NCBI GenBank assembly: GCA_022710715.1 | Contig: JAKLGJ010000002.1 | Span: 501,453-565,452, forward strand | Length of the DNA stretch: 64,000 nt | Reading direction: 5' to 3' | Origin: Candidatus Omnitrophota bacterium | GTDB taxonomy: Bacteria; Omnitrophota; Gorgyraeia; Gygaellales; Profunditerraquicolaceae | In this document: positions 1 through 64,000 of the stretch, in pieces | Layout of the letters: every line of letters begins with the position of its first letter | Numbering within the stretch: the first letter of the stretch is position 1 | Made by a program: the position numbers and the translations under genes | The notes under the pieces: generated by a model | What the model was told of the DNA's origin: nothing | Databases searched by the model: none | What the model saw: only the letters and a program-made list of their open reading frames with translations

Positions 1-51
1 GCGGCTGTCGCCATGCTGCAAGCGGGCAGTGCGACTGCAGAGGAGGTTCGG

Positions 52-573
52 ATGAACGATACGTTAAAGACGATCTTTAACCGCAAGAGCGTGCGCGTAT
101 ATTCTGAAGCGGCGGTTTCCGACGAGCAGCTGTTGATGCTGGTCAAAGCCGGGATGGCCGCGCCGACTGCGGTGGACAGGCGTCCGTGGGAGTTTATCGT
201 CATTACCGACAAGGCGGTGCTGAAAAAGATGGCTGATGCCATGCCGTATGCGAAAATGGCGGCGCAGGCTCCCGCGGCGATCGTTATCTGCGGCGATACC
301 GACAGGCAATTCGGCGGCCGGCAGGCGTCATACTGGCAGATGGATTGCAGCGCGGCCACGGAGAATCTCCTGCTTGCCGCGGAGTCCATGGGGTTGGGCG
401 CGGTCTGGACCTCGGTGTACCCGGAAGAGGACCGCATGGCTGCGATGCGCGCGATCCTGGGTATTCCGCAGCACGTGATCCCGTTGAATCTGGTGCCTGT
501 GGGCATCCCCCGGGGCGCTGAAAAACCCAAAGACAAGTATAACCCGGGACAGATCCATAAGAATAAATGGTGA
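52..573 (+). CDS. nitroreductase-family NAD(P)H oxidoreductase
   Basis: ORF 13-573; GGAGG at 38-42 then ATG at 52; nitroreductase-fold motifs (KSVRVY, RRPWEFIVI); stop overlaps next ATG (ATGGTGA). Confidence 0.75.
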   Translation: MNDTLKTIFNRKSVRVYSEAAVSDEQLLMLVKAGMAAPTAVDRRPWEFIVITDKAVLKKMADAMPYAKMAAQAPAAIVICGDTDRQFGGRQASYWQMDCSAATENLLLAAESMGLGAVWTSVYPEEDRMAAMRAILGIPQHVIPLNLVPVGIPRGAEKPKDKYNPGQIHKNKW

Positions 574-2270
574 TGAGTCTTTCGATCCGGAAATTCAGCT
601 TTACCGCAGTCGTAGGCGCAGCCGCGCTCTGCGCGTTCTTGTTGCTGGTGATCGAGAACGCGGCTTTTTTGAGCCCGTACGCGCATATGGTCGGAGAACT
701 CAATCTGGCCATACTGCTTGTTTTTGCTCTGGATGTGCTCCTGCGGTTGTTCTCCAGCGAAGACAGGAGAGCGCATCTCAAACGTAACTGGTTTGATTGG
801 GTAGTGTTCATCCCGTTGTTCCAGCTGATTGCCGGCGGCGGCGCCGCCCCGTCTTTTGTGATTACCCGCCTGACCGCTATCGCCGCGATACTGATTTCCC
901 ATAGCCGGCACTCAAGCACGTTCATCGATTCTTTAAGCAAACGTCCCGCGCAGCTGATGGTGATTACGTTCGGTTTTGCCATCGGCGTGGGAACGGTGCT
1001 GCTGATGCTGCCCGCGGCTACCCTGTCCGGACAGAGAACTTCTCTGGCGGACGCGTTATTCACCGCCACGTCCGCGACCTGCGTGACGGGTTTGAGCGTT
1101 CAGGATACCGCGCGGTATTTCAGCCTGTTCGGACAAATGGTCATCCTGGCATTGATACAGATCGGCGGTCTGGGTATCATGACGTTCTCCATTTCGCTGG
1201 CATTGCTGCTTAAAAAACGCATGGAGATCCGTCAGGAGATCGCCATGCAGAATATTCTTGACCAGTCGGACCTTTCCACGGTCAGGAAGATGATCCTTTT
1301 TATCGTGAAGATGACTGTCGTAATCGAGGCTCTGGGTGCGCTGGTGCTCGCGTTCGCCTGGCGGGGCAGGGTCGGCGGTTTTCTTCAAACCGTCTTTGCC
1401 GCGTTATTTCATTCCGTGTCCGCGTTCTGCAATGCCGGATTCTCGACCTTCAGCGATAATCTGATGGGATTTCAGCGTGATAGCGTCACCACTCTGACCA
1501 TCGGCTCGCTGATCATCGCGGGAGGGCTGGGGTTCGTGGTGATCAGCGACGTGTTCTTCGTCTGTAAGAACCGATTGCGCCGCGGCAGGGGAAAGCGCGA
1601 GCACTTGAAGGTGCAGTCGCGCGTTGTTCTCTGGGCCAGCCTGATTCTGATTGCGGGCGGAGCTCTGGGATTGTTTATCGCCGAGAAGAACCTGCTGCTG
1701 GCGGGGCAGGGGCTGCGGGGGCGCGTGTTGATCCCGCTCTTTCAGTCCATCACCGCCCGGACCGCAGGATTCAATACCTGCGATATCGGCCGGCTCTGTC
1801 CGTTGTCGCTGTTGCTGATTATTCTGCTCATGTTCATCGGAGGATCGCCCTCTTCCACCGCAGGAGGTGTAAAGACTACCACGGTCACCATTCTCTGGGC
1901 TTTGCTGATGAGCGAACTGCGCGGCAGACAGCACGTTGAGGTTTTCAAGCGCACTATTCCCTCGGAAACCGTGCAGAAAGCGGCGGTGATCCTGGTTTTT
2001 TCGCTGCTGTTGGTTTCCGTTTTTACGGGATTGCTGCTGTTTGTCGAACATAAAGGATTCATCGAAGTCTTTTTCGAAACGGTGAGCGCTTTCGGTACGG
2101 TCGGCCTGTCTACCGGCATTACGCCCGCGCTGACAGTGCCGGGAAAGCTGCTGATCACCGTGCTCATGTTTATCGGCAGGATCGGTCCGTTGACCATCGG
2201 ATACGCGTTATTCGGGTCCCGGCGTCCGGCGCAGTATATGTACGCGCAGGAATCGGTAGGGATCGGATAA
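567..2270 (+). CDS. trkH: TrkH/KtrB-family K+ transporter with about 115-aa N-terminal membrane extension
   Basis: TrkH-like repeats (FTATSATCVTGLSV, GGLGIMTF, GGSPSSTAGGVKTTT); 567 aa, longer than typical TrkH. Confidence 0.8.
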   Translation: MVMSLSIRKFSFTAVVGAAALCAFLLLVIENAAFLSPYAHMVGELNLAILLVFALDVLLRLFSSEDRRAHLKRNWFDWVVFIPLFQLIAGGGAAPSFVITRLTAIAAILISHSRHSSTFIDSLSKRPAQLMVITFGFAIGVGTVLLMLPAATLSGQRTSLADALFTATSATCVTGLSVQDTARYFSLFGQMVILALIQIGGLGIMTFSISLALLLKKRMEIRQEIAMQNILDQSDLSTVRKMILFIVKMTVVIEALGALVLAFAWRGRVGGFLQTVFAALFHSVSAFCNAGFSTFSDNLMGFQRDSVTTLTIGSLIIAGGLGFVVISDVFFVCKNRLRRGRGKREHLKVQSRVVLWASLILIAGGALGLFIAEKNLLLAGQGLRGRVLIPLFQSITARTAGFNTCDIGRLCPLSLLLIILLMFIGGSPSSTAGGVKTTTVTILWALLMSELRGRQHVEVFKRTIPSETVQKAAVILVFSLLLVSVFTGLLLFVEHKGFIEVFFETVSAFGTVGLSTGITPALTVPGKLLITVLMFIGRIGPLTIGYALFGSRRPAQYMYAQESVGIG

Positions 2271-2287
2271 TTCAAGGAGATGAAACT

Positions 2288-2971
2288 ATGCGCCATATAG
2301 CGGTAATCGGTTTGGGAAGATTCGGCAGCACCGTCGCCAGGGAACTGACCGATCGGGGAGCTCACGTGATCGCGATCGACGCGCACAAACAGAGGGTGGA
2401 TGATATCAAGGAGTCCGTTACCTATGCCGTGGTGGCCGACGCGACCGATGAGCAGGCGCTGCGGGGAATAGGGGTGCAGAACGTCGACGTGGCGGTGGTA
2501 TGCGTGGGGGAGAATATCGAGGCCAATCTGTTGACCACGCTGCTGCTTAAAAGAATGGGCATAAAAAAGGTTTGGGCGCGGGCGATCAGCCCTTTGCAGC
2601 AGGAGATCCTCAAGACGATGGATGTCGACAATATCATCAATCTTGAGGAAGAGATGGGCGCTATTGTCGCGAACAGCCTGATCTCTCCGGCTATTTCCAA
2701 AGCTATCCCGTTGACCGCCGACCATATTATCATCGAAATGAAAGTTCCCCGGTCGCTGGTGGGCAAGACTCTGCGCGAGATAAAATTGCGGGAACTGTTT
2801 AAAATCAACCTGATCGCGGTAAAGCAGAAAAAACCGGCGATCAACGATCAGGGAGATCGGGTGTTCGAGGAAATGCTGGTGCATGTGCCTTCTCCGGACG
2901 AACCTTTGAAGGAAGAAGATATCCTGTTAGTGATAGGGGGTAATGATGACATACAAAAGTTCGCCAAATAA
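2288..2971 (+). CDS. TrkA/KtrA-type K+ uptake regulatory subunit (TrkA-N Rossmann + TrkA-C)
   Basis: AAGGAG RBS; IAVIGLGRFG NAD-binding motif; immediately follows trkH. Confidence 0.85.
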   Translation: MRHIAVIGLGRFGSTVARELTDRGAHVIAIDAHKQRVDDIKESVTYAVVADATDEQALRGIGVQNVDVAVVCVGENIEANLLTTLLLKRMGIKKVWARAISPLQQEILKTMDVDNIINLEEEMGAIVANSLISPAISKAIPLTADHIIIEMKVPRSLVGKTLREIKLRELFKINLIAVKQKKPAINDQGDRVFEEMLVHVPSPDEPLKEEDILLVIGGNDDIQKFAK

Positions 2972-3677
2972 ACGCGTTGCGCCAGCGAACGTCCATACCG
3001 TCACCATTCTCTGGGCGGGATTATTCCTTCTCATCGCCCTCGGGTATGCGCTCGCCTTGGGGGCTTACCGGTCGAACCCGTATCTTTTCTATTGCCTGCT
3101 TGTCGCCGGTATTCTTGCCTGCGGTATCGCGGCTTATCTGACGGTCAAAGCGCTGTTGTTCCGCCGGAAGCTGCTCGCGTGTATCCGTCACCTGCTGGCC
3201 AATGAATACCAGACGGGGATGCGCGTTGCGCGGGGGCCGTGTGACGAAATAGTCCGTTTCGAAAAACGGATCAACAGCATGGTGGATCAGTTGCGGGTAT
3301 ACAACAGTCTTCAGATAGAGCGGATCAGCGCTTTGAACAAGTCGATCGATATCGTTTACCGTAATATCGCCGAAGGTATCATTATCGCTTATCCGGACAA
3401 GCGCGAATTTCGCCTGAATCCGGCGGTGCAGCGCATGTTTCAGGTCGAACAGGAGGTTATCACGTTCGACGCCATCGAGAAACAACCGGGCAACCGGCGT
3501 TTTGTCGCGCTGTTCAAGGAAGCGGTGGAAATGCGCAAAGTCATTACCGAAGGTATCGTGACGCTGGAGTTGCCCATCCGTCAGTCCAGTTTGAACGTGA
3601 TGGTGGAGATCATCCCGGTCAAGGACAAGGGGGAATCCGTGGCGCTGGCGATCATCTTCGTGAACAAGGCCGAATGA
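2943..3677 (+). CDS. hypothetical membrane sensor-like protein (2 TM helices + cytoplasmic PAS/HAMP-like region, no output domain)
   Basis: 244-aa ORF; two hydrophobic helices at N-terminus; overlaps trkA end. Confidence 0.5.
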   Translation: MMTYKSSPNKRVAPANVHTVTILWAGLFLLIALGYALALGAYRSNPYLFYCLLVAGILACGIAAYLTVKALLFRRKLLACIRHLLANEYQTGMRVARGPCDEIVRFEKRINSMVDQLRVYNSLQIERISALNKSIDIVYRNIAEGIIIAYPDKREFRLNPAVQRMFQVEQEVITFDAIEKQPGNRRFVALFKEAVEMRKVITEGIVTLELPIRQSSLNVMVEIIPVKDKGESVALAIIFVNKAE

Positions 3678-3743
3678 GAGTCCGCGTAGCGTCGTCCGGT
3701 CGCCGAAATGTATTAAATGTCTCGCCGGGTGTGCAGTTGATGA

Positions 3744-3749
3744 TATAAT
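3744..3749 (+). promoter_or_regulatory. consensus -10 hexamer TATAAT immediately upstream of tolC-like ORF
   Basis: tataat at 3744-3749 directly abuts ATG 3750; suggests short-leader or leaderless start at ATG 3759/3765. Confidence 0.3.
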
Positions 3750-3764
3750 ATGTACAATATGTGT

Positions 3765-5057
3765 ATGCATCGAAGCGTCACGCACATTGTGTTGTTCCTC
3801 TTGTTGCCGGTCTCTGTTTGCTGCGCCCAGGAAGAGAAAAAAGCTCTGACCTGGCTTGAATGTGTCTTTCTCGCCCAGAAAAACCACCCGGATCTGATCT
3901 CCGCGCAGGAGAACGTGAAAGAAGCGCAGGCCAGCCTTGATGTCACAGCCAGCGGTCAGTATCCCCAGGCAAGCGCCACCGCTGGAGTTTCGACTTCGCA
4001 TTCCCGCACTAAAGACGATTCGACCGGTTCCACCAGCACCGCCACGACCAATGCATATTCATACGGCGCAAGCGCCAGCCAGCTTCTTTTTGACGGGTCC
4101 AAAACGTCCAGTAAGGTCAGCGCGGGCAGGGAAAACGTAAACGTCGCACAGCAAGCGTTCCGCTACGCTTCAGTCGATGTGCGTCAGCGCCTGCGCTCGG
4201 CGTTTATCAGCGTGCTCAAAGGGCAGGAATCGGTCAAGATTATGCAGGAGATTTTCGATATACGGCGCAGCAACCTCGAGTTGATCACGCTGCGGTACGA
4301 ATCGGGTACCGAACATCGGGGCGCTCTGTTAAGCGCGCAGGCAAATTCAGCCCAGGCCGCGCATGAATTAGCGCAAGCCCGGCGGGCGCTTGAGTCTGCC
4401 CGCTATCAGCTGATCAAGGAGATGGGGGTTGAGCAGTATCCCGACATTTCCGTTACGGGCGATTTCGAGGTCAGCGTGTCCCTTAAAGACAAACCTGATA
4501 TGCGGGCGATAACCGACAATCATCCATCGGTACAAAAACTCGCCGCCCAGACGCGTGCCGCTTCGTTCGGGATCAAGGTTAACGAGGCTGACTTCTGGCC
4601 GGCGCTGTCGATTACCGCCGGCGCGAATAAAACCGGCGCCCACTGGCCGCCGCACAACAGCGCTTTGACTACCGGTCTTTCCTTATCCTGGCCGTTCCTT
4701 GAAGGCGGGCTGCGTCAGGCGCAGGTTGCCCAGTCCCGGTCGCAGTTGATCCAGGCGCAAGCCGATCAACGCAGCGGACGCTCCGGCGTTTTGTTGACCC
4801 TGGAACAGAAGTGGGCCGCGTTGCAGGACGCGGTTGAGAACGTCGCAGTACAGCGTCGATTCCTTGCGGCAGCCGAAGAGCGTTCCGCTATCGCCGAGGC
4901 GCAGTATTCCATGGGTTTGCTGAAATTCGATAACTGGACGATAATCGAAGATAATCTGGTAAGCGCGAAAAAAACATTTATTGACGCTCAGGCCAATGCG
5001 TTGCTTGCCGAAGCTAACTGGATCATGGCCAAAGGAGAGACGCTTGAGTATAATTAA
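3765..5057 (+). CDS. TolC-family outer membrane efflux protein
   Basis: signal peptide MHRSVTHIVLFLLLPVSVCCAQ; OEP-family repeats; ORF begins 3750 but in-frame ATG 3765 gives a typical signal peptide. Confidence 0.8.
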   Translation: MHRSVTHIVLFLLLPVSVCCAQEEKKALTWLECVFLAQKNHPDLISAQENVKEAQASLDVTASGQYPQASATAGVSTSHSRTKDDSTGSTSTATTNAYSYGASASQLLFDGSKTSSKVSAGRENVNVAQQAFRYASVDVRQRLRSAFISVLKGQESVKIMQEIFDIRRSNLELITLRYESGTEHRGALLSAQANSAQAAHELAQARRALESARYQLIKEMGVEQYPDISVTGDFEVSVSLKDKPDMRAITDNHPSVQKLAAQTRAASFGIKVNEADFWPALSITAGANKTGAHWPPHNSALTTGLSLSWPFLEGGLRQAQVAQSRSQLIQAQADQRSGRSGVLLTLEQKWAALQDAVENVAVQRRFLAAAEERSAIAEAQYSMGLLKFDNWTIIEDNLVSAKKTFIDAQANALLAEANWIMAKGETLEYN

Positions 5058-6057
5058 AAAGAAGAGTTTCTGGGTTATACTGATTGTGGTCCTGGCTGCC
5101 GCGGGCATCGGTCTGGGGATCATGCGGCCGCAGCAGAGTACGCAGGAGATCGTGAAAGAAATAAGCCCGCATACAGGCACGATCCAGACGCTGATCTCTT
5201 CGACGGGTACGGTGTTGCCGAAGAACAGACTGGAGATCATCCCGCCGGTCGCCGGCCGGATCGAGAGTATCGTGGTCAAAGAAGGCGAAAAGGTCAAGAA
5301 AGGCCAGGTCCTGGGATGGTTGAGTTCCACCGACCGCGCGGCGCTGCTTGATGCGGCGCAGGAGCAGGGCGAAGAGAAATATAACTACTGGCAGGAAGTG
5401 TACAAACCCATCGCGTTGATGGCTCCGATTGACGGTGAAGTCATTGTCGCGACCATACAGCCGGGGCAGACAGTGACCGCCAGCAGCGCGGTCCTGGTGC
5501 TCTCCGATCAGCTGATCGCGCGGGCGCAGGTCGACGAAACGGACATCGGCAAGATCAAGGTCGGCCAACAGGCCGTGATCACCCTGGACGCGTATCCGGA
5601 TTCCAGGATCAAGGCGGTGGTGGATCACGTTTATTACGAGTCCTCGACCGTCAACAACGTCACCATCTACAAGGTGGATCTGATCCCTCTTCAAGTCGCG
5701 CCGTTTTTCCGTTCCGGAATGAACGCCACCATCGATTTTATCGTCGAAAGCAAGGATAACGCGTTGCTCCTGGCGCAGGAGGCGGTGAATTCCGATAACG
5801 GGGAGAGTTACGTAGTGGTGCGCGGGCCGGACGCGAAAGAATTCGTCCCGCGGCAGGTGACGCTCGGTCTGACGCAGGGCAAGAACGTCGAGATCCTGAC
5901 GGGGTTATCTGCCGACGACACGGTTATCGTCAGATCGAAGAAGTACACGCTGCCGAGAGCTGATTCTCTCGGAAAAAATCCTTTTCTGCCCAGCAGAAGA
6001 AATCCATCCTCCAACGTCAAGAAAAGCGGTCCGGGCGCAGGCGCGCCGCCGCCGTAA
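5044..6057 (+). CDS. macA: HlyD/MacA-type periplasmic adaptor subunit
   Basis: AAAGGAGAG RBS then TTG 5044; N-terminal TM anchor, biotinyl-lipoyl-like and beta-barrel segments; between TolC-like and MacB-like genes. Confidence 0.75.
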   Translation: MSIIKKKSFWVILIVVLAAAGIGLGIMRPQQSTQEIVKEISPHTGTIQTLISSTGTVLPKNRLEIIPPVAGRIESIVVKEGEKVKKGQVLGWLSSTDRAALLDAAQEQGEEKYNYWQEVYKPIALMAPIDGEVIVATIQPGQTVTASSAVLVLSDQLIARAQVDETDIGKIKVGQQAVITLDAYPDSRIKAVVDHVYYESSTVNNVTIYKVDLIPLQVAPFFRSGMNATIDFIVESKDNALLLAQEAVNSDNGESYVVVRGPDAKEFVPRQVTLGLTQGKNVEILTGLSADDTVIVRSKKYTLPRADSLGKNPFLPSRRNPSSNVKKSGPGAGAPPP

Positions 6058-6068
6058 ATCGTTACGCC

Positions 6069-8039
6069 ATGATCGAGATCAAGAATATTCATAAGACATA
6101 CACCATGGGCAAGGTCGAGGTGAAAGCCCTGGACGGGGTGTCGTTGAAGATAGACGACGGTGAATTTGTCGCCATTATGGGCGCGTCGGGTTCGGGAAAA
6201 TCGACGCTCATGCATATCCTGGGGCTTCTGGATCGGCCGGACGCCGGGCAGTACCTTCTGCGCGGCCAGGACGTTACCGCGTTATCGGATGAGGCATTGG
6301 CGGTGGTCCGCAACGGTTTGATAGGATTCGTCTTCCAGCAGTTCCATCTGTTACCCCGGATGTCCGCGCTTGAAAACGCGGAATTGCCGTTGGTCTACGC
6401 CGGCAAGCGGCATCTGCGCGAAAAAGCGCGGGCAGAACTGGCCGGCGTCGGTCTCCAGGACCGGGTGCTGCACCGGCCCAGCGAATTGTCCGGAGGCCAG
6501 CAGCAGCGGGTCGCGATCGCGCGGTCGCTGGTTAACGATCCGGTGATGCTTTTGGCCGACGAGCCGACGGGAAATCTCGATTCCAGGAGCAAAGCGGAGA
6601 TCATCGCTATCCTGAAACAGTTGAACGCCAGGGGCAAGACGGTGGTTATCGTTACCCATGAACCGGAAGTGGCGCAGCAGACGCGCAGGATCATTACCAT
6701 GCGCGACGGCAAGGTCATCGCCGATGCAAAGAACGTGCCCGCGGGAGGATCCGCTGTTTCGGCCGTTACCCCGGAATCGGGGAGCACGGTCAAGGATCTG
6801 TTAGCCGAACGCCACAGGGTCGCCGGAAAGATTAAATTCCTCGATTATGTCCGCCAGGCGTTGTCCGCTATGATATCCCATAAGATGCGTTCGATATTGT
6901 CGATTCTCGGGATCCTTATCGGTGTTGCCGCGGTTATCGCGATGCTGGCGCTGGGGACGGGCGCCAAGGTGTCCATCGAGCAGCAACTGCAATCGTTGGG
7001 ATCGAATCTTCTCTGGCTTCATCCGGCGCACGGCAGGTCGGGCGCGGTCGCGTTGGAAAGTACCGCGACGCGCTTTACGCAGGTGGATATCGATCTCCTG
7101 GCGCGCTTGCCGCATGTGAAACGCGTGTACGGTTCGGTAACCGCCCGCGCCCAAGTCGTGTACGGCAGCAATAATACCAATACCCAGGTCGAAGGGACGG
7201 GCACGGAATATCCCGCTATGCGCGCGGCAACGCCGGTAGCGGGGAGGTTCTTCACCGAACAGGAGATGCGCGCCAGGGAAAAGGTAGCGCTTCTGGGGAC
7301 GACGGTCCTGACCAATCTGTTCGGCGAAGCCAATCCGGTCGGAGAGACCATTAAGATCAATTTGATCAATTTTAAAGTGATCGGCGTTCTTCCGTCTAAA
7401 GGCTCGGGGGGATTCCGCGATCAGGATGACACGGTGATCGTTCCGCTGACCACCGCGATGTACCGGGTTTTCGGCAAGCAGTACATCGATTCGATTTACG
7501 TCGAAGCGGTGTCCGCCGGGGATATCGACGCGGCGCAGGAAGAGGTGCGCCGGGCATTGAATAAGCAGCATCGTTTAAAGGCCGACGACACGGAGTCGGT
7601 CGATATAAGGAACATGTCCGAGATCAAAAGCACGCTCGAATCGACGATGAAGACGTTGACCATGCTGCTGGGGTCCATCGCCGCCATTTCTCTGCTGGTC
7701 GGCGGCATCGGGATCATGAATATCATGCTTGTTTCGGTCACCGAGCGCACCCGGGAGATCGGGTTGCGCAAGGCGATCGGCGCGAACAACAAGGATATCA
7801 TGATGCAGTTCTTGATTGAAGCGGTGCTGATGTCTTTCATCGGCGGCATCGTCGGCATTGTCCTGGGAGCCGGCGCGTCCGTGGTGATGAAACTCGCGGC
7901 CGGGTGGGCGGTGCAGGTGTCTTTGTTCTCGATCGTGCTTGCGACCGTGTTTTCCCTGATCGTGGGGGTGGTTTTCGGCCTCTGGCCCGCGAGCCAGGCG
8001 GCGAAGTTGAATCCGATCGAAGCGTTGCGGTATGAGTGA
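6069..8039 (+). CDS. macB: MacB-type fused ABC ATPase + FtsX permease
   Basis: Walker A GASGSGKST, ABC signature LSGGQQQR, Walker B LLADEPTGNLD, C-terminal 4-TM FtsX domain. Confidence 0.9.
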   Translation: MIEIKNIHKTYTMGKVEVKALDGVSLKIDDGEFVAIMGASGSGKSTLMHILGLLDRPDAGQYLLRGQDVTALSDEALAVVRNGLIGFVFQQFHLLPRMSALENAELPLVYAGKRHLREKARAELAGVGLQDRVLHRPSELSGGQQQRVAIARSLVNDPVMLLADEPTGNLDSRSKAEIIAILKQLNARGKTVVIVTHEPEVAQQTRRIITMRDGKVIADAKNVPAGGSAVSAVTPESGSTVKDLLAERHRVAGKIKFLDYVRQALSAMISHKMRSILSILGILIGVAAVIAMLALGTGAKVSIEQQLQSLGSNLLWLHPAHGRSGAVALESTATRFTQVDIDLLARLPHVKRVYGSVTARAQVVYGSNNTNTQVEGTGTEYPAMRAATPVAGRFFTEQEMRAREKVALLGTTVLTNLFGEANPVGETIKINLINFKVIGVLPSKGSGGFRDQDDTVIVPLTTAMYRVFGKQYIDSIYVEAVSAGDIDAAQEEVRRALNKQHRLKADDTESVDIRNMSEIKSTLESTMKTLTMLLGSIAAISLLVGGIGIMNIMLVSVTERTREIGLRKAIGANNKDIMMQFLIEAVLMSFIGGIVGIVLGAGASVVMKLAAGWAVQVSLFSIVLATVFSLIVGVVFGLWPASQAAKLNPIEALRYE

Positions 8040-8119
8040 AGAAGCGTTGTATTGCCAAGACCGCGAGCGCGTAGTAGAATAAAACCGGATAGGTGGGTTG
8101 TTCTAACAGGGAGGGCGCC

Positions 8120-8635
8120 ATGCAGGAGGTTCAGGCTATGTGGGATAAGATTTCGGGTTATGTGATCCAGTACGGGTTCGGTTTTTTATCGGCAATCTTG
8201 ATTTTCTTGATTGGAAAATGGCTCGCCAGGTTTGTCTCCGACATGGCGGATAAGGCGATGGTAAAATCCAAGGTGAATCCCACCCTGGCCTCTTTTTCCA
8301 AGACGTTGATGTATTACGGTTTGTTGACGTTTGTCTGTATCGCCGCGTTGAGTAAGCTGGGCGTACAGACGTCTCCGTTCGTCGCGGTGATCGGCGCCGC
8401 CGGACTTGCCGTTGGTCTGGCGCTACAAGGCACACTGGCGAATTTCGCCGCCGGAGTCATGCTGATATTCTTCCAGCCGTTTAAAGTCGGGGAAGACATT
8501 GAAGCGGGCGGAGGTGCCGGGATCGTCAAAGAGATACAGATCTTCAGCACGATTCTGCAGTCCAAAGACAACAAAAAAATCATTATTCCCAATTCCAAGA
8601 TCACCGGTGATAAAATAGTCATCAATCCGAAATAA
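8120..8635 (+). CDS. short MscS-like mechanosensitive channel family protein
   Basis: TM3-like Gly/Ala-rich helix (VIGAAGLAVGLALQGTLANFAAGVMLIFF) followed by beta domain; GGGAGGG RBS. Confidence 0.55.
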   Translation: MQEVQAMWDKISGYVIQYGFGFLSAILIFLIGKWLARFVSDMADKAMVKSKVNPTLASFSKTLMYYGLLTFVCIAALSKLGVQTSPFVAVIGAAGLAVGLALQGTLANFAAGVMLIFFQPFKVGEDIEAGGGAGIVKEIQIFSTILQSKDNKKIIIPNSKITGDKIVINPK

Positions 8636-8642
8636 AGGATGC

Positions 8643-9965
8643 ATGCATAGCGTCAGGGATGTGGGATTGGTGTTGTTGCCGCCTGCCTGGCCCAAAGTGC
8701 CTCCGCTGGGTGTGGGATATCTTCAGGCGTACCTGCGCGCGCAGCATATCGGCGCGGATATCATCGATCTGAATAATCTGTTCTTTAACCGCGCCGACGC
8801 GCGAGAGCATTCGGAATGGCTGGTCGGTTGTAATCCCTCTTTTGAGCATTCCCTTCTTGAACATCTGCGCCGCAACCACGCGGATCATTTCTCACGCATA
8901 GTCGAGGAGCTGTCGGGTTATTCCGTTCTGGGGTTCTCCTGTTTTCGCAGCAACTGGCACAGCACGCTGGCCATGATAGGTTTGTTGAGGGAACGGGGAA
9001 AAAGCCCGCGCGTGCTGCTTGGCGGACCGGAAATCGCGCGCCGCTTCTTCAAGGATGGTAACCGCTTCATCGAGGAGATGTCCGCTCTGGTCGACCATCT
9101 GGTTATCGGCGAAGGGGAACGCGGCATTCATGCGTATCTCGAGGGCAGGACGCGCGGCGCGCCGGCGACGTGTTTCGCGCAGCTCGACGATCTTGGAGCG
9201 CTGCCGTTTCCCCGGTATGAGGGACTGGATCTATCGGATTATCCGCGCGCCGATGCCCGGCCGCTGCTTTTCTCCCGCGGTTGCGTGCGCAGTTGCCGGT
9301 TCTGCGCGGAGCGACTTCTTTTTCAGGGGTTCCGCTGCCGCCGGGCAGATTCCGTGGTCGAAGAAATGGATTTTCATCTCCGGCGGGGAGCGCGTCAGTT
9401 CATTTTTTTCGATTCCTTGCTGAACGGGGATCTCGAAGGTCTGGAAGCGCTGTGCGAGGCTATCCGTCGGCATTTCGGCGCGGTCGCCTGGGAAGCGCAG
9501 ATCGCCGTGCGTTCGGATATGGATCCGTCGCTTCTGCGCGCGATGAAGGAGAGCGGCTGCTATAATCTGTTTATCGGTCTGGAATCGGGCGCCGAAAGCA
9601 CGCTGCGGAGAATGAACAAGGGTTTTAGCGCCGCTGCGGCCGAAGCGTTTTTCCGCCGTCTCAACGACGCGGGGCTGACGTTCGGGATCAGCCTGATCAC
9701 CGGGTATCCCGGCGAGACCGCCGCGGAATTCCAGGAAAGCCTGGATTTTGTAGTCCGCAACCGCGCGCTCATCCCCAAGATCGAGCAGATAAATCCTTTC
9801 AGTTATTACGACGGGACGGCGGCTGATCCGGCGGCGGATTACCGTCTCAACGATGTCGCTCTCGAACGGATGGAAACTTTTGCCGGCACGATCAAACAAT
9901 GCGGGTTCAAATACACCAAAGCCTTTATCGGGAACCTGGTGGAGAGAGCGTCGTATGGATGTTAA
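8643..9965 (+). CDS. B12-binding-domain radical SAM protein
   Basis: N-terminal B12-binding Rossmann-like region; CxxxCxxC (CVRSCRFC) radical SAM motif. Confidence 0.8.
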   Translation: MHSVRDVGLVLLPPAWPKVPPLGVGYLQAYLRAQHIGADIIDLNNLFFNRADAREHSEWLVGCNPSFEHSLLEHLRRNHADHFSRIVEELSGYSVLGFSCFRSNWHSTLAMIGLLRERGKSPRVLLGGPEIARRFFKDGNRFIEEMSALVDHLVIGEGERGIHAYLEGRTRGAPATCFAQLDDLGALPFPRYEGLDLSDYPRADARPLLFSRGCVRSCRFCAERLLFQGFRCRRADSVVEEMDFHLRRGARQFIFFDSLLNGDLEGLEALCEAIRRHFGAVAWEAQIAVRSDMDPSLLRAMKESGCYNLFIGLESGAESTLRRMNKGFSAAAAEAFFRRLNDAGLTFGISLITGYPGETAAEFQESLDFVVRNRALIPKIEQINPFSYYDGTAADPAADYRLNDVALERMETFAGTIKQCGFKYTKAFIGNLVERASYGC

Positions 9966-10812
9966 AGAAGTGCATATTCAACGCATACTCAATCCTACTT
10001 CCATCGATCTGGGAGAGTATGTGATCAATCCCTACCTGGGCTGCGCTTACGGCTGTCTCTACTGTTATGTTCGCTCAAACCGCGTGGTCAGCCGGAAGGC
10101 GATGGAATGGGGAAGCTTTGTGGAAGTGCGGGTGAACGCCTGCCAGCGCCTGGAAAAAGAGCTGTTGCTGCGGCGGCCCGCCACCGTGTTGCTCGGTTCT
10201 ACCACCGAATGCTTTCAGCCTCTGGAAGAGCAGTATCATCTGACGCAACGGATACTCGAGATCCTTAATCGCAACGGGGTCGGCTACGTGATCCTGACGC
10301 GTTCGCCGGCGATCCTGAACAGTCTGGCGTTGCTCAAACAAGGCTGCTGCCGGCGGGTCTATTTTACCGTCAACGATTATCCCCGGGAATTCAAAAACAA
10401 ACTTGAACCGTTCAGTCCTTCATTTGAAGAGCGGCAGCAGGCAGTCAACGCTCTTCTGGATGAAGGCGTGCCGGTTATCCCGTATTTTTCTCCGGTGTTG
10501 CCGGGCATCTCCGAGTATCGGGATGTTTTCCGGCTATTCCTCCGCGCAGAGAGCGTTGAGTTCGAATGCCTGAATTTCAATCTGGGCAACATCGACGATA
10601 TTATGCAGGCTATCGGCGAGGTTGACCCCGGTCTGGCGCAGGAGTATGCTGTTATGCGCGCGAATAAACCCGACTATAGCCGCGCCTGGCAGGCGATACA
10701 GCAGGATATTGCCGACCGGGCCTCTGCGGCGCGCAAGCGTTTCGCCATACACGTGCATCAATTTGGAGGATACTTCCAGAACAGTTATGCTTCCGGCTCG
10801 ACGCGACACTGA
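9955..10812 (+). CDS. radical SAM protein, spore-photoproduct-lyase-like (COG1533) family
   Basis: CAYGCLYC CxxxCxxC motif near N-terminus; overlaps upstream gene by 11 nt. Confidence 0.65.
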   Translation: MDVKEVHIQRILNPTSIDLGEYVINPYLGCAYGCLYCYVRSNRVVSRKAMEWGSFVEVRVNACQRLEKELLLRRPATVLLGSTTECFQPLEEQYHLTQRILEILNRNGVGYVILTRSPAILNSLALLKQGCCRRVYFTVNDYPREFKNKLEPFSPSFEERQQAVNALLDEGVPVIPYFSPVLPGISEYRDVFRLFLRAESVEFECLNFNLGNIDDIMQAIGEVDPGLAQEYAVMRANKPDYSRAWQAIQQDIADRASAARKRFAIHVHQFGGYFQNSYASGSTRH

Positions 10813-12577
10813 AATCAATCCGGCTTTCCGGCGCATCGGTATCTGCGCGTTGCTGTTGTGCGCGGTTTTGTGCGCGTATCTGCCGTCTTTAACCGGTGGT
10901 TTTATCTGGGACGATCAGGCGTTGGTCAGGGATAACCTGCTCATCCGAAGATGGTCCGACGCCGGCAAGCTTTTTTCCGGCGATATCATCGCCGGCGCGG
11001 CCATGGATTCCTGTTTTTACCGGCCGTTACAGATGATCAGCTATCTGGTCGATTATTCATTGTGGCGCCTGCGGCCTGCGGGTTTCCATCTGACCGGTCT
11101 GGTGCTTCATGCTCTGGCCGCCTGCGCGGTATACGCCTTGATCCGGACATTCTGGCGGCGCAGAACCACCGCTCTGCTGGGCAGTTTGTTTTTTGCTTTG
11201 CATCCGGTACAGACCGAAGCCGTGGCGTATATTGCAGGGAGAGCGGACATTCTCTGCGGATTGTTCGTTATCTGCGCATTTATTTTCCATGTCCGTTTCG
11301 ACCGGGAAAAACGCCTGTTCGATCTGGCGGCAAGCGTTGCAGCGTTTGCCTGCGCTCTGTTATCCAAAGAATACGGACTGGTTTTTCTTTTGCTGATACC
11401 GCTTTATCATCTGATTTTTCGCAGGAAGCCCCGGTGGAGCGCGGTGCTCGCGCCGTGTCTGGTTACCGCGGCATATCTGATCGCGCGTTTTCAGGCGGTC
11501 TCCTGCGCGACAGGTGCCGTGCCGTCGTCGGATTTCGGGCAACGGCTGGCCGGATTCTTCGCTGCGCTGGCAACCTATGCGGGGTTGATCGTTGTCCCGG
11601 TCGATCTTCACATGGCTTACGGGCAGCGGATATTTTCCTGGATGCATCCGCAGGTTCTCGCCGGGATAGGTCTCGCCGCAGCGATCGCGGTCGCGTTGAT
11701 CATGCTGATGCGTCGTCAGCGCAGGGCGGAGGCGTTCTTCCTGGCCTGGTTCGCGGGCAGCCTTCTGCCGCAGTCCAATCTTTATCCGATCAACGCTTAT
11801 TGTGCGGAGCACTGGCTGTATCTGCCCCTGGCCGGGGTGTGCGCTCTGGTCGCTCATGCCGCGGCGGCGCTTTTGCGCGTTCGCAGGTTTTCGTGGCTGG
11901 TGCGTCTGTATCTGGCGATAACCCTCATCGTGCTTGCTGCGCTCACCTGGAAGCAGGCGCAAACCTGGCGAACCCCGGTGCCCTTCTTCGAGCGGACCGC
12001 GCGTTTCGCGCCCGAATCGTTTGCGGTGCAGATCGAGCTCGGCCGGGCCTACAGCGAACTGGGCAAGCACGATCTGGCGCTCGCCGCTTTTTCAAAAGCG
12101 CGCGACCTGGCGCCGACGAATCCCCGGGCGTATTCCAATCTTGCCGAAGCATATCAGCGCGCCGGCGATGAAAAACAGGCGGAAGCGCTGTATCTGCGGG
12201 CCATAGAGCTGGCGCCGGCGTACGAGAAAGCGTACATCAACCTTGGCGTACTCTATGAGGGCAGAAAAGCGTATGAGCGGGCCCGGGAAATGTATCTGGC
12301 GGCGGTGCGGATCAATCCGCGCGTGCGCGCGGCGCATTTCAATCTGGGAAATGTTTATCTGGCGCAAGCCCGATTCGATGATGCCGTCGCGTCTTACCGT
12401 CAGGCCGTGACGCTCGATCCGGATCACGGGCCGGCCTGGAATAATCTGGCCATAGCCTTGATCCAGTTAAAAGACTACCGGCAGGCGATATCGGCCTGCG
12501 ACCGCGCCGCGGCGCTGGGCGTGGTTAATCGCAGAGTGCAGGACAGTCTGCGACCTTACCGGAGCGGTCAGAGATGA
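10787..12577 (+). CDS. TMTC-like membrane protein: DUF1736 polytopic (GT-C-like) N-terminal domain + C-terminal TPR repeats
   Basis: FIWDDQALVRDN..YRPL motif typical of DUF1736; many TM helices; 4-5 TPR repeats at C-terminus. Confidence 0.65.
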   Translation: MLPARRDTEINPAFRRIGICALLLCAVLCAYLPSLTGGFIWDDQALVRDNLLIRRWSDAGKLFSGDIIAGAAMDSCFYRPLQMISYLVDYSLWRLRPAGFHLTGLVLHALAACAVYALIRTFWRRRTTALLGSLFFALHPVQTEAVAYIAGRADILCGLFVICAFIFHVRFDREKRLFDLAASVAAFACALLSKEYGLVFLLLIPLYHLIFRRKPRWSAVLAPCLVTAAYLIARFQAVSCATGAVPSSDFGQRLAGFFAALATYAGLIVVPVDLHMAYGQRIFSWMHPQVLAGIGLAAAIAVALIMLMRRQRRAEAFFLAWFAGSLLPQSNLYPINAYCAEHWLYLPLAGVCALVAHAAAALLRVRRFSWLVRLYLAITLIVLAALTWKQAQTWRTPVPFFERTARFAPESFAVQIELGRAYSELGKHDLALAAFSKARDLAPTNPRAYSNLAEAYQRAGDEKQAEALYLRAIELAPAYEKAYINLGVLYEGRKAYERAREMYLAAVRINPRVRAAHFNLGNVYLAQARFDDAVASYRQAVTLDPDHGPAWNNLAIALIQLKDYRQAISACDRAAALGVVNRRVQDSLRPYRSGQR

Positions 12578-13323
12578 GTGTTTTTAAAATTCTTTTCGGC
12601 ATTGAGGAAAAAGAGGTGCGGTCCTGCTGTGTGGTGATGCCGCTGATCGCTCCGGGTATTCTGGAGCAGTGCGGAGTGGGAAAGCTTGCCTGCGGTCGAT
12701 TATATGCTGCCGCCAGTAACAGCCATCTGACCGTGATCGCTGCCCGGGTGGGCGCGGGATTCGTCGGAGACGCCGTGCTCTATCTCAAAGATACCGGCTG
12801 CCGGACGGTTTTCTTATTCGGTTCCTGCGGGCTGGTCAAACAGACCGCGCGGCTGCACATCGGTGCGACGGTCGTTCCCTCGTCCTGTCGCGCCCAGGAA
12901 AGTTTTTCCCGGACGCTCGCAGGAGCGCGTATTCCGGCCGGGACCGTCTCGCCGGATGCGCGGCTCTACGCCGCCTTCAGGCGTTTTGCCGCCCGGAAAG
13001 CCGTGGGCGTCAGGTGCTTGACGGTTGCATCCCTGAAATTGGAAGAGCAGGCGCTGCCGGAATATCTCAAGGCAGGCATTGAAGCGGTGGATATGGAGTG
13101 TTCGGCTTTCTTTGCCGCCGCCGCGCATGCAGGATTGCGGTCGCTGGCGCTGTTTTACGCCGGCGATATCCTTAAAGTCAAACCGTTTTACCGCGAGCAG
13201 CGGGCTGCGGAGAGACATGCGCTGACAAGCGGTATACGCACCACGGCGGATTTATTGATCGGGTTCGCGGCAGAAGCGTCTGCGCACAATTACCAGGTGG
13301 GGGAAGGTCTACCGAAGAAATAG
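12574..13323 (+). CDS. PNP_UDP_1 phosphorylase-superfamily protein (MTA nucleosidase / futalosine hydrolase-like)
   Basis: 249 aa; fold-level resemblance only; ATGA overlap with upstream gene. Confidence 0.45.
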   Translation: MSVFKILFGIEEKEVRSCCVVMPLIAPGILEQCGVGKLACGRLYAAASNSHLTVIAARVGAGFVGDAVLYLKDTGCRTVFLFGSCGLVKQTARLHIGATVVPSSCRAQESFSRTLAGARIPAGTVSPDARLYAAFRRFAARKAVGVRCLTVASLKLEEQALPEYLKAGIEAVDMECSAFFAAAAHAGLRSLALFYAGDILKVKPFYREQRAAERHALTSGIRTTADLLIGFAAEASAHNYQVGEGLPKK

Positions 13324-14429
13324 CCCTGGGCAAATTCCACGCCCAGGGTAAGCAGGCAGGCGTACTCTTCCTGGGTTTCCACGCCTTCGGCGATCAGGCG
13401 GCTGTTAATCTTCCGGGAGAGATCGCAGATGACCTGGATCAGGCTTTGTTTAACGATATCCAGGTGCACGTTCCGGATAAGGCTCATATCGACTTTGATA
13501 AACTGCGGTTTTAATTCCGCAATCGATTTCAGACTGGCGTACCCTTCGCCCAGGTCGTCGATGACGATCATCACGCCCATGGGTTTCAGATCGTTCAAAT
13601 TGCTGGCCAGCCGGGTAAAGTTGGAGATGAAGGTGCGCTCGGTTATCTCCAAACAGATCTGGGAAGCAGGAATGGCGGAACCGGAGAGAAATTCCAGGTT
13701 TTTCACGTAATCCGAATTGATCACCGCCGGGTCGGTATTCAAAAACAACAACGCTTTCTTGACGAATCCGGCGGCGCGTTCTACTGCCAGGGAAAGGCAG
13801 AGCGAATCCAGCTGGAAAGACATGCCGGCTTCTTCCGCCAGCGCGAACAGATTGACCGGGTTTTCCAGGAAGGTGCCTTGCGGGCCTCTGGCCAGCGCTT
13901 CGTAGCCGAACGGTTCCTTGTTCTTCATGATCACGATCGGCTGAAAAAGAGTGCGGATGGATTTCTGTTCGATGATGGTGCGCAGCTGCTGAATTTTCTC
14001 GTTGCGCTCCTGCATGGTGAGGGAACCGGTGATATTCGCCGTCCGTTGCAGGATCGCTTTTATCCTGACCAGTATTTCTTCAAAGGGGAAATGTTTACCG
14101 ATATAATCCGCCACTCCCAGGTTAAAAGCCTCGATCTTGTCCAGGATCTTATCCTGGCAGGTGAGCATGATAATGGGGATATGGGTGGTGTGCAGATTTT
14201 CTTTGAGGGTTTTGCAGACTTCATGGCCGCTCATTCCCGGCATATTCAAATCAAGCAGCACCAGGTCGGGATTGAGCAGCCCGGCTTTTTCGATCCCTTC
14301 TTGAGGCAGGGCGGCGAGGACAACCCGGAATTTTGCGTTCTCCAGAGCGAAACGCATCATTTCGGCGAAATCTCTCTCGTCGTCAATAATCAGGATAAGC
14401 TTTTTGGTTTCCATAAGGGTAATCGCCAC
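13290..14429 (-). CDS. response regulator receiver + EAL domain (c-di-GMP phosphodiesterase)
   Basis: REC (LLDLNMPGMSG..), EAL motifs (EALAR, DDLGEGYAS, EGVET). Confidence 0.9.
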   Translation of the reverse strand: MAITLMETKKLILIIDDERDFAEMMRFALENAKFRVVLAALPQEGIEKAGLLNPDLVLLDLNMPGMSGHEVCKTLKENLHTTHIPIIMLTCQDKILDKIEAFNLGVADYIGKHFPFEEILVRIKAILQRTANITGSLTMQERNEKIQQLRTIIEQKSIRTLFQPIVIMKNKEPFGYEALARGPQGTFLENPVNLFALAEEAGMSFQLDSLCLSLAVERAAGFVKKALLFLNTDPAVINSDYVKNLEFLSGSAIPASQICLEITERTFISNFTRLASNLNDLKPMGVMIVIDDLGEGYASLKSIAELKPQFIKVDMSLIRNVHLDIVKQSLIQVICDLSRKINSRLIAEGVETQEEYACLLTLGVEFAQGYFFGRPSPTW

Positions 14430-14502
14430 CTTTTAGTATACTGGAAATCCGGAAAAAAGAAATAGATTTTTGCAGGGAGATAAAGAAAGCGCAGGTGCAG
14501 CC

Positions 14503-15018
14503 ATGAAAGCGGCGATCGAAGTCAAAAAGGGCGATATTACCCGCGAGCAGGTGGAGGCTATCGTCAATGCCGCAAATACCTCGCTGCTCGGCGGAGGAGG
14601 AGTCGACGGCGCGATACATCGGGCTGCCGGACCGGAATTGCTGAAAGAGTGCCGGACGCTGGGAGGGTGCGAAACCGGTCAAGCCAGGATAACCGGCGGA
14701 TACAACCTGCCCGCGGATTTTGTCATCCATACCGTCGGGCCGGTCTGGCATGGGGGCGACCGGAATGAGGATGCGCTTCTGGCAAACTGTTACCGCAACT
14801 GTCTTCTGCTGGCCGCAGAGCGCGGGATAAAGACCATCGCTTTTCCCGCTATCAGCACCGGCGTGTACCGGTTCCCGCTGGAACGGGCCGCGCGTATCGC
14901 GGTGGCGGTTGTGCGGGAGACGCTTGCCCGCACTCCCGGGATCGAGAAAGTGATATTTGTTTGTTTCAACGAAGAAACGCGCGCTGCGTATGCCGGGCTG
15001 CTGGCGGGCGGCGGATAG
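14503..15018 (+). CDS. macro domain protein (O-acetyl-ADP-ribose deacetylase-like)
   Basis: [30 protein letters not shown] motifs. Confidence 0.9.
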
Positions 15019-15085
15019 ATTTTGTTTTGCCAGTCCGGGGTTTTCTAGTATAATGATGCTCAAGCGGCTTTAACCGGGAGGTCAT

Positions 15086-15244
15086 GTGAAGATCGGCACG
15101 CATCAGGTTCAGACGTTCAAGATCCGGAACAGAAAAGGTTATGCTGCAGTCAGCGACGGTCATCTGACCGAAGGCTCGACGCTGGCTCAAGCGCTGGAGC
15201 GGATGGAGAAAGCTCTGCGCAGAACCCGGACAAAAACGAAATAG
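15086..15244 (+). CDS. small HicB/UPF0150-like protein (orphan, no HicA partner seen)
   Basis: GGGAGG RBS, GTG start; 52 aa; pattern GYAAVSDGHLTEGSTLAQALERMEKAL. Confidence 0.35.
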   Translation: MKIGTHQVQTFKIRNRKGYAAVSDGHLTEGSTLAQALERMEKALRRTRTKTK

Positions 15245-15255
15245 CAAATGGCGAT

Positions 15256-15648
15256 ATGAAGAAAAAAGAAGACCTTAATTTCGAAATTGCATTTTTCGAA
15301 GGCGTGCTTTCCTTTGCGCCGGATTTCACCGAAGCTCTTTTCTGCCTCGGCGATGCCTATTCGAAAAAAGGCCGGTTTGAAGAAGGTCTGATCATTGATC
15401 TGCGTTTGAATAAGCTGCTGCCCGCAGACGAGACTGCCCGCTATAATCTCGCCTGCGATTATTCCCTCCTTAAGCAGCCGGATGCCTGTCTGGCTGCTCT
15501 GCATCAGGCGATCGAACTGGGATACCGGGATTTTTCTTTTATGCACAAGGATCCCGACCTGGCTTTCATCCGCACCGATCCGCGTTACCAGCAGTTGCTC
15601 GCTCGCTGGCTTACCCGAGAACGCGGGGTTAATCAAAAAATCCAGTAA
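15256..15648 (+). CDS. TPR-repeat protein
   Basis: 130 aa, TPR-like helical repeats. Confidence 0.6.
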   Translation: MKKKEDLNFEIAFFEGVLSFAPDFTEALFCLGDAYSKKGRFEEGLIIDLRLNKLLPADETARYNLACDYSLLKQPDACLAALHQAIELGYRDFSFMHKDPDLAFIRTDPRYQQLLARWLTRERGVNQKIQ

Positions 15649-15656
15649 TCGTTATC

Positions 15657-15716
15657 GGGGACGTTCCCCAAGGGGACACCCCTGTTAACAGGGGTGTCCC
15701 CTTGGGGAACGTCCCC
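15657..15716. repeat. perfect 60-nt palindrome (30-bp arms, GTTAAC centre) built of G4/C4 mini-hairpins
   Basis: ggggacgttccccaaggggacacccctgtt|aacaggggtgtccccttggggaacgtcccc is its own reverse complement; lies just after the TPR gene stop. Confidence 0.9.
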
Positions 15717-15759
15717 ATTGAAATTTGCAGAAAATATGTTATCCTTTTAGTGGAAATTG

Positions 15760-16015
15760 ACACTCTGTCAGTTTACCTGCTGATAAAGGCAAACTAGCAG
15801 TAATGCTGGGACGTTCAGGATGCCCTGAAAGGGCAGACTGAACCCCGCAAGTCTTGTTCAAAGCGAGCTTGCGGGGCAAAGCGACAGTCCCACGTGTTCG
15901 TGCAGGCACCCGGCGCAATCGGAAGATGCGCCAGTGCATTGCTCGTGCAGTGGGAGGCTGCGTTGCCAAAGGGGTAAGCCATCATGCAACCCTAAGAGCC
16001 CCTTAGGGTTTTTTA
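15760..16015 (+). ncRNA. candidate structured ncRNA (possibly SRP RNA/ffs-like), unclassified
   Basis: about 420-nt gap with no credible ORF; TTGACA -35-like at 15747; several strong hairpins incl. ccccgcaag..cttgcgggg and GNRA-capped helix gttcag-gatg-ccctGAAAggg-caga-ctgaac; ends in an intrinsic terminator. Confidence 0.35.
15990..16015 (+). terminator. intrinsic terminator (ccctaag-agccc-cttaggg + T6)
   Basis: 7-bp GC stem then tttttt. Confidence 0.7.
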
Positions 16016-16026
16016 TCTCCCTTTGA

Positions 16027-16058
16027 AAACCCGGTGAAAGTTTGCCGGGTTTTTTTTG
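16027..16058 (+). terminator. second intrinsic terminator (acccgg..ccgggt + T8)
   Basis: hairpin then tttttttt; immediately upstream of RBS of next gene. Confidence 0.6.
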
Positions 16059-16069
16059 TGGGAGGGCTG

Positions 16070-16531
16070 ATGGCTCAAAGACTGCTTCTGGCAACGCTCA
16101 TAACCCTGGTTGCGGCGGTTTATCCCGCGTCCCGCGGGTTCGCTCAAGTGAACATCGATTTTCAGGTTATCCAGTCCATCGAATCGGGAGGTAACCCCGC
16201 GGCCTTCAACGATCGTACCCGTTGTTACGGTCTCTATCAGATTTCCGAAATCTGCCTCCAGGATTACAATCAGGTCAACGGCACGCAGTACCTGCCCGGA
16301 GATCTGTTCAATCCCGGTGTGAATGCCAGCATTGCCGGATGGTATTTCGAACGGATCAATTTCATGCTCGATCATTACGCCGTTCCCCGGAACCTGACTA
16401 CGGTTATCGCCTGCTACAACTGGGGCATCGGTAACGTGGTGAAGTGGTATCGCCAGGGAGCTGATTTCGCAGCACTTCCCTGGGAAACCCGCGCGTACAT
16501 TCAAAAATACCTTTCCTTGACCGCCCGATAG
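16070..16531 (+). CDS. lytic transglycosylase (SLT domain) with signal peptide
   Basis: ESGGNPAA..GLYQI SLT family-1 motifs; GGAGGG RBS; listed ORF start 16034 lies inside the terminator. Confidence 0.8.
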   Translation: MAQRLLLATLITLVAAVYPASRGFAQVNIDFQVIQSIESGGNPAAFNDRTRCYGLYQISEICLQDYNQVNGTQYLPGDLFNPGVNASIAGWYFERINFMLDHYAVPRNLTTVIACYNWGIGNVVKWYRQGADFAALPWETRAYIQKYLSLTAR

Positions 16532-16644
16532 TTTCGTTACTTCCTCTCCCCTGATACTTCAAAGCATACCGGCCGATTTTTTTTGTTTATTTGACTCCTG
16601 AAAATGACTATAATGAGAGATACGAGACCTTAACCAGGAGGCGA

Positions 16645-17631
16645 ATGATGAATGAATCCAGCCACAATCATTTAGTATGGAACAAGCCCGTCACCCGGCG
16701 CGGATTGATGCAATTCGGTCTGGGCAGTCTGTTGTCTTTATGCGTCAGTCAGCTGATCCCCCCGGCGGTATTTGCCCAGCTTGCCGGCGTAACCTCGAAT
16801 GGCCGCGTCAAAAAGCAGATCAAGGGTGATCACGACCTGGCGGCAGTTCAGGGGGACGACCCGGCAGTGATTACCCGTAAGGCGGTGGAAGCGATGGGCG
16901 GGATGAGCCGTTTCGTGAAAAAGGACGCGGTGGTGGTGGTCAAGCCGAACATGGCCTGGGACAGAGCTCCGGAATATGCCGCGAATACCAATCCCCAGGT
17001 TGTTGCCACTCTGGTCCAGATGTGTTATGAATGCGGCGCGCGCCGGGTCAATGTTTTTGACAATCCCTGCAACAGCGCCCAACGGGTGTACGAGAATACC
17101 GGTATCATGCGCGCGGCGAAAGAGAAAGGCGCCAGAGTGTACTTCATGGATTCCTGGAATTTTCTCAAGGCCCGGTTCGCCTATGACAGCCCCATGCGCG
17201 ACTGGCCGGTTTTCCGTGACGCCATCGAATGCGATACGTTCATCAACGTGCCGATAGTCAAACATCACGGGCTGACCGGTTTGACGCTTTCGATGAAGAA
17301 TCTCATGGGCGTCTGCGGCGGGACCCGCGGCCTCATACATCTCGATATAGGCAGAAAGCTGGTCGATATCACCGATTTCATCGCTCCGGATTTAACCGTG
17401 GTCGACGCGTTCCGGGTGCTCATGCGTCACGGGCCCAGCGGCGGAAGCCTGGACGATGTAGCGCTCAAGCGGCAGGTATTTGCCGCAACCGATCCCACGC
17501 TTGCCGACGTGTACGCCTGCCGGATAATGGATGTCGATTACAACACCATCCCTTATATTGCGGAAGCGATAGACCGGGGAATGGGCGCTTACGATCTCGG
17601 CGCCGCCGATATCGTCGAACTGAAAGCCTGA
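16645..17631 (+). CDS. Tat-signal DUF362-domain protein (periplasmic)
   Basis: CCAGGAGG RBS; twin-arginine motif TRRGLMQFGLGSL; DUF362 core (VVVKPNMAWDRAPEYAANTNP...). Confidence 0.7.
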   Translation: MMNESSHNHLVWNKPVTRRGLMQFGLGSLLSLCVSQLIPPAVFAQLAGVTSNGRVKKQIKGDHDLAAVQGDDPAVITRKAVEAMGGMSRFVKKDAVVVVKPNMAWDRAPEYAANTNPQVVATLVQMCYECGARRVNVFDNPCNSAQRVYENTGIMRAAKEKGARVYFMDSWNFLKARFAYDSPMRDWPVFRDAIECDTFINVPIVKHHGLTGLTLSMKNLMGVCGGTRGLIHLDIGRKLVDITDFIAPDLTVVDAFRVLMRHGPSGGSLDDVALKRQVFAATDPTLADVYACRIMDVDYNTIPYIAEAIDRGMGAYDLGAADIVELKA

Positions 17632-17638
17632 TGCCGCC

Positions 17639-19225
17639 ATGAAAAAAATGATCGTGCTGCGGCGTTGTTCGCAGGCAGCATCCGTATCGTTGTGCATGTA
17701 TATCCTCTGGTCAACCACGTACCCTCTGCGCGGGAACGTGGCGCCCGCCATTCTTTTTAAACTCGACCCGTTGATCATGATCCTGACTTCCGTCAGCGAG
17801 CGGCTGCTCGTATCCGGGATCGTCCTGGCTTTGTTCATGCTGGCGCTGACTGCGGTCCTGGGAAGGTTTTTCTGCGGCTGGGTGTGCCCTCTGGGCGCCG
17901 TCATTGACGTCGCGGGGGCGCTGCGCCGATCGCGGCAGCCGGATGACCGGAGCAACGAGCGCCGGAGCCGCCCGAAGTTTATCGTGCTGCTGGCGTTGCT
18001 GATCTGCGCAGCCGCGGGGATCCAGCTGGCCTGGGCGGTGGATCCGGAGGTCATCTTCGCCCGGTTCATTTCGCTGAACCTTATTCCCGGGGCGACAGCG
18101 GCGGCAGACGGACTATTTGCCTGGTTGATCCAGACGTTCGGTTTCTACGGTCCGGTCTACGATTTTTACCGCCAGCTTACAATGTCCGTGTTGGGGGTTA
18201 AAGTATATTACTTCGCCCATGCTGTTTTGATCCTGGCGATGTTCGTCGCGGTTGTCGGCATGTCGCTGGTGTTTTCACGTTTCTGGTGCCGGACGCTCTG
18301 CCCTCTGGGGGCGCTCTATGCTCTGTTCGCCCGCCGGACTTTACTGCGCCGGACAGTGCAACCCTGTGCGCAATGCATGCGTTGCCGCACCGATTGCCGC
18401 ATGGGGGCGATCAAAGAAGATCTTTCTTATGCGCCGGGCGAATGCGTTCTCTGCATGGATTGTCTGTACCAGTGCTCGACGAGAGAGATCCGGTTCGGTT
18501 TCAGCCGGGGCGGCGCTGCCCGTCGGCTGCCGGAAGAATCCGGGGGGATTACCCGCAGGCAGTTTTTACTGCTGGGTGCGTTAGCTTTAGGCAGCGCGGG
18601 AGCGGGAGAGTATCCCCAGACGCAGGAAAGCGCGCCGGACAGCGCAGGGGGAGCGCAGGAAATCAAACAGGTTTTTCCGGGCAGGGTTATCCGTCCGCCG
18701 GCAGCTTTGCGGGAGCGGGCATTCCTTAATCGGTGCGTCCGCTGCGGCAATTGCATGAAGGTCTGTATCACCAACGGACTGCAGCCGGCGCTTTTTCAAA
18801 GCGGATATGCCGGGATATGGACGCCGCAACTGGTTTTCGAGATCGGTTACTGCGAGTATCAATGCACGCTGTGCGGTCAGGTCTGTCCTACCGGCGCCAT
18901 CCCGCGGTTGAGCGTGGAAGAAAAGCGAAAGACGCGCCTGGGGCTGGCGCGTATCGATCGCGCGCTCTGTCTGCCCTGGAGAAAGAATAAGCAGTGTATC
19001 GTCTGCGAAGAACATTGCCCGGTATCCAACAAAGCCATCGTTTTCAAAAAAACGCTGATCGACGGAAAGCAGGTATTCCGGCCGTATGTCAACCTGGATC
19101 GGTGTATCGGCTGCGGCATCTGTCAGACGAAATGTCCGGTTCGGCCTGTCCGGGCGATAAAGATATATCCGGTCAGGGAAACCCGCAGCGAAGGCAGTAT
19201 TCAAAGTGCACAAAAGCTGGTATAA
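17639..19225 (+). CDS. NapH/MauN-like membrane polyferredoxin (two CxxxCP TM motifs + multiple 4Fe-4S ferredoxin motifs)
   Basis: FFCGWVCPLGA and FWCRTLCPLGA; six CxxCxxC(x3)C(P)-type clusters at C-terminus. Confidence 0.75.
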   Translation: MKKMIVLRRCSQAASVSLCMYILWSTTYPLRGNVAPAILFKLDPLIMILTSVSERLLVSGIVLALFMLALTAVLGRFFCGWVCPLGAVIDVAGALRRSRQPDDRSNERRSRPKFIVLLALLICAAAGIQLAWAVDPEVIFARFISLNLIPGATAAADGLFAWLIQTFGFYGPVYDFYRQLTMSVLGVKVYYFAHAVLILAMFVAVVGMSLVFSRFWCRTLCPLGALYALFARRTLLRRTVQPCAQCMRCRTDCRMGAIKEDLSYAPGECVLCMDCLYQCSTREIRFGFSRGGAARRLPEESGGITRRQFLLLGALALGSAGAGEYPQTQESAPDSAGGAQEIKQVFPGRVIRPPAALRERAFLNRCVRCGNCMKVCITNGLQPALFQSGYAGIWTPQLVFEIGYCEYQCTLCGQVCPTGAIPRLSVEEKRKTRLGLARIDRALCLPWRKNKQCIVCEEHCPVSNKAIVFKKTLIDGKQVFRPYVNLDRCIGCGICQTKCPVRPVRAIKIYPVRETRSEGSIQSAQKLV

Positions 19226-19268
19226 TAGCCTGGAGAGCGATAAGGGAAAATCCTCCGGGTACAACACA

Positions 19269-20349
19269 TATGAAAAAAAGTCCGGTCTATACCGTTTCAG
19301 TCAACGAATCAGACAGCCAGGAGGACGTCGCCGGCAAGTTAGAACGTCTTCTGCAGGCGGGTCGCCTGTTGCAGTGGGTCGCGCCCGGGGACCGGACTGC
19401 GGTGAAAATGCATTTCGGAGAGCAGGGCAATACCGGTTTTGTCCGGCCGGCATATATCCGGGTAATCTGTGAAGCGATCGGCCGGCAGCAGGGAGTACCG
19501 TTCCTTGCCGATACCAACACGCTCTATAAAGGCCGGCGGACCACGTCCGCGGAGCATCTCAAGCTTGCGGCTGAACACGGTTTCGTCCCCGCGCAGGTAG
19601 CGGCAGAAGTGATCATTCCCGACGATACCCGAAAGGAAGAGGTGCGGGAAGTGCCGGTGAACGGCGCGTATGTCAAAACCGCGAAAATTGCCGCTGTGTT
19701 CCGGGAAGCGGACGGGCTGGTCGATGTGGCGCATTTCAAGGGGCACCTGATGACAGGTTTCGGCGGTGTGCTCAAGAACGCGGGCATGGGCTGCGCCACC
19801 CGCGAGGGAAAGCTTTTTCAGCACTCGGATGTGGCGCCGTTCGTGATCACGCGCAAATGCACCGGTTGCTCATCCTGTTCGGGGGTGTGCCCGGTTCAGG
19901 CGATCGTTCTGCGCGAGGGTAAAGCTGCGGTCGATCCCGCCCGGTGCATCGGTTGCGCGAGTTGCATTGCCGCCTGCGCGTATGCGGCCATCGATGTTAA
20001 ATGGGAATCCGGCGGCAACGTCATGCAGGAAAAAATGGCCGAATACGCCTGGGCCGTGCTGCAGAATAAAAAAGGAAAATCGGTTTTCATCAATTTCGCC
20101 CTCAAGATAACCCGGGAGTGCGATTGTCTGGCCAAGGACGATCCCCGCGTCGTCGCTGACATCGGGATATTCGCTTCGTTCGACCCGGTGGCCTGCGACA
20201 AGGCCTGTTTTGACGCGGTGTGCGCCAGAGCGGGGAAGGATATTTTCCGCGAATTGCATCCTCAACGAGACGGTATGAAACAACTGCGCCATGCCGCGGC
20301 TATGGGGCTGGGGGCGCTGGACTATGAACTGATCAGGGCGGGTGAGTAA
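19269..20349 (+). CDS. cytoplasmic DUF362 domain + 2x[4Fe-4S] ferredoxin fusion (COG2768-like)
   Basis: DUF362-like N-region; CTGCSSCSGVCP and CIGCASCIAACA ferredoxin motifs. Confidence 0.65.
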
Positions 20350-20363
20350 CGAGAAAGGCAGCA

Positions 20364-20978
20364 ATGGGATCATTCAAGCACGCAGTGTGTTATACCATCG
20401 GGCATTCCAATCATACCCGTGAGCGCTTTCTGGCTCTGGTGCAGGCATACGGGATTTCGTCGGTAGTTGATGTGCGCAGCCAGCCGCACAGCGCTTTTGT
20501 GCCCCACTTCAACAAACCGGCGATCGAAGAGTTCCTGGTGGCCGCCGGCATAGGGTATACGTATATGGGTTCGCGTCTGGGCGGCCGCTATACGGACCCG
20601 GCAGTACTCTTTCCGGACGGCAGGGTTAATTTCGCCCTGGTCCGGCAAAGCCGCAGGTTTTTAGACGGGATGACCGAGTTGATCGAATGTCTCCGGCGGG
20701 AAACGCGCGTAGCGTTACTGTGCGCCGAGAAAGATCCGTTTGATTGCCATCGCTTTGTCCTGCTCGGACGCAGTCTGGAAGAGCGGTGTTTCACCGTGAC
20801 GCACATCATTGATGAAGAGAACGTCGTTACCAATAAACAGCTGGAAGAAAAGCTGCTTAAAGCGTACGAAAAAAGGAATTACCAGTATTCATTCCTGGAG
20901 CCGGCGAAAACGCCGCAAGAACTGCTTGCCGAGGCGTATGAATTAAGGAATAAAGATATAATCGCCGCCAGAAGATAG
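20364..20978 (+). CDS. DUF488-family protein
   Basis: TIGHSNHTRERF.. motif typical of DUF488. Confidence 0.6.
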   Translation: MGSFKHAVCYTIGHSNHTRERFLALVQAYGISSVVDVRSQPHSAFVPHFNKPAIEEFLVAAGIGYTYMGSRLGGRYTDPAVLFPDGRVNFALVRQSRRFLDGMTELIECLRRETRVALLCAEKDPFDCHRFVLLGRSLEERCFTVTHIIDEENVVTNKQLEEKLLKAYEKRNYQYSFLEPAKTPQELLAEAYELRNKDIIAARR

Positions 20979-21001
20979 CGGTCTAACCATCGAGGTGACG
21001 T

Positions 21002-21403
21002 ATGCGCAGAAGAATAGGCGTTGGGCTGGTGACCATCTGTGTGGCGGTGTCCGTGCTGCTGGGCGCGACGTATGACCGTAATGAAGAGGCTGTCCCGAGG
21101 GCGCCGCGGGAATTTTCCGGCAAGATCGTTGCATTCGGCGATACATTCGTTTCGGTACAGCGGGAAACTTCGCGTACCGCCGCCGTACGCCATCGCTTCA
21201 AGATCATCAAAGAGACGATTATCACCGGAACGCTGTCAGTCGGTGCGCAGGTCAGGGTGCTTTACAAAGTGGTGCGGTTTTCCCGTAAGAAGAGCGTGCG
21301 CAGGGCATTGCTGATCGAAGTTATCCCTGAAGTCAAACCGCAGGATGCCGAAGCCGAAGCGCTTCCTCCTTCAGCGATCGAAGAGAATGATGAGGAATAC
21401 TAA
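21002..21403 (+). CDS. hypothetical secreted/membrane-anchored protein
   Basis: 133 aa; N-terminal hydrophobic segment; acidic C-tail. Confidence 0.4.
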   Translation: MRRRIGVGLVTICVAVSVLLGATYDRNEEAVPRAPREFSGKIVAFGDTFVSVQRETSRTAAVRHRFKIIKETIITGTLSVGAQVRVLYKVVRFSRKKSVRRALLIEVIPEVKPQDAEAEALPPSAIEENDEEY

Positions 21404-21411
21404 CCGGGGGA

Positions 21412-21909
21412 GTGCTTCGCATGCAGGCAGGCTGGTATAGCAGGATTGCGATCGCGTGCATGCTCCTGGGGGCAGCCTGTCCGCCGGCGCGTGCCGCCGC
21501 TGCCCAGACAGGCAGGCTGGAGCAGGCCAGGGAATTCGTGGTCGCGTCGGCTTTAAAAACAGCGGCAAAAGGTTTTATTGCTACCGGCGGGCTGGCCAAG
21601 GTCAAAGCGAAAATAGAAACGCTGGATGACAGAGCGTTTGCCCGCGACTATGCCCAGACCTATGCATATCTGAAGGATTACCCGGCGCTGGTGAAGCAGG
21701 AATCGTTGCGTCCGAACATGTCTCGGAAAGAAGTGCTGCGGATCATAGGGACGTGGGATAATGCGAAAGTGTTCAGGATGATCGATGGTTTACCTAACCA
21801 TACCGTAGCCGCGCATTTCCAGCATTACGTCGGGGTAACGACGGATGAAGTGGATTCCATAGACGTACGCCGGGCAGCGCGGGATATTTTTGAACGGTTG
21901 AGCAAATAG
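21412..21909 (+). CDS. hypothetical secreted protein
   Basis: 165 aa; signal-peptide-like N-terminus. Confidence 0.4.
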   Translation: MLRMQAGWYSRIAIACMLLGAACPPARAAAAQTGRLEQAREFVVASALKTAAKGFIATGGLAKVKAKIETLDDRAFARDYAQTYAYLKDYPALVKQESLRPNMSRKEVLRIIGTWDNAKVFRMIDGLPNHTVAAHFQHYVGVTTDEVDSIDVRRAARDIFERLSK

Positions 21910-21917
21910 GGGGTTGC

Positions 21918-22331
21918 ATGATCAGGAAAGCCAGTCTCGGGAAAGAGATCATTGTCAATGTGGTGAATAAGATCGGGATACTCTCGGATATCGCGGTTAT
22001 CCTGGCCGATCACGGGATCAATATCGAAGGCATCGCCGGTTACGCCAAGGAGATCAACAAAGAAGCGGAGATCCTGCTGGTGACCAGCGATAATCAGCGT
22101 GCGGCCGACGCATTGCGCAAGAAAGGTTACGGGATCCCGGGTGAGCGTGAAATCGTCATACTGGAGCTGGAAAATAAAACCGGGGTACTCAAGAATGTCG
22201 TCCTGCGGCTGGCTGACGTGGAAGTGGATATCCGGCATATTTACGGCAGCTGTTGTTCTCAAGGCTGTCCGGCAAAAGTATTTGTTTATACCAGCAATAA
22301 CGAGAAGGCCATCGTGGCTTTCAATAAATAG
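21918..22331 (+). CDS. ACT-domain protein
   Basis: two ACT-like beta-alpha-beta-beta-alpha-beta units (VVNKIGILSDIAVILADHGINIEGI). Confidence 0.6.
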   Translation: MIRKASLGKEIIVNVVNKIGILSDIAVILADHGINIEGIAGYAKEINKEAEILLVTSDNQRAADALRKKGYGIPGEREIVILELENKTGVLKNVVLRLADVEVDIRHIYGSCCSQGCPAKVFVYTSNNEKAIVAFNK

Positions 22332-22359
22332 CACCTGTGTTTGTGCGAAAGGAGACGGG

Positions 22360-22818
22360 ATGAACAAGACAATGGTTACAGTGGTGAGCGTGAGTTTGCT
22401 GGTTTCCGCCGCGGGTTGCCAGAGTTCGCCTAACCGCGCCGGCGAAGGGGCGTTGATCGGCGGGTTGATCGGCGCAGGAGCCGGAGCGATTATCGGACAT
22501 CAGAGCGGCGAGCGGGATAAAGGGGCATTGATCGGAGGGGTCACCGGCGCGCTGGCCGGAACGCTGGTCGGCAGCCAGGTGCAGAAGCAGCCCGCCGGAG
22601 GACAACAGGCTGCAGGGGCCCAGGGGCAATCGTCCAATCCCAATCAAATGAGCGTCCCGCAGATCATCGATATGACCCGGCAAGGCGTGCATGAAGACGT
22701 GATCGTGGACAGGATCCGCTTGAGTAATTCGCGGTTCGTGCTTTCTGCCGAAGACGTGGCTTACCTGCAGCAGAACGGGGTGAGCCAGAAAGTCATAGCC
22801 GCCATGCAGGGTTATTGA
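22360..22818 (+). CDS. lipoprotein with glycine-zipper (YMGG/17-kDa-antigen-like) domain
   Basis: AGGAGACGGG RBS; lipobox-like SAAGC; GALIGGLIGAGAGAIIG repeats. Confidence 0.6.
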   Translation: MNKTMVTVVSVSLLVSAAGCQSSPNRAGEGALIGGLIGAGAGAIIGHQSGERDKGALIGGVTGALAGTLVGSQVQKQPAGGQQAAGAQGQSSNPNQMSVPQIIDMTRQGVHEDVIVDRIRLSNSRFVLSAEDVAYLQQNGVSQKVIAAMQGY

Positions 22819-22833
22819 TAAACGGCTGACAGA

Positions 22834-23256
22834 ATGGCTGAATTCGGGGTCGGATTAGATAAAGAAAAAGCGCTGACGGATAAGATGCTCGAGCTGGGTG
22901 TGCGCAGCGGGGACATCCAGGAGCATTTTGTGCGCTCCAGCGGTCCGGGCGGACAGAACGTCAACAAAACGTCCACCTGCGTATATCTCAAACATATCCC
23001 CACCGGTATAGAAGTCAAATGTCAGCAGGAGCGTTCGCAGGCGTTAAACCGGTATCGCGGGCGCCAGTTATTGCTGCAGAAGATCGAAACGCTGATCCTG
23101 GGAAAACGCTCGGCCGAACAGCAGCGTATCGAGAAGATCCGCAGGCAGAAGCGCCGCAGATCCAGAAGGGCGAAGCTGAAAATGCTCGAGGCGAAACGCC
23201 GGCATTCCGAGAAGAAATTGTTGCGCTCTTCCGGTCGGCAGTTATCCGATATCTGA
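22834..23256 (+). CDS. arfB: alternative ribosome-rescue factor ArfB (GGQ-motif peptidyl-tRNA hydrolase)
   Basis: SGPGGQNVNK motif; basic C-terminal tail; 140 aa. Confidence 0.9.
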   Translation: MAEFGVGLDKEKALTDKMLELGVRSGDIQEHFVRSSGPGGQNVNKTSTCVYLKHIPTGIEVKCQQERSQALNRYRGRQLLLQKIETLILGKRSAEQQRIEKIRRQKRRRSRRAKLKMLEAKRRHSEKKLLRSSGRQLSDI

Positions 23257-23456
23257 GCTGAAAGCGTTTTCAAAAAAAAACGTTTTACCCCTTGAAACGC
23301 TGCGGTTATGAGTGTATCTTTATGGTGGAACCATAAGGTTTAGTAACGAGCGCATCATGAGTATGGGCCACGGAGAGGAAATGACCGATAACATTTTCCC
23401 AACCGTGGCTTTTTTATTGGCAGCGTTGCGCCGCGGGATCAGAAAAGGGGGCACCG

Positions 23457-23804
23457 ATGGCTGTCTGGAACTTTGTGGAGCGAAGGAAGTTCGTGCGGTA
23501 CGAGGTGAAATTCCCTTTACGCAACCTTGACCTCTACGCGAAGGTCAGCAAATTCTGCGCGACTAACGATATCAGCGCCAAAGGCATCGGCTGCATCTCT
23601 TCCGACGAAATGGCGGTGGGAACCCGCCTGCAGCTATCCCTGGATACGCCGGACAGCTCGGAACATGTCCTGATCAACGGTACGGTGGTCTGGTCGGTTC
23701 AGGTCGGTCCGAACCGGTATCGCGCGGGAATCGCGCTGGAAGACGGCAGTAACATCAAAGCCGTGCCGCTGGTATTGAAAGCGATCCAGACGCGGTATTA
23801 TTGA
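23457..23804 (+). CDS. PilZ-domain protein (c-di-GMP receptor type)
   Basis: RRKFVR ... DISAKGIG motifs. Confidence 0.7.
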   Translation: MAVWNFVERRKFVRYEVKFPLRNLDLYAKVSKFCATNDISAKGIGCISSDEMAVGTRLQLSLDTPDSSEHVLINGTVVWSVQVGPNRYRAGIALEDGSNIKAVPLVLKAIQTRYY

Positions 23805-23846
23805 TACGCGTTTGCCGCTGCGCAGCCAAGAAAGAGGCACATACAA

Positions 23847-24233
23847 GTGATTCTGGAAAGAGGTTCCGACCGCCGGCGTTTTCAGAGGTTAAAGCTGCAC
23901 ATGAGCGTGTATTTCCGCGTCGACGCGCCCATCTATGCCCGGGTATGGTTCGGCGACCAGGAAATGGAAGCGGACATGGTCGACATCAGCGAACAGGGCA
24001 TGGGTATTCGTACCCGCCACGATATCCCGTTATTAACCACGCTGCGTATCCGTTTTTCTCTTTTTAAATTGAACCGGCAGGGCGCGGTCGATTTCTCCGC
24101 TCCGTTTGAGATGGAAGGGGAGGTGCGTTCGAACATCTCCGGCGACGAGAAGGACCGCCGCTTAGGTATTTGTTTTATTCATCAGCAGGAGAGATTGGCT
24201 GCGGCAATCGGAGATTTTGCCAGCGCCGCGTAG
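23847..24233 (+). CDS. PilZ-domain protein, second tandem copy
   Basis: AAGAGG RBS, GTG start; DRRRFQR ... DISEQGMGI motifs. Confidence 0.65.
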   Translation: MILERGSDRRRFQRLKLHMSVYFRVDAPIYARVWFGDQEMEADMVDISEQGMGIRTRHDIPLLTTLRIRFSLFKLNRQGAVDFSAPFEMEGEVRSNISGDEKDRRLGICFIHQQERLAAAIGDFASAA

Positions 24234-24247
24234 CAGCCCGCGCATAA

Positions 24248-24871
24248 TTACGCGCGGAAAGCATAGAGAGCAAAGCCCGCCCCGAACACCAGCAACAGAG
24301 CTGCGCAAACCCCCAGGATCATTTTGTAGACAGACAAAGAGATACACCGGCGGCTTTTGCTGATCGAAAAGGAAACAAAACTATACCAGCCGAGATCCGC
24401 CAGTATGTGCCCGCAGAAGAACACCGCGATTCCCGTCCAGCCGGCTTTCTGTGCGCCGAGCACCAGGCCGGCCCCGATGCTTAACCACCACACCGCCCAG
24501 TAAGGATTCAACAGACTCAAGGTGATGCCCATCCAGGCCAGATTGTTAGCTCCGGCAGAGGTTTCCAGCGCCGCCAGCGATACCGTTTTCAGGGAAAAAA
24601 GCAACCGCACGCCGAAGTACGCCAGCATCGCTGCGCCGGAAAATGATATGATTTTCAGCACGAGAGGCTGGTTCAGTATCCGGGCCAGGCCCAGCGCGAT
24701 GCAGGCGACCATGAACAACTCCACCAGCGCATGGCCCAGGGTGACCAGCGGTCCGGTTTTCGCGCCGCTGCGCGCGCTTTCGGCGATCACCGCGGTCAAC
24801 AGCGGCCCCGGCGCCAGCGCGCCGGACAAAGCGATAGTGAAAGAAAGCAAAAACAGCGATAAATAATGCAT
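24248..24871 (-). CDS. LysE/RhtB-family amino-acid exporter
   Basis: 207 aa, 6 TM; N-terminal LysE-type motif (ALAPGP). Confidence 0.7.
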   Translation of the reverse strand: MHYLSLFLLSFTIALSGALAPGPLLTAVIAESARSGAKTGPLVTLGHALVELFMVACIALGLARILNQPLVLKIISFSGAAMLAYFGVRLLFSLKTVSLAALETSAGANNLAWMGITLSLLNPYWAVWWLSIGAGLVLGAQKAGWTGIAVFFCGHILADLGWYSFVSFSISKSRRCISLSVYKMILGVCAALLLVFGAGFALYAFRA

Positions 24872-24927
24872 AGGGGTATTCTACAACAATTTTTCCCAAA
24901 CGGCAAAGAGTCTGTTATAATAAGGCC

Positions 24928-26151
24928 ATGGAACGGGTTAAACGCATCTTGATTATCTCGAGCGATAAGACGTTGCGCGACGTGCTGATGTTCTGTTTCG
25001 ACGGCTGGGGATATGAAGTGTTCCTGCAGGACGTCCCGGGGAACGACGTTAATCAGATCAAACGGATTTCTCCGGACGTGATCGTGGTTGACGTGCAAAC
25101 CGCGCGCAAGCCGCAGCTGGAGATCTGCCAGTTGCTCAAAGACGATTTTCTCACCGCGTTCATCCCCATCATTACCATTATCAATAAACGGCAGCTGCGC
25201 CAGCAATTGCTCGACATCCGCCAGGGCGTCGACGATTATCTGATCAAGCCGCCGGATCCGCTGGATCTGCGCATCCGCATCGAAATGGCTTTGAAGCGCT
25301 CCCAGTACAGCTATCACACCAACACGCTCACCGGGTTGCCCGGCGCGCGGATCATCGAAGAATGCGTCCGGGACAAGATCCACCAGGGTAAGCCGTTTTC
25401 CTTCGGTTACGTCGACATCGACAATTTTAAATTCTTCAACGACGCCTACGGGTATCACAAAGGCGATAAAGCGATCATGCAGGTCGCCTATATGCTTTAC
25501 ACGGTGATCAAAGAAGCCGGCAACCCGGAGGATTTTATCGGGCATATCGGCGGCGACGATTTTGTTTTTGTCACCACGCCGGAGAAATACGCGGCGATCT
25601 GCCGCAGCTTCATCGAGCAGTTCGACACGCTTATGCCGTTTCATTATTCGGCGGAAGATCGTGATCAGGGATTCGTGATGGCCCGGGACCGCACGCATAA
25701 GGTGCGCAAGCTTCCGTTGATGAGTTTATCCATTGCCGTGGTCAACTGCAGCGAGTCCCAGCCGTTCAAGAGCCTGGTAGAGGTCAGCGACAGAGTGGCG
25801 GAGATCAAGGGATATTTGAAAGCCCAGCCGGGCAGCAAATTCATGGCGGATCGCAGAAGCGGCGATGCCGTTAACGGCGCAGAGCCGCAATCTGCCGGTC
25901 CGGCGCCTGCGGAAAAGCGCTCCCGGACGCATAGGCCGCTGGGACAGATTCTTATCGAGCGCAAATGTATTACTGTCGAGCAGCTGGACGAGGCGTTGCG
26001 CGTCAACTGGCATCGCGGGGTAGCCCTGGGCGAGATACTCAAGGAATGCGGATATATCAAAGATCCGGATCTGCAAAGCGCTCTGGAAGCGCAAAAAGCA
26101 CTTTCTGCGCCGGGTGGCGAAATCGTCCCGCGGCCGCAGATGCTTAATTAA
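24928..26151 (+). CDS. REC + GGDEF-like (GGDDF variant) + C-terminal tandem MshEN-like motif protein
   Basis: REC domain; GGDEF fold with HIGGDDF in place of GGDEF/GGEEF; C-terminal LGQILIERKCITVEQLDEAL and LGEILKECGYIKDPDLQSAL repeats. Confidence 0.75.
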   Translation: MERVKRILIISSDKTLRDVLMFCFDGWGYEVFLQDVPGNDVNQIKRISPDVIVVDVQTARKPQLEICQLLKDDFLTAFIPIITIINKRQLRQQLLDIRQGVDDYLIKPPDPLDLRIRIEMALKRSQYSYHTNTLTGLPGARIIEECVRDKIHQGKPFSFGYVDIDNFKFFNDAYGYHKGDKAIMQVAYMLYTVIKEAGNPEDFIGHIGGDDFVFVTTPEKYAAICRSFIEQFDTLMPFHYSAEDRDQGFVMARDRTHKVRKLPLMSLSIAVVNCSESQPFKSLVEVSDRVAEIKGYLKAQPGSKFMADRRSGDAVNGAEPQSAGPAPAEKRSRTHRPLGQILIERKCITVEQLDEALRVNWHRGVALGEILKECGYIKDPDLQSALEAQKALSAPGGEIVPRPQMLN

Positions 26152-26160
26152 AGGAAGATA

Positions 26161-26334
26161 TGGCTAAAAAATGCAGTAAATGCGGTGTTCCTCTGGAAGG
26201 ATTCGGGTATACCTGGATCGCTTCGAAATTATTCGGCGTCAGCCCTTCGCAGAAAGATCCGCAGTTATGCAACAAATGCGACGGCGAAAAACCAAAAGAA
26301 AAGCGCGGTTGCTGCGCTTGCGGCGGAAAATAGT
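26161..26334 (+). CDS. small Cys-rich zinc-ribbon protein (57 aa)
   Basis: AAGGAAG RBS; CSKCG..CNKCDG..CCACGG. Confidence 0.45.
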
Positions 26335-26336
26335 CT

Positions 26337-26819
26337 ATGTGCCCGAGCAATCTGTTGCATCTACTGGCGATACCGGCGGTGTTTATCGCCGTGATCCATT
26401 CCTATAAGCGGCAGCGGGACAATGCCGGGGCCAACGCGCGCATACTTTCCGGATTGCTGCAGGCGCCGGCCGAGATAAACGGTTTTTGGAACATCAATTT
26501 TACCCTGGAGGGGCTTTACCGCAATCGCAAGGTCGGTTACGCTTACGTCCTTTCTTCCCACGCGCGCAGCCCCTATTGCAGCCTTTTCATCGAACCGCGA
26601 TTCTCCGCGCAGAATCAAAAAACGCCGGTTTTTCAGTGGAGCTATCCCCGTCCGACCCGCAATACGGTATTGAGGGGCGGGAAAATTCACTATTCCCGGG
26701 AAGATATTGTTGAGGGTTTTGTCTGGGGCGGTCTGGCGGTTATGGATAAGTTTGAAGCGCAGAAGGTTCTTGAAGAATTGAGCCAGGCCGCGGAAATAGT
26801 GGAAAAAAAGCAGCAATAG
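26337..26819 (+). CDS. hypothetical membrane-anchored protein
   Basis: 160 aa; N-terminal TM. Confidence 0.4.
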   Translation: MCPSNLLHLLAIPAVFIAVIHSYKRQRDNAGANARILSGLLQAPAEINGFWNINFTLEGLYRNRKVGYAYVLSSHARSPYCSLFIEPRFSAQNQKTPVFQWSYPRPTRNTVLRGGKIHYSREDIVEGFVWGGLAVMDKFEAQKVLEELSQAAEIVEKKQQ

Positions 26820-26821
26820 AC

Positions 26822-26850
26822 TTGACAATTTCTGCAGCCTATGCTATACT
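26822..26850 (+). promoter_or_regulatory. sigma70-type promoter TTGACA-17-TATACT
   Basis: ttgaca 26822-26827, 17-nt spacer, tatact 26845-26850; in an AT-rich gap upstream of giant gene A. Confidence 0.55.
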
Positions 26851-26917
26851 TTGACAAATAAGCATAAGACCTTTGTTTTGAGAAGGTTTTGCGTCTGAAC
26901 TAAATCAAGAATAACGC

Positions 26918-26967
26918 CACGGTTCTTGATAAGAGCAGGTTCTTATCAACGGATCGTGGTTTTTTTA
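26918..26967 (+). promoter_or_regulatory. terminator/attenuator-like hairpin + T7 within the 5' leader of giant gene A
   Basis: ccacg / ttgataag paired with cttatcaa / cgtgg, then ttttttt; located between the predicted promoter and the RBS. Confidence 0.4.
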
Positions 26968-27025
26968 TTGGCATGTAAAATACTTTAGTAAAGATTTAAT
27001 GAATTAACCAATAAAGGAGAGGCAG

Positions 27026-30000
27026 ATGAAGATGATGCGCAGAGTTATGGCAGTGGTGGTGGGATTTTGTTTACTCCTGGAGCAGACCGGATTCGCTCAA
27101 GTCGCTCCGCAATTCAATGTCCCGGCATACCTCAACGGTTATGTGGCTGCGGATAAATTCCGTCCGGTTCAATTGCGTTCGATCTCTCTGGGCCAGGATG
27201 CCCAGGATCTGAACCTCTATCTCGACGCCGGAGACGCCAGGAATATCTCTTCCCGTCAGGCCAAGGAATCCGCGCGCCAGCTTCTGGAATATTTCCGCGT
27301 CGGCCTCGCTTTGCCCAACCAGTCTTTCTGGGTGAATCTGCGCCCGGATGCGCAAGACAAGATCCTGGACATGTCGCTGGAAAGAACCGACATGGGAAAA
27401 ATTCTGCTGGAAGCCGATCTGCAACTTAAGAAAGATCTGGCTGCCTTCACTTCTCCGGATACCCGCGAGGGCAAGCAGTACTGGAACCGGCTTTACGCCA
27501 GAGCCGAGCAGATCTTCGGACCGGACAATATCACCATTCCTACGATTACCCGGCCCTGGATCGTTCCGGGCGAGATCATCCTGCGCCAGAGCCAGGAGAG
27601 CGCCTACATTTATAAGGCTACCCTGAAAGTGATGCTCGAGCAGGATTGGTTCGCGCAGCCGGATGCCGCGCTGGGCATCAGCGCCGCAGTCATGGCTGAC
27701 AAGCGGGTTCAGGAACTTAACGCTTATTCATCCGAATTGATCCGCACGCATATCCTTCCTAAATTAACCGCGGAAGTCAACTCTTCGCGCAAGTACGCCG
27801 CTTTGCGCCAGGTCTATTATTCGCTCATTCTGGCGCAATGGTACAAGCGGCAATTTCAGGGCAAAGACAACGCCTATGCGAGGCGCATCGACAGCCGCGA
27901 TCTGTCCGGCCTGGAATCGCGACACGCGTGGTCAAAAACCACCGCTTTTAATGCTTACAAGAAATCATTTTCCGAGGGTGAATATAAGAAAGAGGAAATG
28001 GTACGCAGCGGCAAAAATGTGATCGTGCACCGGTATTTCAGCGGCGGCGTGAGCGTGGTGAACACCATGGCCGCGCAGAACAGCGTGAGTAACCAGGTAT
28101 TCACCAGCAACAACGCGGCATTGACCGAACCGTTGATCGCTTATTCCGCCCAGACCGACGAGGTCACTCCCGCGCAGCAGAGCGAGGTCGCGGTCAAGGA
28201 TACTGAAACCCAGGAAGAACCGGCGGGCCGCCTGGAAAAAGGCTGGGTCATTGCCAACCATATCCTGGTTTCTTTCCACGTGGCGTTCATCGTTTCTCTG
28301 TTGAGCCTGCCTGTAGCCGAGATGTTCAGCAAATGGGATGTCCTGCAATACGTGTTTGCCAGCGCGGAAACTCCTTTGAGCGCGTTGTTGTGGTATATCG
28401 GCTGGCACAGCGGCATCGCCCTGCACGAAATGGGCCATTACCTCAAGGCGGTGAAGACGTCCGCTTTGAGAGCCGAACTGCTCCCGGCAGCAGAGGCAAA
28501 GATGCGCCAGGGTTTTCTGGGTAGAATGAAGTGGTACGCAGAGATGTTCGTGAAAATTCCCTGGGGTAAATTCGAAGGGGTGAAGAAAGTAGGCAGAGGC
28601 ATTGCCGCTAATTATTATCCGGATGCGCCATTCAACGCAGCAGTTGCCGCAGAAGGACCCCGTTTCAGCGGGAAAGTAGCCAAGCTTACCCTGCCTGCAG
28701 GCATAGGGTTACTGGCGGCTGGTCTCTTTGCCCAGACTGTGCCGGCTTTTGCCGGTATAGGCGATGCTCTGGTTTTCCTGGGCAGAATGTTTTTCGGTAT
28801 CGGCGCGATCTCTTTTCTCGATTACAAAATGGCTGATCCCGGTAAGCTTGCCGAGTTTGACGAGCGCGAGCGCAAAGCCGCGGAAAAAGCCAAGGCTGTT
28901 ACCGCAGAAACAGTGCAGGCCGAGCAAATCTCCTGGAAGGATCAGATGGGCGACGTTAAGAAGAAAATGCTCCGGCAGCGCATTCAGGAAGCGGAAACCC
29001 GCTGGGGCGTATCTATTCGCGCTCCCTGGGGTTGGCGCAACTCCGGTATGGGCGGACGCCATACCGAGAAAGAATACCCGCAGAGCAACATTTCCATGCA
29101 GGAAGCCATGTTCATTCCTTTAAGCGCTAAAACCTACGAAGACGCGCAGCGCATGGTCGTAGAGCTGCAAACCCGGTTGCATCAAATCATCAATAAAGTC
29201 GAAGGCGCCCGCGTTGAAGGTATCGGTCTGGAAGGCGGTCTGGCTACGTATATTGAAAAGGATCCCAGCGATCTGGTTCCTGAACAGCGCTTATGGCGCT
29301 TGATGGTGCAGGCAATCAAAGAGTCGGGTTTTAAACCCGGCGAGGATGTGGTTCTGGCATTCGACCCGGCGGCAAGCGAGTTGGAAATCGCCTATCGCGA
29401 AAAGTACGAACAGCCTGATGCGGTAGGTATGTATCTGTTCTGGCGCGACGCCAACCAGGTAGTGATGAGCCGCGATCAGTTGATGGATCTGTATGATTGG
29501 GCGATCGAGAACAATATTCCTTTGATCTCCGGCGAGGATTTATTCGCGGAGGACGATTATGAAGGATGGAAGCTGGCCATGGCCAAGTATGGCGATGTGA
29601 TGTTCATCATCGGAGACGATGTGGCTACTACTAATGCCCACACCGTAGAATTCCTCGCGGACGAAAAGCTGATAAATACCCTGTTGGTCAAAGCCAATCA
29701 GATCGGCTCATTAGCCGAGACATTGCTGGCTATGTTGACCGGCCTGGGCAAGGGGTTGGAAATGGTGGTTTCCCACCGTTCCAAGTCTCCCAATGACGAT
29801 ATGGAAGCGCAGGTAGCATTGTCGGTTAACGCCGTAGGGTTAAAAGCCGGCGGCGGCGCCAATACCGAGAGATTGGTCAAGTACGGCGCTATTATCAAGA
29901 TGATGAAAGAAGCCATCCTGGATGCGGCCATGAAAGACAGCAGGGGAGTGACCAACAAGGAGCTGGAGCAGCAGGTGACCGCGGTTATTGATCAGCTGCA

Positions 30001-31270
30001 GATCACCAGGATCGTCGCGTACGAGGAATCGACCAATGCGGGTATCCCGACCGCAGGTGCGACGGTGAGCTTCGGCATTCCCGGGAGCTTGAGGTACGAG
30101 AGTCTTTTCAAGATGTCGGGTTCCACTCCGCTGGGCACCAGCGCCGGCACCGGAGAAGCGATCCATCTGATCGATTCTAACTTTGCCCCGAATGAACTGA
30201 CCGCGCAGTATCCCGACCTGTTCGACAAAAGCGCCACCGGAACGTATTCGTTCAAAAAGTCGGTTGACGATAATCAGATTATCGCCAAAGACGATGCCGT
30301 CCTTACGGAGTTTTATAAGAGGGCGAACCGTTACAGCGGCAAAGGCGTATTGAACGCGGTTTCCAACGTGGAAAAGATACTGGCGGAGAAGTTTGTCGGC
30401 AAAAAGTTATCGGAGTTGGGCGGCATTGAGAATATAGATAAGGTTTTGCTGGAAGCGGAATTCGAATTAGGCGTGGCGCGCGGTTTGATCAGTCGCGATG
30501 CGCCGATGGATGAAAAGATCAAGTTCATGCAGCGCAAAGGTAATATCGGCATGAATGCGCTTCTTTCCACATCCCTGGCCTTGGGCCGCATGGTTACGGC
30601 AATGCAGGGTAAGGAATTGTGGCAGACTTTGCGCGAGACGATGGCGACGACCATCGCCCGCACTATCGCCGAAAGCGAAGGCGTCAGCGCGCAGGAGCTG
30701 GAGCAGAACTATACCTTCGAACAGCTGGTCGAAAAGTTGCAGAAGTTCGAACAGGCGCGCAAGGAGCGCAAAGACGAACGTCCGTTGTATGCGTATCTGG
30801 AAGCGGCGTTGCCGGTATACGGCGAGGCTGACGGCGGGTCGCAGGTGCAGGACGGCGGATTGAAGACCGATGCGCAGGAAGTCGTCGAGCAGCAGACCGT
30901 GGCGGTTGAGCAGCAGGCTGCTGCGGCGAATCAGGCTCCGGAAGAGCTCGGCGGCGTGGATCTGCGCGCTTTGCCGGTGTCGGTCAAGCCGGTCGATGCA
31001 TCGCGGGTCGTTCCGGTTAATTCCGCGCTGCTGAAAATGTCCCTCCAGGACCTGGATAAGACCTGGACGGATTTGCGCGGCAAAGTGGAAGGGCAAGCGG
31101 TCCCGTACCAGCAGCTCAAAGAATACGTGGCTGCCTGCAAGTCCCGCGCTGATGCCGCAAAGCAGCTGGCGCAGGTGCGCCGTTACATCGGCGAACTGCT
31201 CAAGCTCGAGGAAGAGAGGGCTATCGCATCCTCTTCCGAGATGCATGAGATTGTCGGTATTATCGGCTAA
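27026..31270 (+). CDS. giant secreted/membrane protein A: signal peptide + conserved N-domain + 4-TM region with HEMGH motif + circularly permuted enolase-like domain + Q/E/A-rich tail
   Basis: AAAGGAGAGG RBS; 1414 aa; enolase barrel motifs (AFDPAASE, IGDDVATTN, LLVKANQIGSL, VVSHRS, LVKYG) precede enolase N-domain motifs (ITRIVAYEESTNAGIPT.., PLGTSAGTGEAIHL, RYSGKGVLNAV). Confidence 0.85.
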   Translation: MKMMRRVMAVVVGFCLLLEQTGFAQVAPQFNVPAYLNGYVAADKFRPVQLRSISLGQDAQDLNLYLDAGDARNISSRQAKESARQLLEYFRVGLALPNQSFWVNLRPDAQDKILDMSLERTDMGKILLEADLQLKKDLAAFTSPDTREGKQYWNRLYARAEQIFGPDNITIPTITRPWIVPGEIILRQSQESAYIYKATLKVMLEQDWFAQPDAALGISAAVMADKRVQELNAYSSELIRTHILPKLTAEVNSSRKYAALRQVYYSLILAQWYKRQFQGKDNAYARRIDSRDLSGLESRHAWSKTTAFNAYKKSFSEGEYKKEEMVRSGKNVIVHRYFSGGVSVVNTMAAQNSVSNQVFTSNNAALTEPLIAYSAQTDEVTPAQQSEVAVKDTETQEEPAGRLEKGWVIANHILVSFHVAFIVSLLSLPVAEMFSKWDVLQYVFASAETPLSALLWYIGWHSGIALHEMGHYLKAVKTSALRAELLPAAEAKMRQGFLGRMKWYAEMFVKIPWGKFEGVKKVGRGIAANYYPDAPFNAAVAAEGPRFSGKVAKLTLPAGIGLLAAGLFAQTVPAFAGIGDALVFLGRMFFGIGAISFLDYKMADPGKLAEFDERERKAAEKAKAVTAETVQAEQISWKDQMGDVKKKMLRQRIQEAETRWGVSIRAPWGWRNSGMGGRHTEKEYPQSNISMQEAMFIPLSAKTYEDAQRMVVELQTRLHQIINKVEGARVEGIGLEGGLATYIEKDPSDLVPEQRLWRLMVQAIKESGFKPGEDVVLAFDPAASELEIAYREKYEQPDAVGMYLFWRDANQVVMSRDQLMDLYDWAIENNIPLISGEDLFAEDDYEGWKLAMAKYGDVMFIIGDDVATTNAHTVEFLADEKLINTLLVKANQIGSLAETLLAMLTGLGKGLEMVVSHRSKSPNDDMEAQVALSVNAVGLKAGGGANTERLVKYGAIIKMMKEAILDAAMKDSRGVTNKELEQQVTAVIDQLQITRIVAYEESTNAGIPTAGATVSFGIPGSLRYESLFKMSGSTPLGTSAGTGEAIHLIDSNFAPNELTAQYPDLFDKSATGTYSFKKSVDDNQIIAKDDAVLTEFYKRANRYSGKGVLNAVSNVEKILAEKFVGKKLSELGGIENIDKVLLEAEFELGVARGLISRDAPMDEKIKFMQRKGNIGMNALLSTSLALGRMVTAMQGKELWQTLRETMATTIARTIAESEGVSAQELEQNYTFEQLVEKLQKFEQARKERKDERPLYAYLEAALPVYGEADGGSQVQDGGLKTDAQEVVEQQTVAVEQQAAAANQAPEELGGVDLRALPVSVKPVDASRVVPVNSALLKMSLQDLDKTWTDLRGKVEGQAVPYQQLKEYVAACKSRADAAKQLAQVRRYIGELLKLEEERAIASSSEMHEIVGIIG

Positions 31271-31368
31271 ACGGCCGGTAGATCAATGATGTTCAAGGAA
31301 GCCACGGTTCTGGATTGAGCGATCAGTCGAGCACCGTGGCTTTCTGCTCTGTGGAGAGGCGTGTGATC

Positions 31369-34300
31369 ATGCATAGAGGCATCGGATCCATCCGAAAAAC
31401 AGTCTCCATTCTAACCAGCCTGGTTCTGCTGCTGCAGACGGCAGGCTTCGCTCAAGTTTTTTCTCCGTCCGCGGTCAATGCGGATGTTCCCGCATCACGC
31501 CTGTCCGGCTGCTGCCGGCCCATGCATCTGCGCTGGCTGGCAGTGGATCCGGATAACCGGTCATTCAACGTCATTCTGGACACCGGAGACGCAACCGGTA
31601 TTTCCCCCCGACGCCTGCGCGAAGAATCTCAAAAACTCATCGAATATTTCCTCATCGGTCTGGTCCTGCCCAACAGCTCGTTCTGGGTAAATCTACGCCC
31701 CGACGCGCCTTTGCGCGTTATTGATCCTTTGCTGGAGCGCACCGACGTCGGCAGGATACTGCTGGAAGCCGATGTGCGTTTGAAAAAAGATCTGGCCGCA
31801 TATACGTCTCCCGCCACCGCGCAAGGGCGGCGTTACTGGGATGCGTTGTATAAACGGGCTGCAGAGCTGTTTGGTCCGGCGCAGATAACCGTTTCCACCG
31901 CTTCCCGTCCCTGGATCGTGCCCGGCGAGATCATCATCGGCGAAGGCGAACAGGGAGCGTATGTGTATAAGGCGACTCTGGACGTGCGCTTGGAAGACGA
32001 TTGGATCGGCCGTTCGGATCCTGTGTTGAAACAGCTCAACGCGTACGGCGCGCAATTGCTCAAGCGGGAAATCCTGCCCGGGCTGATCAAAGAAGTGAAT
32101 ACCTCGGAGAAATACGCTGCTCTGCGCCAGGTGTACTATTCGCTGATCCTGGCGCAATGGTTCAAACTGCATCCGGCTCAGGCCGGCGCTTCCCTGTCCG
32201 CGATCGTCGACGCAGCAGATCCCGTCGGACTGGCTTCGAGCATTCCCTGGTCCAAGAATACATTTACTGCCGAATATCGCCGGTCCCTGCAGGCGGGCGA
32301 ATACAACCAGAAAGAATACGTGCCGACTTCCGCGGGCTTGAGTCTGCGTCAGTACGCCAGCGGAGGCGCGCTTTTCAACGGCAGCAGCCGGGTTCTTTCG
32401 GTGTCGCCGGGATTGGGCCGGGCAGTTCTGCATGCGCCGGCGCCGTACCGGCAGGCGCTCGAAGTTCCTTTTCCGCAGGCGGTGCGCGTTGTGCTTTCCC
32501 GTCGGTCAAACGTTGACACGCATGCGGATGAGCCGGATGGCGGTACCCAGGCGCAGGAAGAGATACGCATTATGGCATTGTACGGCGGTTTGCAGCGGTT
32601 GACGAATTTTGTGCTGAAAGAATCCCGCCCGTCGGCAGCGCGATTGCTGCCGGATATCGCCAGGTCGGGGCACGCGCAGATGGTCGCCGCGGTAGTGCCC
32701 GAACTGATGCGCGCCGCGGCTTCCAGTAACCGGCCCGATATCCGGGCGGCTGCCAATGAATGCCTTGCCGCGGTCCGGTCCCCGGCTCAGACGGCTGCAC
32801 TCGAGCCGGTTGCGCCGGAGTCGTCTCTGCAGCCGGCTGCCGTTTCCGCGGTAGACCGGGAAAACCTCGCCGGTTTTCTCCACGCGATGGGCGGCCGGGA
32901 TATCAACGCAGCCATTGCCGCATGTGCGGCCATGCGCGCATTGTTCAAAGAGAAGCCGGGTTTGTGGGCAGACCGGCAGGTCGTTGAAGCTGTCGGGCCT
33001 GTTCTGAAAAGCAGTTTTCCGAGAGCGCGATTGGCGCTGATGGAAGCCGTTGAACAAAGTATCAGCGCTCCGGTCAGCGATGAGCTTCTTTTCCTGGTTT
33101 TAAAAGGAATGAATGATCGCGACGACCAGGTGAGCGAAAGAGCGCTTTTCGCGTTCGCGCGCATACTCGCCGCGGAGCCGCGCCCGGGTCATACCGGTGA
33201 GGCGCTTGCCCGGATCATGGATGAGCCGGAATCTTTCGCTATTGCCGGGTTGGTATTCGACCTTATCGCCAGAAAGGGCGCCGGCGAGCTTGAACCGCTC
33301 TGGCAGTTGCACGCCGGAAACCGGGCGCACTTGCGCCGGGCGCTGGAGCAGAATCTCGCCGATGCCGCTTTTCCGGGATTGTATACGCTAAACGACGTTT
33401 CCTGGCGCGGGCTGGCCGAACAACTGATTGAATACAACCGTCTTACCGCCGATGCGGACGCGCCGCTGCGTTCGGTGATCGTCAAGATGCTCCTGGCCCG
33501 CGAAGGCGCGGTGTCTTTCGGCCGGATGAAATGGCTGGTGGCTGAATCGCTTTCGTATTTCCACGTCAATCTCGCGCATGCGCTGGAAAAAACGCGTTCG
33601 GTCGCCCTGCGCCGGCAGCTGATCAAGGCTTCCGGCGTGAGTACCGCGGACAGCATCGAAGTGTTGCGCACCCGGGCCATCCGGTTCGCGGCCATCGCGG
33701 ACAACGATACGAGTTTCGATTCTTCCAGAGGCGTGGCCGGACGTATTCGCAGCGATATCCATCTGCGTCTTTCTCCCCAGGACTTGCGCGCGGTCAGAGC
33801 CTACCGCACATTCCTCGACGGAGACGCTTCCGAACTGACCGCTCTGGGGTATACGATCAGTGAATCCGACCGCGTCCCGCCGGAACGCAAGGCGCGGGTG
33901 GCCGCGGCCGCCGAAGATCTGCTGGACGCGCTGGAGGAGATATTCGGCGAAGAGAGCGGGAAAGGGGTGAGGGCGTATTTCGCTCTGGCGAAAAAGATGT
34001 TCCGGGACCATCCGGTTCTCGCGAATGAGATCCAGGAAATTCTTGATTTTTCCGGAAAGAAAGATCTGGCGTATCTGGAGCGGATCAATGCGGCCAGGAG
34101 CCTTCTGGCGGAGGTCGGCCGAACCATGCGCTCGACGGAACTGATGATGAGTATCGGGCTGGATAACGCGCTGGAGAACCTGTATTACGGGGGCGTTGCC
34201 GCTTTCGAACCGTCGGTGGATTACGCCGATGATCTGCAGACGCTGAAGGTTGTGCGCAGCCTGATGGAAGCGGTGCGGTTGAACGGTTACTGTCGGGAAG

Positions 34301-36342
34301 AGATCGCGATGATTGTTTTGCAGGTCGAAGCGGTGCTGGCGAGAGGGATACGCAATCAGGAAGACCGGCTGGAGATCTATGCGCTGTACCGCCGGCTGGA
34401 GCGGATGATCAAAGGTATTTCCCAGGAGACGATCAACGATTATCAGGAGATCGCGCAGCGCCTGGGCGCTGCCGCGGGCAAAGCCGATGCTCCCTGGGTC
34501 GGCGAATTCTCCGCTCAACTGATGCGCCGGGACGTGGTGTACTGGCTGGCCAGCGTGACGGAGAAAGCGATGCAGTCGGCCATGTCTTCCGCGGGGATCA
34601 GCGGCTGGCAGGTGATCCAGGAAGGCGTCGCGCGGGGAAGGATCAAAGTGATCGTCGATAATGAGGATTTCGCCGGCCTCAAGGATGATGAAATAGCGGT
34701 CGCCGCGCAGCTTCCCGACGACAGCCGGTTTCTTATTCATGCCAGAGGGATCATTACCACCGGGGTGGAATGTTTGCTGTCTCATCCCGCAGTCCGGGCG
34801 CGGCAGCAGAAAACGGTTTTCGTCTCCGCTCCATCTCTGGATGAGGCAAAAAAATACGCCGGGCAATGGGTAGAGCTGTCAGCGCAGGGAGAGCAGGTGA
34901 TCATCCGGCCTCAAGCTGAAGCCGAGGCGCAGCGGGAAGCTTCGATCGTGCCGAAGAAAAAGCCGGCCGGGGCGATTGCACCGGTGGAGCCTGACCGCGC
35001 CTGGAGTGCGGCAGTGGTTCTCCCGTCGGATTATACGCCGCAGCGGGTAGGTAATAAAGCGTATACCTTGAGCCGGATACCGGATAATCTTATCGCCGGG
35101 CAGAGAACGGCCCGTCATTTCAGTTTGAGCTTCGCTTTTTTCGATGCGGTGTTGGCGCTTGAGATTAATCGCGCCCGCAAACAGGAGTTGCAGGTTTTGC
35201 AGCAACGGGTGATCCAGGCAGCCCGGGATCAGGATGTGCGTGAGGATTTACGGCGTATGCGGGCTTTGGTGGAAGAGCTCGAGCTGCCGCAGCAAACGCT
35301 GGGAGAAATCGTCGCCACCGCGACGGAGTTGTTTGGCCGGGAAACGCCGCTTTTCCTGCGCTCCAGCACCAATGCCGAAGACCTGGCGGATTATTCGGGC
35401 GCAGGGGTGTATGATTCTTTCGGCGCGGTAACGCTTTCTCCGCCGGACATCGCCCGCCATGTCAAAAAGGTATGGGCTTCAGTCTGGAATGAGAAAGCGT
35501 TTTTCGACCGCCAGGCGAATGCTATCGATCACGCCGCGGTGCGGCCGGCAGTCTTGATCCAGGAGATGCTGAATCCGGAGTATTCCTTTGTCATCCATAC
35601 CCGGTCGCCGGTCAACGGCAATGACGGGGCGGTGCTCATCGAAGCGGTGCAGGGATTCGGGGAAACGCTGGTCAGCGGCCTGGACGCTTACGCCGGGCAG
35701 GCGTATCGTTTCAGCGTGGATAAGTCTACCGGCGAGCTCAAGTTGATCTCGTTCGCGAATAAGAGCCGCAAGATCGTTGTGCGCGCCGGCCGTTTCAACG
35801 ATGCCGCCGCGGATTATCACGATGACTGGCTGGTGACGCCTGAAGGACGGCAACTTCTGCAGCGCATAGGCATGGCCGCGATCAAACTCGCGGACGCCGC
35901 AGGCGCCGCCCAGGATATCGAGGGCGTGATCGTCAATGACCGGGACGGGCGCACAGTCGGATTCGTCCAGACGCGCGCGCAGGTTATGCTGAATGCGGAC
36001 GGCGGCAATCTTCTGGGCGGAGTGGATCTGCGCCTGTTATCCGCCGACAATGCCGCCGCGGCCGGCGCGCAGATCCCGCGGGCGCGCGGGATATTCCTGG
36101 AGCGGTCCGCCGCCGAATGCGACGGGATCTGTCGCGCTCTGCTTGCCGGATTGGAACGTGACCCGTCGTCGCTGGAAGGATTGCGGGAATACGTGGTGGA
36201 GATGGGCGTCCGGGCGGACGCAGAGCAGCGGTTGAAAGACGTGTCCATCTGGTTGATGAACCGGCTGCGCATGGAAGAGGCGGCTGTGATGAAAACTCCC
36301 GCGCCGCTGCGGGAAGCGCTTGTCTGCCTCGGCGCGAGGTAA
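31369..36342 (+). CDS. giant secreted protein B (paralog of A): signal peptide + conserved N-domain + HEAT/ARM-like helical repeats + C-terminal PEP-utilizing-enzyme ATP-grasp (PPDK_N-like) domain
   Basis: GGAGAGG RBS then ATG 31369 (ORF opens 31315); N-domain clearly homologous to A (e.g. SFWVNLRPDA, RPWIVPGEII, KYAALRQVYYSLILAQW identical); C-terminus has LRSSTNAEDLADYSGAG and VLIQEMLNPEYSFVIHTRSPVNGNDGAVLIEAVQGFGETLVSG. Confidence 0.85.
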   Translation: MHRGIGSIRKTVSILTSLVLLLQTAGFAQVFSPSAVNADVPASRLSGCCRPMHLRWLAVDPDNRSFNVILDTGDATGISPRRLREESQKLIEYFLIGLVLPNSSFWVNLRPDAPLRVIDPLLERTDVGRILLEADVRLKKDLAAYTSPATAQGRRYWDALYKRAAELFGPAQITVSTASRPWIVPGEIIIGEGEQGAYVYKATLDVRLEDDWIGRSDPVLKQLNAYGAQLLKREILPGLIKEVNTSEKYAALRQVYYSLILAQWFKLHPAQAGASLSAIVDAADPVGLASSIPWSKNTFTAEYRRSLQAGEYNQKEYVPTSAGLSLRQYASGGALFNGSSRVLSVSPGLGRAVLHAPAPYRQALEVPFPQAVRVVLSRRSNVDTHADEPDGGTQAQEEIRIMALYGGLQRLTNFVLKESRPSAARLLPDIARSGHAQMVAAVVPELMRAAASSNRPDIRAAANECLAAVRSPAQTAALEPVAPESSLQPAAVSAVDRENLAGFLHAMGGRDINAAIAACAAMRALFKEKPGLWADRQVVEAVGPVLKSSFPRARLALMEAVEQSISAPVSDELLFLVLKGMNDRDDQVSERALFAFARILAAEPRPGHTGEALARIMDEPESFAIAGLVFDLIARKGAGELEPLWQLHAGNRAHLRRALEQNLADAAFPGLYTLNDVSWRGLAEQLIEYNRLTADADAPLRSVIVKMLLAREGAVSFGRMKWLVAESLSYFHVNLAHALEKTRSVALRRQLIKASGVSTADSIEVLRTRAIRFAAIADNDTSFDSSRGVAGRIRSDIHLRLSPQDLRAVRAYRTFLDGDASELTALGYTISESDRVPPERKARVAAAAEDLLDALEEIFGEESGKGVRAYFALAKKMFRDHPVLANEIQEILDFSGKKDLAYLERINAARSLLAEVGRTMRSTELMMSIGLDNALENLYYGGVAAFEPSVDYADDLQTLKVVRSLMEAVRLNGYCREEIAMIVLQVEAVLARGIRNQEDRLEIYALYRRLERMIKGISQETINDYQEIAQRLGAAAGKADAPWVGEFSAQLMRRDVVYWLASVTEKAMQSAMSSAGISGWQVIQEGVARGRIKVIVDNEDFAGLKDDEIAVAAQLPDDSRFLIHARGIITTGVECLLSHPAVRARQQKTVFVSAPSLDEAKKYAGQWVELSAQGEQVIIRPQAEAEAQREASIVPKKKPAGAIAPVEPDRAWSAAVVLPSDYTPQRVGNKAYTLSRIPDNLIAGQRTARHFSLSFAFFDAVLALEINRARKQELQVLQQRVIQAARDQDVREDLRRMRALVEELELPQQTLGEIVATATELFGRETPLFLRSSTNAEDLADYSGAGVYDSFGAVTLSPPDIARHVKKVWASVWNEKAFFDRQANAIDHAAVRPAVLIQEMLNPEYSFVIHTRSPVNGNDGAVLIEAVQGFGETLVSGLDAYAGQAYRFSVDKSTGELKLISFANKSRKIVVRAGRFNDAAADYHDDWLVTPEGRQLLQRIGMAAIKLADAAGAAQDIEGVIVNDRDGRTVGFVQTRAQVMLNADGGNLLGGVDLRLLSADNAAAAGAQIPRARGIFLERSAAECDGICRALLAGLERDPSSLEGLREYVVEMGVRADAEQRLKDVSIWLMNRLRMEEAAVMKTPAPLREALVCLGAR

Positions 36343-36358
36343 TCACCCGGCGTATGTC

Positions 36359-36386
36359 TTGCATAATCGCGGATTTGTGCTATACT
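36359..36386 (+). promoter_or_regulatory. promoter TTGCAT-16-TATACT upstream of hydrogenase maturation operon
   Basis: ttgcat 36359-36364; tatact 36381-36386. Confidence 0.45.
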
Positions 36387-36440
36387 AATATATACCTGCG
36401 GTAAGGAGCTTATCTGAAGCCAAGGGCGCGTAGTATGATG

Positions 36441-36467
36441 ACCTATCCTTATCGGGTAGGTTTTTTT
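36441..36467 (+). promoter_or_regulatory. terminator-like hairpin + T7 in leader, followed by two further hairpins (36487-36512, 36505-36525)
   Basis: acctatcc-ttatc-gggtaggt then ttttttt; cttgcgca..tgcgcaag and ttgccc..gggcaa stems. Confidence 0.4.
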
Positions 36468-36531
36468 GTTATTGGCACCTTGCGCAGATCGGAATTGCGC
36501 AAGTGTTGCCCCTGTGGGCAAGGAGGGCGGA

Positions 36532-36783
36532 ATGAAAAAGCACAGCGTGGGAGTGGTGGCGATCCTGGTGAAACGGCGCGCGCAGACCGCGCCGCACGTC
36601 AACGATATCCTTACCCAGTACGGGGAGATTGTGATAGGCCGCATGGGTTTGCCGCATCATAAACAGGATATGAACATCATTACCCTGATCGTCGACGCGG
36701 ATACGGATCAGATCGGCGAGTTGACCGGCAAGCTGGGTATGCTCAAGGATGTTACGGTCAAGTCTACCCTGGCTAAAGTCTGA
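36532..36783 (+). CDS. TM1266-like putative [FeFe]-hydrogenase system regulator (small ACT-like protein)
   Basis: GGAGGG RBS; 83 aa; pattern VVAILV..R....VNDIL..YG..I.GRMG.P.......II.L.VDA..D.I..L.GKLG; adjacent to hydG/hydF. Confidence 0.5.
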   Translation: MKKHSVGVVAILVKRRAQTAPHVNDILTQYGEIVIGRMGLPHHKQDMNIITLIVDADTDQIGELTGKLGMLKDVTVKSTLAKV

Positions 36784-36821
36784 TCTCGCGGGCGCCGTCG
36801 AGGCGTAAGAAAGCGGAAAGC

Positions 36822-38297
36822 ATGATGGAGACGATCAAGAGAGAAGAAGTGGAGCGTTATCTGGAGCGGGGCAGGGATTTTATCGACGATGCCCTGATCG
36901 AACGCCTGCTGGAAGAGAATAAACAGCCCGATGCGCGGGCTGTGCGGGAGATCATTGCCCGGGCCCTGGAGATCAAGACGCTGGAGCCTGCGCAAACCGC
37001 GGCGTTATTGCAGGTGCAGGATGATGCGCTCTGGGAAGAGATTTTCCAGGCCGCCGCGAAGATCAAGACCAAAGTGTATGATAACCGGGTGGTGACGTTT
37101 GCGCCTTTGTACGCCGCGAATAAGTGCGTGAATAATTGTTCTTACTGCGGGTTCAGGCGGGAGAATCCGGCGATCCAGCGCCGGGTGCTGGATTTCGACG
37201 CGATCCGGGAAGAAACGCGCGTGCTTGCCGGCAAGCTTGGCCACAAACGCCTGATTTTCGTGTGCGGCGAACATCCGGAGTCCGGGGCGGATTATATCGC
37301 CGAGAGCATGCGCACCATTTACAGCGTGAAAGAAAAAGTGCGCAACGGACGCGGAGAGATCCGCAGGGTCAATGTCAATGCCGCGCCGATGAGCGTGGGC
37401 GATCTGATCAAGATCAAAGACGCCGGCATCGGCACCTTTCAGGTTTTTCAGGAAACCTATCATCACGCCACCTATGCCCGGGTGCATCCCGCCGGAACGG
37501 TCAAATCGGATTTCGGCTGGCGGCTGTACGCGTTGCACCGGGCGATGGAAGCCGGTATCGACGACGTGGCGATCGGCGCTCTGTTCGGTTTGTACGACTG
37601 GAAATTCGAGGTTATGGGCATGCTCTTCCACGCCCGGGACCTGGAAAAGCGTTTCGGCATCGGTCCGCACACGGTTTCCATGCCCCGGATCGAGCCGGCA
37701 GCCAACACGCCGTTTTGCGACCACGCGCCCCACCGGGTTAGCGACCGCGATTTCAAACGCCTGATCGCGGTGCTGCGTCTGTCTATTCCGTATGCCGGGA
37801 TGATCATTACCTGCCGGGAGCGCCCGGGGTTTATTCGGGATGTTATCCCGATGTGCACGCAGCGGGACGCTTCCAGCCGCATCGGCGTGGGCGCGTATAC
37901 TGGCCAGCAGCAAGAGCAGCAGCAGGATATCCAGCAATTCATCCTGGGAGATACGCGTTCCCTGGATGAAGTTATCCGCGAGCTGGCCTCTCTGGGGTAT
38001 ATCACTTCATTCTGCACCGCAGGGTACCGCTGCGGCCGCACCGGCAAGAACATCATGACCCTGCTGCGCACCGGGAAAGAAGGCTGTTTCTGCAAATTGA
38101 ACGCCATCCTGACCTTCCAGGAATGGCTGGAAGATTTTGCCAGCCGGGAAACCAGGGAGATCGGCGAGCGGATCATCGCTCAAGAGATCGCGCAGGTTAC
38201 CGAGCGGGTGCCCGCGTACTTTACGCCGGAGCTGCTGGAGAAAATGCTGGAATTTCACCGCCGGATCAAATCCGGAGAACGGGATCTGTGTTTTTAG
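36822..38297 (+). CDS. hydG: [FeFe]-hydrogenase maturase HydG (radical SAM tyrosine lyase)
   Basis: 491 aa; CVNNCSYC radical SAM motif; ThiH/HydG-like length and C-terminal Cys cluster. Confidence 0.8.
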   Translation: MMETIKREEVERYLERGRDFIDDALIERLLEENKQPDARAVREIIARALEIKTLEPAQTAALLQVQDDALWEEIFQAAAKIKTKVYDNRVVTFAPLYAANKCVNNCSYCGFRRENPAIQRRVLDFDAIREETRVLAGKLGHKRLIFVCGEHPESGADYIAESMRTIYSVKEKVRNGRGEIRRVNVNAAPMSVGDLIKIKDAGIGTFQVFQETYHHATYARVHPAGTVKSDFGWRLYALHRAMEAGIDDVAIGALFGLYDWKFEVMGMLFHARDLEKRFGIGPHTVSMPRIEPAANTPFCDHAPHRVSDRDFKRLIAVLRLSIPYAGMIITCRERPGFIRDVIPMCTQRDASSRIGVGAYTGQQQEQQQDIQQFILGDTRSLDEVIRELASLGYITSFCTAGYRCGRTGKNIMTLLRTGKEGCFCKLNAILTFQEWLEDFASRETREIGERIIAQEIAQVTERVPAYFTPELLEKMLEFHRRIKSGERDLCF

Positions 38298-38312
38298 GAA
38301 GGATTGGTATTC

Positions 38313-39572
38313 ATGGAAAAAGCGCCTAAATCGCTGCGTTTGCATATCGGGATATTCGGGCGGACCAATGTGGGCAAGTCCAGTTTTTTGAACCTGGTGG
38401 CCGGACAGGATGTGGCGATCGTGTCCGAAGTGCCCGGCACGACAACCGACGTGGTCGAGAAAACCATGGAGTTGCTTCCTCTGGGGCCGGTGGTATTCCT
38501 GGATACGGCCGGCATGGACGATACCTCCGAACTGGGATCTTTGCGGCTGAAGAAGACCCGCAAAATTTTCGACCGGTCGGATGTGGTCCTGCTGCTGCTG
38601 GAACCGGATATCTGGACGGAATATGAGGATGGTATTATTGAGGAAGCCCGGTCCAGAGCGATCCCGGTGATCCTGGTGGTGAACAAGATCGATCAGAAGC
38701 AACCTTCTTCGGCATACCTGGAACGGCTCGAAAAGGTAACCGAGCGAATAGTCCTGTGTTCCAGCCTTGACGGTAAAAAACGCGATACCTATCTTAATCC
38801 TTTGAAGCAGAAGCTGATCGAAACCTGTCCGGAAGAGTTTTTGAACCCGCCGCCATTGATCGCGGATTTGATCCCGGCCGGCGGGCTGGCAGTGCTCATC
38901 GTTCCCATCGATCTGGAAGCGCCCAAGGGAAGATTGATCCTGCCGCAGGTGCAGACTTTGCGCGATTGCCTGGATAATGGCAGCATGGCGCTGGTAGTCA
39001 AAGAGAGTGAGTATGCCGTCGCGTTGCGCCAGCTTACAAATCCTCCGGATCTGGTAGTCTGCGATTCGCAGGTGGTCTTGAAGATGGTCGAGGATACGCC
39101 GGAAACTTTGAGGTGCACTACTTTTTCCATGCTCTTCGCCCGCAATAAAGGCGATCTGGTCGAGGCGGCGCGGGGCGCGGCAATGCTGGAATCGTTGCAG
39201 CCGGGCGATAAAGTGCTGATCGCCGAAGCCTGTAGCCATCATCCTATCCAGGATGATATCGGCCGGGTGAAGATCCCCCGCTGGCTGCGGCAGTTCGTAG
39301 GCGGCGACCTGCAGATCGATGTTTCTTCCGGAAGAGATTATCCGGAAGACCTGGCGCAGTATAAGCTGATCATCCATTGCGGCGGGTGCATGCTTACCCG
39401 GCGGGAGATGCTCTTCCGGATCGAAAAAGCCCAAGAAGCAGGCGTGCCGATCACCAACTACGGCGTGGCCATATCCGTTCTGCAGGGCGTGGCGCAGCGC
39501 ACCCTGGCGCCTTTTCCCGCGGCCTGGGAAGCTTTCCGCGCGGCGCAGGGGGAGAGGGCGAAAAAAGCTTGA
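38313..39572 (+). CDS. hydF: [FeFe]-hydrogenase maturation GTPase HydF
   Basis: AGGAAGGA RBS; G1 GRTNVGKSS; C-terminal CSHH...HCGGC FeS motif. Confidence 0.85.
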   Translation: MEKAPKSLRLHIGIFGRTNVGKSSFLNLVAGQDVAIVSEVPGTTTDVVEKTMELLPLGPVVFLDTAGMDDTSELGSLRLKKTRKIFDRSDVVLLLLEPDIWTEYEDGIIEEARSRAIPVILVVNKIDQKQPSSAYLERLEKVTERIVLCSSLDGKKRDTYLNPLKQKLIETCPEEFLNPPPLIADLIPAGGLAVLIVPIDLEAPKGRLILPQVQTLRDCLDNGSMALVVKESEYAVALRQLTNPPDLVVCDSQVVLKMVEDTPETLRCTTFSMLFARNKGDLVEAARGAAMLESLQPGDKVLIAEACSHHPIQDDIGRVKIPRWLRQFVGGDLQIDVSSGRDYPEDLAQYKLIIHCGGCMLTRREMLFRIEKAQEAGVPITNYGVAISVLQGVAQRTLAPFPAAWEAFRAAQGERAKKA

Positions 39573-39693
39573 TTTTTTCGGAAAATGTGATATATTTTAA
39601 ATCTCTACTGCAAAAAGTGAAGGACTCCTTCCTGATTGCTTAGTCTCAAATTCATCCCTTTACAGTGAACGGAAAGACGAGAGAAGGTCGGCA

Positions 39694-40164
39694 ATGGAAC
39701 AGAAGATTTCTATTGAAATCAAAAATTTGGTAGATAAGTGGAAGAGCAAAGAGGGCAACCTGATCATGATCCTCCACGAGATCCAGAATCATCACGGGTA
39801 TGTCCCGCGCGAGCTTTCTCTGGAGCTTTCCCAGATGCTCGACGTTCCTCTGGCGCGCATCTACGAAGTGATCACCTTCTATAATTTCTTCAAACTCACT
39901 CCCCCGGGCAAACACAAGATCGCCGTTTGCATGGGCACGGCCTGTTATCTCAAGGGCGGCCAGGACCTGATCAACGAAGTCAAGAACATTCTGCATATCG
40001 AACCCGGACAGACCACCAAAGACGGACAATACTATCTGGATATGGTGCGTTGCCTGGGATGTTGCGGTCTGGCGCCGGTAATGATGATAGACGAGAAAGT
40101 ATACGGAAAAGTCAAGAAGAGCGAAATAATGGATATTCTCTCCAAGCACGGGAGCACAGATTAA
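39694..40164 (+). CDS. NuoE/HndA-like thioredoxin-fold [2Fe-2S] subunit
   Basis: CMGTACYLKG...CLGCCGLAP. Confidence 0.85.
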   Translation: MEQKISIEIKNLVDKWKSKEGNLIMILHEIQNHHGYVPRELSLELSQMLDVPLARIYEVITFYNFFKLTPPGKHKIAVCMGTACYLKGGQDLINEVKNILHIEPGQTTKDGQYYLDMVRCLGCCGLAPVMMIDEKVYGKVKKSEIMDILSKHGSTD

Positions 40165-40167
40165 ACC

Positions 40168-40518
40168 ATGGATAAACTGACCCCAGAGGCAATCGACAGG
40201 ATATTCAAACAGAACCGGCAGCAGTCCGCCAACTGGATCAAGGTCGGGATGAGCACCTGCGGCATTGCCGCCGGCGCGGATGAAGTGTATGCCACCCTGG
40301 TCGAAGAAATAAAGAAACGCAATATACAGGTTACGGTCAAGAAATGCGGTTGCCTGGGTATGTGCCACGCCGAACCCCTGGTGGAAGTCTGCGTGGACGG
40401 CATGCCCACCGTGATCTACGGCCGGGTGAACAAGGAAATCGCGGTAAAGATACTGGATAAACACGTTAATTCCAAAGCATTGTTAAACGATTATATTTTC
40501 GATCTCGAGACCAAATAA
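40168..40518 (+). CDS. HndB-like small [2Fe-2S] ferredoxin-domain subunit
   Basis: STCGIAAGA...CGCLGMCHAEP. Confidence 0.7.
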   Translation: MDKLTPEAIDRIFKQNRQQSANWIKVGMSTCGIAAGADEVYATLVEEIKKRNIQVTVKKCGCLGMCHAEPLVEVCVDGMPTVIYGRVNKEIAVKILDKHVNSKALLNDYIFDLETK

Positions 40519-40520
40519 TC

Positions 40521-42260
40521 ATGTTCAAGAAAACCATTCTTTTAAAAGATACCAGTTTCAGCCCGGAAGATAAGACCAGGGATGTATTCACCCGCTGCCT
40601 GGATTATTTGAGGGAAAAACAGCTGGAACAGGATATCCAGGTGGTCAGGGTTGCGGACAGCGGGGTGTACGGTCAGGGGCTGGTAATGAAAGTCCTGCCG
40701 GATGCGACGCTATATGTCAATTTGAAAGATGAGGATGTCACCAGGGTCATCGATGCCGCGGCGCAGAATAAGACGATCGAAGGGTTGGCGCTGAAGAAAG
40801 CGCCCAAGCAGATCCGCATCGTGTTGCGTAATTGCGGAAAGATCGACCCGGAATCCCTCGAAGAATACATCGCTACCGGCGGGTATGTCGGTTTGAAGAA
40901 AGCTTTGCTGGAGCTCACCCCGGATAAAGTGATCGAGGAGATGAAGAAAGCGGGTTTGCGCGGCCGCGGCGGCGCTGGATACCCCACCTGGATGAAATGG
41001 AAATTTGCCCGCCAGGTCGTTGCAGACCAGAAATTCGTCATCTGCAATGCCGATGAAGGCGACCCGGGCGCGTATATGGACAGAAGCGTGCTGGAAGGCG
41101 ATCCGCACTCGGTGATCGAAGGTTTGATCATTGCCGCGTACGCGGTGGGAGCGTCCAAAGGCTATTTCTATATCCGCGCCGAATATCCTCTGGCGGTGGA
41201 GAGGATTCAGAAAGCTATCGACCAGGCCAATGCAGCGGGCTTGCTGGGCAAGAACATTTTAGGCAGCGCGTTCAGCCTCGATCTGGAGATCCGTCTGGGC
41301 GCCGGGGCGTTTGTCTGCGGCGAAGAGACGGCATTGATCGCTTCGATCGAAGGCCGGCGCGGCACGCCGCGTCCCCGTCCGCCGTATCCTTCGGTAAAAG
41401 GTCTCTGGGATAAGCCCACGGTGATCAATAACGTGGAGACTTTGTCCAATGTTTCGTTTATCCTTTTGAAGGGCAGCGAGCAGTTCGCGAGCATCGGGAC
41501 GGAAAAATCCAAAGGCACCAAGGTTTTTGCCGTGACCGGGAAAGTCAAGAATTCGGGGCTGGTGGAAGTGCCCATGGGCATTACCTTGAGAGAGATAGTC
41601 TATGATATCGGCGGCGGCACGATTTCCGGCAAAGCGGTCAAAGCCGTGCAGACCGGCGGCCCTTCCGGCGGAGTGATCCCGGTAGACGCGCTGGATACCC
41701 AGGTGGATTACGAAAACCTGCAGAAACTGGGATCGATCATGGGGTCCGGCGGCATGATCGTCATGGATGAAGAGGATTGCATGGTGGATATCGCCAAATT
41801 CTACCTGGGTTTTTGCGTGGACGAATCCTGCGGTAAATGCGCGCCCTGCCGTATCGGCGGCTACCAGATGCTGGAAGTGTTGAAGCGCGTGGCCAACGGT
41901 CAGGCCAAGCTCGAAGATATGACCGTGCTGCGGCGGATCTCCCAGGCGATGCAGAAAGCGTCTCTCTGCGGATTGGGTCAGACCGCGGCCAACCCGGTGC
42001 TTTCCACGATGAAATATTTCGAAAGCGAATACAAACAGCATATCGAGAACAAGAAATGCCCCGCGGGCAAATGCTCGGCGCTGTCCAACTACGCGATCAT
42101 TCAGGAAAAGTGCAAACGCTGCTCGCTCTGCCAGAAGAATTGCCCGGTGGAAGCTATCCCGGGGAGCAGGGAAGACGGATTTACCATTGTCCAGGAAAAA
42201 TGTATAAAATGCGGACGCTGTCTTGAAGTCTGTAAATTCAAGGCCGTATCCAAAACATAA
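40521..42260 (+). CDS. NuoF/HndC-like flavoprotein subunit (FMN/NAD(P)H binding, FeS clusters)
   Basis: GLRGRGGAGYPT motif; C-terminal ferredoxin CxxCxxCxxxCP motifs. Confidence 0.9.
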   Translation: MFKKTILLKDTSFSPEDKTRDVFTRCLDYLREKQLEQDIQVVRVADSGVYGQGLVMKVLPDATLYVNLKDEDVTRVIDAAAQNKTIEGLALKKAPKQIRIVLRNCGKIDPESLEEYIATGGYVGLKKALLELTPDKVIEEMKKAGLRGRGGAGYPTWMKWKFARQVVADQKFVICNADEGDPGAYMDRSVLEGDPHSVIEGLIIAAYAVGASKGYFYIRAEYPLAVERIQKAIDQANAAGLLGKNILGSAFSLDLEIRLGAGAFVCGEETALIASIEGRRGTPRPRPPYPSVKGLWDKPTVINNVETLSNVSFILLKGSEQFASIGTEKSKGTKVFAVTGKVKNSGLVEVPMGITLREIVYDIGGGTISGKAVKAVQTGGPSGGVIPVDALDTQVDYENLQKLGSIMGSGGMIVMDEEDCMVDIAKFYLGFCVDESCGKCAPCRIGGYQMLEVLKRVANGQAKLEDMTVLRRISQAMQKASLCGLGQTAANPVLSTMKYFESEYKQHIENKKCPAGKCSALSNYAIIQEKCKRCSLCQKNCPVEAIPGSREDGFTIVQEKCIKCGRCLEVCKFKAVSKT

Positions 42261-42263
42261 CCT

Positions 42264-44018
42264 ATGCCTAAAGTCATCAAAGCTAAAATTAACGGGATCC
42301 TTTTGAGAGTGCCCGAGGGGACCACGATCCTGGAAGCCGCGGAAAAAGTCCAGGTGAAGATCCCGACGTTATGCAAGCATCCCGATCTGACCGCGTCCGC
42401 CGGGTGCGGCATCTGTATCGTCAGGATCAAGGGCACCGCGAAAATGCTGCGCGCCTGCAGCACTCCGATCGAAGAAGGCATGGAGATCATTACCCATGAC
42501 CCGGAGATCGTGGAGATACGCAGAACGGTGATCGAGCTGATCCTCTCCAACCATCCCAATGATTGCTTGAAATGCGGGCGCAACAATAATTGCGAACTGC
42601 AGAAACTGACCGCCGACTTCGGCATCCGCCAGGAGTCGTTCCCGCAGTTTCTGAAAAATCTGCCCACGGATAATTCGACCAATACCATTACCCTGGAACC
42701 GCCGAAATGCATACTCTGCGGCCGCTGCGTTGAAGTCTGCCAGAACGGGCAGGACGTCTGGGCGTTGTCTTTTTTGGAACGGGGGATCAAGACCAGGATC
42801 TCTCCGGCCGGCGAAATCCAGCTGGCGGATTCTCCGTGCGTGCGCTGCGGGCAATGCTCGAATCACTGCCCCACCGGCGCGATCGTCGAGAAAGACCACA
42901 CCGGAAAAGTCTGGGAGGCGTTGCTTGACCCGGACAAGTTCTGCGTGGTCCAGATCGCTCCGGCCGTGCGCGTGGCCATCGGCGAGGCATTCGGATTTCC
43001 CGTGGGGACCAATCTGACCAGAAAGATGTACGCGGTGCTGCGCCGTCTGGGATTCAAGGCGGTATTCGACACTTCTTTTGCCGCGGATGTTACCATCATG
43101 GAAGAGGCCAGCGAATTCGAAGAGCGGTTTATCAACAACAAAAAGCCGCTTCCTCTCATTACCAGCTGCTGCCCTTCCTGGGTCGATTTTATGGAGAAAT
43201 TCCACGGGGACATGATCGAGCATTTCTCTTCCTGCAAGTCCCCGCACGAAATCCTGGGAGTACTCTCCAAGACCTATTATGCCAGGAAGAACAATATCGA
43301 TCCCGCGAAGATATTTATGGTTTCGATCATGCCCTGCACGTCCAAAAAATACGAGATCAGCAGGAGCGATGAGATGTTCGCTTCCGGATATCAGGATATC
43401 GATGTGGCTTTGACCACCCGGGAGTTGTCCCGGATGATCAAACAGTCCGGCCTGGATTTTAACCACCTCCCCGAAGAAGAGTGCGACAGCATCCTGGGCG
43501 AATATGCCGGCGCGGGGGTTATCTTCGGAGCCACCGGCGGCGTGATGGAAGCGGCGTTGAGAACCGCGAATTACTTCATTACCGGCAATGAGCTGGAGAG
43601 AGTCGATTTCGACGCGGTGCGTGGTCTCAAAGGCGTCAAGGAAGCGGAGATCGAGATCGCCGGCAAGAAAGTCAAGATCGCTATCGCTCACGGCCTGGGC
43701 AATGTGGAGTATGTGATCAACAAAGTCCGGGAAGCCAAAAAGAATAATAAGGAAATGCCCTGGCATTTCATCGAGGTTATGGCTTGCCCCGGCGGCTGCG
43801 TCGGCGGCGGCGGGCAACCGTATAACGTCACCGATGAGCTGCGCATCAAAAGAGCCGAAGGTTTATATAAGGAAGATAAGACCAAGGAGATCCGCTGTTC
43901 GCATCAGAATCCGTATATCAAGAGGATCTACGAGGAATTCCTGGAAAAACCTTTAAGCGAAAAATCCGAGAAACTTTTACACACCGCCTACAAATCCCGT
44001 CCCACCTACCGCAAATAG
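42264..44018 (+). CDS. hydA: [FeFe]-hydrogenase catalytic subunit (HydA/HndD-type, NuoG-like N-terminus)
   Basis: H-cluster motifs TSCCPSW, MPCTSKKYE, EVMACPGGCVGGGGQP; N-terminal 2Fe-2S + 4Fe-4S domains. Confidence 0.95.
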   Translation: MPKVIKAKINGILLRVPEGTTILEAAEKVQVKIPTLCKHPDLTASAGCGICIVRIKGTAKMLRACSTPIEEGMEIITHDPEIVEIRRTVIELILSNHPNDCLKCGRNNNCELQKLTADFGIRQESFPQFLKNLPTDNSTNTITLEPPKCILCGRCVEVCQNGQDVWALSFLERGIKTRISPAGEIQLADSPCVRCGQCSNHCPTGAIVEKDHTGKVWEALLDPDKFCVVQIAPAVRVAIGEAFGFPVGTNLTRKMYAVLRRLGFKAVFDTSFAADVTIMEEASEFEERFINNKKPLPLITSCCPSWVDFMEKFHGDMIEHFSSCKSPHEILGVLSKTYYARKNNIDPAKIFMVSIMPCTSKKYEISRSDEMFASGYQDIDVALTTRELSRMIKQSGLDFNHLPEEECDSILGEYAGAGVIFGATGGVMEAALRTANYFITGNELERVDFDAVRGLKGVKEAEIEIAGKKVKIAIAHGLGNVEYVINKVREAKKNNKEMPWHFIEVMACPGGCVGGGGQPYNVTDELRIKRAEGLYKEDKTKEIRCSHQNPYIKRIYEEFLEKPLSEKSEKLLHTAYKSRPTYRK

Positions 44019-44088
44019 CAGACGCTTTCCCCATCCATAAGGGGTGCAGCGATTTGCAAAGATATTGTATGGTTCGAAAAAGGGAGTT

Positions 44089-44130
44089 CTGGAAAAATCC
44101 AGGCTCCCTTTTTAGTTTTTTGAGGTATAA
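44089..44130 (+). terminator. intrinsic terminator after hydA
   Basis: aaaagggag-ttctgg-aaaaat-ccagg-ctccc then ttttt. Confidence 0.55.
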
Positions 44131-44163
44131 TGGAAACGGTTTGTAATCACAAGGGAGCTTGAG

Positions 44164-45117
44164 ATGCGTATTCTGGTTACCGGCGCCACCGGTTTCATCG
44201 GCAGCCGCCTGGTCGATGCGTTGCTGGCTCAAGGCCATGCGGTTACCGCTCTGGTGCGCGAGACCAGCGACACGACGTTTCTTCGAGCCGGAAACGTCAA
44301 CCTGCTCACGGGAGACCTTCGCGATGCGCGCAGCATAGAAGCGTTGCCGGCGCAGCCCTGGGACGCGGTGTTCCATTGCGCGGCGATGGTCGCGGACAGC
44401 GATCCCCGGGCCCTTTTTAAATCCAATGTGATCGGCACCGGGAATATCTGCGAGCTCGCTCAACGCTCGCACGCCGGCAGGTTCATTTATCTAAGTTCCG
44501 TTGCCGTGATCAGCGGGAATCCCCGGTCGCCTCTTACCGATGATCTTCCTTACCGCGCTACCAATCTCTATGGCCATTCCAAGATCGAAGCGGAAAAAAT
44601 AGTTCTCTCTTTCAGGCAACAGGGATTGCCGGTAGCAATCCTGCGCCCGAGCATGGTGTATGGAGAAGGCGAGCCGCATATGCAGCAGGTTTTGCTGCGG
44701 CTGCTGCAATGGCGGCTGCTTGCGCTTCCGGCGCGCGGCCGTCCGAAAATGCATCTGGCGTATGTGGGCACGGTCGTGCGCGCGCTGCTTTTGGCATTGC
44801 AGAGCGACGTTTTGCTCGAAGGGACTTTCCTGGTGGCGGATGAAGACGTCTTGAGCATGCGGGAGATATTCACCGCTTTCAGCGCAGGGCTGGATGCGCC
44901 TGCGCCGTGGCTCCTGCCCTGCGGCATGACGCCGCTGTTGCGCCGGCTTCCCTGGCTGGGCAGGCGGCTGGATGCTCTGCTCAAGGATCGGGTCTACGAT
45001 ATCAGCCGGCTGAAAGCCGCGGGTTTCCCGGCAGGAGAGTATTCGACCAGAGCGTTACTTGTGCGCACGGCAAGGGAGTGGAAGAGCGGACAGTCGGCAG
45101 GTCAGATTTTCCTGTAG
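44164..45117 (+). CDS. NAD-dependent epimerase/dehydratase (SDR) family protein
   Basis: ILVTGATGFIGSRL Rossmann motif; YxxxK. Confidence 0.8.
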   Translation: MRILVTGATGFIGSRLVDALLAQGHAVTALVRETSDTTFLRAGNVNLLTGDLRDARSIEALPAQPWDAVFHCAAMVADSDPRALFKSNVIGTGNICELAQRSHAGRFIYLSSVAVISGNPRSPLTDDLPYRATNLYGHSKIEAEKIVLSFRQQGLPVAILRPSMVYGEGEPHMQQVLLRLLQWRLLALPARGRPKMHLAYVGTVVRALLLALQSDVLLEGTFLVADEDVLSMREIFTAFSAGLDAPAPWLLPCGMTPLLRRLPWLGRRLDALLKDRVYDISRLKAAGFPAGEYSTRALLVRTAREWKSGQSAGQIFL

Positions 45118-46187
45118 ATGCGGGCGTTGGAATCGGTATCCTCGAAATAATTCTTCATCTCATACACCATATTCTCGGATTTCCCCAGTACGATATATCC
45201 GTTCAGACGCAGCGATTCATGAAATTGCTTGAGGATCTGATGCTGGAGTTCTTTGTTGAAATAGATGAAGACATTCCGGCACAGCAGTATATCGATGTCC
45301 TTGAGGTATTCCTGCGAAGTCAGATCGAGGTAATTGAACGCAACCATGCTCTTTACGGATTCCAGAACGCGGTAATTGTCCCCGCTGACCGCGAAATATT
45401 TCGATACCAGTTCGGGCTCGGTGTTGATCAGCCGGTCCTTGGGGTACTCGGCTTTTTGCGCGGTATTCAGGCAGGCTTTATCCACATCGGTAGCGAAGAG
45501 TTCCACTTTAAAATGCAGGAGGGTGGTTTTAAGCACTTCCCGCAACAGTATCGCCATGCTGTACATTTCTTCTCCGCAGGCGCAGCCGGCCGACCAGATG
45601 CGCAGCGACGTGTCGTTGTTGCGCATTTTTTCCCTGGCCAGCGTTTCGATCAGATATCTGATGGTGATCCAGACCGGCTTGTCGCGAAAGAACTCCGAGA
45701 CATTGATACAGAGGGTTTCGAAAAGTTTCTCGTATTCCTGCGGCTGCCGGGCGAGCAGGTTCATGTATTCGGTATAGGAAGACAGGTTGTTGAGTTTGAT
45801 GCGCAGCGCGAAACGCCGTTTGAGCAGGTCGATGTGATAATTGCGGAAATCCAGCCCGCGGTCCTGCAGGATGCGTTCGAGCAGCCGCCGGAAAGCTTTC
45901 TTCCGGTCTTCGAGAGGCGGATGTCCGGGGTTGGCGTCGATGGTGTCGATGGCTTTGAGCACGACGTGGTTGATCTCCCGCTGGTGTTCCTCTCTCGCTT
46001 GTTGCACCGCGGCGTCAAGTTCTTCCCGGGTTACGCTGACCGTCTTCGGGGCGACCTGGGCAAGCACCTCTTTGAGCATGTCTTTTCTGCATTTGGCGCA
46101 GGTGCAAATGTCGTAACGCATGTTCAGGCTGCGCTCGAGGGTTTCCAGGGCGATGATTTCAATGAGATTGTAGTTTTGAACGCTCAT
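45102..46187 (-). CDS. ComFB-like N-domain fused to CheR-type SAM methyltransferase
   Basis: N-term YDICTCAKCRKDML..PKTV (ComFB 4-Cys pattern); CheR motifs (INVSEFFRD, IWSAGCACGEE, LLCRNVFIYF). Confidence 0.7.
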   Translation of the reverse strand: MSVQNYNLIEIIALETLERSLNMRYDICTCAKCRKDMLKEVLAQVAPKTVSVTREELDAAVQQAREEHQREINHVVLKAIDTIDANPGHPPLEDRKKAFRRLLERILQDRGLDFRNYHIDLLKRRFALRIKLNNLSSYTEYMNLLARQPQEYEKLFETLCINVSEFFRDKPVWITIRYLIETLAREKMRNNDTSLRIWSAGCACGEEMYSMAILLREVLKTTLLHFKVELFATDVDKACLNTAQKAEYPKDRLINTEPELVSKYFAVSGDNYRVLESVKSMVAFNYLDLTSQEYLKDIDILLCRNVFIYFNKELQHQILKQFHESLRLNGYIVLGKSENMVYEMKNYFEDTDSNARIYRKI

Positions 46188-46212
46188 GACCCTATTATAT
46201 CACCGGCAGGGA

Positions 46213-47307
46213 TTAAGGGGAGGGGATTTTTTTGTAGAGGCGCGAATCGAAGTCGATCTCCTGAAAAATGCTTTTGACGTCACGGATCATGCTTTCCGAT
46301 TTTCCCATCACCAGATAGCCTTCCGGCTTGAGGGATTGATAGAATTTCATGAGGATCTGTTCCTGGAGGTTGCGGTCGAAGTAGATAAAGACATTGCGGC
46401 AGAAAACAATATCGGCGTTTTCGATCAGTTCGGTCGAGGTTAAATCGAGATAGGCGACGGTTATCAGGTTGTGTATCTCCGCGCTGACCGTCCAGCTTCC
46501 GTCTTTGCCGGCGAAGTATTTCTCCAGCAATTTTTTGTCCACGTTCTTGAGGCTCTCTTTGCCGTAAACGCCTTTCCCCGCGGCATCCATAACCTTCTTG
46601 TCCACGTCAGTGGCATGGATCTGTATCTGGAAATCGGACATGCCCGGTCCGAGCAGCTCGCGCAGGATGATGGCGATGGTGTGCGCTTCTTCGCCGCTGG
46701 CGCAGCCGGCGGACCAGATCTTCAGGCTATGGGAGTTTTCTTTTTTTTTAGCCCGGATCATTTCCTCCAGAACCCGCTTGACCGCTACCCAGACTTCCGG
46801 ATCCCGGAAGAATTCAGAAACGTTGATGCAGAGAACTTCGAAGAGTTTGTCGTATTCTTCGGGATGGTTGATCAGATACCGCAGATAGTCGGCGTAGGTG
46901 GCGAGCTTGAGGGTGCGTATGCGCACGGCTACTCTGCGCCGCAGCAAATCCTGATGATAGTGCCGGAAATCAAGACTGCGGTCCTCGCGTATTTTGTCCA
47001 GCAGCAACGCAAAAGTTTTGTTTTTGTCTTCTTTGATCTGATGCCGCGGATTGTTGCCGACCAGCTCGATCGCTTGAAGAATGGCTCTGGCTATCTGGGC
47101 CTGATGTTCCACCCGGGTTTGCTGAATAATTGTGTGCATCGCGCCTTCCTGCGTGGTCACGTATTTTGCCGGCACATGGGAGAGGATATAGGCGAGCATG
47201 TCATTTTTACAGACTGCACAGGTGCAAATATCATAGCGCAGAGTAAGCGCGCTTTGCAGGTAATCCTGGGCAATGTCTTCAATGATATTTCTAAGTTTTT
47301 CAGACAT
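46213..47307 (-). CDS. ComFB-like N-domain fused to CheR-type methyltransferase, tandem paralog
   Basis: YDICTCAVCKNDML..PAKYV; INVSEFFRD, IWSAGCASGEE, VFCRNVFIYF. Confidence 0.7.
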   Translation of the reverse strand: MSEKLRNIIEDIAQDYLQSALTLRYDICTCAVCKNDMLAYILSHVPAKYVTTQEGAMHTIIQQTRVEHQAQIARAILQAIELVGNNPRHQIKEDKNKTFALLLDKIREDRSLDFRHYHQDLLRRRVAVRIRTLKLATYADYLRYLINHPEEYDKLFEVLCINVSEFFRDPEVWVAVKRVLEEMIRAKKKENSHSLKIWSAGCASGEEAHTIAIILRELLGPGMSDFQIQIHATDVDKKVMDAAGKGVYGKESLKNVDKKLLEKYFAGKDGSWTVSAEIHNLITVAYLDLTSTELIENADIVFCRNVFIYFDRNLQEQILMKFYQSLKPEGYLVMGKSESMIRDVKSIFQEIDFDSRLYKKIPSP

Positions 47308-47464
47308 ATTAGTTTATGATGGATTTCCTTCGTCCGGGAACAAAAAACCCACCCGCTATGTTTATTTTTCACAACAATCATTTAAATATACCATTTACCG
47401 GAGTGCTTGTCAAGGTCTTCCTAAATATTGCGCAAATCAATAATTTAAAATAATAATATTTTTC

Positions 47465-47492
47465 TTGCATAATCTATCAAATATGATAAAAT
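47465..47492 (+). promoter_or_regulatory. promoter-like TTGCAT-16-TAAAAT in AT-rich divergent intergenic region
   Basis: 220-nt region of about 30% GC between divergent cheR-like and pilin genes. Confidence 0.3.
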
Positions 47493-47529
47493 ATGACAAA
47501 TATTATTAAGGTATATCAGGAGCTTCCAG

Positions 47530-48183
47530 GTGAGAGTTTATAGAGTCAATGAAGTCGCCGAGAAACTGGGTATTTCCAAGCAGACCCTGCTGCGTTACGA
47601 GAAGAAGGGCGTGTTTCCTAAATCGCAGCGTAATCGTATTAATAGCTGGCGTGAATATACGGAGGATGATGTTCGTAAACTCCAGTCGATTATCGGTCGG
47701 GCATTTACGCTGATCGAGTTGATCATGGTGATGGTGATCATCGCTGTTCTGGCGGTATTCACCATCCCGACTTTCGACGTTTTTTCCAGCATGAAACTCA
47801 ATGCGGCAGCGCACAGGACCATGTCCGATATCCGCTATGTCCAGGGATTGGCGACGACGACGCACAGCCGTTACCGGATCACGTTCAATGCTGCAGCCAA
47901 TACGTATGAGGTGCGTAACAGTTCGACTAACGCGTTGATCCGGCATCCTTTTACCCGTCAGAACTTCACCGTCAGCCTGAACGCCGATCCGCAATTTACC
48001 GGCGTGGATATCGGTAGCGTCAACTTCGACGGAGGACAGGTGCTGCAGTTTAACTGGAAAGGCGAGCCTGAAACCGGCGCAGGCGCGTTGCTTGCCGCGC
48101 AGGGAAGCGTGAGGCTGGCTTATCAGGAAGAGAATATGAGTGTAACCGTCAGCCCGGGTACGGGATTTGTCAAGGTGCAGTGA
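47530..48183 (+). CDS. MerR-type HTH domain fused in frame to a GspH/FimT-like type IV pseudopilin
   Basis: AGGAG RBS, GTG start; aa 1-55 HTH (AEKLGISKQTLLRYEKKGVFP); aa 56-75 prepilin signature GRAFTLIELIMVMVIIAVLA; C-terminal GspH/FimT-like domain. Confidence 0.7.
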   Translation: MRVYRVNEVAEKLGISKQTLLRYEKKGVFPKSQRNRINSWREYTEDDVRKLQSIIGRAFTLIELIMVMVIIAVLAVFTIPTFDVFSSMKLNAAAHRTMSDIRYVQGLATTTHSRYRITFNAAANTYEVRNSSTNALIRHPFTRQNFTVSLNADPQFTGVDIGSVNFDGGQVLQFNWKGEPETGAGALLAAQGSVRLAYQEENMSVTVSPGTGFVKVQ

Positions 48184-48184
48184 A

Positions 48185-48661
48185 ATGCGCAAGAGCGGGT
48201 TTACCTTAATCGAACTGGTGGTGATTATCGTGGTGGTAGCTATCGCCATCCCGGCATTGTTGAATACCTGGGCGGGCATTTCCTGGCGTTCCATGAATTC
48301 GGAATTTATTGCCGATGCCGATATATACCTGCGGGAGTTGATGGAAGAGATCAAGGTCAAACGTTTCGACGAAGTCACGTCCCGGCCATGGACTGCGTCG
48401 AGCCTTTTCGCCTCCGGGCGCAGCGATGAAACCGAAGAGATCAATAACCGGACAAAGTTTGACGATATCGACGATTACAACGGATACGTCGATTCCACGG
48501 GCGGTTTTAACCGCAGCGTCGGCGTCAGCTATGTCAATCTGACCGGTTCAAACTGGCAGGATGTGGCCGGTCCGACGGATTTTAAGCGCGTCCGGGTATC
48601 TGTTGACCGCGCGCGAAATGCGATCAGCGTTTCCACGGCTACTATTATAAGCGGGTATTAG
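48185..48661 (+). CDS. type IV pseudopilin (GspI/PilV-like)
   Basis: canonical class III leader MRKSG|FTLIEL. Confidence 0.75.
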   Translation: MRKSGFTLIELVVIIVVVAIAIPALLNTWAGISWRSMNSEFIADADIYLRELMEEIKVKRFDEVTSRPWTASSLFASGRSDETEEINNRTKFDDIDDYNGYVDSTGGFNRSVGVSYVNLTGSNWQDVAGPTDFKRVRVSVDRARNAISVSTATIISGY

Positions 48662-48662
48662 C

Positions 48663-49163
48663 ATGCAGAAGCATTCAACGCGCCGCAGAGGCGTTACGTT
48701 AATCGAGCTGGTAGTCGTTATCGTGCTGGTGGGGATTCTGACCGGCCTGGGCAGCCTGTATTTAAAAGAGGTGATCGACCTGTGGAATTTTGTTTCTTTC
48801 CGCAGCGAAGCGGTGAGCACCACGCGGGTTGCGGTGACGCGGATGCTGCGTCAAATGCGCCAGGTGCGTAACGACACGTCCGTTACGTTCGCCAACGCCA
48901 CCCGGTTTCAGTTCACGGACAGGAGCGGCGCCGTGGTGAATTTCAATCTTTCCGGGACAACCTTGTTATGCAATAACAATATCCTGGCCGAAGGGGTCAG
49001 GAATCTTTCCTTTACGTACATGGATAACAGCGGTACATTGTTGCTCAATCCGGCAGTCAGTCCGCTGGCAACGAATATTCGGCTCATTCGTATCGGGCTT
49101 ACGGTGCAGGCCGGCACGCAAAGCAAAACGATCAGCGTGCAGGTTGCTCCGCGAAATCTGTGA
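48663..49163 (+). CDS. type IV pseudopilin (GspJ/PilW-like)
   Basis: MQKHSTRRRG|VTLIEL. Confidence 0.7.
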   Translation: MQKHSTRRRGVTLIELVVVIVLVGILTGLGSLYLKEVIDLWNFVSFRSEAVSTTRVAVTRMLRQMRQVRNDTSVTFANATRFQFTDRSGAVVNFNLSGTTLLCNNNILAEGVRNLSFTYMDNSGTLLLNPAVSPLATNIRLIRIGLTVQAGTQSKTISVQVAPRNL

Positions 49164-49176
49164 GGCAGGAGGTGGC

Positions 49177-50814
49177 GTGCGCATAAACCGGTGGAAAGAA
49201 ACATTGCGCAGTGAGCGCGGCGTTAGCCTGATCGTGGTTATTTTCGTGATCATGCTCCTGGGGGTTATGGGGTGGGCTTTGATGTCCATGCAGAGCGTGG
49301 ATTTCGAGATGAGCTGGCGTAATCTCGATTCCGAGCGGGCGCTGGATGTGGCGGAATCCGGATTGCAGGAAGCGCTTAACCGCATCTCCACCGGTTCCGC
49401 TGAATTCAATAACGATACCAAAGTGCTCAATCGCACCCTGGAGAGCGGCCAGTATGTCGTCACCCGTACTACCGTCAATTCCAACATCAGCGTGCTTTCC
49501 ACCGGTTATGTGCCGGCGCAGGCGAATTACCGTGCGATGCGTCAGCTGGGCATGTTGATTACCAGCGCCAGACTGGATAAAGTCGTTCAGGCGCATAATC
49601 GTTTCAATTGGACCGACATTTCCGGTTCCTCGAGTTTCAACGGCACCATCCAGGCGGCCTGGTATAACGGTGACGACGTGCTTCCGGATAATCAACAATC
49701 CTCGGATATCACCCCCATTCCCCGCACCGGCAGTTCGCCGGCGCCGGTAATCGGGGCTACTCCGTATCCGCGCATCGATATGGCCGGGTATCAGCAGGAA
49801 GCCGCGAGCAGCGGCACGGTCTGGACTCCGCCGCGCACCGGGGTGATCAGCTCTAAAACGGATCTGGGGACAGGGAAAACCCAGCTTGTGTTCACTCCGG
49901 CGGATATGTTTAAAAGCCCGCACGCTCAATTTGAAGGCCAGGCGCTGCGCAATATCTCCCGCGGCCATTGGGATGCTTCATATGCCGCTTTGGCCCCGGT
50001 GACCAGCAATGTCGGGAATCAGAGGGCGGACGTGGATACCATCAGGGTAAACGGTTGGCAGGTCGGCGACAGGGTCATGCTTATTCCGGCGATAGCTCCG
50101 GCGGGAGGCAGCGGTCATCAGACCTTGACCCATAATAATACGCAGAAAACCATCGCTTTTCACCTGGATTGCGAATATGATAATCTGGCGGTAGGGGACG
50201 CGGTGCGTAACCTGGACCGGGCAAATGACAGCTGGTCGTATGATCAATGGGGGACAGTGACTTTCGTCGAAGTCAAGAACAGGCTGACCAACATCACGGT
50301 GAGAGTGGATAGTTCGGTCAATCTTACCCTCGCCGCAAACCAGTGGCAGGTCGGAGATCTGATCTGCGCGGCGAAGTTGTATGATGATACGTGGACCGTC
50401 GATCAGAATATTGTCTACGTGCAGGCGGATACGGTATTCAATGTGGCGAGCTTCATCAATGCTTTTTCCGGCACCAGTATTATCAGCGAGGGTGATATCG
50501 GTATTAAAGGTACGGGGATGATGCTTTTTTCCCAACGGCCGGATCCGTACCCTGCGCTGGCCACCAAGAACGGCAACATTTCTTCCCCGGATCTGCCTAA
50601 CTGGATTTTGCGCTTATTGGGGCTGGGCAGGGTGTTCGATACCCTGATCTATTCGGAAACCGGGGATATTTTCTTTACTTTTCTCTACGGCACTGCGGTA
50701 GTCGGCAACAATGTCACCCTGGTCGATAAATCCGTGGTGAGATACAACGCGGTTATCGCGCAAGCGCCGCATTTTATCATGGATATGATAGCGCAGGACT
50801 GGCAGGATGAATAA
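49177..50814 (+). CDS. GspK/PilX-like large minor pseudopilin
   Basis: GGCAGGAGGTGG RBS, GTG start; ERGVSLIVVIFVIMLLGVMG GspK-like N-terminus; 545 aa. Confidence 0.6.
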   Translation: MRINRWKETLRSERGVSLIVVIFVIMLLGVMGWALMSMQSVDFEMSWRNLDSERALDVAESGLQEALNRISTGSAEFNNDTKVLNRTLESGQYVVTRTTVNSNISVLSTGYVPAQANYRAMRQLGMLITSARLDKVVQAHNRFNWTDISGSSSFNGTIQAAWYNGDDVLPDNQQSSDITPIPRTGSSPAPVIGATPYPRIDMAGYQQEAASSGTVWTPPRTGVISSKTDLGTGKTQLVFTPADMFKSPHAQFEGQALRNISRGHWDASYAALAPVTSNVGNQRADVDTIRVNGWQVGDRVMLIPAIAPAGGSGHQTLTHNNTQKTIAFHLDCEYDNLAVGDAVRNLDRANDSWSYDQWGTVTFVEVKNRLTNITVRVDSSVNLTLAANQWQVGDLICAAKLYDDTWTVDQNIVYVQADTVFNVASFINAFSGTSIISEGDIGIKGTGMMLFSQRPDPYPALATKNGNISSPDLPNWILRLLGLGRVFDTLIYSETGDIFFTFLYGTAVVGNNVTLVDKSVVRYNAVIAQAPHFIMDMIAQDWQDE

Positions 50815-50839
50815 ACGTCGTTTATGCATGGGGGGAGCA

Positions 50840-51109
50840 ATGAATAAAAAACTGATCGTGGGATTTCTTCTCGCTCTGGGTATAGTGGGCATGGCGGGAT
50901 TCCGGCTCTATGCCCAGCGTCTACCCAGCCAGGATGCGGCTGCGGCGATGCAGAGTCTGGGAGGATTGGAGGGCTCTTTTTCTTCGCTCCGGAGCAGCCT
51001 GGATAAGAGCACAAAAGAGCTTTCCCAGAAACTGGACCAGGTGCTTGCGAATCAACAGGCGATTTTGAAAGAACTGGAAGTCGTAAAAGTAAGAGCGTCA
51101 AGGAAATAG
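50840..51109 (+). CDS. small membrane-anchored coiled-coil protein
   Basis: GGGGGAG RBS; 89 aa; start uncertain (alternatives 50807/50828). Confidence 0.35.
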   Translation: MNKKLIVGFLLALGIVGMAGFRLYAQRLPSQDAAAAMQSLGGLEGSFSSLRSSLDKSTKELSQKLDQVLANQQAILKELEVVKVRASRK

Positions 51110-51134
51110 CGTTTACCGGGGGAGACGAATTCCC

Positions 51135-51162
51135 TTGACAGTTAAGCATACATCGGTAGAAT
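51135..51162 (+). promoter_or_regulatory. internal promoter TTGACA-16-TAGAAT upstream of pilM-like gene
   Basis: ttgaca 51135-51140; tagaat 51157-51162. Confidence 0.4.
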
Positions 51163-51169
51163 TGAGACA

Positions 51170-52963
51170 ATGGTCAATCCTGCGGTGACAGAAAAAAACA
51201 AAGTTCCGGCAAAAGCTCCAGCGGCGGCTTCCGGTCCATCGCCGTTTGCCGGCATCGGCTCTATTCTCTACCGCTTTTTCACCGCGGACCAGCATCTCAT
51301 CGGCCTCGATATCGGCTCCAGCTACCTCAAACTGCTCCAGTTGCATCAGGTCAAGGACGGTTATCAGATCAAGCATTATATTGCCCGGGCAATCCCGCCG
51401 AACATCAGGGACAATGCCGCCGAAAAACGCAAATTTATCGGAGAGTTCATCAAAGAGTTCTTGAGCGAAGCCCGGGTAAAACGCTGCCATGGCCGGCTTT
51501 CTTTGTCCGGCAAGGGAGTGTTCGTTTTCTTTCTGAACGTGCCGAATCTCAATAAGAAGGATCTGCGCGGAGCCGTGGGGATCGAATTAAAGAAACGGCT
51601 TCCTTTCCAGCTCGATATCAATAATGTCAGTTTTGATTATTACATCAACGGCCAGGCCAAAGACGAAAAAACCGTCAGCCTTCAGGTGACCTGTATCGCC
51701 GTGGATCGATTTACCATAGACGACCAGGTTCAATTCCTCAAAGATATCGGGATTCAACCGGCGGCGATCAACGCGGTATCCGACGTGCTGGGTAATCTGA
51801 TGGCGTGTTGTTTCAGCGCTCCGGCGGATAAAACGCTGGCATTGCTCGATATCGGGGCAAGTACGGCGTTATTGAATTTTTACAAAGGCAAAAACCTGAT
51901 TTTTTCGCGGGAGATCCCTATCGGGGGCGATCATCTGACGCACGCGCTGGCAAAAGCCATTACCACTTCCGCCGGGCCGGTAACTATCGGCGTGGAGGAT
52001 GCCGAAAAGATAAAGCGCAATTGCGGCATTCCCATGGCCGAAGACGCGCATTCGGAATTCCTGACGGACTTCGGGCCATTGCCCGCAGAACAATTACTGG
52101 CGTTGCTGCGTCCGTTGCTGGAGAGGCTGGTGTTGGAGATCTCGCGCACGCTGACTTATTACGCCAAGACCTATAAAACCCCGGCGATCGAGGAGCTGTA
52201 TATCACCGGCGGGACATCCCGGTTGAAGAATCTGGACAAATTCCTGCAGTTCAATCTGGAAGGCGTCAAGCGGGTAGAACATTTGAATATTCTCAAAATC
52301 GTCAAAGGCTGGGCGGACAAAGGCATCCTGAAGCAGGAATTGATGATGGAACAGGCGGCGCCGCATCTGGCGGTGGCGTTCGGGCTCTGCCTGGGAGCCG
52401 CCGGCAAGGTGAATCTCATTCCGCCGAAAGAACGCCTGGAGCAGAAACTCGCGCTGATCGTTACGCTGCTGCGGGTCGCCTTTCCGCTGATCCTGGTGAT
52501 CAGTATCGGTTTCTATATATCCACCTACGCCAATGCATTGAAAATGAAGGTTGCGGTGAGCAGGGTGGCGGGCGAGATCAACAGCATGGAAGGCACCGCT
52601 TCCCAGGTCCGTCAGTATATGGAATTGAAGGGGAAGCTCGATCAGGGCAAGGGGTTGCTCAACCAGGCTAAAGGCAGGCAGCCGCTATGGCAGGGAGTGC
52701 TCAAGGAATTGAGCGCGCTCACTCCCCAGGAGATCGTGCTGACGAAAGTATTCGTCGAGCAAACCAAGGACGGCAAGGATCTGCATCTGATCGGGCGGGC
52801 TTCCAGCAGGTATACCATCGTGGATCTGGTTATGACCCAGTACATCGACGCTCTGGAGGAATCGCCGTTTTTCAGCGACGTGCGGGAGCTCTCCCGGAAA
52901 AAAGACATGTACGATCCGGTGCCGTCGGCGGATTTCGAACTGGTCTGCAGAATGGATTATTGA
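51170..52963 (+). CDS. pilM: PilM (actin-like ATPase) fused to PilN-like TM/periplasmic domain
   Basis: LIGLDIGSSYLKL PilM N-terminus; about aa 400 TM helix then PilN-like coiled region; 597 aa. Confidence 0.7.
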   Translation: MVNPAVTEKNKVPAKAPAAASGPSPFAGIGSILYRFFTADQHLIGLDIGSSYLKLLQLHQVKDGYQIKHYIARAIPPNIRDNAAEKRKFIGEFIKEFLSEARVKRCHGRLSLSGKGVFVFFLNVPNLNKKDLRGAVGIELKKRLPFQLDINNVSFDYYINGQAKDEKTVSLQVTCIAVDRFTIDDQVQFLKDIGIQPAAINAVSDVLGNLMACCFSAPADKTLALLDIGASTALLNFYKGKNLIFSREIPIGGDHLTHALAKAITTSAGPVTIGVEDAEKIKRNCGIPMAEDAHSEFLTDFGPLPAEQLLALLRPLLERLVLEISRTLTYYAKTYKTPAIEELYITGGTSRLKNLDKFLQFNLEGVKRVEHLNILKIVKGWADKGILKQELMMEQAAPHLAVAFGLCLGAAGKVNLIPPKERLEQKLALIVTLLRVAFPLILVISIGFYISTYANALKMKVAVSRVAGEINSMEGTASQVRQYMELKGKLDQGKGLLNQAKGRQPLWQGVLKELSALTPQEIVLTKVFVEQTKDGKDLHLIGRASSRYTIVDLVMTQYIDALEESPFFSDVRELSRKKDMYDPVPSADFELVCRMDY

Positions 52964-52964
52964 T

Positions 52965-53567
52965 ATGCCCAGGAAATTCAGCAACGTAACCTATATCTTC
53001 GTCTACACCGTATCCGGGATCGCGGTCCTGACGGCGGCGTTCCTGCTCGTCGGCCGGCCGAGCCTGCAGTATCTCAAACGGCAGAAGGCGGATTTCGATG
53101 CCCAGCAGCAGTTGTTGTCCCATTCGGAGCAGCTTATCCGCAGCGTGCCGAATCCGCAGAAGGAGATCGTCGACATACAGCAGAAAATCGAAGAATTCCG
53201 CAAAACGGGAGTGGGCGGCAAGCAACTGCCCCGGATTATTCAACTCTTGAGCCAGTCGGCTGCCGGCAGGGATATCGTGATTATCAGCATCGGCCCCCGG
53301 GAAGATATGCGGGCCTCGCAGGAGAATCTTCCCGCCGGAGTGAATAAAGTCTATATCGAGATGATCTTTACCTGTTCGTTCAAAACGCTGGGGGAATATA
53401 TCAAGGCTTTGACCGAGCTGCCCGGCGTTTTCAGCATCGAAAGCATCGCCGTGGAAAAGGTGCCCTTGCAGCTGTTGTCCCAGAAAGACGCTGCGCGGGT
53501 CGCCGCATCGTCACGCGATCTACAGGTTGATCTGATCATCAGCACGTTCACTATCTATGAGCTGTAA
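52965..53567 (+). CDS. pilO: PilO-like pilus assembly protein
   Basis: single N-terminal TM, coiled coil, gene order after PilM/N. Confidence 0.55.
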   Translation: MPRKFSNVTYIFVYTVSGIAVLTAAFLLVGRPSLQYLKRQKADFDAQQQLLSHSEQLIRSVPNPQKEIVDIQQKIEEFRKTGVGGKQLPRIIQLLSQSAAGRDIVIISIGPREDMRASQENLPAGVNKVYIEMIFTCSFKTLGEYIKALTELPGVFSIESIAVEKVPLQLLSQKDAARVAASSRDLQVDLIISTFTIYEL

Positions 53568-54074
53568 ATGACCAAAAAAGAACAAACCCAGTTAATGATT
53601 ATCGGCGGCGGCGTGTTGATCCTGGCGCTGATTCTGCCGGGAAGCCTCAAGAAGTCGCTGCGCGGCGGCCGTCCGCCCGCTCCCGCCGCGGTTTCAGAAC
53701 CCCTGGCGGTGGATACTGCGCCGGCCGCACCGTTCTTTACCGACGCTGCCCCGGGCAGCGAACAGATCATCGGCGAGCAGCTGAAACGCATTGAAATGCC
53801 CTGGAGCAGGGATCCGTTTACCGTTACCTACGATGCGCGCGACGGATTGCGGGAATTCCAGCTGAAGGGTATTTCATTCGGGACCGATAAAAGCGGTTTC
53901 GCTTACATCAACGAACAGATTGTGAAGAAGGGGGATCTCCTCGGCGACTACGAGGTGGTCGAGATCGAAAAAAACAGAGTATTATTGAAGAGGGGGCAGC
54001 AAAGCTTCTACCTGACCTTTCCCGATGATGGAATAAATAGCGCGTCCGGTAACCCGGCTGCGAAGACGAGGTGA
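53568..54074 (+). CDS. pilP: PilP-like protein
   Basis: TM anchor, Pro/Ala linker, C-terminal beta domain; precedes secretin. Confidence 0.5.
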   Translation: MTKKEQTQLMIIGGGVLILALILPGSLKKSLRGGRPPAPAAVSEPLAVDTAPAAPFFTDAAPGSEQIIGEQLKRIEMPWSRDPFTVTYDARDGLREFQLKGISFGTDKSGFAYINEQIVKKGDLLGDYEVVEIEKNRVLLKRGQQSFYLTFPDDGINSASGNPAAKTR

Positions 54075-54077
54075 CGA

Positions 54078-55481
54078 ATGAAAGTCCGCATGGCGATTCT
54101 ACTGATGATGGCAGGGATGTGGGCGTTGCTTTCTCCGGCGGCGACCGTGTCCGCCCAGGAGCAGCCCAAGAGCGAGATAATCGAATACCTGGAGTTCCGG
54201 GAAGTGGATATCAAGGATGTTCTGCGCCAGTTGTCCAAACAGTATAACCTGAATATCGTTTTCTCGGAGTCGGTCCGGGGACTGGTCACCGTGCAGTTGA
54301 ACAAGGTCAGCGTTGAGCAGGCGCTGGATTCGATCATCACGGTGAACGGATTCGCCTATACCAAAAAAGACAATGTGTTCAAGATCACCACCCAGGAAGA
54401 GGCGGCGCGCGAGGGCAAGCAGACCAAGTTGTTCCGATTGCGCAATGCGGACGCGGCTAAACTCAAAGACACCCTGTCCAAGGTCTTGAGCCCCGACGGG
54501 TCGATCGAAGCGGATGCCCGGTCGAATTCTATCGTGGTCACGGATTCGCTGACGGTGATCAATAAGATCGAGCGGATGATCCCCTCGCTGGATGAGGTGA
54601 CGTCCCAGGTGCTCATCGAAGCGAAATTGATCGAAACCTCGCTGACCAATACCGAAAAACTGGGCATCGATTGGCAGACGACGATACGCGCTTCCGGTTC
54701 AAAACGGCCGACCACGCTGCCGTTCTTGAGCGGGAAAAGCAGTGTGAACGAAAAACTCCTCTCCGAAAACGATACGACGGACTTTCCCACCGCGCATGGA
54801 TTCCCGTATTCGGCCGCCGATGATTTTACCCTGGGCACGCTGGATTTTACCGGATTGAGCGTGGTGCTGGATTTTCTGAAGTCGCGCACCAACACCAAGC
54901 TGGTGGCTTCGCCGCGCATTGTGACGTTGAATAACCAGCAGGCGACGATCAATGTCGGCAAAGTGGTGCCCCTGGCGCTCTATGAACGCAATGAGACCAC
55001 CGGCGCCTGGGAAGTTACCGGGTGGGAGGAGATGAACGTGGGGGTCAATCTGCAGGTCACCCCGCAGATCAGCCCGGACGGTCATATCAAATTGAAACTC
55101 AAGCCCGAGGTGAGCAATATTATCGATTATATCGGCGAAGACGTTAACCGCCGGCCGATCACCTCTACCCGTACCGCGGAGACCGAAGTGATCATCAATG
55201 ACGGAATGACCGTGGTTATCGCCGGGCTGGTTAAGGAAAAGGACTCTTTGACCACGAACAAGATACCGATACTCGGCGATATCCCGTTTATCGGTGCGTT
55301 CTTCACCCGCAAGGAAACCGGCACCGATGAGGAGCCCAAAGAGCGCACGGATCTGTTGATTTTTGTCACCGCCAGAATACTCAAGGATAATCAGGACGTT
55401 GGCGTCGCCGCGGATACCGCAGGGACGAGCGCCTATGCGCGTCCTTTCAAAACGGAGATCAGGGAGAAAAATGCGCAATGA
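54078..55481 (+). CDS. pilQ: secretin (PilQ/GspD family)
   Basis: signal peptide; N0/N1-like domains; C-terminal secretin motif VIINDGMTVVIAGL...IPILGDIPFIGAFF. Confidence 0.9.
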   Translation: MKVRMAILLMMAGMWALLSPAATVSAQEQPKSEIIEYLEFREVDIKDVLRQLSKQYNLNIVFSESVRGLVTVQLNKVSVEQALDSIITVNGFAYTKKDNVFKITTQEEAAREGKQTKLFRLRNADAAKLKDTLSKVLSPDGSIEADARSNSIVVTDSLTVINKIERMIPSLDEVTSQVLIEAKLIETSLTNTEKLGIDWQTTIRASGSKRPTTLPFLSGKSSVNEKLLSENDTTDFPTAHGFPYSAADDFTLGTLDFTGLSVVLDFLKSRTNTKLVASPRIVTLNNQQATINVGKVVPLALYERNETTGAWEVTGWEEMNVGVNLQVTPQISPDGHIKLKLKPEVSNIIDYIGEDVNRRPITSTRTAETEVIINDGMTVVIAGLVKEKDSLTTNKIPILGDIPFIGAFFTRKETGTDEEPKERTDLLIFVTARILKDNQDVGVAADTAGTSAYARPFKTEIREKNAQ

Positions 55482-56622
55482 AAAAATCGGGATAGTGCTG
55501 ATCAGCATCGCTATCGTCGGAATAGTGACGATTTATTACCAGGCTTCGTTGCGCAAGATGCAGCGGGTTACCGTTACGCAGAGCGCTTCTCAAGAGCGCG
55601 CGATCGCGGACTTGCAGAGCGAAATGGCCGCGTTCGCTCAAGCGCAGGCGGAACTGAAAAAGGCGTTATCCACGGCTGAAGGGGCGCTGCAGCAGGAGCG
55701 CACGACAACGTTCGATCTGCAGCAGAAACTGGCCCGGAGCATCGGGGAGAATAAACTGTTGAGTCGTAAGATCGCCGCCGCGGTGAAAGACACCGCCAGG
55801 ATTCCCGGTCTCGAGCAGCAGATCGAAAACGCGGCCCGGGGCGCAGAAACGCTGAAGCAGGAAGTGGATACGGTCCGGCATAATTTCGAACTGGTGCAGT
55901 CCGTACGGGCGCGTATCAGCGAGATCGAGCGCAGCCTCGCCGACCTGCGTTTAAAGCCCGGCAAGGAGGAAGTGATCAAGGTCCGTCTTGAGGGTATGAC
56001 TGCGGAATTAGGCAAGATGAACCAGTATCTGGCCGGTTTGCGCGAAGCCAGATCTCCCGTAACGGCGGCGCCTTCCGTTCAGTCGCCGGCGCCGGTCAAT
56101 CTGGAACGGGAAAAGGTCAGCCTTAACGACGAGCTGAAGTTCCGCGAGGAGATACAGTATTTGAAGAATCAGTCGGAAACGGTCGCTAAAGACAACGCCG
56201 TTCTCAAAGAGAAATACCGCCTGGCCCAGGATCTGCTCAATCAGAACAAAGCCGATCTGTCCGGCAAGGAGGAAAGGATATTCTCTTTACAGTCGCGCCT
56301 GATCGAAATGGAGAGCCATGTCAACGAGCTGCAGCGCCGCTATGAGCAGCTGGAAAAGGATGCGGTTTCCCTTAAAGAAAAATACATCGCCAGCGAGCTG
56401 GAAAAGGAAGACGTGCGCAGCAGGCTCGCCCAGACTACCGCGGAGTTGAACGAAGTGCGCAAGAAATTCGTGGATATGCTGGGAAAGATCTCCAGTGTTT
56501 TTAAAGGGACGGAAGAGGCGCAGCACAACGGCGCTGCCGTTTCCCCGCCGGGTAATGCCACCGGAGGACAGGGCAAGGTGGCGGTCGAATTGATCCCGCA
56601 GCAACCCCGGAGCGCTCCATGA
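55471..56622 (+). CDS. membrane-anchored long coiled-coil protein
   Basis: AGGGAG RBS; N-terminal TM then about 340 aa of heptad-rich sequence. Confidence 0.5.
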   Translation: MRNEKIGIVLISIAIVGIVTIYYQASLRKMQRVTVTQSASQERAIADLQSEMAAFAQAQAELKKALSTAEGALQQERTTTFDLQQKLARSIGENKLLSRKIAAAVKDTARIPGLEQQIENAARGAETLKQEVDTVRHNFELVQSVRARISEIERSLADLRLKPGKEEVIKVRLEGMTAELGKMNQYLAGLREARSPVTAAPSVQSPAPVNLEREKVSLNDELKFREEIQYLKNQSETVAKDNAVLKEKYRLAQDLLNQNKADLSGKEERIFSLQSRLIEMESHVNELQRRYEQLEKDAVSLKEKYIASELEKEDVRSRLAQTTAELNEVRKKFVDMLGKISSVFKGTEEAQHNGAAVSPPGNATGGQGKVAVELIPQQPRSAP

Positions 56623-57215
56623 GCACGATAGTTTCCGGTACGATGATTCTGCTGTGTGTCTTGTACGCGCTGGCTGTGCCGCGCGCATCTTTTGCCGGGC
56701 GGAGCCCGGTCGCCGAGCAGGTCGATGCGTCGTCGGTCCGGCAGGAGAAGATCAAAAAAGCCAGAGAATTCTATGCCCAGGGGCAGAAATTCCTGCGGGA
56801 AGGCAATTATTCTGCAGCCAACGAGGCCTTCGGCAAAGCCGAGCTGGTGCTGGGGCGCGAAGCGCCCGCGCAACTTTATGAAGCGCCGCCGGCGCCGGCC
56901 GATGCCGCTGCGGCGGAGCGGATAATCCCGCTGCCGGTTCAGGACCCGTCTTTTTATTACAATGCGGGAGTGGAGGCTTTGAAGAAAGGCGCATATAAAC
57001 AGGCGGAGGAAGCTTTCAGGAAATCGTTGAGTTTCGATCCGCAGGATAAAGACGCCTGTTATAATCTTGCCGTGCTGTATGAGAATTATCTGGGCAACAA
57101 GCGCGAAGCGCTCAAATATTACCTGCGTTACGTAAACCTGGCGCCTGAAGCTCCGGACGCGGCGCAGGTCAGGTCATGGATCGATCAGCTCAATACCGAG
57201 GTGTCCGCGGAATGA
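56619..57215 (+). CDS. secreted TPR-repeat protein
   Basis: signal peptide; TPR repeats. Confidence 0.6.
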   Translation: MSTIVSGTMILLCVLYALAVPRASFAGRSPVAEQVDASSVRQEKIKKAREFYAQGQKFLREGNYSAANEAFGKAELVLGREAPAQLYEAPPAPADAAAAERIIPLPVQDPSFYYNAGVEALKKGAYKQAEEAFRKSLSFDPQDKDACYNLAVLYENYLGNKREALKYYLRYVNLAPEAPDAAQVRSWIDQLNTEVSAE

Positions 57216-59020
57216 ACGATTACGATCTCGAACAGCTGTTGTTGAACGAAGATCTGATTACGCCGGAGCAGCTGGAGAAGGCTAAAGAGGAGATGCAGCG
57301 GATGAAACGGCCGCTGGAGCAGGTGCTGGTCGACGCCAAGATCATGCCGCGCGCCGTGCTCTACGGAGCGATCGCCAAAAGCCAGGGGTTCAATTACGCG
57401 AATCTCTCCGGTCTCAAAGCCAACGATGAACTGACCAAGCTTATTCCCGAAGAGCTGGCGCATAAAACCCAGTCGGTGCCTTTCAAGATCGAGAATGACA
57501 CGCTGCATATCGCCCTGGTCGATCCGGCGGACCTGTCGGCCATAGACCAGCTGCAGATGCAGGCCGGTATGTCCCTGGAACTGTACCTTTCGTCTCCCAA
57601 GGAGATCGACGAGGCGCGCGGGGCGATCTACGCCAAGCAGCAGAGCGCCGAAAGTCTTTTGTCCGAGTTGAGCGCCGAGCCGCGTTCGGATACCAAGCCG
57701 GTTTCCGAAGGCGCCAACATCATCAAAATCGTGGATCTGATCATTACCCAGGCAGTGCGCGACCGGGCTTCCGATATCCATATCGAGCCGGAGCAGGAAT
57801 TGTTGCGCATCCGCTTCCGGATCGACGGGATACTCCACGAAATTCCTTCTCCGCCGAAAGAATGGGAGTCGCCGATCATTTCCCGCGTCAAAGTGCTTGC
57901 CGGCATGGATATCGCGGAAAGCCGCGTCCCGCAGGACGGTCATTTTCAGTCCAAGATCGAAGATAAAGTGATCGATTTCCGCGTCTCCACGCTGCCGACC
58001 ATTTACGGCGAGAACGTGGTTATGCGTTTGCTGGATACCGCTTCAGTGATGATCGGGCTGGAGAAACTTGGTTTCGCTCACGATGACCTGGTCAGATATG
58101 AAGAGCTTATTTCCCGACCGTACGGTATTATCCTCTCTACCGGCCCTACGGGAAGCGGCAAGACCACCACGCTGTACTCGGCTTTGATGCGCATCAATAC
58201 CATCGATCGCAACATTATTACCATCGAAGACCCGGTGGAATATCGACTGGGCCTGATCCGTCAGATCCAGGTCAATCCCAAAGCCGGCATTACCTTTGCG
58301 GGAGGGTTACGGGCTATCCTGCGCCAGGATCCGGATGTGATCATGGTCGGAGAGATCAGAGACATGGAGACGGGGATTACCGCCATTCAGTCGGCTCTGA
58401 CCGGCCATCTGGTATTTTCCACCCTGCACACCAACGACGCGCCGTCTTCGGTCACCCGTCTGGCGAACATGGGCGTGGAGCCGTTTTTGATCTCCGCGGC
58501 GTTGATCGGGGTTATGGCGCAGCGCCTGGTCAGGACGATCTGTCCGAATTGCCGCGAGCCGTACGAGCCTACCAAAGGAGTGATGAAAAAGTGGGGGTTG
58601 GAAGGCCGTAAGGATGTAGCGCTTTATCGAGGGAAAGGCTGCGATTTCTGCAAGGGCACAGGTTTCCGCGGCCGCACCGGATTATATGAATTGATGATCT
58701 GCGACGATGAGATCCGGGAGATGATTCTGACCAATACCTCGCAGGTGGTCCTGCGACAGAAAGCCCGCGAAAAAGGCATGAAAACCTTGAGTGACGACGG
58801 AGTGGTTAAAGCGCTGCAGGGGATTACGACGCTGGAAGAAGTTGCGCGCGTCTGCGAGGAACATATCGAACTCAAAGCCGTTCCTGCCGCGGAGTTGAAA
58901 CCGGTGGCTCCGGCTGCGCAGCCGCTGCCCCGCGCTGCTGCCCCGAAGGTGCAGGTTAATACGGCGCAGATGGAAGAATATCAGAAACGTATCGGAAACT
59001 GGCTGGGAGGTAAACAATAA
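57212..59020 (+). CDS. pilB: PilB/GspE-type assembly ATPase with N-terminal MshEN/T2SSE_N domain
   Basis: Walker A GPTGSGKTT, Asp box, His box, tetracysteine CPNC..CDFC; ATGA overlap with upstream gene. Confidence 0.9.
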   Translation: MNDYDLEQLLLNEDLITPEQLEKAKEEMQRMKRPLEQVLVDAKIMPRAVLYGAIAKSQGFNYANLSGLKANDELTKLIPEELAHKTQSVPFKIENDTLHIALVDPADLSAIDQLQMQAGMSLELYLSSPKEIDEARGAIYAKQQSAESLLSELSAEPRSDTKPVSEGANIIKIVDLIITQAVRDRASDIHIEPEQELLRIRFRIDGILHEIPSPPKEWESPIISRVKVLAGMDIAESRVPQDGHFQSKIEDKVIDFRVSTLPTIYGENVVMRLLDTASVMIGLEKLGFAHDDLVRYEELISRPYGIILSTGPTGSGKTTTLYSALMRINTIDRNIITIEDPVEYRLGLIRQIQVNPKAGITFAGGLRAILRQDPDVIMVGEIRDMETGITAIQSALTGHLVFSTLHTNDAPSSVTRLANMGVEPFLISAALIGVMAQRLVRTICPNCREPYEPTKGVMKKWGLEGRKDVALYRGKGCDFCKGTGFRGRTGLYELMICDDEIREMILTNTSQVVLRQKAREKGMKTLSDDGVVKALQGITTLEEVARVCEEHIELKAVPAAELKPVAPAAQPLPRAAAPKVQVNTAQMEEYQKRIGNWLGGKQ

Positions 59021-59026
59021 TTCATT

Positions 59027-60295
59027 ATGCCGGTATATGCCTATAAAGCAGTAGACAATAAAGGACAGGCGGTCAAAGGCGAGATGCAGGCGGATAACGA
59101 GATCGCGCTTACTACCGAACTGGCAAAGCTGGGGTATTTGCCGATCGGCATCGAAATGCTGGCCGAGAAAAAAGAAAGCGGTAATTCTTTAACCCGGATA
59201 TTTTCCGGCGGCAATAAGGTTAATTTCCAGGAACTGGTTATTTTTACCCGGCAGTTTTCCACCATCATCAAAGCTGCGGTCCCGATCATCGAAGGCTTGC
59301 GGGTTCTGGCTACGCAGTCGGAAGACCCGGTCCTGAAAGACGCGTTGTTCAAGATCATCCATGATGTCGAATCCGGCATCAGTTTGTCCAAAGCGATGAC
59401 CAAGCATCCCAATGTTTTTTCCGAACTCTATGTCAATACCGTGATCGCCGGAGAAAGCGCGGGGATCCTGGATAAGGTGTTGATCAAGCTTTCCCAGATG
59501 CTGGAAGAGGATCAGGAGACCCGGCAGAATATTATGACCGCTCTGCGTTATCCCATCATGGTGGTTATCGCTTTGATAGCGGCAGTGGTGGTGCTTTCAG
59601 TGGCGGTCATCCCGCAGTTCGCCAAGATCTACTCGGATGCGAAAGTGGCACTGCCGCTTCCCACCCAGGTGATGATCGTGATCAGCAATATCATCCTGGG
59701 CCCGTGGGCCAAGAGCCCCATCCTCGGGCTGAAAATCCTCTGGTTTGTGCTGCTGGCCGGCGGAGCCGGCGGTTTGTATTTTTTATTTCAGTTCGCGATT
59801 AACACCAAACAGGGCAGGTGGTACTGGGACGGTTTGAAGTTCCGTTTACCGGTGGTGAGCAAAGTATATATCAAGATCACCATGCTGCGTTTCGTCTCCA
59901 TGCTCAACGTTTTGTATCAATCCGGGCTGCCGGTGCTGCATACGCTGGATATCGTCAGCTCGACTATCGGCAATGTAGTGCTGGCCAGAGAGATCGATAA
60001 GATAAAGCGCGATGTGGCCGACGGCAAAGGTATATCCGGAGGCATACTCAACAGCCCGCTGTTTCCCCGCCTGGTCGGGTATATGGTTTCGATCGGCGAG
60101 AAATCCGGCGCATTGACCATAATGCTGGATTCGTTGTACGATTTTTATTATCTGGAAGTCAAGACTACGGTGAAGAATCTGACCACCATGATCGAACCGA
60201 TCATGACTTCGGTCCTGGGCGGAGTGGTCATGGGAATGGCGCTGGCGATCTTCCTGCCCATGTGGAAGATGATACAGGTAATCAAGCAGAGTTGA
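59027..60295 (+). CDS. pilC: PilC/GspF-type inner-membrane platform protein
   Basis: 422 aa, duplicated T2SSF domains. Confidence 0.85.
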   Translation: MPVYAYKAVDNKGQAVKGEMQADNEIALTTELAKLGYLPIGIEMLAEKKESGNSLTRIFSGGNKVNFQELVIFTRQFSTIIKAAVPIIEGLRVLATQSEDPVLKDALFKIIHDVESGISLSKAMTKHPNVFSELYVNTVIAGESAGILDKVLIKLSQMLEEDQETRQNIMTALRYPIMVVIALIAAVVVLSVAVIPQFAKIYSDAKVALPLPTQVMIVISNIILGPWAKSPILGLKILWFVLLAGGAGGLYFLFQFAINTKQGRWYWDGLKFRLPVVSKVYIKITMLRFVSMLNVLYQSGLPVLHTLDIVSSTIGNVVLAREIDKIKRDVADGKGISGGILNSPLFPRLVGYMVSIGEKSGALTIMLDSLYDFYYLEVKTTVKNLTTMIEPIMTSVLGGVVMGMALAIFLPMWKMIQVIKQS

Positions 60296-60296
60296 T

Positions 60297-61142
60297 ATGG
60301 ACGATATAGAGAAGCTCCTGGTCGAACGGGGATTGATCAACCCGGAAACGCTTGATCTGGCGCGACTGGAAGCCGCGAAGAACGGATATTCTGTATGGCT
60401 GTCTTTAGTCAAACTGGGGTATCTTACGGAAACGCAATTAATGGTTTTCTTCGCCCAGGAGAGCGGCATCGCCTATATCAACCTTTCCGATTACCGGATT
60501 GCGCCGGAGGTTCTTCATCTCCTGGACGAGCATTTTTGCCGTCAGAATACGGTCATTCCTGTATGCAAGATCAATGACCTGTTGTATCTTGCCTGCAGCA
60601 ATCCGCTGGATCCCGCGCTTGTTGACGCTGCCGGTAAACATTGCGGATTGAGCGTGGAACCGCTTTTTGCGACCACCGCCGCGATCACTGCGGCGCTTGA
60701 TTATTACTGGAGACTCAACGAGAGGAATTTTTCCGCCGGACAGTTCATTTCCCGGAAGAATCCCCTGAAAGGGGTGGGGTTCTGGAGGGAGTCCGAACGG
60801 TTATTCCTTTCTTTGCCGGTTACCGTGGCGGTCCGCGACCAGGGTATCGCTCTGGCTCCGGCGCAGCAACTTAAGGCGCAAGCCCAGGATATTTCGCAGA
60901 ACGCTAAGGCAATCGGCATTGCCTGTCCGGTATTCTTGCCCAGGGGGGTAAGTCTTTTCATGGAATTTGACGGTTTGAAAAGACCCGGGGCCAGGCAAGA
61001 GGAATTTTGCGCAACCGGAGAAATAATTCGTTGTTTTATGCTCAAAGAACGGGATTATTTTCTGGGTGTGACCCTGGGCGAGCTTGATCCCGTTCTAAGG
61101 CAACGTCTTTTGGAAAAAGCCTTTACGCGAAATACGGCTTGA
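60297..61142 (+). CDS. stand-alone MshEN/T2SSE_N-like domain protein with unknown C-terminal domain
   Basis: N-terminal LVERGLINPETLDLARLEA..LVKLGYLTETQL resembles GspE N-domain. Confidence 0.5.
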   Translation: MDDIEKLLVERGLINPETLDLARLEAAKNGYSVWLSLVKLGYLTETQLMVFFAQESGIAYINLSDYRIAPEVLHLLDEHFCRQNTVIPVCKINDLLYLACSNPLDPALVDAAGKHCGLSVEPLFATTAAITAALDYYWRLNERNFSAGQFISRKNPLKGVGFWRESERLFLSLPVTVAVRDQGIALAPAQQLKAQAQDISQNAKAIGIACPVFLPRGVSLFMEFDGLKRPGARQEEFCATGEIIRCFMLKERDYFLGVTLGELDPVLRQRLLEKAFTRNTA

Positions 61143-61167
61143 CAATTACTATCAGGTATCATAGAAT
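61139..61167 (+). promoter_or_regulatory. sigma70-type promoter TTGACA-17-TAGAAT
   Basis: ttgaca 61139-61144 overlaps upstream stop; tagaat 61162-61167; AT-rich. Confidence 0.5.
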
Positions 61168-61236
61168 ATCATCAAATAGTATTAAGCGTATTTAGGATAA
61201 CTTTTACCAACCCAACTCAAGGCGGTGTGGAAAGAC

Positions 61237-61428
61237 ATGAGCCTCAAAATTTTTACAGCTCAAGAAGTTGCGCAGATGTTGGGGATCTCGAAGCAGACGC
61301 TTTTTCGGTATGAAAAGAAAGGCATTTTCCCTAAGGCTAAGCGCCATCTGATTAACCAGTGGCGCCAATATACCGAAGAAGATATTAAGAAGCTGAAGAG
61401 TATCCTGGGGATAGGTGTTATTCGTTAG
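61237..61428 (+). CDS. stand-alone MerR-type HTH protein, paralog of the HTH fused to the pseudopilin at 47530
   Basis: MSLKIFTAQEVAQMLGISKQTLFRYEKKGIFPKAKRHLINQWRQYTEEDIKKLKSILG, about 65% identical to aa 1-55 of the 47530 protein; ORF may start at GTG 61225. Confidence 0.65.
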   Translation: MSLKIFTAQEVAQMLGISKQTLFRYEKKGIFPKAKRHLINQWRQYTEEDIKKLKSILGIGVIR

Positions 61429-61452
61429 ATCCCTTTCCAACAGAACAGGTGA

Positions 61453-62082
61453 ATGAAGATGAAGAAAGACGTAGATATCAAACAAATGCTTATCATTATC
61501 GGCGGTATTGCGCTCACCATCGCCTGTATAGCTTATGCGGCCTGGCCTTTTATACGGGACCGCATGGAGAGCAGTAAAATGGCTCAAGCTAACCGGGAGT
61601 GGGAGGCAAAAGAGAAGGCCGCAGGCAGGTCCGGACTGGGTGGGTTGCAGGTAGTCATTCCCGGTTCGTCCGCAGTTGTTCCTGCACCGGTAGATCCTGC
61701 CGCCCCAACGCCGGCAGAGCCGCCGGGCGTTGAGCCGTCCGCCGCGTCACAATCTCCGGCGCAACCTGTGCAGGAAGCGAAACCCGTTCCGGAAACCGCT
61801 CCGCTGGTGCCGGAAGCACCCAATCCTTTTTTGACTAAAGAAGAGCGGGAGATCATCAAAAAGCGGGGTATACTGCCGGTACTGGATTATTTGACGGTAA
61901 ACGCGATTATTGTCTCGCCGTCCGGAAGTCAGGCGGTTATTGACGGCCGGATCCTGCGCGAGGGAGATATTATAGACGGCAAGCAGATAGTCCGGATCGA
62001 ACCGGAGCAGGTCATCTGCAAGGATTCGTTCAGGGAATATATGATCAGGATCGGGAACGTAGTGAAAGAACCGGAAGAATGA
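61453..62082 (+). CDS. PilP/GspC-like protein (TM anchor, Pro-rich linker, C-terminal beta domain)
   Basis: AIIVSPSGSQAVIDGRILREGDIIDGKQIVRIEPEQVIC C-terminal domain. Confidence 0.45.
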   Translation: MKMKKDVDIKQMLIIIGGIALTIACIAYAAWPFIRDRMESSKMAQANREWEAKEKAAGRSGLGGLQVVIPGSSAVVPAPVDPAAPTPAEPPGVEPSAASQSPAQPVQEAKPVPETAPLVPEAPNPFLTKEEREIIKKRGILPVLDYLTVNAIIVSPSGSQAVIDGRILREGDIIDGKQIVRIEPEQVICKDSFREYMIRIGNVVKEPEE

Positions 62083-64000
62083 CGCGAATACCGTGGCAGG
62101 ATAGAAGTGGGGTCCGGCTGGCAGGCGCGCTGGTTTGCCTGTTGTTATTGACCGGATGGGAAAGAGTCGATCTCGGCGAGTTTCTGGCGCAGCAGAAAGC
62201 GCAGCAGGCTGCGCCTGGCGGGCAGGCGGAGACAGCGGAGAATCTGACGCCCTATCGGATTTTAGAGAAGATGACCTATGCCTACTCTTCCCTGGAATCG
62301 GTCGACGTCAATCTGGAAGTCTGGATAGAGAATCCCCTCTTGCATATGAAAATAGATTCGATTAATTATATTCATAACGTGGACGATTATAAGAGTGATG
62401 GAAAAGTAAGCGTGTCATTGTTGCTTCCCTACAGCGCGTCTACGTCCCGGTGGGTGCAGACCTATAACTGGAAAGGTATTCCGTTTACCTGGGATTGGGA
62501 AGAACGGGAGTGGAAAACCGAAGAGCTGGAAATTTCCGACAAGCAGCTTAATCGCGCGCTGGCTTACGGGCTTTTTCACAGCCTTTTTACGGTTAAAACG
62601 GACAATGTGGATCTGGAAACGATACGTTTTCTGGGGATCGAGAAGCGGCGGAATAAGGATTGTTATGTCTTGCAGTATGACCAGGATCCCAGGATGTTCA
62701 AACGCTGGGAAACGGTGGGTTCGATCAACACAAAGTTATGGATAGATAAGGAAACGTTCCTGCCGGTGATCATGCGCGCCGAGGGTTCGATCAGCGACGT
62801 GTACTTGCTGCAGCAGGTGGAGTATTCGCATTATAACGCTTCGCCGGAATTGGTCCTGCCTCTGGCGGTGGTGGAAAAAGTGAAACAGGAGCGGGCGATC
62901 CTGGAGAAGAAAGCGTTGCGGTTCCCTGCAGAGATCGGCGCTATCCGCGGTTGGCAGGCGCCGGATACCATCCCGTTTACCTATCTGGACCGGGTGCAGG
63001 TGAAAAAAGATATGGAACGGCTCTTTGACCAGGAATATACGCCGGAAAAGCTGCAGCAGGAGGAATTCATTTTTAAATGGCTGGGACTGTTGCACAAGGA
63101 CGCTGATTACAGGATAAGCGCGATCAATTCCGAGATCGACGGGATAGCGGCATATTACGATCCTGCCGGCAAGCGTATCGTGATGGGGGATTGGCTGCAT
63201 CCCATGTTCGCAGAGGCGGTGCTGGTGCATGAGATGACGCATTATCTGCAGGACGCTTTATTCGATACGGAAAACTACCGCAAGAAAGCTGAACTCAAGA
63301 ACAATGAGGACGCGATGATGGCTTACCGCGCCGTCCTGGAAGGCGAAGCGACTGCGGTGATGCTGGAATATTTGCTCAAGAAAGACAAGAAGGATTTTAA
63401 ATCCCTGCCCGACGTTGCCGGCCAGATCGAAAAAGACCTTTTGCGCGAGGAAGCGTTCACCCGCGATAATGTTTATTATAATCTGTACACGTACGGGACG
63501 GCTTTTATGCAGGCGTGCCTGCGGTCGCATGACTGGAAGTGGCTCGACGAGCTGTATAAGGCCCCGCCGCTTTCCATGAGGCAGATTTTGCACGCGTCGG
63601 ATTATATCGACGCGGAACGGCTGCCGACGACTGCCGCTGCGCTGCGGGTACCGGTGTTGCCGCCGGGATGGCAGACGATCTATTCCAACCGTCTGGGAGA
63701 ATTCCTGATCGACCAGTCTTTGCGTCAGTTTTTGAGCCGCGATCGGGCGGAAGATTGCGCCCAGGGGTGGAAGGACGATACGCTCTGCGCGCACGTGAAT
63801 GCCGCAGGAGCTCGGTGCGTCACTTTCTGGACGAAATGGGACAGCCAGGAGGACGCCGAAGAATTTTTCAAGGGATACGCCGATTGGTTGCGTAAAAAAT
63901 TCGCCGCAGCGCAATTCGAGGATAAGCCCGGATATGTCTGCGCGGCGCTCGAAGACAATGAGTTCTTTTTTTGCAGCCGGGATGCGGATGTAGTGTGCAT
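62079..64000 (+). CDS. HExxH-motif (HEMTH) putative metallopeptidase-like protein, 3'-truncated by window end
   Basis: read manually: ATG 62079 (ATGA overlap), no in-frame stop to 64000 (over 640 aa); absent from ORF track because no stop; N-terminal TM; LVHEMTHYLQD at about 63220. Confidence 0.55.
   Translation, partial: MTRIPWQDRSGVRLAGALVCLLLLTGWERVDLGEFLAQQKAQQAAPGGQAETAENLTPYRILEKMTYAYSSLESVDVNLEVWIENPLLHMKIDSINYIHNVDDYKSDGKVSVSLLLPYSASTSRWVQTYNWKGIPFTWDWEEREWKTEELEISDKQLNRALAYGLFHSLFTVKTDNVDLETIRFLGIEKRRNKDCYVLQYDQDPRMFKRWETVGSINTKLWIDKETFLPVIMRAEGSISDVYLLQQVEYSHYNASPELVLPLAVVEKVKQERAILEKKALRFPAEIGAIRGWQAPDTIPFTYLDRVQVKKDMERLFDQEYTPEKLQQEEFIFKWLGLLHKDADYRISAINSEIDGIAAYYDPAGKRIVMGDWLHPMFAEAVLVHEMTHYLQDALFDTENYRKKAELKNNEDAMMAYRAVLEGEATAVMLEYLLKKDKKDFKSLPDVAGQIEKDLLREEAFTRDNVYYNLYTYGTAFMQACLRSHDWKWLDELYKAPPLSMRQILHASDYIDAERLPTTAAALRVPVLPPGWQTIYSNRLGEFLIDQSLRQFLSRDRAEDCAQGWKDDTLCAHVNAAGARCVTFWTKWDSQEDAEEFFKGYADWLRKKFAAAQFEDKPGYVCAALEDNEFFFCSRDADVVC

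What the first reader, a model, noticed from the sequence alone, without database searches (positions are those of the whole stretch)
35040..36342. PEP-utilizing-enzyme ATP-grasp (PPDK_N-like) domain at the C-terminus of giant protein B, without a phosphohistidine or PEP-utilizer domain
The C-terminal roughly 430 aa carry the PEP synthase/PPDK N-terminal nucleotide-binding motifs LRSSTNAEDLADYSGAGVYDSF, AVLIQEMLNPEYSFVIHTRSPVNGNDGAVLIEAVQGFGETLVSG and DIEGVIVNDRDGRTVGFVQTRAQ. The central His domain and the PEP/pyruvate-binding TIM barrel are absent. Together with the enolase-like domain in paralog A this gives two PEP-related domain fusions on one shared scaffold.
Basis: partly seen in the sequence, partly recalled or inferred. 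Interest (0 to 1): 0.6.

Follow-up and report, generated by a model that had tools for sequence, protein, structure and literature searches.

The report
Starch-kinase-like dikinase core in Omnitrophota protein

Summary
Protein B (window 31369-36342, 1657 aa) matches PF01326 PPDK_N at E=2.2e-31, and all three quoted motifs are present. There is no PEP/pyruvate TIM barrel.

The claim of 'no phosphohistidine domain' is wrong. His1139 sits in the conserved 'LSHxxxRAR' motif. Residues 796-1068 are remotely homologous to the GWD central helical domain (hhalign 98%, E=1.5e-13).

B therefore carries a complete central-His-ATP core in GWD/PWD order. It lacks starch-binding modules, and two proposed acceptor-site glutamates are replaced. 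I infer a swivelling-histidine water dikinase that phosphorylates an unidentified hydroxyl acceptor, possibly a polysaccharide.

The 'shared scaffold' of A and B is not PEP-themed. It consists of the N-terminal domain (at least 7,776 clusters at 50% identity, no solved structural relative) and the C-terminal tail of a huge Omnitrophota family. That family carries diverse cargo, including HD, methyltransferase, GH94, GPI, DnaJ and guanylate kinase domains.

B has a signal-peptide-like N-terminus and no further transmembrane segment. This conflicts with its need for ATP and remains unresolved.

Verdict: new variant of a known kind, moderate interest.

The parts
31369..36342 (+). Protein B ORF (1657 aa from ATG 31369; the mechanical ORF starts at TTG 31315)
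   Evidence: Shine-Dalgarno-like GGAGAGG 9-10 nt before ATG 31369
31369..31455 (+). Signal-peptide-like N-terminus (aa 1-29: basic n-region, 12-15 residue hydrophobic core, 'GFA|QV'). It is the only hydrophobic segment in B
   Evidence: Kyte-Doolittle scan; 'GFAQ' is conserved across the family. No SignalP-type tool was available, so this is inferred
31456..32403 (+). Omnitrophota-specific N-terminal domain ('N-cap', aa ~30-345), 47% identical to paralog A
   Evidence: BLASTP; 232 or more Omnitrophota hits with no Pfam family; 7,776 clusters at 50% identity, always N-terminal; AF2 pLDDT 82.6 with no PDB fold match below E=0.28
32566..33753 (+). Linker and HEAT-like region (aa ~400-795). From aa ~625 it is conserved with the dikinase-bearing relatives
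   Evidence: Only sub-threshold HEAT_EZ/HEAT_2 matches in B; strong HEAT matches in relative L001; tblastn alignments begin at B aa 625-738
33754..34593 (+). Central helical domain (aa 796-1075), a remote homologue of the GWD central domain. It contains R1053, equivalent to StGWD1 R904
   Evidence: hhalign prob 98%, E=1.5e-13, 258 columns; reversed and shuffled controls score 14-17 against 101; all-helical in AF2 at pLDDT >90. A profile built from the B clade alone does not hit 9HA9 significantly (E=1.2)
34606..34926 (+). Phosphohistidine (swivel) domain, aa 1080-1186; catalytic His1139 = codon CAT 34783-34785 in 'VECLLSHPAVRARQ'
   Evidence: PF22973 E=5.9e-7, 29.5 bits against cut-off 27, and PF00391 E=0.011; His aligned with the rifampin phosphotransferase catalytic His region; SH nearly invariant; beta-rich domain at model residues 312-412
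35038..36003 (+).
   Evidence: PF01326 E=2.2e-31; Foldseek hit to the rifampin phosphotransferase ATP domain; invariant K1230, S1371, D1516, E1518, Q1534
36001..36339 (+). C-terminal tail ('C-cap', aa 1545-1657; 'GGVDLR...LREYV...RMEE...LG') shared with paralog A and most family members
   Evidence: 26% identity to the A tail; the family consensus ends with the same tail; 103 of 141 family members carry it at the extreme C-terminus; low AF2 confidence
27026..31270 (+). Paralog A (1414 aa): the same N-cap and C-cap, a TM/HEMGH region and a permuted enolase as cargo
36440..36462 (+). Terminator-like hairpin followed by a T-run after B. With the promoter-like site at 26822-26850, this suggests an A-B transcription unit
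   Evidence: consensus matches only

Best explanation
The C-terminal ~750 residues of protein B (aa ~796-1545) form a complete catalytic core of the glucan/phosphoglucan water dikinase (GWD/PWD) type. The core consists of a central helical acceptor-side domain, a short loop, a phosphohistidine swivel domain (His1139), a linker and a PPDK_N ATP-grasp domain.

Inferred mechanism, by analogy with StGWD1, PEP synthase and rifampin phosphotransferase: ATP binds the ATP-grasp domain, and His1139 attacks the beta-phosphate, assisted by the acidic residue D1118. The gamma-phosphate goes to water, giving AMP + Pi. The phospho-His domain then swivels back to the central helical domain, where R1053 faces it, and transfers the phosphate to a hydroxyl group of an acceptor bound there.

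The acceptor is not pyruvate, because there is no PEP/pyruvate TIM barrel. It is most plausibly a polysaccharide or another polymer, but it is not established. B lacks CBM45/CBM20 modules and replaces the two glutamates proposed as the acceptor-side proton donor and base.

This core is the 'cargo' of a lineage-specific Omnitrophota chassis: a signal-peptide-like N-terminus, a ~320-aa N-cap, HEAT-like helices, the cargo, and a ~110-aa C-cap.

What is shown: domain identity and order, conserved catalytic residues, clade placement and family architecture. What is inferred: activity, acceptor and cellular location.
For: - Pfam: PF01326 plus PF22973, both above their cut-offs. The same pair occurs in the closest relatives P0001-P0003 and in the Omnitrophota ORFs of L001 and L002.
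- Next-closest relatives carry Ig_N_GWD1 or CBM20 domains and are annotated as glucan or phosphoglucan water dikinases by their source.
- The profile of these relatives hits the StGWD1 central-domain crystal structure 9HA9 at E=2.6e-104.
- The B-clade helical region aligns to that central region at hhalign prob 98%, E=1.5e-13, with clean controls.
- In a neighbour-joining tree, B plus P0001-4 is sister to the PWD-like plus GWD-like clades, apart from a ~650-aa bacterial family and from PEP synthases.
- The AF2 model (pLDDT 86, pTM 0.81) shows a helical domain, a 5-residue loop, a beta-rich His domain, a linker and an ATP-grasp domain. This matches the StGWD1 description, including the very short central-His loop (PMC13553574).
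- Residue mapping: H992=H1139, E971=D1118, V989/L990=L1136/L1137, R904=R1053. The ATP-grasp invariants K1230, S1371, D1516, E1518 and Q1534 are kept.
- The architecture recurs in other Omnitrophota genomes (L002, L005, L008).
Against: - No carbohydrate-binding module was detected.
- Identity to GWD/PWD-like proteins is only 22-31%.
- A profile from the B clade alone does not reach significance against 9HA9 by HMMER (E=1.2).
- StGWD1 E900/E901 are A1049/Q1050 in B (S/A and N/Q across the clade), with a clade-specific invariant D1055. The acceptor chemistry may therefore differ.
- There are no glycogen or starch genes in the 64-kb window.
- B has a signal-peptide-like N-terminus and no later TM segment, as do L002 and L008. 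An exported ATP-dependent enzyme is hard to reconcile with this mechanism.
Confidence: 0.62

Rival explanations
1. One reading: an orphan PPDK_N ATP-grasp domain with no phosphohistidine partner, working as a plain nucleotide-binding or ATP-grasp ligase-like module on a scaffold themed around PEP.
For: PF01326 is the only strong Pfam hit. There is no PF02896 match. Paralog A carries an enolase.
Against: PF22973 matches above its cut-off at aa 1080-1186. His1139 sits in the conserved SHxxxRAR motif across 70 or more relatives. AF2 shows a folded beta-rich domain there at pLDDT ~90. The scaffold family carries unrelated cargoes.
Confidence: 0.03
2. A PEP synthase or pyruvate phosphate dikinase module that interconverts pyruvate and PEP. 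This is how PPDK_N domains in Omnitrophota giant proteins were read in bioRxiv 10.1101/2023.11.21.568195.
For: The best NCBIfam names are 'phosphoenolpyruvate synthase'.
Against: There is no PEP/pyruvate-binding TIM barrel (PF02896) anywhere in B or in the relatives L001, L002 and L008. NCBIfam scores are ~110 against cut-offs of 598-999 and cover only the ATP-grasp part. The domain order is reversed. PEP synthases fall as the outgroup in the tree.
Confidence: 0.03
3. A small-molecule dikinase that uses the same swivelling-His chemistry, like rifampin phosphotransferase, phenolic phosphate synthetase, or PigC/RedH. The acceptor would be a metabolite or xenobiotic bound by the helical domain.
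For: The best solved-structure matches are rifampin phosphotransferase and HpeI. The superfamily has a wide acceptor range (PMC13553574). B has no CBM and altered acceptor-side residues.
Against: Domain order differs from rifampin phosphotransferase, which runs ATP-grasp, substrate domain, His. The NF041857 rifamycin phosphotransferase model scores 109 against a cut-off of 999. The acceptor-side helical domain is homologous to that of GWD, not to the rifampin-binding domain. B clusters with the GWD/PWD clades.
Confidence: 0.2
4. A catalytically inactive, structural or binding remnant carried by a rapidly diversifying surface-protein family.
For: The predicted extracytoplasmic location has no obvious ATP supply. 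B has a modest PF22973 score. E900/E901 equivalents are lost. In L008 the motif after the His has degenerated to 'ISHLALWVKGK'.
Against: The catalytic His, the acidic helper residue and all ATP/Mg-binding invariants are retained across the clade at only 28-41% overall identity. That pattern indicates purifying selection on catalysis.
Confidence: 0.1

Closest known systems
Alpha-glucan water dikinase GWD1 and phosphoglucan water dikinase PWD/GWD3 of plants and algae (EC 2.7.9.4 / 2.7.9.5), and their uncharacterised bacterial homologues
   Same: Both have the order central helical domain, short loop, phosphohistidine domain (PF22973), ATP-grasp (PF01326). Both have the catalytic His in 'LSHxxxRAR', the acidic helper residue at -21 and the Arg facing the His (R904/R1053). 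Like PWD-type proteins, B has the 'RSSxNAEDL..GAGLYDS' segment before 'VWASxWN' (PMC13553574).
   Different: B has no CBM45, CBM20 or Ig_N_GWD1 domain. Identity is 22-31%. E900/E901 are replaced. B has no redox Cys pair. It is embedded in a signal-peptide-bearing Omnitrophota N-cap/HEAT/C-cap protein. Its acceptor is unknown.
Rifampin phosphotransferase (Listeria RPH, PDB 5HV1/5FBS) and related phenol dikinases
   Same: This is the closest solved structure for the ATP-grasp domain (Foldseek E=3e-15, rmsd ~3.2 Å over ~335 columns). The His-domain motif is alignable.
   Different: RPH runs ATP-grasp, rifampin-binding domain, His domain. B runs helical domain, His domain, ATP-grasp. There is no rifampin-binding domain, and the NCBIfam equivalog score is far below its cut-off.
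PEP synthase / pyruvate phosphate dikinase
   Same: Homologous ATP-grasp and swivelling His domains, and the same two-step phosphotransfer logic.
   Different: B has no PEP/pyruvate TIM barrel (PF02896), and the domain order is reversed.
'Archaeovorin' and other long multi-enzyme proteins of Omnitrophota (bioRxiv 10.1101/2023.11.21.568195; 10.64898/2026.06.07.730766)
   Same: Same phylum. Both combine a signal peptide, HEAT repeats and 'cytoplasmic-type' enzyme domains. PPDK_N is listed among the 20 most frequent Archaeovorin domains.
   Different: B is only 1,657 aa. The papers read the PPDK_N domains as pyruvate/PEP enzymes and, in the passages I read, do not describe the GWD-type His domain, the N-cap or the C-cap.

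Membership tests
PPDK_N / PEP-utilising-enzyme ATP-grasp nucleotide-binding domain (PF01326) | Significant match to the family HMM above the gathering score | tested here: met
   E=2.2e-31, 109.8 bits against 27
PPDK_N / PEP-utilising-enzyme ATP-grasp nucleotide-binding domain (PF01326) | ATP-grasp fold with conserved nucleotide/Mg-binding residues | tested here: met
   AF2 pLDDT >90 in this domain. Foldseek TM 0.85 to the isolated rifampin phosphotransferase ATP domain. K1230, S1371, D1516, E1518 and Q1534 are invariant in 72 sequences.
Glucan / phosphoglucan water dikinase (GWD/PWD) | Phosphohistidine domain (PF22973) with the catalytic His, placed N-terminal to the ATP-binding domain | tested here: met
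   PF22973 at 29.5 bits against 27, aa 1080-1186; H1139 aligned with the conserved His
Glucan / phosphoglucan water dikinase (GWD/PWD) | Central all-helical domain directly preceding the His domain | tested here: met
   hhalign 98%, E=1.5e-13 with clean controls; helical in AF2 with a 5-residue loop. Caveat: HMMER of a B-clade-only profile against 9HA9 gives E=1.2.
Glucan / phosphoglucan water dikinase (GWD/PWD) | N-terminal starch-binding modules (CBM45 x2 in GWD, CBM20 in PWD) | tested here: not met
   No CBM or Ig_N_GWD1 hit at E<=0.1. The N-terminus is instead the Omnitrophota N-cap plus a HEAT-like region.
Glucan / phosphoglucan water dikinase (GWD/PWD) | Conserved charged residues facing the His on the central domain (StGWD1 E900, E901, R904) | tested here: inconclusive
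   The Arg is kept (R1053). The two Glu are A1049/Q1050. The clade has its own invariant D1055 (PMC13553574).
Glucan / phosphoglucan water dikinase (GWD/PWD) | ATP + glucan + H2O gives AMP + phosphoglucan + Pi | not testable with these tools
   Needs a biochemical assay
PEP synthase / PPDK | C-terminal PEP/pyruvate-binding TIM barrel (PF02896) and the order ATP-grasp, His, barrel | tested here: not met
   No PF02896 hit. NCBIfam scores 87-116 against cut-offs of 598-976.
Rifamycin-inactivating phosphotransferase | Full-length match to NF041857, with a rifampin-binding domain between the ATP-grasp and a C-terminal His domain | tested here: not met
   109 bits against a cut-off of 999, ATP-grasp region only; the domain order differs
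Omnitrophota N-cap/C-cap protein family (not described in Pfam or in the papers I read) | Signal-peptide-like start plus a ~320-aa conserved N-terminal domain, and a ~110-aa 'GG(I/V)D(F/L)R...KEY...R(L/M)EE' C-terminal tail | tested here: met

The most novel reading that the evidence does not exclude
The N-cap/C-cap architecture may be a previously undescribed export, tethering or delivery chassis of Omnitrophota. It comprises a signal peptide, a conserved N-terminal domain with no solved structural relative, and a conserved C-terminal tail, and it spans at least 7,776 clusters at 50% identity. On this reading it presents cytoplasm-type enzymes outside the cell or inside a host or prey cell. 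The cargoes include a GWD-like dikinase, a permuted enolase, GPI, guanylate kinase, DnaJ and a GH94 phosphorylase. B would then be an ATP-dependent polymer-phosphorylating effector that acts on a partner cell's storage or envelope polysaccharide.
Probability: 0.2. Interest if true: 0.8.

Novelty: new variant of a known kind. Interest (0 to 1): 0.45.

Why it matters
The finding matters for three reasons.

1. It corrects a domain call that is easy to repeat. PPDK_N hits in Omnitrophota long proteins have been read as pyruvate/PEP enzymes. At least this clade is a GWD/PWD-type dikinase with its own phosphohistidine domain and no pyruvate site. That points to phosphorylation of a polymer or another hydroxyl acceptor rather than to central carbon metabolism.

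2. Only plant and algal GWD/PWD enzymes have been studied. A compact bacterial clade without CBMs and with altered acceptor-side residues could be a tractable model for how the central domain selects its acceptor.

3. The surrounding chassis is the larger open question. It is a very large Omnitrophota-specific family with a confidently folded N-terminal domain that has no solved relative. It carries ATP-dependent 'cytoplasmic' enzymes behind a signal-peptide-like sequence. This bears directly on whether these ultra-small, host-dependent bacteria export metabolic enzymes.

Tried and rejected
- A profile from the B clade alone (A6) did not hit the StGWD1 central-domain crystal sequence significantly (E=1.2). 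Homology rests on the profile-profile comparison with controls.
- The word-indexed search with the C-tail profile found only 9 short fragments. The tail's ubiquity became clear only from the family alignment and BLAST.
- The GTDB genome scan did not contain the source genome; the best match was 41% identical.
- I looked for glycogen or starch genes in the window as a hint to the acceptor and found none.
- I looked for an enolase-type paralog next to the dikinase protein in L001-L008 and found none, so the A-B pairing is not conserved.
- I checked whether a TM segment separates the N-cap from the dikinase in B, L002 and L008. None does, so the topology problem stands.
- I considered and rejected three readings: an orphan ATP-grasp domain, a PEP synthase/PPDK, and a rifampin phosphotransferase (see rival explanations and membership test).
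Full report
**Observation**

The window encodes two long tandem ORFs on the + strand. Protein A spans 27026-31270 (1414 aa). Protein B spans 31315/31369-36342. B most likely starts at ATG 31369, which is preceded by GGAGAGG, giving 1657 aa.

Pfam reports PF01326 PPDK_N at E=2.2e-31, 109.8 bits against a cut-off of 27, over aa 1277-1542.

NCBIfam models for PEP synthase and rifamycin phosphotransferase match only their ATP-grasp portions. Scores are about 110 bits against cut-offs of 598-999. In the PDB the best sequence match is Listeria rifampin phosphotransferase (E=4.7e-27). There is no PEP/pyruvate TIM barrel match (PF02896) at E<=0.1.

The same Pfam scan reports PF22973, the phosphohistidine-like domain of alpha-glucan water dikinase. 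It covers aa 1080-1186 at 29.5 bits against a cut-off of 27 (E=5.9e-7). A weak PF00391 match overlaps it.

The motif 'TGVECLLSHPAVRARQQ' aligns with the catalytic-His segment of rifampin phosphotransferase. It also aligns with 'LSHxxxRAR' in every relative that covers the region. The Ser-His pair is nearly invariant in alignments of 27 and 72 sequences. His1139 is codon CAT at 34783-34785.

**Relatives**

A search with aa 1040-1657 found the closest proteins at 38-41% identity. These are metagenomic fragments, mostly labelled Omnitrophica, and P0001-P0003 carry PF22973 + PF00391 + PF01326. Next came a protein that its source names phosphoglucan water dikinase. After that came about 20 bacterial proteins with Ig_N_GWD1 or CBM20 plus PF22973 plus PF01326, several of them named glucan water dikinase by their source.

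A profile of these sequences hits the recently solved central domain of potato GWD1 (9HA9/9QVI) at E about 1e-104. They are therefore true GWD homologues.

In a neighbour-joining tree of the His plus ATP-grasp region, B groups with P0001-P0004. This clade is sister to the PWD-like plus GWD-like clades. It is separate from a large ~650-aa bacterial family that also places the His domain before the ATP-grasp domain. PEP synthases form the outgroup. Like PWD-type proteins, B has 'RSSTNAEDL..GAGVYDS' before 'VWASVWN'. In GWD1-type sequences that segment lies after 'GLGETL'.

**The helical domain**

The region upstream of the His domain aligns to the GWD central region; for example 'SPQDLRAVRAYRTFL' aligns with 'TPDDIVICEAYLAFL'. 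A profile-profile comparison set the B-clade helical region against the central region of the bacterial GWD-like proteins. It gives probability 98%, E=1.5e-13 over 258 columns, covering B aa 796-1068. Reversed and column-shuffled controls score 14-17 against 101. A profile from the B clade alone does not reach significance against 9HA9 with HMMER (E=1.2). The homology is therefore remote.

**Structure**

AlphaFold2 on aa 770-1657 with 72 sequences gave pLDDT 86 and pTM 0.81. The model shows:
- an all-helical domain (model residues 1-306);
- a 5-residue loop;
- a beta-rich domain (312-412);
- a linker;
- an ATP-grasp domain (455-768);
- a low-confidence helical tail.

This matches the published description of StGWD1: a central domain of 20 helices, a 4-residue loop, the His domain, a linker and the ATP-binding domain. 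In that enzyme the His domain pivots between the ATP site and the central groove (PMC13553574).

**Residue mapping**

The mapping is by alignment:

| StGWD1 | B | Note |
|---|---|---|
| H992 | H1139 | catalytic His |
| E971 | D1118 | acidic helper residue |
| V989/L990 | L1136/L1137 | hydrophobic contact with the central domain |
| R904 | R1053 | faces the His |
| E900/E901 | A1049/Q1050 | S/A and N/Q across the clade |

The clade also has its own invariant D1055. The ATP-grasp invariants K1230, S1371, D1516, E1518 and Q1534 are retained. The autophosphorylation machinery therefore looks intact, while the acceptor side has diverged.

**Mechanism**

My best explanation is a swivelling-histidine water dikinase. 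It would use ATP plus an acceptor hydroxyl plus water to give AMP, a phosphorylated acceptor and Pi. The acceptor would bind on the central helical domain.

The acceptor is not pyruvate. A polysaccharide is the most economical guess given the clade placement. B has no CBM, and the window holds no glycogen genes. The wider superfamily also phosphorylates small molecules such as rifampin and phenols.

My confidence in the general mechanism is about 0.6. Confidence in a polysaccharide acceptor is lower.

**The scaffold**

A and B share aa 8-333 at 47% identity and a ~110-aa C-terminal tail at 26% identity.

The N-terminal domain has no Pfam family. The word-indexed search gives more than 230 hits with E<=0.001, and those that carry an organism name are nearly all labelled Omnitrophota or Omnitrophica. 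In the exhaustive HMMER search it matches 7,776 cluster representatives (6,499 at E<=1e-30). The match is always at the N-terminus, in proteins of 410 to 7,391 aa.

Its AF2 model is confident (pLDDT 82.6, core above 90). It has no PDB match below E=0.28.

A 32-member alignment ends in 'GGIDFRxLP...RIKEY...RLEEE...LVxLES', which is the tail of A and B. By BLAST, 103 of 141 top members carry it at the extreme C-terminus.

Cargo in those 32 members is heterogeneous. It includes HD, methyltransferase, GH94, GPI, Metallophos, FHA, guanylate kinase, DnaJ and TPR domains, plus one canonical PPDK_N + PEP-utilizers protein. The 'PEP theme' is therefore a coincidence of two neighbouring paralogs.

Proteins combining the N-cap with a B-type dikinase core occur in other Omnitrophota assemblies: L002 (2012 aa), L005 and L008 (1809 aa, with the same tail). 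A 4256-aa HEAT-rich protein (L001) also carries the core.

**Topology problem**

B has a single hydrophobic segment at aa 12-32. It has a basic n-region and a 'GFA|QV' site, and no later TM segment. The same holds for L002 and L008. If this segment is a Sec signal peptide, the ATP-dependent core is exported.

Published surveys also predict signal peptides on most long Omnitrophota multi-enzyme proteins, and they note the same paradox for glycolytic domains. I could not run a signal-peptide predictor, so the question stays open.

A type II secretion / type IV pilus-like cluster lies 15-25 kb downstream.

**Literature and novelty**

PPDK_N is listed among the 20 most frequent domains of Omnitrophota 'Archaeovorins' and was interpreted there as a pyruvate/PEP enzyme. 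In the passages I read, I found no description of the GWD-type His domain, of this clade, or of the N-cap/C-cap family.

I rate the finding a new variant of a known kind. It is a GWD/PWD-type core without CBMs, with a diverged acceptor side, in a lineage-specific chassis.

Interest is moderate at 0.45. The more surprising object is the chassis family, which lies mostly outside the finding's coordinates.

Noticed in passing
window 27026-31270 (protein A), especially aa 686-962 and ~1040-1143: The enolase of paralog A appears circularly permuted. The TIM-barrel domain comes first, with 'GDDVATTN', 'LVKANQIGSLAE', 'SHRSKSPNDD' and 'LKAGGGANTERLVKYG' retained. The N-domain elements follow it ('GSTPLGTSAGTGEAIHL', and 'NRYSGKGVLNAVSNVEKILAEKF' matching Enolase_N). 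A TM region with an HEMGH metalloprotease-like motif lies upstream.
   Followed up: partly
window 31456-32403 and 27110-28060; 7,776 clusters elsewhere: The N-terminal domain shared by A and B defines a very large Omnitrophota-specific family. The domain is always N-terminal, in proteins of 410-7,391 aa. It has a confident AF2 fold and no significant PDB match.
   Followed up: partly
window 36001-36339 and 30923-31267; P0003, P0004, L002 ORF 5699-11737: There are two kinds of C-terminal tail, and both start with 'GG(I/V)D(L/F)'. The A/B/L008 type continues '...KEY...R(L/M)EE...LG'. A second type runs 'GGIDLxP..NLQT....PVIINIQP'. Neither is in Pfam.
   Followed up: partly
window 51170-61142: A type II secretion / type IV pilus-like cluster: PilM (51170), PilO (52965), secretin (54078), GspE/PilB ATPase (57176), GspF/PilC (59027) and an MshEN protein (60297). 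It lies downstream of A and B. Similar clusters are reported next to Omnitrophota giant genes.
   Followed up: no
window 36822-44018: An [FeFe]-hydrogenase set lies directly after B. It comprises a radical-SAM/BATS maturase (HydG/HydE-like), HydF, a NuoF-like flavoprotein and the hydrogenase large subunit. This indicates an anaerobic, fermentative organism.
   Followed up: no
window 26822-26850, 31303-31340, 36440-36462: A strong promoter-like site (TTGACA-17-TATACT with TG) lies upstream of A. An inverted repeat CCACGGT...ACCGTGG sits in the 98-nt A-B gap. A terminator-like hairpin follows B. Together these suggest an A-B operon, possibly with an internal attenuator.
   Followed up: no
P0027-P0076 (Acidobacteriota, Myxococcota and others): A widespread ~650-aa bacterial family also places a His domain ('PLSHVxxRA') before the PPDK_N ATP-grasp domain, but Pfam annotates only PF01326. 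Sources label these proteins 'PEP/pyruvate-binding' or 'rifampicin phosphotransferase'.
   Followed up: no
alignment A1, columns ~1040-1260: GWD1-type bacterial proteins carry the 'RSDSNAEDL..GAGLYDS' segment after 'GLGETL'. PWD-type proteins, the B clade and PEP synthases carry it before 'VWASxWN'. This is an apparent segment permutation within the ATP-grasp domain of the GWD1 lineage.
   Followed up: no

Follow-up and report, generated by a model that had tools for sequence, protein, structure and literature searches.

ComFB proteins have only recently been recognized as a widespread family of c-di-GMP/c-di-AMP receptors, and their downstream targets are in general largely uncharacterized (PMC10068817, PMC12448109, PMC12265714); in Bacillus subtilis the target through which ComFB inhibits motility is still unidentified (PMC12265714). 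ComFB proteins are dimers or tetramers, residues D33 and N40 of B. subtilis ComFB (BsComFB) matter for ligand binding by ITC, the N40A substitution lowers affinity about 30-fold, and the ComFB of T. denticola binds at only 284 µM (PMC12448109). A ComFB-CheR architecture has been listed for Candidatus Omnitrophota (UniProt A0A1G1PT98) by Samir et al. (PNAS 2025, PMC12448109), in one sentence and a supplementary figure and with no experiments on these fusion proteins. The two proteins described here, encoded in a 64-kb stretch of DNA from an Omnitrophota MAG (the window), have the same architecture, come from the same phylum and are members of that group. The report of Samir et al. does not include genomic context, paralog clades, the degenerate type of ComFB domain, the Cys3-His site or the pairing of ComFB with CheR in che operons; the architecture itself is already reported, and the paralog clades, the pilus synteny and the ComFB-CheR pairing in che operons are new here.

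In Pseudomonas aeruginosa, c-di-GMP-bound MapZ inhibits CheR1 (PMC6370697), so that a CheR is there the direct target of a c-di-GMP receptor, and MCP methylation changes (PDB 5XLY and 5Y4R). A similar action is proposed for the two fusion proteins, here called B and A, and there is a structural match between CheR1 and the CheR portion of B. MapZ, however, is a separate PilZ adaptor, whereas here the candidate receptor is a ComFB that is fused in cis or encoded directly upstream, and the output is flagella in P. aeruginosa but presumably pili in Omnitrophota. The original prediction had instead drawn an analogy to PilK/CheR in Chp systems. In the Pil-Chp system of P. aeruginosa, as here, a homolog of CheR is genetically linked to type IV pilus genes, which is a functional resemblance only: PilJ (an MCP), PilI, PilG/H and ChpA are absent from the window, PilK has no sensor domain, and the Omnitrophota che operon differs in having CheC, CheD, CheX and a single-Hpt, P2-containing CheA. 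Such a content of CheC/CheD/CheX with a P2-containing CheA is typical of Bacillus/Thermotoga-type systems and not of Chp. MapZ-CheR1, and not PilK, is the nearest mechanistic precedent for B and A, as an analogy and not as a claim of membership.

Two adjacent ComFB-CheR fusion genes

Gene B (364 aa, HRZ14929.1) occupies positions 46213..47307 and gene A (361 aa, HRZ14928.1) positions 45102..46187, both on the minus strand. B is identical to a protein of an Omnitrophota MAG. The two proteins align over their full length without gaps at 46% identity (BLASTP E 2e-126), and since A starts 25 nt downstream of B the genes are probably co-transcribed. Pfam scores were 58.8 bits for ComFB (PF10719), 40.9 for CheR_N (PF03705) and 180.5 for CheR (PF01739) in B, and 34.3, 37.3 and 177.7 bits in A; all of these calls exceed the curated cut-offs (25 bits for PF10719), and both the Pfam and the BLASTP matches are far beyond chance. 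The two adjacent minus-strand paralogs at 45102-47307, the ComFB-type N-terminal domain and its fusion to a complete CheR, all claimed in the original prediction, were thus recovered in both proteins, including by the hmmscan check it had proposed. The cysteine motif that it had assigned to both holds only for A, which contains YDICTCAKCRKDML; B reads YDICTCAVCKNDML.

CheR_N (aa 98-149) and the SAM-dependent methyltransferase domain (aa 162-352) of B span 46252..47016 on the minus strand. The CheR part of B matched PDB 5FTW with an E-value of 4e-33 and also 1AF7, and the AF2 model of full-length B (pLDDT 86.2) superimposed on 5FTW in Foldseek with a TMt of 0.92 and an rmsd of 2.1 Å; CheR1-MapZ complexes were matched as well. 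R124/R125 and the motifs FFRD, WSAGCxxGEE, ATDxD, CRNVFIY and G..E are invariant. Alignment to 1AF7/1BC5 placed Salmonella R53, R98, D154, R230/N231 and Y235, which we take to be SAM-binding, catalytic and basic receptor-binding helix residues (1AF7), at R125 (with R124), R168, D234, R304/N305 and Y309, positions with full invariance or 90% conservation or more in both clades. Both B and A have complete, motif-intact CheR modules. A neighbor-joining tree of CheR domains groups the fused CheRs together, as the sister clade of the CheRs encoded within che operons.

The ComFB domain of B (aa 1-89; 47041..47307, minus strand) aligned to BsComFB (PDB 4WAI) with a phmmer E-value of 8.8e-5. Its AF2 model (aa 1-97, pLDDT 82.8) significantly matched just two PDB entries in Foldseek, 4WAI (TM 0.66-0.73, rmsd 2.5 Å) and the Synechocystis CdgR-c-di-GMP complex 8HJA (TMq 0.69); AF2 models inform on fold and carry no ligand or dimer information. 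B resembles these two proteins in the first three cysteines of the BsComFB zinc site and in most dimer/ligand residues, with N7, E10, D36, A39, S43, H44, Y49, V50 and H58 at the BsComFB dimer/ligand positions. It differs from them in being fused to an enzyme and at the position of the fourth zinc ligand. Relative to the BsComFB site Cys25/Cys27/Cys30/Cys88, B has C28/C30/C33 plus H89. The first three cysteines are invariant across 184 sequences, and Cys88, which is unconserved even inside Bacillota (PMC12448109), is absent from the fused ComFB domains. In its place they carry an invariant His in a P-x-H motif, two residues past a conserved Pro and two residues before the Cys88 position, and the equivalent of this His89 is the final residue of the stand-alone ComFBs of che operons. 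The Cys3-His signature is retained together with all CheR catalytic motifs by both B and A, the latter in an otherwise degenerate ComFB-like domain (aa 1-89; 45921..46187, minus strand).

The ligand positions diverge between the two paralogs, which belong to two conserved clades. At BsComFB D33/A36/L37/N40/K41/V47/Y55, B reads D/A/Y/S/H/V/H and A reads D/K/E/A/Q/V/D, so that most are lost in A. Across the B clade D36 (83%), A39 (95%), R/H/K44 (86%), Y49 (99%) and V50 (84%) are conserved; the N, E, D, A, Y and V of the signature are kept, with Ser at N40 in 94% and His at Y55. The A clade lacks the equivalents of BsComFB A36, L37, N40, K41, Y46 and Y55, and Pfam gives no ComFB match for 49 of the 54 A-type orthologs. 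The stand-alone ComFBs of che operons, on the other hand, are 100% canonical at N4, E7, D33, N40, Y46 and Y/F55. By sequence, the ComFB signature is thus graded, from canonical in the stand-alone proteins through the B clade to degenerate in the A clade, and A looks like a copy of B in which the methyltransferase remained and most of the ligand pocket was lost. A second-messenger-responsive ComFB domain, predicted at the outset for both proteins, would accordingly be limited to B, whose signature alone of the pair appears compatible with ligand binding; A and most A-type orthologs are degenerate. Because B has Ser in place of Asn40 and His in place of Tyr55, its binding may be weak or absent.

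Pilus cluster, c-di-GMP genes and che operons

B is divergent from a pilus cluster that starts at 47530, with an AT-rich intergenic region (47308..47529) between B and the first pilin gene. A consensus scan of the sequence upstream of B yielded a putative sigma-70-like promoter on the minus strand (47385..47413; TTGACA, a 17-nt spacer and TG-n-TATATT, 11 of 12 positions), and a search of the intergenic region for inverted repeats found AT-rich, low-information palindromes alone. According to Pfam matches and ortholog alignment, the first gene of the cluster (47530..48183, plus strand) encodes a MerR-type HTH (aa 1-54; MerR_1, 2.6e-10) fused before a prepilin N-methylation motif (aa 57-77). Pfam and gene calls on the public contig place behind it, on the same strand, genes for two pseudopilins, a 556-aa and a 100-aa protein, a PilM-PilN fusion, PilO, a PilP-like protein, a secretin and a 383-aa coiled-coil protein (48167..56622), followed by a segment that runs from a TPR protein through the PilB region to a 209-aa protein (56619..62082). 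This segment includes a PilB-type ATPase with an N-terminal MshEN domain (57176-59020), PilC (59027-60295), a stand-alone MshEN protein (60297-61142) and a free MerR HTH (61225-61428). Past the right end of the window (L035 extension) lie another secretin and another PilB, together with a pilin, and che genes were not found there.

The divergent arrangement, correctly anticipated for this locus, recurs in relatives. In 13 of 29 related genome loci, with protein identity as low as 49-50%, B again points away from this pilus cluster, and across those 13 the opposite flank of B varies while the pilus flank stays. Other neighbors, such as PilZ/REC or housekeeping genes, are found in 12 of the 29, and more distant ComFB-CheR fusions are placed after PilC-PilM-PilO. 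The pilus link is therefore conserved well beyond close relatives, as correlative evidence from synteny.

The window is also dense in c-di-GMP genes. Pfam identified two PilZ proteins (23457-23804 and 23847-24233, plus strand), a REC-GGDEF protein (24928-26151, plus strand) and a REC-EAL protein (13290-14429, minus strand), in addition to the two MshEN domains of the pilus cluster.

Pfam scans of ORFs and tblastn searches probed with che proteins of E. coli and Omnitrophota agreed that no MCP, CheA, CheW, CheB methylesterase, CheC, CheD or CheX is encoded in coordinates 1-72 kb (the window plus 8 kb to its right), as had been claimed for MCP, CheB, CheA and CheW. A profile search with Omnitrophota CheA gave, among the 120 matches listed, none on the 914,187-bp contig of the window; a metagenome scan with the CheA of a relative gave 43 loci, none from contigs carrying the window; and four candidate CheAs that were looked up exactly all lie on contigs other than that of the window.

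Relatives nevertheless have a conserved che operon (CheA, CheW, CheB, CheD, CheC/X and CheY) that is joined to pilus genes, and in 23 of 24 Omnitrophota che loci a stand-alone ComFB gene directly precedes cheR. In one close relative the B/A-pilus locus and the pil-che-ComFB-CheR operon share a 172-kb contig and lie about 25 kb apart, and in at least 7 further relatives, judged from contig-length fingerprints, CheA and ComFB-CheR share a contig. At locus L022 a B-type fusion is the sole CheR beside a che operon, which contains CheB and CheD. An MCP gene lies within 10 kb at only 4 che loci. B and A are thus not orphans, as the phylum carries a pilus-linked che operon, and the window's own genome is predicted to carry one too. 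The original prediction had held that a canonical chemotaxis operon elsewhere in the genome might account for the two genes and speak against its reading. The pilus-joined che operon of relatives comes near to that condition, yet it strengthens the idea that methylation feeds into pilus function.

Two candidates in these operons were set aside. A tblastn hint of fused ComFB-CheR proteins within the che operons at L063 and L074 resolved into separate ORFs for an 86-88 aa ComFB and a CheR of about 275-280 aa. A 714-722 aa che-operon protein considered as a hidden MCP gave only an FtsA/MreB/PilM-like actin fold in Pfam, with MCPsignal absent. The main genomic surveys of Omnitrophota do not mention chemotaxis; in a genome survey across the phylum, type IVa pili are described as near-universal and flagella go unmentioned.

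A proposed dinucleotide gate on CheR

We lean, by a little, towards the explanation that B and A serve a pilus-associated chemosensory system as additional CheR enzymes, which c-di-GMP or c-di-AMP gates in cis. Both would act as CheR-type protein-glutamate O-methyltransferases whose N-terminal domain has the fold of a known c-di-GMP/c-di-AMP receptor. The dinucleotide would bind the dimeric ComFB module of B, and the ligand-bound module would alter the access of CheR to its chemoreceptor substrate or the methylation of that substrate, such that the adaptation set-point of a pilus-steering Che pathway tracks the second-messenger level. The pilus activity affected might be surface motility or host attachment, and A could be an isoform that does not respond to the messenger, or else act as a partner to B. 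The pair would then represent the fused form of the ComFB and CheR genes in the core che operon of the phylum, and a cis-fused counterpart of c-di-GMP-MapZ-CheR1 control in P. aeruginosa. In outline this keeps the predicted methylation input to pilus function, in agreement with the fusions, the pilus link and the density of c-di-GMP genes, although with MapZ-CheR1 as a closer model than PilK. Several points count against it: coordinates 1-72 kb hold no MCP or che core gene, MCP genes accompany few of the che loci, binding by B may be weak or absent, the synteny is correlative, the che operon already has a ComFB and CheR pair of its own, and the B. subtilis ComFB phenotype was judged independent of chemotaxis (PMC12265714).

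It is also conceivable, though we consider it unlikely, that the ComFB module is a nucleotide-independent, zinc-stabilized domain for dimerization or docking, which pairs CheRs with each other (B-B or B-A) or tethers them to the stand-alone ComFB or another partner, and that the fusions sense no messenger. The Cys3-His site and the fold are invariant in the 184 sequences while the ligand residues drift, as seen in the N40 to Ser and Y55 to His replacements of the B clade and the largely lost pocket of the A clade; the domain is kept under selection in A despite that loss, and the oligomeric state of ComFB proteins fits such a role. However, the positions conserved in the B clade (D36, A39, R/H/K44, Y49 and V50) are c-di-GMP contacts in 8HJA and BsComFB, which would be unexpected for a pure dimer module, and the neighborhoods are rich in PilZ, GGDEF and MshEN genes.

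Messenger gating aside, the substrate and the output of B and A could differ from those proposed. That they methylate a non-MCP pilus protein outside the chemosensory array, for example the PilM-PilN fusion, the MshEN proteins or a pilin, would fit their position beside pilus genes and not the che operon in the window and 13 related loci, the 72 kb devoid of MCP and che genes, the presence of another CheR in the che operon and the rarity of MCP genes near Omnitrophota che operons. We regard this as quite improbable, since, as in CheRs that methylate MCPs, neither the basic receptor-binding helix of CheR_N (R124/R125/R129) nor any catalytic residue varies, the fused CheRs are the sister clade of the in-operon CheRs, and the lone CheR at L022 accompanies CheB and CheD, enzymes acting on MCPs. 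Moreover, we know of no established non-MCP substrate of a CheR. Still less probable, and in our judgment very much so, is that the pilus adjacency is inherited gene order and that B and A are additional chemotaxis CheRs serving another output. All loci sharing the arrangement do belong to one phylum and 12 of 29 have other neighbors, but the pilus flank persists to 49-50% identity while the other flank changes, independent arrangements put both fused CheRs and the che operon directly after PilC-PilM-PilO, and the phylum survey reports pili almost throughout without mention of flagella.

For the ComFB family, the CheR fusion together with the phylum-wide ComFB-cheR gene pair in the che operon nominates a concrete target. 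If cis-gating of B by a dinucleotide is correct, it would represent a second, independently evolved coupling of c-di-GMP to receptor methylation beside MapZ-CheR1. A bolder version, which we find doubtful yet worth stating, is that ComFB is a built-in dinucleotide gate of CheR across this phylum of ultra-small, host-dependent bacteria, present as an upstream gene or as a fusion and tying c-di-GMP/c-di-AMP to the adaptation that steers type IV pili at host contact. This would make CheR the first enzyme known to be directly targeted by a ComFB receptor, and B and A might form a sensor/pseudo-sensor heterodimer. For Omnitrophota, such gating would bring sensory control to the type IV pili with which these bacteria are thought to attach to hosts.

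The paired ComFB-CheR genes and their domains

The ComFB-CheR pair is a well-supported, real feature. A (45102-46187, minus strand, 361 aa) and B (46213-47307, minus strand, 364 aa) match exactly the two ORFs of the original prediction, lie 25 nt apart and show 46% identity in a gap-free alignment over their full length. The predicted domains were likewise recovered, since Pfam assigns to both proteins ComFB (aa ~6-87), CheR_N (~98-149) and the CheR SAM-binding domain (~162-354), each with a score over its curated cut-off (for ComFB, 58.8 bits in B and 34.3 bits in A, cut-off 25). NCBIfam equivalogs for CheR and for B. subtilis ComFB (BsComFB) gave concordant but sub-threshold matches. B is identical to HRZ14929.1 and A to HRZ14928.1 of a Candidatus Omnitrophota MAG (914-kb ENA contig). 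The three-domain architecture is shared by 120 or more clusters (90% identity), nearly all named ones from Omnitrophota. Because a ComFB/CheR_N junction profile run against 1.84 billion representative proteins found only about 17-19 representatives spanning both halves, the fusion family is narrow as judged by these searches.

The ComFB domain of B, modelled alone (pLDDT 82.8), had only two significant PDB matches, BsComFB (4WAI, TM 0.66-0.73) and the Synechocystis receptor CdgR in complex with c-di-GMP (8HJA). The motifs R-Y-D-I-C-x-C-x-x-C and P-x-H are kept in 184/184 collected homologs. The His of P-x-H, which is the final residue of stand-alone Omnitrophota ComFBs, stands in for Cys88, the fourth zinc ligand of BsComFB, and together with the conserved Cys motif suggests a putative Cys3-His site.

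The CheR part aligns with the CheRs of B. subtilis (E 4e-33) and Salmonella (E 5e-28), and a full-length AF2 model (pLDDT 86.2) fits 5FTW at a TMt of 0.92. The equivalents of Salmonella R53, R98, D154, R230/N231 and Y235, whose functional roles are those described for the CheR structure 1AF7, are invariant or nearly so in the A and B clades. From these residues, the alignments and the model fit, A and B look like active, receptor-type CheRs.

Searches with A and with B resolved two clades whose members co-occur on contigs, indicating from sequence comparison that the pair is old and conserved. We graded the positions named for dimerisation and c-di-GMP contact by Samir et al. (PMC12448109). 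All are canonical in the stand-alone ComFBs of che operons (n=26). The B clade keeps N7, E10, D36, A39, R/H/K44, Y49 and V50, with Asn40 replaced by Ser (94%) and Tyr55 mostly by His. The A clade has lost most of these positions and frequently carries a 4-residue deletion, and the Pfam ComFB match is absent in 49 of the 54 proteins of this type. A sensor role for A is unlikely. In a rough NJ tree of CheR domains, built without support values, the fused CheRs form one clade, sister to the split in-operon CheRs, with A nested inside the B radiation, a topology that fits one fusion event followed by tandem duplication.

Gene neighbourhoods and the Omnitrophota che operon

The 3' end of A lies tail-to-tail with an NAD-dependent epimerase gene. 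Upstream of B is an AT-rich region of 222 bp with a strong sigma-70-like promoter match, past which a type IV pilus/T2SS-like cluster on the opposite strand encodes four pilin-like proteins, PilM-PilN, PilO, a secretin, a TPR protein, PilB bearing an MshEN domain, PilC and a stand-alone MshEN protein. When the N-terminal half of the fusion was used to scan genomes, 29 loci were obtained. At 13 of them, down to 49-50% identity, the same pilin-PilMN-PilO-secretin-PilB cluster recurs in divergent orientation to B; the opposite flank (A, epimerase, hydrogenase) is retained only in the closest eight. Elsewhere the fusion gene lies beside PilB, beside PilZ and REC genes, or after PilC-PilM-PilO.

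CheA is common in Omnitrophota, and among 44 CheA loci a recurrent order was CheY-CheC-CheA-CheC-(actin-like, 714 aa)-ComFB-CheR-CheY-CheD-CheB-CheX-CheW, often preceded by PilB, PilC, PilM and PilO. ComFB was present in 22/22 CheA loci extending far enough, and CheR followed it directly in 23 of 24 loci, in nearly all of these with -4 to +31 nt between ComFB stop and CheR start (about 135 nt in L066, where the CheR start is uncertain). MCP genes were near only four che loci. The actin-like protein (714-722 aa; L033 12646-14790, L022 4498-6666, minus strand), conserved between CheC and ComFB in 22 CheA loci, combines an FtsA/MreB/PilM-like fold with a long C-terminal half lacking domain assignment; no MCPsignal domain was found in it.

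Two arrangements are decisive. Locus L028 reads PilC, PilMN, PilO, fused ComFB-CheR, REC, CheC, CheA, stand-alone ComFB, CheR, CheY, CheD, CheB, CheC, MCP, and at L022 the fusion, of B type, faces away from a che operon with a stand-alone ComFB and no other CheR. Moreover, one relative (its B 63% identical) carries both the pilus-B-A-epimerase locus (58-79 kb) and a pil-che-ComFB-CheR operon (92-114 kb) on one 172-kb contig. The window had been described as free of MCP, CheB, CheA and CheW genes, and neither che core nor MCP genes were found in it or in an 8-kb extension; from its relatives, we infer a che operon in the window's own genome.

Surrounding c-di-GMP, pilus and metabolic genes

Genes for c-di-GMP functions are unusually dense in the window: REC-EAL (13290-14429, minus strand), two PilZ proteins (23457-23804 and 23847-24233), REC-GGDEF (24928-26151), PilB with MshEN (57176-59020) and the stand-alone MshEN protein (60297-61142). 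In L010, L013 and L014, too, ComFB-CheR has PilZ genes as neighbours.

In the first pilin (47530-48183, plus strand), a MerR-type HTH (aa 1-54) directly fronts the prepilin cleavage/N-methylation motif (..IIGRA|FTLIELIMV), so that the 'leader peptide' is a DNA-binding domain, which prepilin peptidase would free into the cytoplasm. This leader occurs in the window, L004, L006, L007, L011, L016, L018 and L034, all loci carrying the A paralog; L005 has the A paralog and a degenerate leader, and six other loci have first-pilin orthologs with ordinary short leaders. A free HTH paralog (63-67 aa; 61225-61428, plus strand, in the window) lies later in the same cluster. Past the cluster follows a second pilus gene set (62079-64000+, and 10627-20630 of L035, the extension beyond the right end), with a 667-aa DUF8575 protein that extends past the end of the window, a secretin split over two ORFs (293 and 393 aa), another PilB with MshEN (45% identity to the first copy) and a PilW_C-type pilin. 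In one relative the equivalent set leads into a che operon.

Downstream of A, a block of HydG, HydF, two NuoE-like proteins, a NuoF-like protein and a group A6 [FeFe] hydrogenase (36822-44018, plus strand), conserved in the closest relatives, appears to be routine metabolism that probably has no bearing on ComFB-CheR. Also in the window are a 1414-aa protein (27026-31270, plus strand) whose N-terminus resembles a signal peptide and whose internal enolase TIM-barrel domain (aa 686-962) has an Enolase_N fragment (aa 1090-1143) after it, not before, and a 1675-aa protein (31315-36342, plus strand) with alpha-glucan water dikinase/PPDK-type domains.

ComFB and CheR as probable functional partners

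The most economical reading is that ComFB and CheR, neighbouring or fused, are functional partners in Omnitrophota in a pathway tied to type IV pili; a survey of the phylum found T4a pili near-universal and never mentioned flagella or chemotaxis. B and A would then be additions to a conventional che system, not an orphan methylation device. B would add a predicted cyclic-dinucleotide-dependent control of receptor methylation, as perhaps would A. Three rival explanations stand beside this reading: the ComFB module may have a nucleotide-independent docking role, the substrate of CheR may be a protein other than an MCP, and the pilus adjacency, kept at 13 of the 29 loci, may be mere inherited synteny.

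Under the partnership reading, the idea of a second-messenger-responsive methylation input to the pilus was largely right in direction, but its analogy to PilK/Chp is loose and it probably does not hold for A as a sensor. The closest mechanistic precedent is MapZ, the PilZ adaptor of Pseudomonas aeruginosa, which inhibits CheR1 when bound to c-di-GMP. Samir et al. (PNAS 2025, PMC12448109) stated that ComFB is coupled with CheR in some Omnitrophota proteins, giving no context or function and mentioning neither che operons nor MapZ. The domain architecture was thus already catalogued, and what is new is a proposed system-level variant of c-di-GMP control of CheR, which gives the ComFB receptor family a candidate target that can be tested directly.

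Follow-up and report, generated by a model that had tools for sequence, protein, structure and literature searches.

The leader of a type IV pilin is generally viewed as a short peptide to be discarded, and prepilin peptidase as an enzyme of maturation alone. The GxGD aspartyl proteases include both prepilin peptidases and presenilins. Prepilins are inserted with the leader in the cytoplasm and are cleaved by the prepilin peptidase at the cytoplasmic face of the membrane, and a review of type IV filaments describes their leaders as ending in Gly or Ala (PMC10191384). In long-leader prepilins (type IVb, and PilE of S. sanguinis), prepilin peptidase also removes a leader that exceeds the classical 5-7 residues (PMC10191384). 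Pilin inventory is controlled through PilA-PilS-PilR, and through minor pilins-FimS-AlgR, in P. aeruginosa, where expression is tied to the pilin held in the inner membrane (PMC5979040). Modular pilins were surveyed by searching for the N-terminal IPR012902 motif together with extra domains (PMC8179133). Multimers of the regulator BldC, arranged head to tail, bind direct repeats with the winged helix-turn-helix (wHTH) alone (PMC5859096). The type IV pili of Omnitrophota have been proposed to mediate host attachment (PMC10066038).

The window, meaning the whole 64,000-nucleotide stretch of Omnitrophota DNA that was analysed, contains a gene in which a MerR-type HTH is fused in frame to a type IV pilin. 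The fusion had been claimed in a sequence-only reading of this DNA, and the claim is borne out by the open reading frame at 47530-48183, by Pfam and NCBIfam domains and by more than 50 relatives. The features of the gene are as follows.

47518-47522, + strand: Shine-Dalgarno sequence AGGAG, 7 nt 5' of the GTG start, conserved in alignment A2
47530-48183, + strand: HTH-prepilin fusion gene, GTG start, 217 aa plus stop codon
47530-47703, + strand: leader, residues 1-58, a mini-MerR (BldC-like) winged HTH ending ...IIGRA, assigned from MerR_1, AF2, Foldseek and sequence identity
47701-47706, + strand: predicted prepilin-peptidase cleavage site, Ala58 / Phe59, from motif conservation across 31 homologues
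47704-47784, + strand: alpha1N hydrophobic segment of the pilin with Glu63 (position +5; codon 47716-47718), matched by TIGR02532 and N_methyl
47785-48180, + strand: FimU/GspH-type minor-pilin globular head, from Foldseek and a pLDDT of 90-95

Residues 4-54 match Pfam MerR_1 (PF13411) with an E-value of 2.6e-10 and 40.7 bits against a cut-off of 21.6, and the match ends at position 49 of the 69 in the profile. The pilin part begins with the NCBIfam model IV_pilin_GFxxxE (TIGR02532) on residues 57-78 (26.1 bits, cut-off 16.3), and Pfam N_methyl on residues 57-77 scores 21.0 bits, marginally below its cut-off of 21.2. The alpha1N segment, FTLIELIMVMVIIAVLAVFTIP, is a hydrophobic stretch with Glu at +5. 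Residues 57-147 gave sub-threshold NCBIfam matches to ComGD (41 bits, cut-off 70) and GspH (29 bits, cut-off 80), and an XpsH-type minor-pilin model also fell below its cut-off there; with scores this far under threshold, the protein is related to the GspH (TIGR01708) and ComGD equivalogs and lies outside them.

An AF2 model of the fusion, built on the homologue alignment, has a pLDDT of 87. Its N-terminal domain consists of a strand (residues 3-5), two helices (6-13 and 17-25) and a beta wing (33-44). A single helix then continues from residue 45 across the junction as far as residue 111, and after it comes a beta-sheet head at a pLDDT of 90-95. The long N-terminal helix and beta head give the pilin part the lollipop shape of a pilin. 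In Foldseek searches of the PDB the best matches of the pilin part were FimU of P. aeruginosa (4ipu) and EpsH of V. cholerae (2qv8), with a probability of 1.0 and TMt of 0.62-0.73. The HTH matched RacA (5i44) and BldC (6ama/6amk) with TMt of 0.70-0.73 at an rmsd of about 2 A, and several MerR N-domains at 1.3-1.6 A. The earlier proposal that the leader is a DNA-binding domain thus gains a predicted wHTH fold on which BldC, RacA and MerR N-domains superpose at about 2 A.

The in-frame ATG, GTG and TTG codons of the reading frame are codon 1, codon 28 (GTG, 47611, inside the HTH) and then codon 64 onward only, and a codon scan of codons 29-63 of the window's gene returned no possible internal start. 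The sequence-only reading had noted the lack of a start codon between the HTH and TLIE, which is true of this gene, with GTG28 within the HTH as a caveat, and because of this lack the window's gene can make its pilin only as a fusion. Initiation at GTG28 would give a 30-residue leader, but conservation does not mark this codon as a start, the residue being Ile in 25 of 31 homologues. In 23 of the 31 homologues, and not in the window's protein, residue 51 is Met, a potential internal start that would yield a normal 7-residue leader. Because Met51 could start the pilin internally, the fusion might account for only a small share of the product in the organisms that have this residue.

Among 5.8 billion proteins searched, 53 relatives came up; 50 of them, from JGI, ENA, NCBI and Logan assemblies, are full length, are 41-97% identical and share the HTH and pilin architecture. 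They are annotated either as 'MerR family regulator' or as 'prepilin-type N-terminal cleavage/methylation domain protein', and every one with a named organism is from an Omnitrophota metagenome bin. When GTDB was scanned with one genome for each species, the fusion was present in 11 species, mostly labelled Omnitrophota, with a few bins auto-labelled Planctomycetes or Deltaproteobacteria. An assembly or sequencing artefact, in which a frameshift or other indel joined two open reading frames, was tried as an explanation and rejected on the single open frame in more than 50 homologues and 11 species. Because a single frame stays open in 50 independently obtained full-length proteins as well as in the representative genomes of 11 GTDB species, the fusion is neither a sequencing error nor chance, and the probability left to an artefact is negligible. 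The HTH-pilin fusion is conserved and under selection.

The condition under which the fusion would have been doubted, that homologues always have a separate short-leader pilin, holds for part of the family: all close homologues (>41% identity) are fused, whereas distant ones have short leaders. The remaining long N-terminal extensions among the pilin relatives resemble over-extended start calls. One singleton, P0189, on a 1.2-kb contig, has an excisionase-type HTH_17 fused to the same type of pilin, and no relatives of P0189 share its HTH_17-pilin architecture. A general HTH-pilin architecture was considered and set aside, with P0189 as the sole other case and all matches to the HTH alone being small free proteins (106 of 106 database matches, 47-85 aa).

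Within the alignment of homologues, mean pairwise identity is highest in the HTH (0.67), followed by alpha1N (0.61) and the pilin head (0.45). The recognition-helix residues LGISKQTL.RYEK are at least 90% conserved in the fused family and are common to the free paralogues described below. An HTH that has decayed or been repurposed, binding no DNA and acting for example as a long leader that times processing, with the pilin as sole functional product, would have a parallel in one relative, P0062, whose HTH is visibly degenerate. The HTH is nevertheless the best-conserved segment and its recognition helix is retained, which makes this explanation very improbable.

The junction reads ...KLQSIIGR-A/FTLIELIMVMVIIAVLA (the slash marks the predicted cut), with Glu63 at +5. 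The form GRAFTLIE had been taken for a non-canonical junction; the alignment and the filament review (PMC10191384) reduce it to the Ala(-1) version of [R/K]-G/FTLIE. Position -1 is Gly in 28 of 31 homologues and Ala in 3, and because Gly prevails there and Ala is accepted (PMC10191384) the window's junction is a mere Ala(-1) variant. The flanking positions are equally regular: R or K at -2 in 30 of 31 (R57 in the window), Phe at +1 in 26 of 31 and the Glu at +5 in all 31. The leader itself departs from the usual short, hydrophilic and unstructured peptide, typically 5-30 aa, in being 58 aa long and folded as a wHTH. The continuous AF2 helix 45-111 through the junction, if real, could hinder access of the peptidase. 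With a PilD sequence as query, no prepilin peptidase gene was found in the 64-kb window or within the 8 kb flanking each fused locus; the same query matched homologues 1.3-2.2 kb upstream of seven free-HTH genes in Omnitrophota loci.

A predicted minor-pilin operon within a type IVa pilus cluster opens with the fusion gene. The genes that follow it are listed below.

48185-48661, + strand: second minor pilin, MRKSG/FTLIEL, with an ordinary short leader
48663-49163, + strand: third minor pilin, MQKHSTRRRG/VTLIEL, with an ordinary short leader
49144-50814, + strand: large PilX/GspK-like fourth subunit, start uncertain, with RGVSLIVVIF lacking Glu5; gene order kept in L001-L011
51170, 52965 and 54078, downstream of the minor pilins: PilM-PilN, PilO and secretin, respectively
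57176, 59027 and 60297: PilB, PilC and an MshEN/PilZ-like protein, respectively, assigned from sequence features alone
61225-61428, + strand: stand-alone mini-MerR paralogue, start GTG 61225 or TTG 61243, ending ...KSILGIGVIR

Pfam gave no match for the PilX/GspK-like protein at 49144-50814. Two CheR-like genes lie upstream of the fusion in divergent orientation, and the order of two divergent CheR-like genes, then fusion, pilin, pilin, PilX-like, PilMN, PilO, PilQ...PilB, PilC is found at all 11 fused loci. A free HTH gene stands after PilB/PilC(/MshEN) at the end of the pilus gene order. In the window this is the paralogue at 61225-61428, which is 61% identical to the leader (tblastn E-value 4.5e-24) and directly follows PilB/PilC/MshEN; the same placement was seen in L012, L048 and L050. 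A free paralogue also occurs in 8 of the 11 fusion genomes, among the loci returned.

In the same GTDB species scan, 54 loci match residues 1-57 alone and encode free proteins of about 60 aa, with the consensus M..KYYSAQEVAE.LGISKQTLLRYEKKGIFPKPKRN.VNGWREYT..D..KLKKILGR followed by a stop. Among 53 free paralogues, 30 stop 0-1 residue past the position homologous to R57, and the predicted cut after residue 58 would leave one residue beyond R57, matching these ends. Both fused and free forms have an N-terminal MerR-type winged HTH and neither has a C-terminal coiled-coil dimerisation helix or an effector domain; the pilin follows directly, or the protein ends at about 60 aa, so that the free paralogues (47-85 aa) have the wHTH-only organisation of BldC. 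The free HTH genes head operons for a small lipoprotein-like and a large secreted protein, for PilM and for PilZ-PilB, and they mostly overlap or abut the following gene. A large, hitherto undescribed family of predicted BldC-like mini-regulators thus heads envelope and pilus operons in Omnitrophota.

The fused and free genes have in common a promoter and an array of 10-bp repeats (TATCA/TATTA), located in the window as follows.

47465-47470, + strand: weak -35-like hexamer TTGCAT, aligning with the invariant CTTG / CTTGACA of the fused loci (A2)
47484-47492, + strand: extended -10 TGATAAAAT, 16 nt past the -35, completing a putative promoter
47481-47520, + strand: four tandem 10-bp direct repeats, ATATGATAAA / ATATGACAAA / TATTATTAAG / GTATATCAGG, a candidate operator
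61147-61191, + strand: promoter and 10-bp repeats of the free paralogue, CTTGACA-17-TAGAAT with TACTA/TATCA/TATCA/TAGTA units

A consensus promoter scan did not call a + strand promoter for the fusion, the -35 matching at 3 of 6 positions, and because no call was made the assignment rests on the cross-species alignment. In the 100 nt 5' of 12 fused genes mean column identity is 72%, where the proteins are merely 41-55% identical, and the invariant or near-invariant blocks are CTTG (-35), TA.AAT (-10) and CAAATA.T.TTAA..TATATCAGG(AG). Searched against Rfam, the conserved 5' UTR gave no match at E<=1.

The repeats at 47481-47520 extend from the -10 to the Shine-Dalgarno sequence. In the upstream regions of fused and free genes, 65 in all, two TAT[CT]A motifs lie exactly 10 bp apart 48 times, 20 bp apart 26 times and 30 bp apart 11 times, against about 0.4 per distance in shuffles, counts that are inflated because the loci are related by descent. 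A pair at such a spacing is present in 31 of the 65 regions, whereas only 1.4% of AT-rich background windows taken from these loci have one. For TATYA-N5-TATYA-N5-TATYA with at most one mismatch, the sole site in the 64 kb is 61147-61181 (2 overlapping matches, 0 expected). The spacer of 16-17 bp and the direct repeats over and downstream of the -10 differ from the palindrome and 19-20-bp spacer of MerR promoters. The tandem 10-bp repeats are likely the operator of the mini-MerR domain, and another factor could bind them instead.

A rough neighbour-joining tree of the short HTH segments, which took in eight fused HTHs (window, L001, L002 and L007-L011, with L003-L006 left out), placed the fused HTHs in one clade. 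The relatives of the pilin part that an exhaustive search of 1.84 billion representatives brought up, at about 28-47% identity, are mostly ordinary short-leader pilins of 155-190 aa. One of them, P0054 at locus L066, lies in the same CheR / four-pilin order and has a short leader and zero HTH sequence nearby. Because this operon is without an HTH and the fused HTHs form a single clade, the HTH leader is derived in one Omnitrophota lineage; the fusion probably arose once.

The same evidence bears on a neutral origin, in which an operon-heading HTH gene lost its stop codon and PilD separates the two products, so that they behave as if unfused and no coupling is added. Separation would follow because prepilin peptidase removes anything that precedes the Gly/Ala at -1. 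The free HTH genes, in overlapping or abutting the next gene, would be translationally coupled to it and one mutation from a fusion, a single fused clade fits one such event, and the syntenic L066 operon works without any HTH. That operon has no HTH gene before its pilin, however, which leaves stop-codon loss between neighbours undocumented, and proteins with as little as 41% identity still have the fusion, its junction motif unbroken; a neutral fusion is accordingly regarded as rather unlikely. The cleavage step is shared between a neutral fusion and the explanation favoured below, and the difference lies in whether the coupling matters.

The explanation favoured here is a two-in-one precursor, drawn on the observed architecture, conservation, predicted fold, cleavage-motif conservation, paralogue family and cis repeats. 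Residues 1-58 would be a BldC-like wHTH in place of a leader, and residues 59-217 a FimU/GspH-type minor pilin whose alpha1N would enter the inner membrane with its N-terminus inside; because of this N-terminus-in insertion the HTH would remain cytoplasmic. The positive-inside rule, together with the biology of prepilins (PMC10191384), would place the HTH inside, and T18/T25-pilin fusions used in BACTH assays indicate that folded cytoplasmic domains on pilin N-termini are tolerated in the membrane (PMC5979040). A prepilin-peptidase cut after Ala58 would then yield a mature minor pilin, which would prime pilus assembly together with the three downstream subunits, and a free 58-residue HTH. Whether released or tethered, the HTH would bind the 10-bp repeats over its own -10 and 5' UTR, and probably also the repeats at the sister promoter near 61.15 kb. 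With one regulator molecule per processed pilin, feedback on the pilus operon would be built in. Cleavage, HTH binding to the repeats and the sign of regulation are what we infer; release of the HTH by prepilin peptidase has circumstantial support from the same-length free paralogues and the shared candidate operator. The architecture is well established, and the release-and-regulate mechanism is a plausible proposal. That the protein is a precursor of both a peptidase-released HTH regulator and a minor pilin, with processing coupled to operon control, is judged an even call.

The domain order and junction motif fit the layout of a tethered factor freed by intramembrane proteolysis, with a predicted cytoplasmic HTH, a membrane anchor and a protease site at the membrane face. 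The HTH might act while anchored, in the manner of ToxR/CadC, with cleavage, if any, switching it off through degradation of the fragment. The inferred topology places the HTH in the cytoplasm beside the membrane, the HTH and long helix can be superposed on HiNmlR (5d90), albeit as a loose match (about 124 aligned columns, rmsd about 18 A, low TM), and unprocessed minor pilins signal in P. aeruginosa (PMC5979040). The free paralogues of about 60 aa suggest instead that the domain works as a soluble protein, and the cleavage motif, like Glu+5, shows the conservation seen in pilins that assemble, so that action from the membrane is thought distinctly unlikely.

In the comparison with known systems, the parts of the two-in-one precursor, a FimU/GspH-type minor pilin and a BldC-like mini-MerR, are of known kinds, whereas their combination is not a known one. 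In the searchable literature, which excludes most subscription journals, neither an HTH-pilin fusion nor a functional pilin leader had a published precedent that could be found, and no case of a bacterial transcription factor released by prepilin peptidase was found in the same literature. FimU/GspH proteins (EpsH, XcpU) are like the fusion in predicted fold, in being first of a four-gene minor-pilin operon and in having a class III motif with Glu+5; their known members have short leaders, whereas the fusion has a folded wHTH leader of 58 residues.

BldC of Streptomyces, the founding mini-MerR, resembles the free paralogues in consisting of a wHTH only, at about 60-68 aa, and in lacking both a coiled coil and an effector domain (PMC5859096). 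The Omnitrophota HTH is about 29% identical to BldC, and the repeats are AATT-N4-C for BldC and TAT[CT]A every 10 bp in Omnitrophota. Tandem direct repeats spaced at one helical turn and strongly linked in cis to a wHTH-only gene, as in Omnitrophota, match the BldC arrangement and might be bound in its cooperative head-to-tail manner. A further difference is that one Omnitrophota paralogue is covalently joined to a pilin.

Known long leaders are unstructured and have no known function of their own; in the Geobacter pilin 7tgg the alignment begins at chain residue 21, with GFTLIE a few residues on, implying a leader of roughly 29 residues. The fusion has a leader of about double that length, which forms an independent domain with free paralogues. 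If the proposal is true, this would be the first functional type IV pilin leader peptide. Modular pilins (PilB-vWA, PilC-lectin and others) likewise join a module to a pilin (PMC8179133), but with the module, in all those described, C-terminal and displayed on the filament; that of the fusion is N-terminal, cytoplasmic and proposed to be removed before assembly. The terms MerR and HTH are absent from the text supplementary files of that survey.

Inventory control employs a separate two-component sensor, whereas in Omnitrophota the proposed signal would be a regulator domain inside the pilin precursor. A conserved DNA-binding leader, together with free paralogues that equal it in length and a candidate operator common to both, suggests a direct stoichiometric link between pilin processing and gene expression, which, if confirmed, would be a compact one-protein alternative to PilS-PilR / FimS-AlgR inventory control. 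The fusion also offers an entry point to type IV pilus regulation in Omnitrophota, and the uncultured state of the organisms is no bar to testing the proposal with synthetic genes in E. coli.

A further resemblance is to pro-sigmaK/SpoIVFB, SREBP/S2P and Notch/presenilin, in which a membrane-held factor is freed by a membrane-embedded protease, as is proposed for the fusion. Prepilin peptidase might on this model double as a regulatory protease, each cut of a FimU-like pilin freeing a BldC-like factor that would act back on the pilus promoters by way of 10-bp direct-repeat operators, a reading that is put forward tentatively, as one that may well prove wrong. If confirmed, it would add a new class of prepilin-peptidase substrate and product and, if true, would be a bacterial counterpart of transcription-factor release by a presenilin-like GxGD protease. 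Release in those systems is signal-gated, whereas the proposed cleavage of the fusion would be, as far as known, constitutive maturation.

A methyltransferase gene pair lies divergently to the fusion gene, and a second, free-standing mini-MerR gene is found at the far end of the window. These and other features of the window are listed below.

27026-31270 and 31315-36342, forward strand: two neighbouring ORFs, both very large (1414 and 1675 aa) and both with N-terminal signal-like sequences
45102-46187 and 46213-47307, reverse strand: two CheR-type methyltransferase paralogues in tandem, divergent from the fusion gene
47413 to 47385, reverse strand: promoter-like site, TTGACA-17-TATATT
61135-61191, forward strand: promoter of the free mini-MerR paralogue, near-consensus CTTGACA-17-TAGAAT
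61225-61428, forward strand: free-standing mini-MerR paralogue, 61-67 aa, 61 % identical to the pilin leader
61453-62082: membrane protein gene, next after the paralogue, with a T2SSB/PilP-like C-terminus

Most fused loci keep the CheR-type pair beside their minor-pilin operon, and so does L066, the syntenic pilin operon that has no HTH, where the orthologue carries ComFB, CheR_N and CheR domains. The free paralogue is the first gene of the operon that follows PilB/PilC/MshEN, its promoter bears the clearest 10-bp TATCA repeat array of the window, and the same arrangement was also seen in L012, L048 and L050. These three are among the loci (L012-L065) of a large Omnitrophota family of free mini-MerR genes with products of about 60 aa, for which no published description was found. 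The genes stand first in their operons, often overlapping the start of the following gene, and head one operon type encoding a small lipoprotein-like protein and a secreted protein of 250-700 aa (sometimes >1000 aa), as well as operons with PilM or PilZ-PilB. Tandem pairs of mini-MerR copies were observed in L018, L027, L034 and L036. A PilD homologue is located 1.3-2.2 kb upstream of the free gene on the same strand in L018, L019, L023, L024, L027, L030 and L035; a search with a PilD query detected none in the window, nor in the 8 kb to either side of a fused gene.

Among the 31 aligned fused proteins, residue 51 is Met in 23; most of the free paralogues have Leu there, as does the window, with the codon CTC (47680-47682). 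Judging from the alignment, an ATG at this position, seven codons ahead of the cleavage site, could allow an ordinary short-leader pilin to be made as well by internal initiation in many homologues. The junction is duplicated in two fused homologues, P0036 and P0047 (alignment columns 60-80), which read ...ILRKGFTPLEK-(about 12 aa)-SSLTGFTILEM and so carry two successive prepilin-like cleavage motifs; the stretch after the first is non-hydrophobic. In P0189, encoded on a 1.2-kb JGI contig, the same pilin type (...KFRRDKG|LTLIEV) is fused to an HTH_17 domain of the excisionase kind, apparently independently of the mini-MerR fusion. The closest relatives of its HTH are HTH_17-PTS-EIIA proteins of spirochaetes, and no second protein of this architecture was present in the 5.8-billion set.

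In the AlphaFold2 model of the fusion protein (mefc5f8455fe3), residues 1-111 form the wHTH and an unbroken helix (45-111). This unit superposes loosely on HiNmlR 5d90 (rmsd about 18 Å, with about 124 columns aligned), the part matched being the entire MerR N-domain including the coiled-coil helix. On the basis of this superposition, the uncleaved precursor loosely mimics a full MerR monomer, with the pilin alpha1 in place of the 'dimerisation helix'.
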